From Nemertoderma westbladi (lineage: Eukaryota; Animalia; Xenacoelomorpha), in contig JAUCBJ010005691.1 of NCBI GenBank assembly GCA_032718475.1, positions 1 to 37,160 on the forward strand: DNA of 37,160 bases. Reading direction: 5' to 3'. Position 1 is the first letter of the stretch; each line of letters begins with the position of its first letter. Below, piece by piece: positions 1 to 37,160 of the stretch. The translations under genes and the position numbers were made by a program. The notes beneath the pieces are model-generated. The model did not search any database and was not told the origin of the DNA. It worked only from the letters and a program-made list of their open reading frames with translations.

Positions 1-347
1 CAGATGATGCGGTTAGAGATTTGGTCTATTTTGTCCAATGCTGCATGTGCAGTTGGATTCATCAATAGACCAATTCCACCATTGCCACTATCATCTGCTG
101 ACGCGAGGGCGAGTCGGCGAGGTCAAGCATACCATCCTTTGAGCTTATGCTCATCCGGTCGGAGAACTTGCTGAGAACTTTCAAAGTTAACTGTCAAAAT
201 TTTGGTCTTTCTGGAGTTAATAAAAAGACCAACACTAGAAGCAGCATGTTCTAATGAGCTGAGGAGCCGTTGGGCTCCCTCTAGTGATTCTGAGAGTACT
301 CCTAAGTCATCAGCAAACCTCGACTTCTGGAGCCAGTTGCAACACAA
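1..347 (-). mobile_element. Degenerate non-LTR retrotransposon (RTE-like LINE) fragments: RT piece followed by AP-endonuclease piece
   Basis: Translation FADDLGVLSESLEGAQRLLSSLEHAASSVGLFINSRKTKIL resembles the LINE RT [YF]ADD motif and the downstream GL.IN..KTK motif. In the same frame after a stop, LALASADDSGNGGIGLLMNPTAHAALDKIDQISNRII resembles the LINE endonuclease GGVG...RI segment. Confidence 0.75.
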
Positions 348-368
348 CCCGTTACCCTAGTGTCTAAC

Positions 369-558
369 CTTCATATCGTGAACCATCCGCATACAACATC
401 TGCCCGTAACCGTGAGGTAATCCGAACTGAAACTCCCCGGAATATGTTGTCCCATCCGGGAACTTTAAATGTCCTAATCCGTGACGTAAACATTCGTTAC
501 TCCATTCGCCTCTGTATTCCAGATTCGTCGGGTATTTGTACTGACCCAGAATACTCAT
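369..558 (-). CDS. MORN4: MORN-repeat protein, MORN4/retinophilin-like; first coding exon, gene continues left of the window
   Basis: MSILGQYKYPTNLEYRGEWSNECLRHGLGHLKFPDGTTYSGEFQFGLPHGYGQMLYADGSRYEG contains Y.GEW...RHG.G / Y.GEF..G..HG.G MORN repeats starting near the N-terminus, as in MORN4. The apparent stop lies within a probable donor G|GTTAGA (GT at 368-367). Confidence 0.8.
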
Positions 559-1194
559 CGTGAAATATTAGAAGTTGTTGTTAAATATTCAAGTTTAATT
601 AATTTGCGATGTTACATAAGAAAGAAAATTATGGTAATACAGTAGCTTTGCTTACATAATTAAAATCCTCAATTTCTTTCAAAAATTTGCATTAAAAAAA
701 TAAATGTCAAATAATCTTCACTACTCTCTCACAGTACCTGTAAGATGCTTCACTAAGCAGAATATAATTACTATCATATAATAACTATTTGCATACTTGT
801 GTGTAAAGTAGCACTTTACAGTGTGATGATCCGAGTGTCTTTGTTACACGAACGAATGTTAGAGAGTGAGTGAAAATAAAGCCATGAGGATGAGAACAGT
901 AAAGTACTTTGCAACAAGTATGTATGTAGTTTTATTCCAAAATTTTAACATTACGAAATGATTGTACATATACAATATAAGTGATAGAAACTGCACAAAT
1001 TATATTAGTTGCTGTATAAATAAATGTAAAAATGACATAAATTATGTTATAAATAAGTTAGCTTATATTTATGGTGGCTTTTGGAGCCATGTTATAATAA
1101 TATAGCTAGGCCCTATTGGTTATTAATAGCTATACCCCGCCTACCGGTAGGTAATGCAGTAGGCCTATCTGGCTGTCAGGCAAATTTCCACCTA

Positions 1195-1281
1195 TTGTTT
1201 ACGTGGTATCCAATGACGGCGTTAAGTAATGTCCCCTTAGTGGACATTACTTAACGCCGTCATGGGTTATCACGTAAACAA
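1195..1281. repeat. Inverted repeat / hairpin with 22-bp perfect arms
   Basis: ATGACGGCGTTAAGTAATGTCC (1213-1234) and its exact reverse complement (1242-1263), 7-nt loop; imperfect pairing extends to about 1195 and 1281. Confidence 0.9.
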
Positions 1282-2183
1282 CAACACCAAATACAATACT
1301 AAATGTACAGGCCAATACAATGCTGTAATGTCCTCTAAAGTTGTAAAGTGCTAAATAACAACTTGCTGTTAATACTAACGGCGTTGAGTAATGTTACAAT
1401 TTTGGAATAAAATATCTAATTTAAATATTAATACAACCAGTATTAACTTCCGCCTATTCACTTTTATAAACTTGTTTTTTCACCTTACAATGTCGTGAAC
1501 TTATAATGTAATTGAAGTTGAGCCGATCACAAAGCCTGGGTGAGTTTTAGTGAAACAATAATAATTAAAATACTGTATACATGAAACTATGTAGCGGTAT
1601 AATAATTTATCTCGGTAAATTGAAAAGCATCTTATATATTCCAAGCATCCACCCCATCAATACCTCTCAACATGGGCGTTGTTTATTATCCAAGCACGTG
1701 ATTGGCTCAATATATACGCGCCTGCGTTGGAATTCTCGTTGTTATGGAAATAGGAACGAAAACACGACATAGTTACCAGATCGATCCCCCCTCCCCCCAC
1801 ACCTGATGCAGCTGATATCAGCTGCAGCCCTTGGAGTTCTTAGACATCGTCGGTAAAAAGGAAACGGGCATTTTGTAAAAGGGCCTTTGGTAAAAGGGCC
1901 CTATGCATGCGGAATCCTGACAATGTGTTTTCACTTTCTGGCAAAACATTAAATCCTGATGTTTCTTTCGGGTGTAAAAGGGCATTTGTGTAAAATCATG
2001 TAAAGGAAATTTACTGCTTAAGGATTATTAAACCCGACAAACATTTCAATTTTTGATTCGTATCAAATATGCGACGATTTTCTTACTAAGTTTCTATTAC
2101 CTGTAAACAAACGCTATAAGTTTAATACAAGTTTAATAACTGCCGACTTAATTAAACGCAAGTTATTATTCATTTACTTTCAG

Positions 2184-2405
2184 ATCCGAGTGGTGAATGC
2201 CTTTAGGAGTTCTTTGTACGAAGAGACAGACATTAAGAGTATAAAATCCCAGAGATCCCACCAGGAACACGATTTATTTATGCACCATATTCCCGAGAAT
2301 GCCTACCAAACTCTTAGCGACGAAGATCTCGCTAACCATGCCGCCGAACTGTCTGAGTCCGAAGTGGTTCGAACTCCTAGTCGGATGGTAGAGACTTCCA
2401 TATAG
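2184..2405 (+). CDS. ATP2B: Plasma-membrane Ca2+-ATPase (PMCA), terminal exon of b-type C-tail
   Basis: Acceptor catttactttcag| then IRVVNAFRSSLYE, the second half of the PMCA calmodulin-binding domain at the conserved splice site C. Ends in ETSI*, matching the PDZ-binding ETS[LV]* terminus of b isoforms. Confidence 0.9.
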   Translation: MRVVNAFRSSLYEETDIKSIKSQRSHQEHDLFMHHIPENAYQTLSDEDLANHAAELSESEVVRTPSRMVETSI

Positions 2406-2994
2406 ACCTCCTCCTCGTCAAACAGTCGGGGATCCGCAAATCTAGTTCACCTAAATCAAGTCCAATTATCGTGTTTGTCATGGAAGATATCTAGAGATAG
2501 TCTTCCATGGTTTCAGAGATTATTAATAAATTAAGATGAATATCGACTCTATTGCTAATCGTTAGGAATATTGAATCGGTTAGCTGATAATTGTTACGTA
2601 ATCGCGGGTTTCATTGCGACACATCGAGATATTTATTTACATTTAGTCCCGACACTACTGGTAGAACTGCTCGCCTGATAAAGTGGACCCCCCCGCCCCC
2701 CCCCCCCCCCCCCGCGCCCCCTCCCAACTCGCCCAACCCACCCAAAAATATAGCACTTGAAATCGTTGGGGGGGGGGGGGGGGGGGGGTCTAACATACAA
2801 AATGGGTGACAATGTATCCTCCATAATATAGACGGACTGCTAAACGTTTTATAAGGACTATCGCTACTGTTTAACCACATAGCGTATACATATGCATTAT
2901 TTTTTCCCAACTTTATTTATATGTTTGTATTGTAATAGGATCCTTGTCATCATTATTGGTTTAATTAAATGTTAGTAGTGTCTTTGTATGGTTG

Positions 2995-4887
2995 GATAGA
3001 TGGATAGAATTTATAGCAAGTCAAGTACTATGAGATAGATGGATAGAATTTATAGCAAGTCAAGTACTATGAGATAGATGGATAGAATTTATAGCAAGTC
3101 AAGTACTATGAGATAGATGGATAGAATTTATAGCAAGTCAAGTACTATGAGATAGATGGATAGAATTTATAGCAAGTCAAGTACTATGAGATAGATGGAT
3201 AGAATTTATAGCAAGTCAAGTACTATGAGATAGATGGATAGAATTTATAGCAAGTCAAGTACTATGAGATAGATGGATAGAATTTATAGCAAGTCAAGTA
3301 CTATGAGATAGATGGATAGAATTTATAGCAAGTCAAGTACTATGAGATAGATGGATAGAATTTATAGCAAGTCAAGTACTATGAGATAGATGGATAGAAT
3401 TTATAGCAAGTCAAGTACTATGAGATAGATGGATAGAATTTATAGCAAGTCAAGTACTATGAGATAGATGGATAGAATTTACAGCAAGTCAAGTACTATG
3501 AGATAGATGGATAGAATTTATAGCAAGTCAAGTACTATGAGATAGATGGATAGAATTTATAGCAAGTCAAGTACTATGAGATAGATGGATAGAATTTATA
3601 GCAAGTCAAGTACTATGAGATAGATGGATAGAATTTATAGCAAGTCAAGTACTATGAGATAGATGGATAGAATTTATAGCAAGTCAAGTACTATGAGATA
3701 GATGGATAGAATTTACAGCAAGTCAAGTACTATGAGATAGATGGATAGAATTTATAGCAAGTCAAGTACTATGAGATAGATGGATAGAATTTACAGCAAG
3801 TCAAGTACTATGAGATAGATGGATAGAATTTATAGCAAGTCAAGTACTATGAGATAGATGGATAGAATTTATAGCAAGTCAAGTACTATGAGATAGATGG
3901 ATAGAATTTATAGCAAGTCAAGTACTATGAGATAGATGGATAGAATTTATAGCAAGTCAAGTACTATGAGATAGATGGATAGAATTTACAGCAAGTCAAG
4001 TACTATGAGATAGATGGATAGAATTTATAGCAAGTCAAGTACTATGAGATAGATGGATAGAATTTATAGCAAGTCAAGTACTATGAGATAGATGGATAGA
4101 ATTTATAGCAAGTCAAATACTATGAGATAGATGGATAGAATTTATAGCAAGTCAAGTACTATGAGATAGATGGATAGAATTTATAGCAAGTCAAGTACTA
4201 TGAGATAGATGGATAGAATTTATAGCAAGTCAAGTACTATGAGATAGATGGATAGAATTTACAGCAAGTCAAGTACTATGAGATAGATGGATAGAATTTA
4301 TAGCAAGTCAAGTACTATGAGATAGATGGATAGAATTTACAGCAAGTCAAGTACTATGAGATAGATGGATAGAATTTATAGCAAGTCAAGTACTATGAGA
4401 TAGATGGATAGAATTTATAGCAAGTCAAGTACTATGAGATAGATGGATAGAATTTATAGCAAGTCAAGTACTATGAGATAGATGGATAGAATTTATAGCA
4501 AGTCAAATACTATGAGATAGATGGATAGAATTTACAGCAAGTCAAGTACTATGAGATAGATGGATAGAATTTATAGCAAGTCAAGTACTATAAGATAGAT
4601 GGATAGAATTTATAGCAAGTCAAGTACTATAAGATAGATGGATATAATTTATAGCAAGTCAAATACTATGAGATAGATGGATAGAATTTACAGCAAGTCA
4701 AGTACTATAAGATAGATGGATAGAATTTATAGCAAGTCAAATACTATGAGATAGATGGATAGAATTTACAGCAAGTCAAGTACTATGAGATAGATGGATA
4801 GAATTTATAGCAAGTCAAGTACTATAAGATAGATGGATAGAATTTATAGCAAGTCAAGTACTATAAGATAGATGGATATAATTTACA
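2995..4887. repeat. 39-bp minisatellite, about 48 copies
   Basis: Unit GATAGATGGATAGAATTTATAGCAAGTCAAGTACTATGA; variants tac/tat, aaat/aagt and taa/tga are more frequent toward the right end. Confidence 0.98.
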
Positions 4888-5409
4888 CCAGATACCAAAT
4901 ATATTCAATTTGGTTGAATCAATAAAGACTTATAAGGTTTTAAGTGTCTCTTGAACAATTTTTTTTTTATCGAATGAACTTTTGCCAATAACCGACGACA
5001 TCCATGACACTAAAGGTTGATTCTATATTTAGGATATTTAGGAAATATAACTTTCCTACATATAAGAAGAAAAAACTATCTTTAACATATTATTTTACTT
5101 TAATACAATTATTTGTAAATCTATAAGATATTTCGCAGCTACTGTACAAATATTCCCACGGAAGTTCAAATTGTAAAATTAAATCGCAAACAAGGAAAAA
5201 TACTTAATATTATTGTGGGTTGGATAAAAATTAAATTACTTAAAAATGTAATTTATTATTATTAATACCGCTATCCTGATTGAGTATTATGTTGCTGCTA
5301 TAATTTCCATGAGTTTTAATCGTGACTATAATATTAAGATACATGTGTTTAACCAATAATCAAATTTAATTAAAACTAATTCATTATAAGATAAGAAAAC
5401 AATAAGCAA

Positions 5410-6411
5410 TCACTTTAACCATGGCAACCAATAGCCACCCCTAAGCGATGGATCGGCGTTAGGGTCCATGGCTGGGTAGTCTGGAGGTATTGCAGTTCGG
5501 TTGTATTCCGCTAGGCGGTGTAACAGACGGTAAACAATATCCTGGTGGGAGTCCGCCACATTCCGGGTCTCAGTAGGGTCGTCTGCGAGGTTAAACAGGT
5601 ATAGAGGCTTCTTATTATCACCATGGTAACTAGACAATGAGTCGGGGATCCCATTGTGGTTACCAGAGAAACGTAGCTTGGATTCTCGTTCGTTACCAGG
5701 GTAACGGGGTTTGGATTCTCGTGTGTTACCATGGAAACGTAGCTTGGATTCTCGTTCGTTACCAGGGTAACTTAGCCTGGGTTCGGGGACCCAACTTCCG
5801 TTGCCAGGGAACCCAGTGAGTATCTTCCAATCGCCGACTCTCAACGCCGCCCTCACCGAGATATCGAAGGGATAGGAACCGTTGGGTAACCCGGGTAACC
5901 GGGTCAGCGGGTCGATGTTGTATAAATGTTCGGTTCGGGGCGACGTAGCATTCGCACTGATCGCATCCCAGACGTCGAAGCCGTCGATGCCGCTTGAGGA
6001 TGGCTTTCCTCCAGCCAATCGGACGAGAGTAGGTAGCCAATCAGTTACGTCTATAAGCCGCTTGTTGGTGTATCTCTTTAGCTGGAGGAGCGGACTGTTA
6101 ACGAAGCCAGGGACTCGGGTTCCTCCATCCCACAGCGTTCCTTTGCCGCCCCTTAGCGGCCAATTGTTGCCACTGATTTGAAATTGACCGCCGTTGTCAC
6201 TGGAGAAGACAATAACGGTGTTATCGAGAAAGTTTCTAGAATCGAGAGATTTTATTACGTCATTTATAGCGTCATCCATTGCGGTAGTCATAGCAGCGTA
6301 GTGACGTCGGCCTTTGTCTTTAATGAAACTGTATTGCTTTACATATTTATCGGGGACTTCCAATGGTGTGTGGACGGCTTGGAAAGGCAGATACAAGAAC
6401 ATCGGTTTATC
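5410..6411 (-). CDS. ARSB: Arylsulfatase B-like sulfatase, terminal exon
   Basis: Acceptor tgtatcatttag| at 6412, then DKPMFLYLPFQAVHTPLEVP...NTVIVFSSDNGG...NNWPLRGGKGTLWDGGTRVPGFV...DGFDVW...LFNLADDPTE...W.PW, all hallmark ARSB/I/J-family motifs. AATAAA on the minus strand at 5252-5257. The symbol is a family-level call. Confidence 0.93.
   Translation of the reverse strand, partial: DKPMFLYLPFQAVHTPLEVPDKYVKQYSFIKDKGRRHYAAMTTAMDDAINDVIKSLDSRNFLDNTVIVFSSDNGGQFQISGNNWPLRGGKGTLWDGGTRVPGFVNSPLLQLKRYTNKRLIDVTDWLPTLVRLAGGKPSSSGIDGFDVWDAISANATSPRTEHLYNIDPLTRLPGLPNGSYPFDISVRAALRVGDWKILTGFPGNGSWVPEPRLSYPGNERESKLRFHGNTRESKPRYPGNERESKLRFSGNHNGIPDSLSSYHGDNKKPLYLFNLADDPTETRNVADSHQDIVYRLLHRLAEYNRTAIPPDYPAMDPNADPSLRGGYWLPWLK
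5617..5813. repeat. 33-bp in-frame coding repeat built on palindromic GTTACCATGGTAAC-like cores
   Basis: Cores at 5659, 5692, 5725 and 5758 (33-bp period), plus 5617 and 5800; encodes YPGNERESKLR/FHGNTRESKPR/YPGNERESKLR/FSGN...YHGD. Confidence 0.9.
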
Positions 6412-9400
6412 CTAAATGATACAAAAACATTGGTTTATCCTAAATGATACAACATTGGTTTATCCTAAATGATACAACATTGGTTTATCCTAAATGATAC
6501 AACATTGGTTTATCCTAAATGATACAACAACATTGGTCTATCCTAAATGATACAACATTGGTTTATCCTAAATGATACAACATTGGTTTATCCTAAATGA
6601 TACAACAACATTGGTTTATCCTAAATGATACAACAACATTGGTTTATCCTAAATGATACAACAACATTGGTTTATCCTAAATGATACAAAAACATTGGTT
6701 TATCCTAAATGATACAACATTGGTTTATCCTAAATGATACAACATTGGTTTATCCTAAATGATACAACATTGGTTTATCCTAAATGATACAACATTGGTT
6801 TATCCTAAATGATACAACATTGGTTTATCCTAAATGATACAACATTGGTTTATCCTAAATGATACAACATTGGTTTATCCTAAATGATACAACATTGGTT
6901 TATCCTAAAAGATACAACAACATTGGTTTATCCTAAATGATACAAAATTGGTTTATCCTAAATGATACAACATTGGTTTATCCTAAATGATACAACATTG
7001 GTTTATCCTAAATGATACAACATTGGTTTATCCTAAATGATACAACATTGGTTTATCCTAAATGATACAACATTGGTTTATCCTAAAAGATACAACAACA
7101 TTGGTTTATCCTAAATGATACAACATTGGTATATCCTAAATGATACAACAACATTGGTTTATCCCAAATGATACAACATTGGTATATCCTAAATGATACA
7201 ACATTGGTTTATCCTAAATGATACTGTACAACATTGGTTTATCCTAAATGATACTAGAACATTGGTTTATCCTAAATGATACAACAACATTGGTTTATCC
7301 TAAAAGATACAACAACATTGGTTTATCCTAAATGATACAACATTGGTATATCCTAAATGATACAACATTGGTTTATCCTAAATGATACTACAACATTGGT
7401 TTATCCTAAATGATACAACAACATTGGTTTATCCTAAATGATACAACATTGGTTTATCCTAAATGATACAACATTGGTTTATCCTAAATGATACAACATT
7501 GGTTTATCCTAAATGATACAAAAACATTGGTTTATCCTAAATGATACAACAACATTGGTCTATCCTAAATGATACAATAACATTGGTCTATCCTAAATGA
7601 TACAACATTGGTTTATCCTAAATGATACAACATTGGTTTATCCTAAATGATACAACAACATTGGTTTATCCTAAATGATACAACAACATTGGTTTATCCT
7701 AAATGATACAACAACATTGGTTTATCCTAAATGATACAACATTGGTTTATCCTAAATGATACAACATTGGTTTATCCTAAATGATACAACATTGGTTTAT
7801 CCTAAATGATACAACAACATTGGTCTATCCTAAATGATACAACATTGGTTTATCCTAAATGATACAACATTGGTTTATCCTAAATGATACAACAACATTG
7901 GTTTATCCTAAATGATACAACAACATTGGTTTATCCTAAATGATACAACAACATTGGTTTATCCTAAATGATACAAAAACATTGGTTTATCCTAAATGAT
8001 ACAACATTGGTTTATCCTAAATGATACAACATTGGTTTATCCTAAATGATACAACATTGGTTTATCCTAAATGATACAACATTGGTTTATCCTAAATGAT
8101 ACAACATTGGTTTATCCTAAATGATACAACATTGGTTTATCCTAAATGATACAACATTGGTTTATCCTAAATGATACAACATTGGTTTATCCTAAAAGAT
8201 ACAACAACATTGGTTTATCCTAAATGATACAAAATTGGTTTATCCTAAATGATACAACATTGGTTTATCCTAAATGATACAACATTGGTTTATCCTAAAT
8301 GATACAACATTGGTTTATCCTAAATGATACAACATTGGTTTATCCTAAATGATACAACATTGGTTTATCCTAAAATATACAACAACATTGGTTTATCCTA
8401 AATGATACAACATTGGTATATCCTAAATGATACAACAACATTGGTTTATCCCAAATGATACAACATTGGTATATCCTAAATGATACAACATTGGTTTATC
8501 CTAAATGATACTGTACAACATTGGTTTATCCTAAATGATACTAGAACATTGGTTTATCCTAAATGATACAACAACATTGGTTTATCCTAAAAGATACAAC
8601 AACATTGGTTTATCCTAAATGATACAACATTGGTATATCCTAAATGATACAACATTGGTTTATCCTAAATGATACTACAACATTGGTTTATCCTAAATGA
8701 TACAACAACATTGGTTTATCCTAAATGATACAACATTGGTTTATCCTAAATGATACAACATTGGTTTATCCTAAATGATACAACATTGGTTTATCCTAAA
8801 TGATACAAAAACATTGGTTTATCCTAAATGATACAACAACATTGGTCTATCCTAAATGATACAATAACATTGGTCTATCCTAAATGATACAACATTGGTT
8901 TATCCTAAATGATACAACATTGGTTTATCCTAAATGATACAACAACATTGGTTTATCCTAAATGATACAACAACATTGGTTTATCCTAAATGATACAACA
9001 ACATTGGTTTATCCTAAATGATACAAAAACATTGGTTTATCCTAAATGATACAACATTGGTTTATCCTAAATGATACAACATTGGTTTATCCTAAATGAT
9101 ACAACATTGGTTTATCCTAAATGATACAACATTGGTTTATCCTAAATGATACAACATTGGTTTATCCTAAATGATACAACATTGGTTTATCCTAAATGAT
9201 ACAACATTGGTTTATCCTAAATGATACAACATTGGTTTATCCTAAATGATACAACAACATTGGTTTATCCTAAATGATACAACAACATTGGTTTATCCTA
9301 AATGATACAACAACATTGGTTTATCCTAAATGATACAAAAACATTGGTTTATCCTAAATGATACAACATTGGTTTATCCTAAATGATACAACATTGGTTT

Positions 9401-12400
9401 ATCCTAAATGATACAACATTGGTTTATCCTAAATGATACAACATTGGTTTATCCTAAATGATACAACATTGGTTTATCCTAAATGATACAACATTGGTTT
9501 ATCCTAAATGATACAACATTGGTTTATCCTAAATGATACAACATTGGTTTATCCTAAAAGATACAACAACATTGGTTTATCCTAAATGATACAAAATTGG
9601 TTTATCCTAAATGATACAACATTGGTTTATCCTAAATGATACAACATTGGTTTATCCTAAATGATACAACATTGGTTTATCCTAAATGATACAACATTGG
9701 TTTATCCTAAATGATACAACATTGGTTTATCCTAAAAGATACAACAACATTGGTTTATCCTAAATGATACAACATTGGTATATCCTAAATGATACAACAA
9801 CATTGGTTTATCCCAAATGATACAACATTGGTATATCCTAAATGATACAACATTGGTTTATCCTAAATGATACTGTACAACATTGGTTTATCCTAAATGA
9901 TACTAGAACATTGGTTTATCCTAAATGATACAACAACATTGGTTTATCCTAAAAGATACAACAACATTGGTTTATCCTAAATGATACAACATTGGTATAT
10001 CCTAAATGATACAACATTGGTTTATCCTAAATGATACTACAACATTGGTTTATCCTAAATGATACAACAACATTGGTTTATCCTAAATGATACAACATTG
10101 GTTTATCCTAAATGATACAACATTGGTTTATCCTAAATGATACAACATTGGTTTATCCTAAATGATACAAAAACATTGGTTTATCCTAAATGATACAACA
10201 ACATTGGTCTATCCTAAATGATACAATAACATTGGTCTATCCTAAATGATACAACATTGGTTTATCCTAAATGATACAACATTGGTTTATCCTAAATGAT
10301 ACAACAACATTGGTTTATCCTAAATGATACAACAACATTGGTTTATCCTAAATGATACAACAACATTGGTTTATCCTAAATGATACAACATTGGTTTATC
10401 CTAAATGATACAACATTGGTTTATCCTAAATGATACAACATTGGTTTATCCTAAATGATACAACAACATTGGTCTATCCTAAATGATACAACATTGGTTT
10501 ATCCTAAATGATACAACATTGGTTTATCCTAAATGATACAACAACATTGGTTTATCCTAAATGATACAACAACATTGGTTTATCCTAAATGATACAACAA
10601 CATTGGTTTATCCTAAATGATACAAAAACATTGGTTTATCCTAAATGATACAACATTGGTTTATCCTAAATGATACAACATTGGTTTATCCTAAATGATA
10701 CAACATTGGTTTATCCTAAATGATACAACATTGGTTTATCCTAAATGATACAACATTGGTTTATCCTAAATGATACAACATTGGTTTATCCTAAATGATA
10801 CAACATTGGTTTATCCTAAATGATACAACATTGGTTTATCCTAAAAGATACAACAACATTGGTTTATCCTAAATGATACAAAATTGGTTTATCCTAAATG
10901 ATACAACATTGGTTTATCCTAAATGATACAACATTGGTTTATCCTAAATGATACAACATTGGTTTATCCTAAATGATACAACATTGGTTTATCCTAAATG
11001 ATACAACATTGGTTTATCCTAAAATATACAACAACATTGGTTTATCCTAAATGATACAACATTGGTATATCCTAAATGATACAACAACATTGGTTTATCC
11101 CAAATGATACAACATTGGTATATCCTAAATGATACAACATTGGTTTATCCTAAATGATACTGTACAACATTGGTTTATCCTAAATGATACTAGAACATTG
11201 GTTTATCCTAAATGATACAACAACATTGGTTTATCCTAAAAGATACAACAACATTGGTTTATCCTAAATGATACAACATTGGTATATCCTAAATGATACA
11301 ACATTGGTTTATCCTAAATGATACTACAACATTGGTTTATCCTAAATGATACAACAACATTGGTTTATCCTAAATGATACAACATTGGTTTATCCTAAAT
11401 GATACAACATTGGTTTATCCTAAATGATACAACATTGGTTTATCCTAAATGATACAAAAACATTGGTTTATCCTAAATGATACAACAACATTGGTCTATC
11501 CTAAATGATACAATAACATTGGTCTATCCTAAATGATACAACATTGGTTTATCCTAAATGATACAACATTGGTTTATCCTAAATGATACAACAACATTGG
11601 TTTATCCTAAATGATACAACAACATTGGTTTATCCTAAATGATACAACAACATTGGTTTATCCTAAATGATACAAAAACATTGGTTTATCCTAAATGATA
11701 CAACATTGGTTTATCCTAAATGATACAACATTGGTTTATCCTAAATGATACAACATTGGTTTATCCTAAATGATACAACATTGGTTTATCCTAAATGATA
11801 CAACATTGGTTTATCCTAAATGATACAACATTGGTTTATCCTAAATGATACAACATTGGTTTATCCTAAAAGATACAACAACATTGGTTTATCCTAAATG
11901 ATACAACATTGGTTTATCCTAAATGATACAACATTGGTTTATCCTAAATGATACAACATTGGTTTATCCTAAATGATACAACATTGGTTTATCCTAAATG
12001 ATACAACATTGGTTTATCCTAAAAGATACAACAACATTGGTTTATCCTAAATGATACAACATTGGTATATCCTAAATGATACAACAACATTGGTTTATCC
12101 TAAATGATACAACATTGGTATATCCTAAATGATACAACATTGGTTTATCCTAAATGATACTGTACAACATTGGTTTATCCTAAATGATACTACAATATTG
12201 GTTTATCCTAAATGATACAACAACATTGGTTTATCATAAAAGATACAACAACATTGGTTTATCCTAAATGATACAAAATTGGTATATCCTAAATGATACA
12301 ACATTGGTCTATCCTAAATGATACTACAACATTGGTTTATCCTAAATGATACAACAACATTGGTTTATCCTAAATGATACAACATTGGTTTATCCTAAAT

Positions 12401-15400
12401 GATACAACATTGGTTTATCCTAAATGATACAACATTGGTTTATCCTAAATGATACAAAAACATTGGTTTATCCTAAATGATACAACAACATTGGTCTATC
12501 CTAAATGATACAATAATGGTTTATCCTAAATGATACAACATTGGTTTATCCTAAATGATACAACAACATTGGTTTATCCTAAATGATACAACATTGGTCT
12601 ATCCTAAATGATACAACATTGGTTTATCCTAAATGATACAACATTGGTTTATCCTAAATGATACTGTACAACATTGGTTTATCCTAAATGATACAACAAC
12701 ATTGGTCTATCCTAAATGATACAACAACATTGGTCTATCCTAAATGATACAACATTGTTTATCCTAAATGATACAACATTGGTTTATCCTAAATGATACA
12801 ACATTGGTTTATCCTAAATGATACAACATTGGTTTATCCTAAATGATACAACAACATTGGTTTATCCTAAATGATACAACATTGGTTTATCCTAAATGAT
12901 AGAACAACATTGGTTTATCCTAAATGATACAACATTGGTTTATCCTAAATGATAGAACATTGGTTTATCCTAAATGATACAACATTGGTTTATCCTAAAT
13001 GATACAACAACATTGGTTTATCCTAAATGATAGAACATTGGTTTATCCTAAATGATACAACATTGGTTTATCCTAAATGATAGAACATTGGTTTATCCTA
13101 AATGATAGAACATTGGTTTATCCTAAATGATACAACAACATTGGTTTATCCTAAATGATACAACATTGGTTTATCCTAAATGATACAACATTGGTTTATC
13201 CTAAATGATAGAACATTGGTTTATCCTAAATGATACATCATTGGTTTATCCTAAATGATACAACAACATTGGTTTATCCTAAATGATAGAACATTGGTTT
13301 ATCCTAAATGATACAACATTGGTTTATCCTAAATGATAGAACATTGGTTTATCCTAAATGATAGAACATTGGTTTATCCTAAATGATACAACATTGGTTT
13401 ATCCTAAATGATACAACATTGGTTTATCCTAAATGATACAACATTAGTTTATCCTAAATGATAGAACAACATTGGTTTATCCTAAATGATAGAACATTGG
13501 TTTATCCTAAATGATAGAACATTGGTTTATCCTAAATGATAGAACATTGGTTTATCCTAAATGATACAACATTGGTTTATCCTAAATGATAGAACAACAT
13601 TGGTTTATCCTAAATGATACAACATTGGTTTATCCTAAATGATACAACAACATTGGTTTATCCTAAATGATAGAACATTGGTTTATCCTAAATGATACAA
13701 CATTGGTTTATCCTAAATGATAGAACATTGGTTTATCCTAAATGATACAACAACATTGGTTTATCCTAAATGATACAACATTGGTTTATCCTAAATGATA
13801 GAACATTGGTTTATCCTAAATGATACTGTACAACATTGGTTTATCCTAAATGATACAACATTGGTTTATCCTGAATGATACAACAACATTGGTTTATCCT
13901 AAATGATACAACATTGGTTTATCCTAAATGATACAACAACATTGGTTTATCCTAAATGATACAACAACATTGGTTTATCCTAAATGATACAACAACATTG
14001 GTTTATCCTAAATGATACAACATTGGTTTATCCTAAATGATACAACATTGGTTTATCCTAAATGATACAACAACATTGGTTTATCCTAAATGATACAACA
14101 TTGGTTTATCCTAAATGATACAACATTAGTATATCCTAAATGATACAACATTGGTATATCCTAAATGATACAACATTGGTTTATCCTAAATGATACAACA
14201 TTGGTTTATCCTAAATGATACAACATTGGTTTATCCTAAATGATACAACATTGGTTTATAACTAAATGATACAACATTGGTTTATCCTAAATGATACAAT
14301 ATTGGTTTATCCTAAATGATACAACAACATTGGTTTATCCTAAATGATACAACATTGGTTTATCCTAAATGATACAACAACATTGGTTTATCCTAAATGA
14401 TACAACAACATTAGTTTATCCTAAATGATACAACATTGGTTTATCCTAAATGATACAACAACATTGGTTTATCCTAAATGATACAACATTGGTTTATCCT
14501 AAATGATACAACATTGGTTTATAACTAAATGATACAACATTGGTATATCCCAAATGATACAACATTGGTATATCCTAAATGATACAACATTGGTTTATCC
14601 TAAATGATACAACATTGGTTTATCCTAAATGATACAACATTGGTTTATCCTAAATGATACAACATTGGTTTATAACTAAATGATACAACATTGGTTTATC
14701 CTAAATGATACAATAACATTGGTATATCCTAAATGATACAACGTTGGTTAATCCTAAATGATACAACATTGGTTTATCCTAAATGATACAACATTGGTTT
14801 ATCCTAAATGATACAACAACATTGGTTTATCCTAAATGATACAACAACATTGGTTTATCCTAAATGATACAACAACATTGGTTTATCCTAAATGATACAA
14901 CAACATTGGTTTATCCTAAATGATACAACATTGGTTTATCCTAAATGATACAACATTGGTTTATCCTGAATGATACAACAACATTGGTTTATCCTAAATG
15001 ATACAACATTGGTTTATCCTAAATGATACAACAACATTGGTTTATCCTAAATGATACAACAACATTGGTTTATCCTAAATGATACAACAACATTGGTTTA
15101 TCCTAAATGATACAACATTGGTTTATCCTAAATGATACAACATTGGTTTATCCTAAATGATACAACAACATTGGTTTATCCTAAATGATACAACATTGGT
15201 TTATCCTAAATGATACAACATTAGTATATCCTAAATGATACAACATTGGTATATCCTAAATGATACAACATTGGTTTATCCTAAATGATACAACATTGGT
15301 TTATCCTAAATGATACAACATTGGTTTATCCTAAATGATACAACATTGGTTTATCCTAAATGATACAACATTGGTTTATCCTAAATGATACAACATTGGT

Positions 15401-18400
15401 TTATCCTAAATGATACAACAACATTGGTTTATCCTAAATGATACAACATTGGTTTATCCTAAAATATACAACATTGGTTTATCCTAAATGATACAACATT
15501 GGTTTATCCTAAATGATACAACATTGGTTTATCCTAAATGATACAACAACATTGGTTTATCCTAAATGATACAACAACATTGGTTTATCCTAAATGATAC
15601 AACAACATTGGTTTATCCTAAATGATACAACATTGGTTTATCCTAAATGATACAACAACATTGGTTTATCCTAAATGATACAACAACATTGGTTTATCCT
15701 AAAATATACAACATTGGTATATCCCAAATGATACAACATTGGTTTATCCTAAATGATACAACATTGGTTTATCCTAAATGATACAACAACATTGGTTTAT
15801 CCTAAATGATACAACAACATTAGTTTATCCTAAATGATACAACATTGGTTTATCCTAAATGATACAACAACATTGGTTTATCCTAAATGATACAACATTG
15901 GTTTATCCTAAAAGATACAACAACATTCGTTTATCCTAAATGATACAACATTTGTATATCCCAAATGATACAACATTGGTATATCCTAAATGATACAACA
16001 TTGGTTTATCCTAAATGATACAACATTGGTTTATCCTAAATGATACAACATTGGTTTATCCTAAATGATACAACATTGGTTTATAACTAAATGATACAAC
16101 ATTGGTTTATCCTAAATGATACAACAACATTGGTTTATCCTAAATGATACAACATTGGTTAATCCTAAATGATACAACATTGGTTTATCCTAAATGATAC
16201 AACATTGGTTTATCCTAAATGATACAACAACATTGGTTTATCCTAAATGATACAACAACATTGGTTTATCCTAAATGATACAATAACATTGGTTTATCCT
16301 AAATGATACAACATTGGTTTATCCTAAATGATACAACATTGGTTTATCCTAAATGATACAATAATGGTTTATCCTAAATGATACAACATTGGTCTATCCT
16401 AAATGATACAACATCGGTCTATCCTAAATGATACAAAAACATTGGTTTATCCTAAATGATAGAACATTGGTTTATCCTAAATGATACAACATTGGTTTAT
16501 CCTAAATGATACAATAATGGTTTATCCTAAATGATACAACATTGGTCTATCCTAAATGATACAACATCGGTCTATCCTAAATGATACAAAAACATTGGTT
16601 TATCCTAAATGATACAACATTGGTTTATCCTAAATGATACAACATTGGTTTATCCTAAATGATACAACAACATTGGTTTATCCTAAATGATACTGTACAA
16701 CATTGGTTTATCCTAAATGATACAACAACATTGGTCTATCCTAAATGATACAACATTGGTTTATCCTAAATGATACAACATTGGTTTATCCTAAATGATA
16801 CAACATTGGTTTATCCTGAATGATACAACATTGGTTTATCCTAAATGATACAACATTGATTTATCCTAAATGATACAACATTGGTTTATCCTAAATGATA
16901 CAACAACATTGGTTTATCCTAAATGATACAACATTGGTTTATCCTAAATGATACAACATTGGTTTATCCTAAATGATACAACATTGGTTTATCCTAAATG
17001 ATACAACATTGGTTTATCCTAAATGATACAACATTGGTTTATCCTAAATGATACAACATTGGTTTATCCTAAATGATACAACAACATTGGTTTATCCTAA
17101 ATGATACAACATTGGTTTATCCTAAATGATACAACAACATTGGTTTATCCTAAATGATACAAAAACATTGGTTTATCCTAAATGATACAACATTGGTTTA
17201 TCCTAAATGATACAACATTGGTTTATCCTAAATGATACAACAACATTGGTTTATCCTAAATTATACAACATTGGTTTATCCTAAATGATACAACAACATT
17301 GGTCTATCCTAAATGATACAACATTGGTTTATCCTGAATGATACAACAACATTGGTTTATCCTAAATGATACAACAACATTGGTTTATCCTAAATGATAC
17401 AAAAACATTGGTTTATCCTAAATGATACAAAAACATTGGTTTATCCTAAATGATACAAAAACATTGGTTTATCCTAAATGATACAAAAACATTGGTTTAT
17501 CCTAAATGATACAACATTGGTTTATCCTAAATGATACAACATTGGTTTATCCTAAATGATACAACATTGGTTTATCCTAAATGATACAACATTGGTTTAT
17601 CCTAAATGATACAACAACATTGGTTTATCCTAAATGATACAACATTGGTTTATCCTAAATGATACAACAACATTGGTCTATCCTAAATGATACAACATTG
17701 GTTTATCCTGAATGATACAACAACATTGGTTTATCCTAAATGATACAACAACATTGGTTTATCCTAAATGATACAAAAACATTGGTTTATCCTAAATGAT
17801 ACAAAAACATTGGTTTATCCTAAATGATACAACATTGGTTTATCCTAAATGATACAACATTGGTTTATCCTAAATGATACAACAACATTGGTTTATCCTA
17901 AATGATACAACATTGGTTTATCCTAAATGATACAACATTGGTTTATCCTAAATGATACAACAACATTGGTTTATCCTAAATGATACAACATTGGTTTATC
18001 CTAAATGATACAACAACATTGGTCTATCCTAAATGATACAACATTGGTTTATCCTGAATGATACAACAACATTGGTTTATCCTAAATGATACAACAACAT
18101 TGGTTTATCCTAAATGATACAAAAACATTGGTTTATCCTAAATGATACAAAAACATTGGTTTATCCTAAATGATACAACATTGGTTTATCCTAAATGATA
18201 CAACATTGGTTTATCCTAAATGATACAACAACATTGGTTTATCCTAAATGATACAAAATTGGTTTATCCTAAATGATACAACAACATTGGTCTATCCTAA
18301 ATGATACAACATTGGTTTATCCTGAATGATACAACAACATTGGTTTATCCTAAATGATACTGTACAACATTGGTTTATCCTAAATGAAACAACAACATTG

Positions 18401-21400
18401 GTTTATCCTAAATGATACAACATTGGTTTATCCTAAATGATACTGTACAACATTGGTTTATCCTAAATGATACAACAACATTGGTTTATCCTAAATGATA
18501 CAAAAACGTTGGTTTATCCTAAATGATACAAAAACATTGGTTTATCCTAAATGATACAAAAACATTGGTTTATCCTAAATGATACAAAAACATTGGTTTA
18601 TCCTAAATGATACAACATTGGTTTATCCTAAATGATACAACATTGGTTTATCCTAAATGATACAACATTGGTTTATCCTAAATGATACAACATTGGTTTA
18701 TCCTAAATGATACAACAACATTGGTTTATCCTAAATGATACAACATTGGTTTATCCTAAATGATACAACAACATTGGTCTATCCTAAATGATACAACATT
18801 GGTTTATCCTGAATGATACAACAACATTGGTTTATCCTAAATGATACAACAACATTGGTTTATCCTAAATGATACAAAAACATTGGTTTATCCTAAATGA
18901 TACAAAAACATTGGTTTATCCTAAATGATACAACATTGGTTTATCCTAAATGATACAACATTGGTTTATCCTAAATGATACAACAACATTGGTTTATCCT
19001 AAATGATACAACATTGGTTTATCCTAAATGATACAACATTGGTTTATCCTAAATGATACAACAACATTGGTTTATCCTAAATGATACAACATTGGTTTAT
19101 CCTAAATGATACAACAACATTGGTCTATCCTAAATGATACAACATTGGTTTATCCTGAATGATACAACAACATTGGTTTATCCTAAATGATACAACAACA
19201 TTGGTTTATCCTAAATGATACAAAAACATTGGTTTATCCTAAATGATACAAAAACATTGGTTTATCCTAAATGATACAAAATTGGTTTATCCTAAATGAT
19301 ACAACAACATTGGTCTATCGTAAATGATACAACATTGGTTTATCCTGAATGATACAACAACATTGGTTTATCCTAAATGATACTGTACAACATTGGTTTA
19401 TCCTAAATGAAACAACAACATTGGTTTATCCTAAATGATACAACATTGGTTTATCCTAAATGATACTGTACAACATTGGTTTATCCTAAATGATACAACA
19501 TTGGTTTATCCTAAATGATACAACAACATTGGTTTATCCTAAATGATACAACATTGGTTTATCTAAATGATACAACATTGGTTTATCCTAAATGATACAA
19601 CAACATTGGTTTATCGTAAATGATACAACAACATTGGTTTATCCTAAAAGATACAAGAACATTCCTTTATCCTAAATGATACAACATTGGTATATGCTAA
19701 ATGATACAACATTGGTATATCCTAAATGATACAACATTGGTTTATCCTAAATGATACAACAACATTGGTTTATCCTAAATGATACAACAACATTGGTTTA
19801 TCCTAAATGATACTGTACAACATTAGTTTATAGTTTATCCTAAATGATACAACAACATTGGTCTATCCTAAATGATACAACATTGGTTTATCCTAAATAA
19901 TACAACATTGGTTTATCCTAAATGATACAACATTGGTTTATCCTAAATGATACAACATTGGTTAATACTAAATGATACAACAACATTGGTTTATCCTAAA
20001 AGATACAAGAACATTCCTTTATCCTAAATGATACAACATTGGTATATCCTAAATGATACAACATTGGTATATACTAAATGATACAACATTGGTTTATCCT
20101 AAATGATACAACATTGGTTTATCCTAAATGATACAACATTGGTTTATCCTAAATGATACAACAACATTGGTTTATCCTAAATGATACAACATTGGTTTAT
20201 CCTAAATGATACAACAACATTGGTTTATCCTAAATGATACAACATTGGTTTATCCTAAAAGATACAACAACATTCGTTTATCCTAAATGATACAACATTG
20301 GTATATCCTAAAAGATACAACATTGGTTTATCCTAAATGATACAACATTGGTTTATCCTAAATGATACAACATTGGTTTATCCTAAATGATACAACAACA
20401 TTGGTCTATCCTAAATGATACAACATTGGTTTATCCTAAATGATACAACATTGGTTTATCCTAAATGATACAACATTGGTTTATCCTAAATGATACAACA
20501 TTGGTCTATCCTAAATGATACAACAACATTGATTTATCCTAAATGATACAATAATGGTTTATCCTAAATGATACAACATTGGTTTATCCTAAATGATACA
20601 ACAACATTGGTTTATCCTAAATGATACAACAACATTGGTTTATCCTAAATGATACAACAACATTGGTTTATCCTAAATGATACAACAACATTGGTTTATC
20701 CTAAATGATACAACATTGGTTTATCCTAAATGATACAACATTGGTTTATCATAAATGATACAACAACATTGGTTTATCCTAAATGATACAACATTGGTTT
20801 ATCCTAAATGATACAACAACATTGGTTTATCCTAAATGATACAACATTGGTTTATCATAAATGATACAACAACATTGGTTTATCCTAAATGATACAATAA
20901 TGGTTTATCCTAAATGATACAACATTGGTTTATCCTAAATGATACAACAACATTGGTTTATCCTAAATGATACAACATTGGTTTATCCTAAATGATACTG
21001 TACAACATTGGTTTATCCTAAATGATACAACAACATTGGTTTATCCTAAATGATACAACAACGTTGGTTTATCCTAAATGATACAAAAACATTGGTTTAT
21101 CCTAAATGATACAAAAACATTGGTTTATCCTAAATGATACAAAAACATTGGTTTATCCTAAATGATACAACATTGGTTTATCCTAAATGATACAACATTG
21201 GTTTATCCTAAATGATACAACATTGGTTTATCCTAAATGATACAACATTGGTTTATCCTAAATGATACAACAACATTGGTTTATCCTAAATGATACAACA
21301 TTGGTTTATCCTAAATGATACAACAACATTGGTCTATCCTAAATGATACAACATTGGTTTATCCTGAATGATACAACAACATTGGTTTATCCTAAATGAT

Positions 21401-24330
21401 ACAACAACATTGGTTTATCCTAAATGATACAAAAACATTGGTTTATCCTAAATGATACAAAAACATTGGTTTATCCTAAATGATACAACATTGGTTTATC
21501 CTAAATGATACAACATTGGTTTATCCTAAATGATACAACAACATTGGTTTATCCTAAATGATACAACATTGGTTTATCCTAAATGATACAACATTGGTTT
21601 ATCCTAAATGATACAACAACATTGGTTTATCCTAAATGATACAACATTGGTTTATCCTAAATGATACAACAACATTGGTCTATCCTAAATGATACAACAT
21701 TGGTTTATCCTGAATGATACAACAACATTGGTTTATCCTAAATGATACAACAACATTGGTTTATCCTAAATGATACAAAAACATTGGTTTATCCTAAATG
21801 ATACAAAAACATTGGTTTATCCTAAATGATACAACATTGGTTTATCCTAAATGATACAACATTGGTTTATCCTAAATGATACAACAACATTGGTTTATCC
21901 TAAATGATACAAAATTGGTTTATCCTAAATGATACAACAACATTGGTCTATCGTAAATGATACAACATTGGTTTATCCTGAATGATACAACAACATTGGT
22001 TTATCCTAAATGATACTGTACAACATTGGTTTATCCTAAATGAAACAACAACATTGGTTTATCCTAAATGATACAACATTGGTTTATCCTAAATGATACT
22101 GTACAACATTGGTTTATCCTAAATGATACAACATTGGTTTATCCTAAATGATACAACAACATTGGTTTATCCTAAATGATACAACATTGGTTTATCTAAA
22201 TGATACAACATTGGTTTATCCTAAATGATACAACAACATTGGTTTATCGTAAATGATACAACAACATTGGTTTATCCTAAAAGATACAAGAACATTCCTT
22301 TATCCTAAATGATACAACATTGGTATATGCTAAATGATACAACATTGGTATATCCTAAATGATACAACATTGGTTTATCCTAAATGATACAACAACATTG
22401 GTTTATCCTAAATGATACAACAACATTGGTTTATCCTAAATGATACTGTACAACATTAGTTTATAGTTTATCCTAAATGATACAACAACATTGGTCTATC
22501 CTAAATGATACAACATTGGTTTATCCTAAATAATACAACATTGGTTTATCCTAAATGATACAACATTGGTTTATCCTAAATGATACAACATTGGTTAATA
22601 CTAAATGATACAACAACATTGGTTTATCCTAAAAGATACAAGAACATTCCTTTATCCTAAATGATACAACATTGGTATATCCTAAATGATACAACATTGG
22701 TATATCCTAAATGATACAACATTGGTTTATCCTAAATGATACAACATTGGTTTATCCTAAATGATACAACATTGGTTTATCCTAAATGATACAACAACAT
22801 TGGTTTATCCTAAATGATACAACATTGGTTTATCCTAAATGATACAACAACATTGGTTTATCCTAAATGATACAACATTGGTTTATCCTAAAAGATACAA
22901 CAACATTCGTTTATCCTAAATGATACAACATTGGTATATCCTAAAAGATACAACATTGGTTTATCCTAAATGATACAACATTGGTTTATCCTAAATGATA
23001 CAACATTGGTTTATCCTAAATGATACAACAACATTGGTCTATCCTAAATGATACAACATTGGTTTATCCTAAATGATACAACATTGGTTTATCCTAAATG
23101 ATACAACATTGGTTTATCCTAAATGATACAACATTGGTCTATCCTAAATGATACAACAACATTGATTTATCCTAAATGATACAATAATGGTTTATCCTAA
23201 ATGATACAACATTGGTTTATCCTAAATGATACAACAACATTGGTTTATCCTAAATGATACAACAACATTGGTTTATCCTAAATGATACAACAACATTGGT
23301 TTATCCTAAATGATACAACAACATTGGTTTATCCTAAATGATACAACATTGGTTTATCCTAAATGATACAACATTGGTTTATCATAAATGATACAACAAC
23401 ATTGGTTTATCCTAAATGATACAACATTGGTTTATCCTAAATGATACAACAACATTGGTTTATCCTAAATGATACAACATTGGTTTATCATAAATGATAC
23501 AACAACATTGGTTTATCCTAAATGATACAACATTGGTTTATCCTAAATGATACAACATTGGTTTATCATAAATGATACAACAACATTGGTTTATCCTAAA
23601 TGATACAATAATGGTTTATCCTAAATGATACAACATTGGTTTATCCTAAATGATACAACAACATTGGTTTATCCTAAATGATACAACATTGGTTTATCCT
23701 AAATGATACAACATTGGTTTACCATAAATGATACAACAACATTGGTTTATCCTAAATGATACAACATTGGTTTATCATAAATGATACAACAATATTGGTT
23801 TATCCTAAATGATACAACATTGGTTTATCCTAAATGATACAACATTGGTTTATCCTAAATGATACAACATTGGTTTATCCTAAATGATACAACATTGGTT
23901 TATCCTAAATGATACAACATTGGTTTATCCTAAATGATACAACATTGGTTTATCCTAAATGATACAACATTGGTTTATCCTAAATGATACAACATTGGTT
24001 TATCCTAAATGATACAACAACATTGGTTTATCCTAAATGATACAACATTGGTTTATCCTAAATGATACAACATTGGTTTATCCTAAATGATACAACATTG
24101 GTTTATCCTAAATGATACAACAACATTGGTTTATCCTAAATGATTATGGACATTAGTTTATCCTAAATGATACAACAACATTGGTTTATCCTAAATGATA
24201 CAACATTGGTTTATCCTAAATGATACAACATTGGTTTATCCTAAATGATACAACATTGGTTTATCCTAAATGATACAACAACATTGGTTTATCCTAAATG
24301 ATTATGGACATTAGTTTATCCTAAATGATT
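6412..24330. repeat. Intronic 25/28-bp satellite, about 17.9 kb (roughly 680-700 units, estimated from length), derived from the ARSB-like splice acceptor/exon junction
   Basis: Plus-strand unit ACATTGGTTTATCCTAAATGATACA(ACA). On the gene strand it reads GATAAACCAATG(TTG)TTGTATCATTTAG, matching exon start GATAAACCGATGTTCTTGTATC plus acceptor ATTTAG. Confidence 0.97.
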
Positions 24331-24356
24331 ATGGACATATAGTTTTCAACATTTAC

Positions 24357-24471
24357 CTTTGGGTGTTTTTCAATGAGATTTTTCGCTTTTTCGACAAAGA
24401 GTGTCGTTGAATAAGTGCCATTCTCGCTCCCTACAGGACGCCCGTTCTCATTTAAATCTATTCCAGAACTC
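24357..24471 (-). CDS. ARSB: Arylsulfatase B-like internal exon (115 nt)
   Basis: tattttcag| SSGIDLNENGRPVGSENGTYSTTLFVEKAKNLIEKHPK |gtaaat. YST.LF...A..LI..H motif; phase 0 joins DKPMFLYL. Confidence 0.92.
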
Positions 24472-24592
24472 CTGAAAATAATAAAAGCGAATATTCATCC
24501 ATCACACAGATTACCATTAATTATTATACTGTATCATAGATAAAAATATTATTGAGTTACTAACAGTTTACCGTATTTTATGTTTTACTTAC

Positions 24593-24661
24593 GCGAACAG
24601 GGATGTTACATGGGTGAAATAATCTGAGTAGGCATTGAAGAAACCGTAGAAATAATCGAAT
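24593..24661 (-). CDS. ARSB: Arylsulfatase B-like internal exon (69 nt)
   Basis: attctccag| (G)FDYFYGFFNAYSDYFTHVTSLF(A) |gtaagt. RGFD.FYG....DY.TH motif; phases are consistent with both neighbours. Confidence 0.92.
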
Positions 24662-24745
24662 CTGGAGAATAATGAAATATTTATCACAACCAATATATTA
24701 ATTAATTGTTTGAAGTAGTTCCCCGCCTTGAGCACCGTAGTATAC

Positions 24746-25787
24746 ATAATAAAGGAAGGATAAAGTGATCTTTAGGTGCCGCTGTAATTATTATATAAAT
24801 GCCAGATATTTCAACCCAAAATTGTAAATGTGGACAAATACAATTAAACAGGCCTTCTTCAGTGGCTCTGGTACCTAATGAACCTAACTACGGAGCAACA
24901 CCAGAACAAATAGTACCGGTATCATATAAAATACTGCACATACAGTATGTGCAGGACCAATTACAACGTTTGTGTACGTGTTATTAAATGCTAACTACTG
25001 TATAAATATCAAAGATCAAAAGGGGGTTGCTAGCTAGAATTTTGTGTGCGTGTATTGGAATGTAAAAGAAATGCTAACTACTGAACAAATACGAAAATAT
25101 ATGAAAGAATTGCTAACTACTGTATAAATTGCACCAACTTTAGGTTAGCATCCTTTGTCGTGGGGCCCACTGTACTGGCGAGGTAGAGGAATTACGGAAA
25201 ATTACATAGGGGAGAGCATGGGGGCGGATTAGGTACCGCATGATGAAACACGGCAACTCAGTACGCAATGTCAACCGGAAGGATGCGATAGGGGAACACT
25301 TCCTAGATAAACATCCAAGGTGCAAGAACTACTAGGGACCTTTCAGAATTATTTTAAGATACAAATGCAGGAACTGGGCGGACCGGAAAATCAGGGAATT
25401 ATTTCATATATTTTCATATTTTATACAGTAGTTAGCATTTCTTTTATATTACAATACACGTACACAAAATTCTAGCTAGCAACCCCCTTTTGATCTTTGA
25501 TATTTATACAGTAGTTAGCATTTAATAACACGTACACAAACGTTGTAATTGATCCTGCACATACTGTATGTGCAGTATTTTATATGACACCGGTACTATT
25601 TGTTCTGCTGTTGCTCGGTCCGGTCGTGTTGTAGAGTTTCCGTAGTTAGGTTCATTAGGTACCAGAGCCACTGACGAAGGCCTGTTTAATTGTGTTTGTC
25701 CACATTTACAATTTTTGGTTGAAATATCTGGCATTTGTATAATAATTACAGCGGCACCTAAATATCACTTTATCCTTCCTTTATTAT
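24746..25787. mobile_element. Foldback/MITE-like element with about 365-390 bp inverted arms, in an ARSB-like intron
   Basis: 24746-25111 is the near reverse complement of 25397-25787 (ATAATAAAGGAAGGATAAAGTGAT... / ...ATCACTTTATCCTTCCTTTATTAT); about 285 bp spacer; TA-rich flanks; no transposase. Confidence 0.85.
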
Positions 25788-25933
25788 ATATTAATTAAGG
25801 AAACTCTTTTAGAGGGAAGGTTACATTATTCTAACCAAAACAACGGACGATAGGCAATAACACAAAGTTACAGGTTTACTAGTAATTTTATTTTCATCTC
25901 GTCTACAATAACTAACTTTGAAACTAAACTAAC

Positions 25934-26114
25934 CCCCGTTGGTTTGGCAGACACTCCTCCCTACAGAAGCCTTGGTGCCATTTCCCAACCATGTAGGTAG
26001 AATACCCCGCCTCTTTGAGGTATTGTGGTAGAGTTTTAACCTGCAGAGGCAGACAGGCGGGCTGAGTAGGTAGGATAACGAGGTGTTGTAACCCCAGGTG
26101 GATAGGATGTCTTC
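25934..26114 (-). CDS. ARSB: Arylsulfatase B-like internal exon (181 nt)
   Basis: ctttctcgtttaatag| (G)[60 protein letters not shown] |gttagt. Sulfatase signature GY.T.MVGKWH. Confidence 0.93.
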
Positions 26115-26236
26115 CTATTAAACGAGAAAGATAATAATTCAACTCTTAACAAGTTGATTATACAGTATGATTGTTTTTAATTAACCTGCTGGATAAACTT
26201 ACAACTGTGCAGAATTCAGCCAGTTGTAGAATTGTC

Positions 26237-27407
26237 TTAGGGGGGGGGTAGGGGGTAGCGTATTTTCTGACCAAAAATATCCTATCTGATGCAGAATTTC
26301 ATGCTGAATCCAAATATGAAAACCGTTTTCCCATATCTTGCTTAGTTTTCGAGATATTTGGGGTAGAAGATACTGGCTCCGATATATCGCGATATCGGTA
26401 AAGGAGATGAAGTTTGGGGTTTGCATTCAATTTCTGCCATTTTCTGTGCTCAGTGATGCTAATTGGATGTCACCACGAGAAAGAGCACAAAATTTTAATT
26501 AAGAATTGTATTTTTTCATGATTATTGGATCTACTGATCAGTTTATAAGACAACTTCAAGTCTCCGGAATGAAGACGGGACTCGAATAAGTGACTCTATG
26601 GTCTTTGCGGGATTACACGGAATAGACTTATCGGTCATCGGAGATCTTCAAAATGTATAATCTCCAGTTCTAGTGGTCGTACGGAGTTCGTTTTAGGTTC
26701 ATTCGAAAGCTCTTTTCTTAGAGATCAAAGTTTCTATTTGGTTTGGCAAACTCTTGAAAGCTGCCTGAGCAATCACAACTTGAACAAAATTTGCAAGGCA
26801 TATTTTACCCAAATTCATGTTATGTTGCTTCACAACCATTTTGTCTTAAATCAAATGGTAACTTTGTTCTCTAAGAAAAGAGCTTTCGAATGAGCCTAAA
26901 ACGAACTTCGTACGACCAATAGAACTGGAGATTATACATTTTGAAGATCTCCGATGACCGATAAGTCTATTCCGTGTAATCCCGCAAAGACCGCAGAGTC
27001 GCTTATTCGAGTCCTGTCTTCATTCCGGAGACTTGATGTTGTCTTATAAACAGACCTGCAGGTCCAATAATCATAAAAAAATACCTTCTCAATTAAAATT
27101 TTGTGCTCTTTCTCGTGGAGACATCCAATTGGCACCACTGAGCACAGAAATTTGCAGAAATTAAATGCAAAATATATCATAAATGATAAATAATAAACGT
27201 AAATAATATCGCCTTTACCGATATCGCGATATATCGGAGCCAGTATCTTCTATCCCAGCTATCTCGAAAACAAAGCAAGATATGGGAAAACGGTTTCCAT
27301 ATTTGGATTCAGCATGAAATTCTGCATCAGATAGGATATGATAAAAATTCGTCTTTTTGGTCAGAAAATGCGCTACCCCCCCCACCCCCCCCCCCCCCCC
27401 CCCTTAA
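26237..27407. mobile_element. Foldback non-autonomous DNA transposon, about 500-bp arms, G/C-run termini, TTAA on the right flank (Kolobok-like ends)
   Basis: GGGG...GTAGCGTATTTTCTGACCAAAAA versus TTTTTGGTCAGAAAATGCGCTACCCC...CCCTTAA. Arms pair from about 26240-26750 with 26840-27403; the left flank is degenerate (TTAG). Confidence 0.85.
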
Positions 27408-27411
27408 TGTT

Positions 27412-29212
27412 GCGGGATGAGGAGAGTATACCCGGGGATTCCCTGCGGGGATGAGGAGAGTATACCCGGGGATTCCCTGCGGGGATGAGGAGAGTATACC
27501 CGGGGATTCCCTGCGGGGATGAGGAGAGTATACCCGGGGATTCCCTGCGGGGATGAGGAGAGTATACCCGGGGATTCCCTGCGGGGATGAGGAGAGTATA
27601 CCCGGGGATTCCCTGCGGGGATGAGGAGAGTATACCCGGGGATTCCCTGCGGGGATGAGGAGAGTATACCCGGGGATTCCCTGCGGGGATGAGGAGAGTA
27701 TACCCGGGGATTCCCTGCGGGGATGAGGAGAGTATACCCGGGGATTCCCTGCGGGGATGAGGAGAGTATACCCGGGGATTCCCTGCGGGGATGAGGAGAG
27801 TATACCCGGGGATTCCCTGCGGGGATGAGGAGAGTATACCCGGGGATTCCCTGCGGGGATGAGGAGAGTATACCCGGGGATTCCCTGCGGGGATGAGGAG
27901 AGTATACCCGGGGATTCCCTGCGGGGATGAGGAGAGTATACCCGGGGATTCCCTGCGGGGATGAGGAGAGTATACCCGGGGATTCCCTGCGGGGATGAGG
28001 AGAGTATACCCGGGGATTCCCTGCGGGGATGAGGAGAGTATACCCGGGGATTCCCTGCGGGGATGAGGAGAGTATACCCGGGGATTCCCTGCGGGGATGA
28101 GGAGAGTATACCCGGGGATTCCCTGCGGGGATGAGGAGAGTATACCCGGGGATTCCCTGCGGGGATGAGGAGAGTATACCCGGGGATTCCCTGCGGGGAT
28201 GAGGAGAGTATACCCGGGGATTCCCTGCGGGGATGAGGAGAGTATACCCGGGGATTCCCTGCGGGGATGAGGAGAGTATACCCGGGGATTCCCTGCGGGG
28301 ATGAGGAGAGTATACCCGGGGATTCCCTGCGGGGATGAGGAGAGTATACCCGGGGATTCCCTGCGGGGATGAGGAGAGTATACCCGGGGATTCCCTGCGG
28401 GGATGAGGAGAGTATACCCGGGGATTCCCTGCGGGGATGAGGAGAGTATACCCGGGGATTCCCTGCGGGGATGAGGAGAGTATACCCGGGGATTCCCTGC
28501 GGGGATGAGGAGAGTATACCCGGGGATTCCCTGCGGGGATGAGGAGAGTATACCCGGGGATTCCCTGCGGGGATGAGGAGAGTATACCCGGGGATTCCCT
28601 GCGGGGATGAGGAGAGTATACCCGGGGATTCCCTGCGGGGATGAGGAGAGTATACCCGGGGATTCCCTGCGGGGATGAGGAGAGTATACCCGGGGATTCC
28701 CTGCGGGGATGAGGAGAGTATACCCGGGGATTCCCTGCGGGGATGAGGAGAGTATACCCGGGGATTCCCTGCGGGGATGAGGAGAGTATACCCGGGGATT
28801 CCCTGCGGGGATGAGGAGAGTATACCCGGGGATTCCCTGCGGGGATGAGGAGAGTATACCCGGGGATTCCCTGCGGGGATGAGGAGAGTATACCCGGGGA
28901 TTCCCTGCGGGGATGAGGAGAGTATACCCGGGGATTCCCTGCGGGGATGAGGAGAGTATACCCGGGGATTCCCTGCGGGGATGAGGAGAGTATACCCGGG
29001 GATTCCCTGCGGGGATGAGGAGAGTATACCCGGGGATTCCCTGCGGGGATGAGGAGAGTATACCCGGGGATTCCCTGCGGGGATGAGGAGAGTATACCCG
29101 GGGATTCCCTGCGGGGATGAGGAGAGTATACCCGGGGATTCCCTGCGGGGATGAGGAGAGTATACCCGGGGATTCCCTGCGGGGATGAGGAGAGTATACC
29201 CGGGGATTCCCT
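27412..29212. repeat. 34-bp GC-rich minisatellite, about 53 essentially identical copies
   Basis: Unit GCGGGGATGAGGAGAGTATACCCGGGGATTCCCT; no internal variants noticed by eye. Confidence 0.98.
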
Positions 29213-30379
29213 ATCTATTCTGAAATAATTATATTTATTTGAAAAATCCGCTTTTTCTCAACAATATTATTAAAAATTAGGGAATTAATCTAAACATTTT
29301 CACAAATTTTCCCTGGAAAATTAGTTAAATAAGTAATAGTTAATAATTTTAGTTATGTAATAGTTTATAATTTTATCAAACTAACTAATATTTCAGCAGT
29401 GCGAAATAAAGTGAAATAATTTTGCCAAAAAACCCATTTTATACTAACACAGCTCAATATATTATAGAAGGCAGTCTCGCCAACACGTTCTAACGCCAAT
29501 GGGACCGTTTATACAATGAGTGACGTAATGTAATTCCCCTTTAAACTCGATCTCCATTGATGTGGAATTTATTTTTCATCTCATTTTAGGGTTAAAATCA
29601 TCAGTTATATTTCGCAAAGTTTCTTCATTAAAGTTCTAGTGAACTGATGATCCTAATTAATCCAATGTTGATACAATCTTTAGGATTTAATTCGGAAATT
29701 AGTTGGAATATAAAGTTGAAGTTTCTCTTCCAAAACAAATTGAATAAGAACTGTCGATGATAAATCTATGAATATATTTAGCTTTTATTTTAATTCATTA
29801 ACAATAATATTTAGTACAACACAACGCAAATGGAGAAACTTTAACCGACATATTGAAAAATATATACCAAATGTCCCACAGAAACCGAAAGTAATGAATA
29901 TCCAAAAAAACAAAACGACACTAAATAAAAAGTAACAACATTAAATCACGGTTATTTCCAGCACAATATATTTTAACAACAATAATTATATTTATATCTC
30001 TATAAAGTAGTACTTTACAACATTACAGTCGAGCGTAGCGAGCAGAAAAACGTAACGAGTGTCGGAAGTGACTTTACTCAGATTGATTACGTTGTTTTAT
30101 TTATAATTTGTCCCATTTCTGTTTTTAGATTTAATTCAATAATTTGCTTGGATGACGTCACAAAAACAGCTACATTGTTAATTTTTTTTATATATTTAAT
30201 GAGATTATGAAATTGAAAACATAAATAGAAAAACATGTGAAACACGACATCCTCCTCCTCACTCACGGGGGGGGGGGGGGGGGGGGGGGGGGGTTATTTT
30301 CGATTTCAATCATTATCAACAGGCGGTTAAACAAGTGTCTCCGTCGATATTTTAATCGGTTACACCGCAGTTATTTTTT

Positions 30380-31619
30380 GGGGAGTAGTACAGGTATTAA
30401 GGGGAGTAGTACAGGTATTAAGGGGAGTAGTTACGAGGTATTAAGGGGAGTAGTACAGGTATTAAGGGGAGTAGTACAGGTATTAAGGGGAGTAGTACAG
30501 GTATTAAGTGGAGTAGTACAGGTATTAAGGGGAGTAGTACAGGTATTAAGGGGAGTAGTACAGGTATTAAGGGGAGTAGTACAGGTATTAAGGGGAGTAG
30601 TACAGGTATTAAGGGGAGTAGTACAGGTATTAAGGGGAGTAGTACAGGTATTAAGTGGAGTAGTACAGGTATTAAGGGGAGTAGTACAGGTATTAAGGGG
30701 AGTAGTACAGGTATTAAGGGGAGTAGTACAGGTATTAAGGGGAGTAGTACAGGTATTAAGGGGAGTAGTACAGGTATTAAGGGGAGTAGTACAGGTATTA
30801 AGGGGAGTAGTACAGGTATTAAGGGGAGTAGTACAGGTATTAAGGGGGAGTAGTACAGGTATTAAGGGGAGTAGTACAGGTATTAAGGGGAGTAGTACAG
30901 ATATTAAGGGGAGTAGTACACGTATTAAGGGGAGTAGTACAGGTATTAAGGGGAGTAGTACAGGTATTAAGGGGAGTAGTACAGGTATTAAGGGGAGTAG
31001 TACAGGTATTAAGGGGAGTAGTACAGGTATTAAGGGGAGTAGTACAGGTATTAAGGGGAGTAGTACAGGTATTAAGGGGAGTAGTACAGGTATTAAGGGG
31101 AGTAGTACAGGTATTAAGGGGAGTAGTACAGGTATTAAGGGGAGTAGTACACGTATTAAGGGGAGTAGTACAGGTATTAAGGGGAGTAGTACACGTATTA
31201 AGGGGAGTAGTACACGTATTAAGGGGAGTAGGACACGTATTAAGGGGAGTAGTACAGGTATTAAGGGGAGTAGTACACGTATTAAGGGGAGTAGTACAGG
31301 TATTAAGGGGAGTAGTACAGGTATTAAGGGGAGTAGTACAGGTATTAAGGGGAGTAGTACAGGTATTAAGGGGAGTAGTACAGGTATTAAGGGGAGTAGT
31401 ACAGGTATTAAGGGGAGTAGTACAGGTATTAAGGGGAGTAGTACAGGTATTAAGGGGAGTAGTACAGGTATTAAGGGGAGTAGTACAGGTATTACGGGGA
31501 GTAGTACACGTATTAAGGGGAGTAGTACAGGTATTATGGGGAGTAGTACAGGTATTAAGGGGAGTAGTACAGGTATTAAGGGGAGTAGTACAGGTATTAA
31601 GGGGAGTAGTACAGGTATT
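30380..31619. repeat. 21-bp minisatellite, about 59 copies, unit = TTAA + terminal inverted repeat
   Basis: Unit TTAAGGGGAGTAGTACAGGTA; inverted match AATGCCTGTACGACTCCCCTTAA at 32588-32610. Confidence 0.97.
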
Positions 31620-32606
31620 TTTTAAATATCAATTACTATTAAGCCTCGGTAAACTTTTAGAACGCGTCACATTACTTTCTAGGCCAACTTTTCTTGCATT
31701 CCAACCGGAATTTAATGGGCTTTCTGGTAAACCAATTGGTATTTTGAAGTTAAATTTTTTTTCAAATATTTAGCTTATTTTTTGAAAAAATGGACCTAAT
31801 TTTCAAAAAGAAATTGCCAAATAATTCGGTGTTTATGCGTACAAAATATAAAAAAACTAATTGGATCACGTTATTCTACGGTAAAAACGCGGTACTCAAA
31901 TGGGAGCTGAGAAACATGTACCGAAAGAATTCTAAAAACTAATTTTTCGAGAAAAATCCAGTTATACTTTGAACCTTCCCGCGCAAAAACTGTCTGTTAT
32001 TATGAAATAATGTCTGTCAATTCAATATATATCTAGCAAAAAGTGACAAAACCATGCTAAGATTCTTGCTATGGCGTTTTCCTGGTCGCTGATTTTATCT
32101 CTGAGGTCAGTGTTCACTTTTAATGAAATCTTGTTTGTCTGTATGTCTGTCTGTCGGGGAAGAAAAAAGGGGATACAATCTAGTTAAAAGTTTAGCTTAT
32201 GGGTTTTCCTGGTCGCAGGATTCATTTCGAGTGTCAGTTTTAACATTTGATGACTTCCAAATTGTCTGTTTGGCAGTCAGTCTGACGGTTATATTTTGAC
32301 GGACAGACTGACAGGCTTACACACAGGAACGACGAGGCCAAATTTGAATATTGACATCAGAAATGAAGTCACCGACTACGAAAACCCATATAGGTAATTT
32401 TTTTAGACAGATAGTTTATGTTTTATTGGCGGACAGACATTCTGACGGACAAATCGACAGTCAATCGGACAGACAGCCATATCTCGAGAAGTAAGACAGA
32501 TCAGATCTTGTCAATCGGTTTTGAAATTTGGAATCTTGATAAAAATCTGCTCTAGATGAAACAGAAAAAAAAATTTGAATAACAATGAATGCCTGTACGA
32601 CTCCCC
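31601..32606. mobile_element. Non-autonomous DNA transposon with TTAA target duplication and GG...CC ends (Kolobok-like)
   Basis: TTAA|GGGGAGTAGTACAGGTATT ... AATGCCTGTACGACTCCCC|TTAA (17/19 TIR match). Internal repeats GTTTTCCTGGTCGC near 32076 and 32203, with an inverted relative near 32365-32390. TTAA with RR..YY ends fits Kolobok rather than piggyBac (CC..GG). Confidence 0.75.
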
Positions 32607-33171
32607 TTAAACGCTTGTAGATAAAGAGAAACCGAAAATTTAAATTCCGTCTTACCCAGTAAGTAGGAGGGAGTGATACTATCTCTGTTGCATGCAATCA
32701 CGGATTGTTAATTAAACTAATACCCGGAACGGTACCAGTACTTTATATATTTACGTATTACACTCGGATCACTGAATGTTATTTACTTTAGGTAACATCT
32801 GAGAGAGAAAGTACTTTGATATCATTTTATGTTACAAATTATGAACTTAATTGATAAAGAGTGATAATAGAGCTATATATACCCGAATGCCATACAATTA
32901 CTCATTATTTTTATTGCAATGACGAAAGAGCGTAGCGAGGATAATATAGAATCAGAGCGTAATATTAATAAAGTAATGTTTCACTTTACCGCGTCTAATA
33001 CTATTTAATATGTTACGAGAATCTCCGAACATTATTAATTAAACTCCCGATAACATCGGATAATCCGAACGGATTCCCGGACGATCGTCAGAATTTAATC
33101 AGCTGTACTATTTATTGTTGTTGTATTAAAACTGAAACTAAATATAGAAATAAAACTCGACGTCATAAGAT

Positions 33172-33621
33172 TCATCGCTTCTTCTTCTTATTTTTCTTTC
33201 CCTGCGGCCCCCCTCCGCCTGCCCCCCCGGCCCCCTCAGTCGGCTTCCCCCCGCCCCCCGCTAGCCGCGTCTTCAGCTTCGGAATGAGCCGACAGCAGGC
33301 CCGCAGCAGCTCGACGCGACTGGGAACCTCCGGGTTCACCGGCGTCCCATCGTCCGTGCGGAACTGGACCCGCACCCGGCCGCGCGCTAACGGCTCCTTG
33401 TCTCGCTCCCGGGGGTACATCTTGTTCTCGACTCCAACGTTAAACCCCAGAGAGAGACATACGTCCTTGATCTCGGACACGGTGGGGTTGTCCACTGCGA
33501 GTGCGGTGGGGACTTTGCGGCCTTCGGCCAGCGTCCGACGGGAGTTCATGTACGCCGGGTAAACGCAGATAAAACGCTCCCGCTGGCTGTGCGAAAACTT
33601 TTTGTAGTAATCCGAGGTCAT
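33172..33621 (-). CDS. SRP19: Signal recognition particle 19 kDa protein, intronless, 149 aa
   Basis: RFICVYPAYMNSRRTLAEGRKVP...NPTVSEI.DVC...KMYPRE...RGRVRVQ...PSR...IPKLKTR plus a Lys-rich tail, all characteristic of SRP19. AATAAA on the minus strand at 33111-33116. Confidence 0.97.
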   Translation of the reverse strand: MTSDYYKKFSHSQRERFICVYPAYMNSRRTLAEGRKVPTALAVDNPTVSEIKDVCLSLGFNVGVENKMYPRERDKEPLARGRVRVQFRTDDGTPVNPEVPSRVELLRACCRLIPKLKTRLAGGGGKPTEGAGGAGGGGPQGKKNKKKKR

Positions 33622-33921
33622 AGCGAATAGTAATAGGTTTATTTGTGTTTATAATAAATAAGTTAGTAGGTAAAATTACGGAATTTATATGGATTCAGTG
33701 GGTTAGCTGGTTGGTTCGGTAAGGTAAAGGTTATTGATACCGGTACCGTTACCGTATACGTGGTCACGTTACTGCGTTACGTATACGTCAGTACGTTGAG
33801 GACAGCTGTATCGCCAGATGCCAGACCGAACCGGTAGCAAGGCAGCAGGGTACCGGTCTGCCGGTTCCTGCGTGGCAGTTACCGCCTCTTACCAGCAACC
33901 AGTGCAGCTACAACAATACCG

Positions 33922-34155
33922 TTATTTAGCACTGGACATGTAACGCATTAACGTGTTGTTTAGTTTCTCGAATTTCTTAAGATCCTGGGCGAAGCCGGTC
34001 CGGTATTTCAAGCAGATGACGTCGTTTGTAATTTTAAGGACGAGCTGACCCTGTTGATGTTGATATTTTACCTGAAAGCGAACGCGAGGCGCTGATTGTA
34101 AGTATAATTTTTCAGCGGATCTTGCAAAATCCTCCCAATTATCAATGTACATCAT
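33922..34155 (-). CDS. SRP9: Signal recognition particle 9 kDa protein, intronless, 77 aa
   Basis: WEDFARSAEKLY...VKYQH..G.L.LKITNDVICLKYRT..AQDLKKFEKLNNTLMRYM matches the SRP9 pattern along its full length. Confidence 0.96.
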   Translation of the reverse strand: MMYIDNWEDFARSAEKLYLQSAPRVRFQVKYQHQQGQLVLKITNDVICLKYRTGFAQDLKKFEKLNNTLMRYMSSAK

Positions 34156-34288
34156 AAGTAAATAGGCCTACACCAGTACCGGTACAGCAGTACACCAAGC
34201 TAAACGTAAAATCAGAAAATGAGAAACACAGAACAGCCAAACAGCTGCTGAGCTGATAGGATGAATGATAGAAGGCTGATAGAAGGTA

Positions 34289-36763
34289 CCATCATCCGGG
34301 GATACTTGAGCCACTTTCAACTTTCCACCTGATATTTTTATCCCTTCCTTCAATTCAATGAAACAAAGATTATGTTTACAAGGCTTATAGAAACCTGTAT
34401 ATTAATTATAATTCGATGTAACCTTAATTTAAATGTAGGTTACATCGATTTTTTTTAAAACCTTTGTGGCTCAAGTTACCCCAATATGGGGGATACTTAT
34501 ACCATTGTGGGGATTCTTGAGCCATCACATAAAAACCGACATAAACACCATCATAATGAGTTATATTGGTCATTTGTGGCTGCAATAACCCCAGTTTGTG
34601 GTTACATGGTCCACTAAAATGTTTTTAAAAAGCGCCCCGGTGTCCACCATGTTGGTGGACAACGGGGCTTGTTTCATTGCACATAATCATATTAAATTAT
34701 AGTCCTATACCGAATATATAACAATAATGATATAATCTCTTGTCATAATATATGACAAGAGTTGGCAATGGAACGGAATAAACAAGTACAGTATTGAAAT
34801 TACATGAAAAGTCACTGGGAATACAACACACCAACAAAATATAGGTAATCTGGATTACTGGATTATCCTATGAAATTGCCATAAAAGTCAGATTATATGT
34901 TTATAACGTAGTTTGAATTAGGATTCGGATTCAATATCATTCAACTCATCCAACATCTTTCATCGTGAGTTCTGGTGATGATGCATATATACGTGGATTC
35001 AGATACATTTGGAATTTCTGAATAAAAACCTTCAAATTCAAATTCAGTGTCGGAACATGCCGTAATGTATACCGCCTGATCTGTTTCTGACCCAGATGTT
35101 GATGTGGATGGTATTCCAGACGGTGTCATTGACATGATGGATGATTCTGAAGATGTTGAATATACAGTATCTCCTTCGTTTTCTAGATGGTTGGGTTTTC
35201 TTCGATGTTGAGCTTTTAGTCGCGTTTGTTACTTTCCCTGCTCGTTTAGTTTTTTTCTCCCTGCTTCTCCAACCTGTCTGTTGGCTACCGGTATGATTGA
35301 CTTTGGTGGATTCTTCTTCTTCCCTTGCGTTTTTTTTCTAGCCTCCACCTCTTTGAGCTGCGCTTCAACATCATCAGCTGATATAGACTGACCTGCCACA
35401 ATATTGACCTTTTTGCTCCGCTTTCTAGTATTAACATCGGCTTCCACCCTCCTCCCAGTAACGTCCTTTAATAATGCAATTAGGGCATCATCGACTTCAG
35501 CCCCAGGCGAAGACGACCCATGGGCTGCTGATGGTAGCATTGATATAATCTTATCCCTCTGAACAGGATAGAGTCCTGTTTTTGCAAATCCAGTCATACA
35601 AGATTTTTATTTTGTGATGATGATGACTGATCCTGTTCAGTCTCCAACACCCCAGCCAACAACCTATGCAATAATGCTGGAAATGTACTCTTCGGTAATG
35701 AATCCACCTTGGGATGTTTCAGTTTAAAATCTTGTAAAACTGAACGCCAACGTTTCTTAAAAGGAGCAAAGAATGCGACATCCAAGGGCTGGAGTTTGTC
35801 AGTGGCATTGGGTGGGAGGCAAATGAATTTGATTTTATTATTTTCACAGCATCTTAGTACATCTAATGACAAATGAGTCGAAAGATTATCACCGATGACA
35901 ACCTTTGTCTTATCTGCACCTTTCTTCTTTATTGCTGGGAGCAAGGTTTGCATGAACCAATCCACAAAACCTTCACCTTCAAACCACCCAGATTTCGAAC
36001 ATGAGTAACGAGTCCCTTGTGGGCCACCAAGGGTCCAACATGAGTATACCGATTTGGCCTTATACACTACATATGGGAAGCCAACAGCTCACAGTGGCTG
36101 AGCCACACATCATTATACTGATACTTGCTTTGGTATGGTTCATAACGCGTTCTGGATATTTCGTCCCCCTCTTCATCAACACCTTTTTTTGACCTGGGTT
36201 ATCAGATAAATTAGTCTCGTCGTAGTTGTAAATACAGTCTGGTGATACCCCTGCAACTTCCTTTTCATATAAGTCAAAGAACTGATTAATTGTATCTGAT
36301 TGTACTTGAGCTCTTTTTCTTTTAATGTTGCCGGCAAATCTAGTGGTTAGACACCGATGGCGCCCTAGGAATGAAGACACATATTCGTGGCTTGGAAGGT
36401 TATCTTTAAACGCTCGAATGACACCACCTTTTTGGTCCAGGATATTTTTTACTAAGATTCGAAGATCAAATCCGTCGATAGGAAAACCCCAATCACACAT
36501 CAACTGAATTATGTCTACCTGTAAAATCTGTATGTTAAATCTGTATCCTCTTGGTCCTTTGTAAGAATTGGGGGTTTTCCTGGTGAATTTGGAAGTTGAT
36601 CTTTCAGAGGGCGGTTCAATGTCGCCCTCGAAATACTAAATGTCCGCGCCGCCTCCCTCTGGCTCATTCCTTTCTGTATAGCGGATAGTGCATTATCCAG
36701 ATTTTCCTTTGTAACATCTAGATACATCCTTGCACCTAAACATCGTTTGTGCGTCCTCGGCAT
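34289..36763 (-). mobile_element. pogo/Tigger-superfamily DNA transposon (DD35D), decayed; one end visible
   Basis: Probable end TA|CCATCATCCGGGGATACTTGAGCCA at 34287-34313, with subterminal copies of the motif near 34467 (inverted), 34488 and 34509. Transposase fragments lie at 35229-36763. The opposite TIR is not seen. Confidence 0.8.
35229..36763 (-). pseudogene. Frameshifted pogo-type transposase (HTH_psq, CENP-B-like HTH, DDE_1)
   Basis: Four ORF pieces: psq-like GMSQREAARTFSISRATL; WGFP...FLGRH; IYNYDET; SGW, GDNLSTH and LPPNATDKLQPLDVAFF (35 residues between the 2nd and 3rd Asp); GFAKTGLYP. Confidence 0.92.
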
Positions 36764-36904
36764 GACTTAGTCAACGTCTGAATGTACAGTATACCATACT
36801 GTTCCATACAGTGTAGTTAACGTTTATAATAGAATATATTTAAAAATTCAAACAGATCAGAAACACAGTCGGGCCTGGCCTACTGTATGACAGTAACAGT
36901 AGAT

Positions 36905-37160
36905 CTATATATATACTACTACTAGGATCGGCATGCTGCATTGCAGCTGCATTTTTAAGAATGCTGTGCCGGCTTGTCGACAAAATTGCGCCGCCACAAT
37001 TCCCTATCACCCATGACATTTGCTAGATCATCCACATCTTCAAGGCCAGTGTCCTTTAAGATGCGTCTCAAGAAAGTCATGGGCTTTCCACCATGCTTAT
37101 TCACTCCATGAGGCTGCCAAAGTACACGATTATGCACTGGGGTCCTCACGGCGTAAGCAA
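36905..37160 (-). mobile_element. 3' end of an RTE-like LINE with microsatellite tail
   Basis: VLWQPHG..KHGGKPMTF...DTG...LANVMGDRELWR is a typical RTE ORF2 C-terminus; followed by a short 3' UTR and a (TAG)n(TA)n tail near 36905-36923. Confidence 0.8.

What the first reader, a model, noticed from the sequence alone, without database searches (positions are those of the whole stretch)
6380..24360. An 18-kb intron built from about 700 tandem copies of its own 3' splice site plus exon start
Seen: on the gene strand each unit is ...TTGTATCATTTAG|GATAAACCAATG, the same context as the true acceptor at 6412 (...TTGTATCATTTAG|GATAAACCGATG). The 28-bp unit matches the first 22 nt of the exon with 2 mismatches. 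Only 36 nt separate the donor (24356) from the first AG copy (24322-24321), so the ancestral intron may have been tiny. Splicing to the common decoy units gives an immediate stop: DKPMLYHLG* (25 bp), DKPMLLYHLG* (28 bp), DKPMLYSII* (30 bp), DKLMSIII* (first copy). Only the most distal acceptor gives a sulfatase, yet the terminal exon is an intact ORF. Inference: either the spliceosome skips hundreds of near-identical acceptors (terminal-exon definition or silencing), or array length tunes expression through nonproductive splicing, or the gene was recently silenced. An ATC microhomology shared by intron end and exon suggests slippage as the origin.
Basis: partly seen in the sequence, partly recalled or inferred. 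Interest (0 to 1): 0.85.

Follow-up and report, generated by a model that had tools for sequence, protein, structure and literature searches.

The report
681-copy splice-acceptor "mirage" in sulfatase intron
In an animal sulfatase gene, the last 6 bases of an intron and the first 19-22 bases of the next exon are repeated 681 times to make an 18-kb intron; this is a very large example of a repeat type already known from lancelets and human genes, and the cell likely still splices to the last copy, which was not tested here.

Summary
A 17,945-nt intron (minus strand, 24356-6412) is a 36-nt leader plus 681 units of mostly 25 or 28 bp; 660 end in AG, and of the 731 AGs only the last opens the 333-codon arylsulfatase B/I/J-like exon. 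It is a known kind: a 'mirage' minisatellite (lancelet globin, Adh3, TnC, PGBD5; human CBS 844ins68 and F7 IVS7), where splicing normally uses the exon-adjacent copy. The scan already noted many such arrays in this genome (up to about 1,300 copies) and in other animals. Best reading: a neutral, slippage-born array with splicing likely at the last AG (0.6). The four exons are in frame and keep five ARSB active-site residues. Limits: no RNA run was listed, so no junction was read; the catalytic 5' exon is not in the window; one 2,649-bp block is duplicated exactly and may be assembly over-expansion. One twist: the unit carries only 6-9 nt of intron, so the working acceptor's pyrimidine tract and branch region would be exon-derived. 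Nothing supports the expression-tuning idea.

The parts
25934..26114 (-). Exon A of an arylsulfatase B/I/J-like gene (181 nt; holds the GKWH motif, ARSB Lys145/His147). Its 5' edge could lie a few bases further in; an upstream exon is needed.
   Evidence: Pfam Sulfatase E 1.1e-7; tblastn to homolog residues about 91-154; AG/GT edges and frame
24593..24661 (-). Exon B (69 nt)
   Evidence: weak tblastn hit in order, 41-47% identity; AG/GT edges keep the frame
24357..24471 (-). Exon C (115 nt), ends in phase 0 at the donor of the giant intron
   Evidence: tblastn E 6e-6 to 8e-4 in the hits shown; donor matches 8 of 9 consensus positions
24321..24356 (-). 36-nt leader: donor GT to first AG; likely what is left of the original intron
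   Evidence: shuffle tests against the unit not significant
6412..24320 (-). Mirage array: 681 units, each 19-22 nt of exon start plus the 6-nt intron end; 659 decoy AG ends plus the terminal one
6568..11865 (-). Exact tandem duplication of a 2,649-bp (101-unit) block inside the array; recent unequal crossover or assembly over-expansion
   Evidence: 102 identical units in a row against 6-10 in 30 shuffles; 0 mismatches
18252..23517 (-). Older 2.6-kb higher-order duplication with 5 mismatches in 2,555 aligned bases and internal indels
6412..6439 (-). Last unit, the minority type with a run of five T; ends in the only AG that opens the sulfatase frame; 36 other units are identical to it
5410..6411 (-). 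Terminal coding exon D, 333 codons plus stop; keeps residues aligned to ARSB His242, Asp300 and Lys318
   Evidence: Pfam Sulfatase E 3.3e-24; PDB 1FSU E 9.6e-76; 41-56% identity to the 120 listed homologs
5252..5257 (-). AATAAA, candidate poly(A) signal 1,154 nt after the terminal acceptor; none in the array
   Evidence: use not shown

Best explanation
The intron is a 'mirage' minisatellite, 681 tandem copies of the gene's own intron end and exon start, likely born by slippage at a 3-base microhomology and likely tolerated because splicing goes mainly to the last copy, the only one followed by a full exon. Shown: the unit anatomy, the stops after every decoy, nested block duplications, and an open four-exon frame. 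Inferred step 1: a first 28-bp duplication between the ATC before the intron's last 6 nt and the ATC at exon +20 to +22; a 3-bp loss gave the 25-bp unit. Inferred step 2: growth by unequal crossover or conversion in blocks of about 1.3 and 2.6 kb. Inferred step 3: acceptor choice from the exon side (exon sequence beyond +22, the GC step from 28% to 41-51%, and the poly(A) signal 1.15 kb downstream), since nothing on the intron side singles out the last AG. Decoys stay silent or leak a little into short, stop-containing products. The array has no function.
For: Anatomy matches the published definition of mirages, including a 3' example (BflGb6: intron 3' end plus exon 5' part), said not to disturb splicing (PMC3087553 passages; PMC3902484 passages). 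Human CBS 844ins68 duplicates an intron 7/exon 8 junction and the distal copy is strongly favoured (PMC2630376 passages); human F7 uses only the exon-adjacent one of 5-9 identical donors (PMC1557585 abstract and Discussion). An exon-centric proximity rule is described for long introns (PMC9225289 passages) and terminal exon definition couples the last acceptor to 3' end formation (PMC3737548, start of abstract only). The four exons give 1,367 nt with 0 internal stops and keep residues matching ARSB Lys145, His147, His242, Asp300 and Lys318 (list from PMC6282714 passage). Both differences between exon and last unit are synonymous (chance 0.02-0.06; noticed after the fact). A neutral-decay simulation leaves the frame open in 8% of runs at the array's 1.6% internal divergence if indels are 0.1 per substitution, 43% without indels. 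Decoy AGs are not being purged: 7 and 12 variant copies at the A and G against a mean of 9.5 over 24 positions. The array has no AATAAA/ATTAAA, no GT[AG]AG and no AGGT. In local folding the exon-side 22 nt are more open at the true site than at 168 of 173 sampled decoys.
Against: No junction was read for this gene. The 5' exon with the ADD and CxPxR motifs was not found in the 11 kb upstream, which holds intronless SRP19 and SRP9 genes on the same strand, so the gene may be truncated. The first AG keeps the native leader and lies 36 nt from the donor, where the intron-centric proximity rule favours it; the same paper finds that exon definition reduces the upstream 3' site preference and does not report it reversed in the passages seen. 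The true acceptor is not special: 36 other units are identical, 95 of 661 AG ends have as many pyrimidines, and the gene's other three acceptors have more (12-14 against 11). Its AG is less open than 152 of 173 sampled decoys, and 17 of 173 are as open upstream. The simulation assumes the array mutates at the neutral rate; only 30 distinct variants underlie the 1.6%, so that figure is inflated by block copying. Published precedents have 2-9 copies, not hundreds.
Confidence: 0.6

Rival explanations
1. The gene is dead or dying: the native 36-nt intron still splices to the first AG (stop after 8 codons), or the gene had already lost its 5' exon, and the array expanded freely in a pseudogene too young to have decayed.
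For: 5' catalytic exon not found in the window. First AG is closest to the donor and keeps native intron sequence; proximity rule. Without indels the frame survives neutral decay in 23-78% of runs at 0.5-3% divergence. Sulfatases of this type form multi-copy families in invertebrates (several per species among the hits).
Against: 1,367 nt open, all splice edges canonical, five active-site residues kept; both exon-versus-unit differences synonymous; the array has had time for 59 unit types and nested duplications. A nUnAy motif is missing from the usual branch distance in the leader (only at -12 and -9), and 36 nt is shorter than most animal introns (recalled). The window ends 11 kb upstream, so a distant first exon is possible.
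Confidence: 0.23
2. The array is a regulator: decoy use rises with copy number, so array length sets the share of productive mRNA and is under selection.
For: Every decoy product is non-productive whatever the unit length; 97% of units keep the AG. An unreviewed note on a donor array in this genome reports splicing from an internal variant copy (e1-10614089; not checked).
Against: The stop in every frame follows from the unit's own sequence and needs no selection. AG positions vary as much as other positions. Lancelet mirages were reported not to give aberrant mRNAs. No expression or population data.
Confidence: 0.08
3. The intron itself is repeat-born: the 36-nt leader is a decayed early unit and the donor arose from a unit start (intron gain through a mirage, as proposed in PMC3087553).
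For: The first 10 nt share a 7-mer with the unit (147 of 20,000 shuffles; best of four tests); two 27-bp units near the 5' end are hybrids of unit head and leader.
Against: The three longer comparisons are not significant. The unit's last 6 nt match the leader's end, not the end of exon C, so an acceptor existed first. Human ARSB has a phase-0 intron two codons away (c.691-1; alignment).
Confidence: 0.05
4. The array is largely an assembly artefact and the real intron has only a few units.
For: One 2,649-bp block is duplicated with no mismatch; no reads or second assembly could be checked.
Against: 59 unit types, 30 distinct point variants, position-specific variant blocks and an imperfect 2.6-kb duplication (5 mismatches plus indels) cannot come from collapsing or looping a few units. 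At most the exact block (about 101 units) is suspect.
Confidence: 0.04

Closest known systems
Amphioxus 'mirage' minisatellites (globins BflGb6/BflGb9, Adh3, troponin C, PGBD5). Seen: passages of PMC3087553 and PMC3902484; the original Adh3 paper was not read
   Same: Head-to-tail copies of an exon-intron boundary lying in the intron; BflGb6 copies the intron 3' end plus exon start as here; most copies keep the splice dinucleotide; unit size within the 10-160 bp range given; end units differ from the middle.
   Different: 681 copies and 18 kb against 2-7 copies in the globin and PGBD5 cases seen; 99.8% of the intron is array; only 6 (up to 9) nt of intron are in the unit, so the branch and pyrimidine region in front of the working AG is copied exon; normal splicing and length polymorphism are shown there and untested here.
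Human CBS c.844_845ins68. Seen: passages of PMC2630376; Romano 2002 seen only as a reference title
   Same: Duplicated intron end plus exon start; the distal, exon-complete copy is used and the mRNA is normal.
   Different: Two copies 68 bp apart; here 661 candidate sites over 18 kb.
Human F7 IVS7 37-bp VNTR. Seen: abstract and Discussion of PMC1557585
   Same: Minisatellite whose edge unit spans the exon-intron boundary; identical pseudo-sites are functional but unused; the exon-adjacent copy wins.
   Different: Donor side, where the authentic site is transcribed first; here the authentic acceptor is transcribed last, after 660 decoys, so a first-come rule works against it.
Arylsulfatase B / I / J family (PF00884; human ARSB, PDB 1FSU)
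   Same: Host gene; exon order and five active-site residues match.
   Different: No close ortholog (best 48% over full length; at most 55%); catalytic 5' exon not in the window; exon D carries an in-frame 33-bp repeat insert.

Membership tests
Mirage minisatellite | Tandem repeats whose unit spans an exon-intron boundary of the host gene | tested here: met
   Unit = last 6 nt of intron plus first 19-22 nt of exon D; 2 mismatches in 22
Mirage minisatellite | Copies lie in the intron with the authentic junction as the edge unit | tested here: met
   Only the last of 731 AGs opens the long frame
Mirage minisatellite | Many copies keep the AG/GT signal | tested here: met
   660 of 681 units end in AG
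Mirage minisatellite | Minisatellite turnover: concerted evolution within the cluster, divergent edge units | tested here: met
   Block duplications of 21-102 identical units against 6-10 in 30 shuffles; leader-hybrid units only at the 5' end; only 2 units carry the exon base at +9
Mirage minisatellite | Normal splicing of the host mRNA is kept | not testable with these tools
   No RNA run was listed for this gene, so no reads could be laid
Mirage minisatellite | Copy number varies between haplotypes or cells | not testable with these tools
   No whole genome or second haplotype is held
Arylsulfatase B/I/J (S1 sulfatase) | Sulfatase domain PF00884 | tested here: met
   86 and 32 bits against a cut-off of 25
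Arylsulfatase B/I/J (S1 sulfatase) | Active-site Lys145, His147, His242, Asp300, Lys318 (ARSB numbering, PMC6282714) | tested here: met
   GKWH in exon A (placed by motif); His, Asp and Lys identical in the 1FSU alignment
Arylsulfatase B/I/J (S1 sulfatase) | Asp53/Asp54 and Cys91-x-Pro93-x-Arg95 (formylglycine site) | tested here: inconclusive
   Not found in six frames of the window by tblastn with 12 homologs or a 98-sequence profile (best E 1.7); may lie beyond 37160

The most novel reading that the evidence does not exclude
The gene is live and its spliceosome passes 660 near-identical acceptors over 18 kb, including the native one 36 nt from the donor, to use a last acceptor whose branch point and pyrimidine tract are built from recycled exon sequence. 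Acceptor choice in this animal would then be made almost wholly from the exon and poly(A) side, with splicing held back until the terminal exon is finished, and array length could set enzyme output.
Probability: 0.3. Interest if true: 0.6.

Novelty: new member of a known kind. Interest (0 to 1): 0.3.

Why it matters
As one locus it is an oddity of a known type. Its value is as a natural test of 3' splice-site choice: 36 decoys are identical to the true site over the whole 28-nt unit, so only exon sequence beyond +22 and the 3' end can tell them apart, and the true site is transcribed last. One RNA data set would measure how well terminal exon definition overrides proximity and first-come selection at a scale far beyond the 2-9 copies studied in human and lancelet genes. 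The larger open question, why this genome amplifies so many splice junctions, is a genome-level one that this window cannot answer.

Tried and rejected
RNA evidence: the one run search, with window 5300-6411, listed no RNA holder, so no reads were laid; this is no evidence on expression. No whole genome is held. An exact 30-nt exon D pattern found 0 stretches in metagenome contigs. Ortholog hunt: best 48% over the full length among 120 listed of 509, at most 55% among the best 150; SRP19 best 62% among 44; so no dN/dS and no taxon beyond 'animal'. 5' exon: tblastn with 12 homologs (output partly cut from view) and a profile from the 98 of 120 hits that have the CxPxR motif found nothing; the look of the 34-bp array's YSPHPR frame like CSPSR was not among the profile hits shown and was dropped. 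Leader as a decayed unit: three of four shuffle tests not significant. Structure as the discriminator: each 25-bp unit folds a weak hairpin (-1.9 kcal/mol), but 173 of the 660 decoys sampled show only a modest difference from the true site and the AG itself goes the wrong way. Selection to knock out decoy AGs: not seen. Selection against poly(A) signals (GATAAA is one change from AATAAA; 0 G-to-A against 5 other changes at that base): too few events to test. Recursive splicing: no AGGT in the intron. The other three large arrays (39, 34, 21 bp) score 8-20 against seven exon edges of this gene, against 48 for the mirage: not mirages of this gene. Eleven short homologs from Logan contigs begin near the same region and lack the upstream KWH motif; they say nothing firm about this intron position. 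Rfam: 0 matches. Literature: eight answered searches; 'mirage + minisatellite + splice' gave 3 papers, and none of the listings described an array of hundreds of acceptor copies; the library lacks most subscription papers, and no supplements were read (the BflGb6 and PGBD5 alignments are in supplements).
Full report
Observation. On the minus strand a donor at 24356 follows exon C and the next in-frame sulfatase sequence starts at 6411, giving an intron of 17,945 nt. Tandem Repeats Finder reports 681.9 copies of period 25. My parse gives a 36-nt leader and 681 units: 395 of 25 bp, 260 of 28, 15 of 30 and 11 others, in 59 types; 660 end in AG. Units fill 99.8% of the intron. Each is the first 19-22 nt of exon D followed by the last 6 nt of the intron; the 28-bp types differ from the exon at +9 and +15. 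Of 731 AGs, 730 stop within 36 codons in exon C's frame and the last gives 333 codons.

Host gene. Exon D and exon A hit Pfam Sulfatase; the listed homologs are arylsulfatase B/I/J-like proteins of molluscs, fishes, lancelets and others at 41-56%, and human ARSB is the best solved structure (E 9.6e-76). Four exons (26114-25934, 24661-24593, 24471-24357, 6411-5410) have AG/GT edges and read through 1,367 nt with no internal stop. Residues matching ARSB Lys145, His147, His242, Asp300 and Lys318 are kept (list from a passage of PMC6282714). The part with Asp53/Asp54 and Cys91-Arg95 was not found anywhere in the window; the 11 kb upstream holds two satellites, foldback and DDE transposon pieces and intronless SRP19 and SRP9 genes. 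Either the first exon lies beyond 37160 with those genes nested, or the gene is truncated. The organism is an animal with no close relative in the protein collections.

Is the array real? The unit order has higher-order structure: identical runs of 21-102 units against 6-10 in 30 shuffles, with periods near 49-52 and 99-101 units. A 5' block of 2.6 kb differs from its neighbour by 5 mismatches and indels, whereas a 3' block of 2,649 bp is duplicated exactly. This is the pattern of unequal crossover (established for minisatellites; PMC3087553 passage). The exact block could be an assembly over-expansion, which would leave about 580 units. An artefact from a few units is not credible.

Origin (inferred). 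The leader ends in ATC plus the 6-nt intron end, and exon D has ATC at +20 to +22, so one slippage gives the 28-bp unit. Two 27-bp units at positions 1 and 7 join a unit head to the leader's tail, a second slippage. The leader is not significantly similar to the exon-derived part in three of four tests, so it is most simply native intron; whether 36 nt was the whole intron cannot be told. The gene's other introns are 121 nt and 1,272 nt, of which about 1,050 is a foldback insert. Human ARSB has a phase-0 intron two codons downstream.

How splicing could work (inferred). Nothing upstream singles out the last AG: 36 other units are identical to the last one, 95 of 661 AG ends have as many pyrimidines, and the same nUnAy motif lies in the preceding unit for true and decoy sites. 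Because only 6-9 nt of intron were copied, the tract and branch region before the true AG are duplicated exon sequence. Folding gives a small edge downstream (5 of 173 sampled decoys as open) but not at the AG (152 of 173 as open). The difference must lie in exon D beyond +22, the GC step (28% to 41% over the first 200 nt, 51% over the exon) and the AATAAA 1,154 nt on. The array offers no poly(A) hexamer, no AGGT and only one donor-like variant (23722, 6 of 9 consensus matches) plus six non-GTR sites at the same score, so decoys have little to be defined against. For long introns an exon-centric proximity rule is published, though for 3' sites the passages seen say the upstream preference is reduced, not reversed (PMC9225289).

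Alive or dead? For: open frame, kept residues, both exon-versus-last-unit differences synonymous (chance 0.02-0.06, post hoc, direction unknown), and a decay simulation in which the frame survives 8% of runs at 1.6% divergence with an assumed indel ratio of 0.1 (43% without indels). Against: the missing 5' exon, the native first AG next to the donor, and the softness of the simulation. No RNA could be examined. I put live-and-tolerated at 0.6, dead at 0.23, length-tuned regulation at 0.08.

Comparison with what is known. [quoted passage not shown] Human CBS 844ins68 is a two-copy acceptor case resolved at the distal copy (PMC2630376 passages), and F7 IVS7 is the donor counterpart (PMC1557585 abstract and Discussion). 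This array meets the four structural features I could test; normal splicing and length polymorphism were not testable. Both lancelet papers came up in my own search, but the name 'mirage' reached me through earlier scan notes, which list many such arrays in this genome, including a 600-copy acceptor array in a 37-kb intron and a 1,300-copy donor array, several with RNA said to use the exon-adjacent copy. Those notes are unreviewed, I could not check their RNA claims, and they are not counted as evidence.

Verdict. Real, striking in size, but a new member of a known kind that this scan has met repeatedly. I found no paper on an array of hundreds of acceptor copies in the searches listed, within a library that lacks most subscription papers. 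Interest 0.3; about 0.6 if RNA shows clean use of the last acceptor with an exon-derived branch point.

Noticed in passing
window 33172-34167 (-): Adjacent intronless SRP9-like (about 33922-34155) and SRP19 (33172-33621) genes on the same strand, upstream of the sulfatase exons; possibly nested in its first intron. Two SRP subunit genes side by side without introns is unusual (recalled).
   Followed up: partly
window 26115-37160: No 5' sulfatase exon with the ADD and CxPxR motifs found upstream of exon A.
   Followed up: yes
window 5659-5784 (-): In-frame 33-bp repeat (3.8 copies, 79% matches) inside exon D, in a loop that is variable among homologs.
   Followed up: partly
window 2995-4885, 27414-29212, 30380-31619: Three more minisatellites (39 bp x 48.5, 34 bp x 52.9, 21 bp x 58.9). 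Not copies of this gene's exon edges. The 34-bp unit has a pyrimidine run ending in CAG on the minus strand and the 21-bp unit a CAG/GTA on the plus strand, with no exon found beside them.
   Followed up: partly
window 24742-25791 and 26240-27409: Two palindromic foldback (MITE-like) inserts of about 1.05 and 1.17 kb, arms 88-96% complementary; the first makes up most of intron A-B.
   Followed up: partly
window about 34900-36770 (-): Broken DDE_1 (pogo/tigger-like) transposase in several frames.
   Followed up: no
window 364-567 (-): Isolated MORN-repeat fragment next to a reverse-transcriptase-like piece (123-356; resemblance recalled, not tested).
   Followed up: no
window 24356 / ARSB c.690-691: The giant intron sits two codons upstream of human ARSB intron 3, both in phase 0: a possible near-intron pair or slide.
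   Followed up: partly
window 23722 (-): One array unit has mutated into a donor-like site resembling the true donor; a candidate for a cryptic mini-exon.
   Followed up: partly
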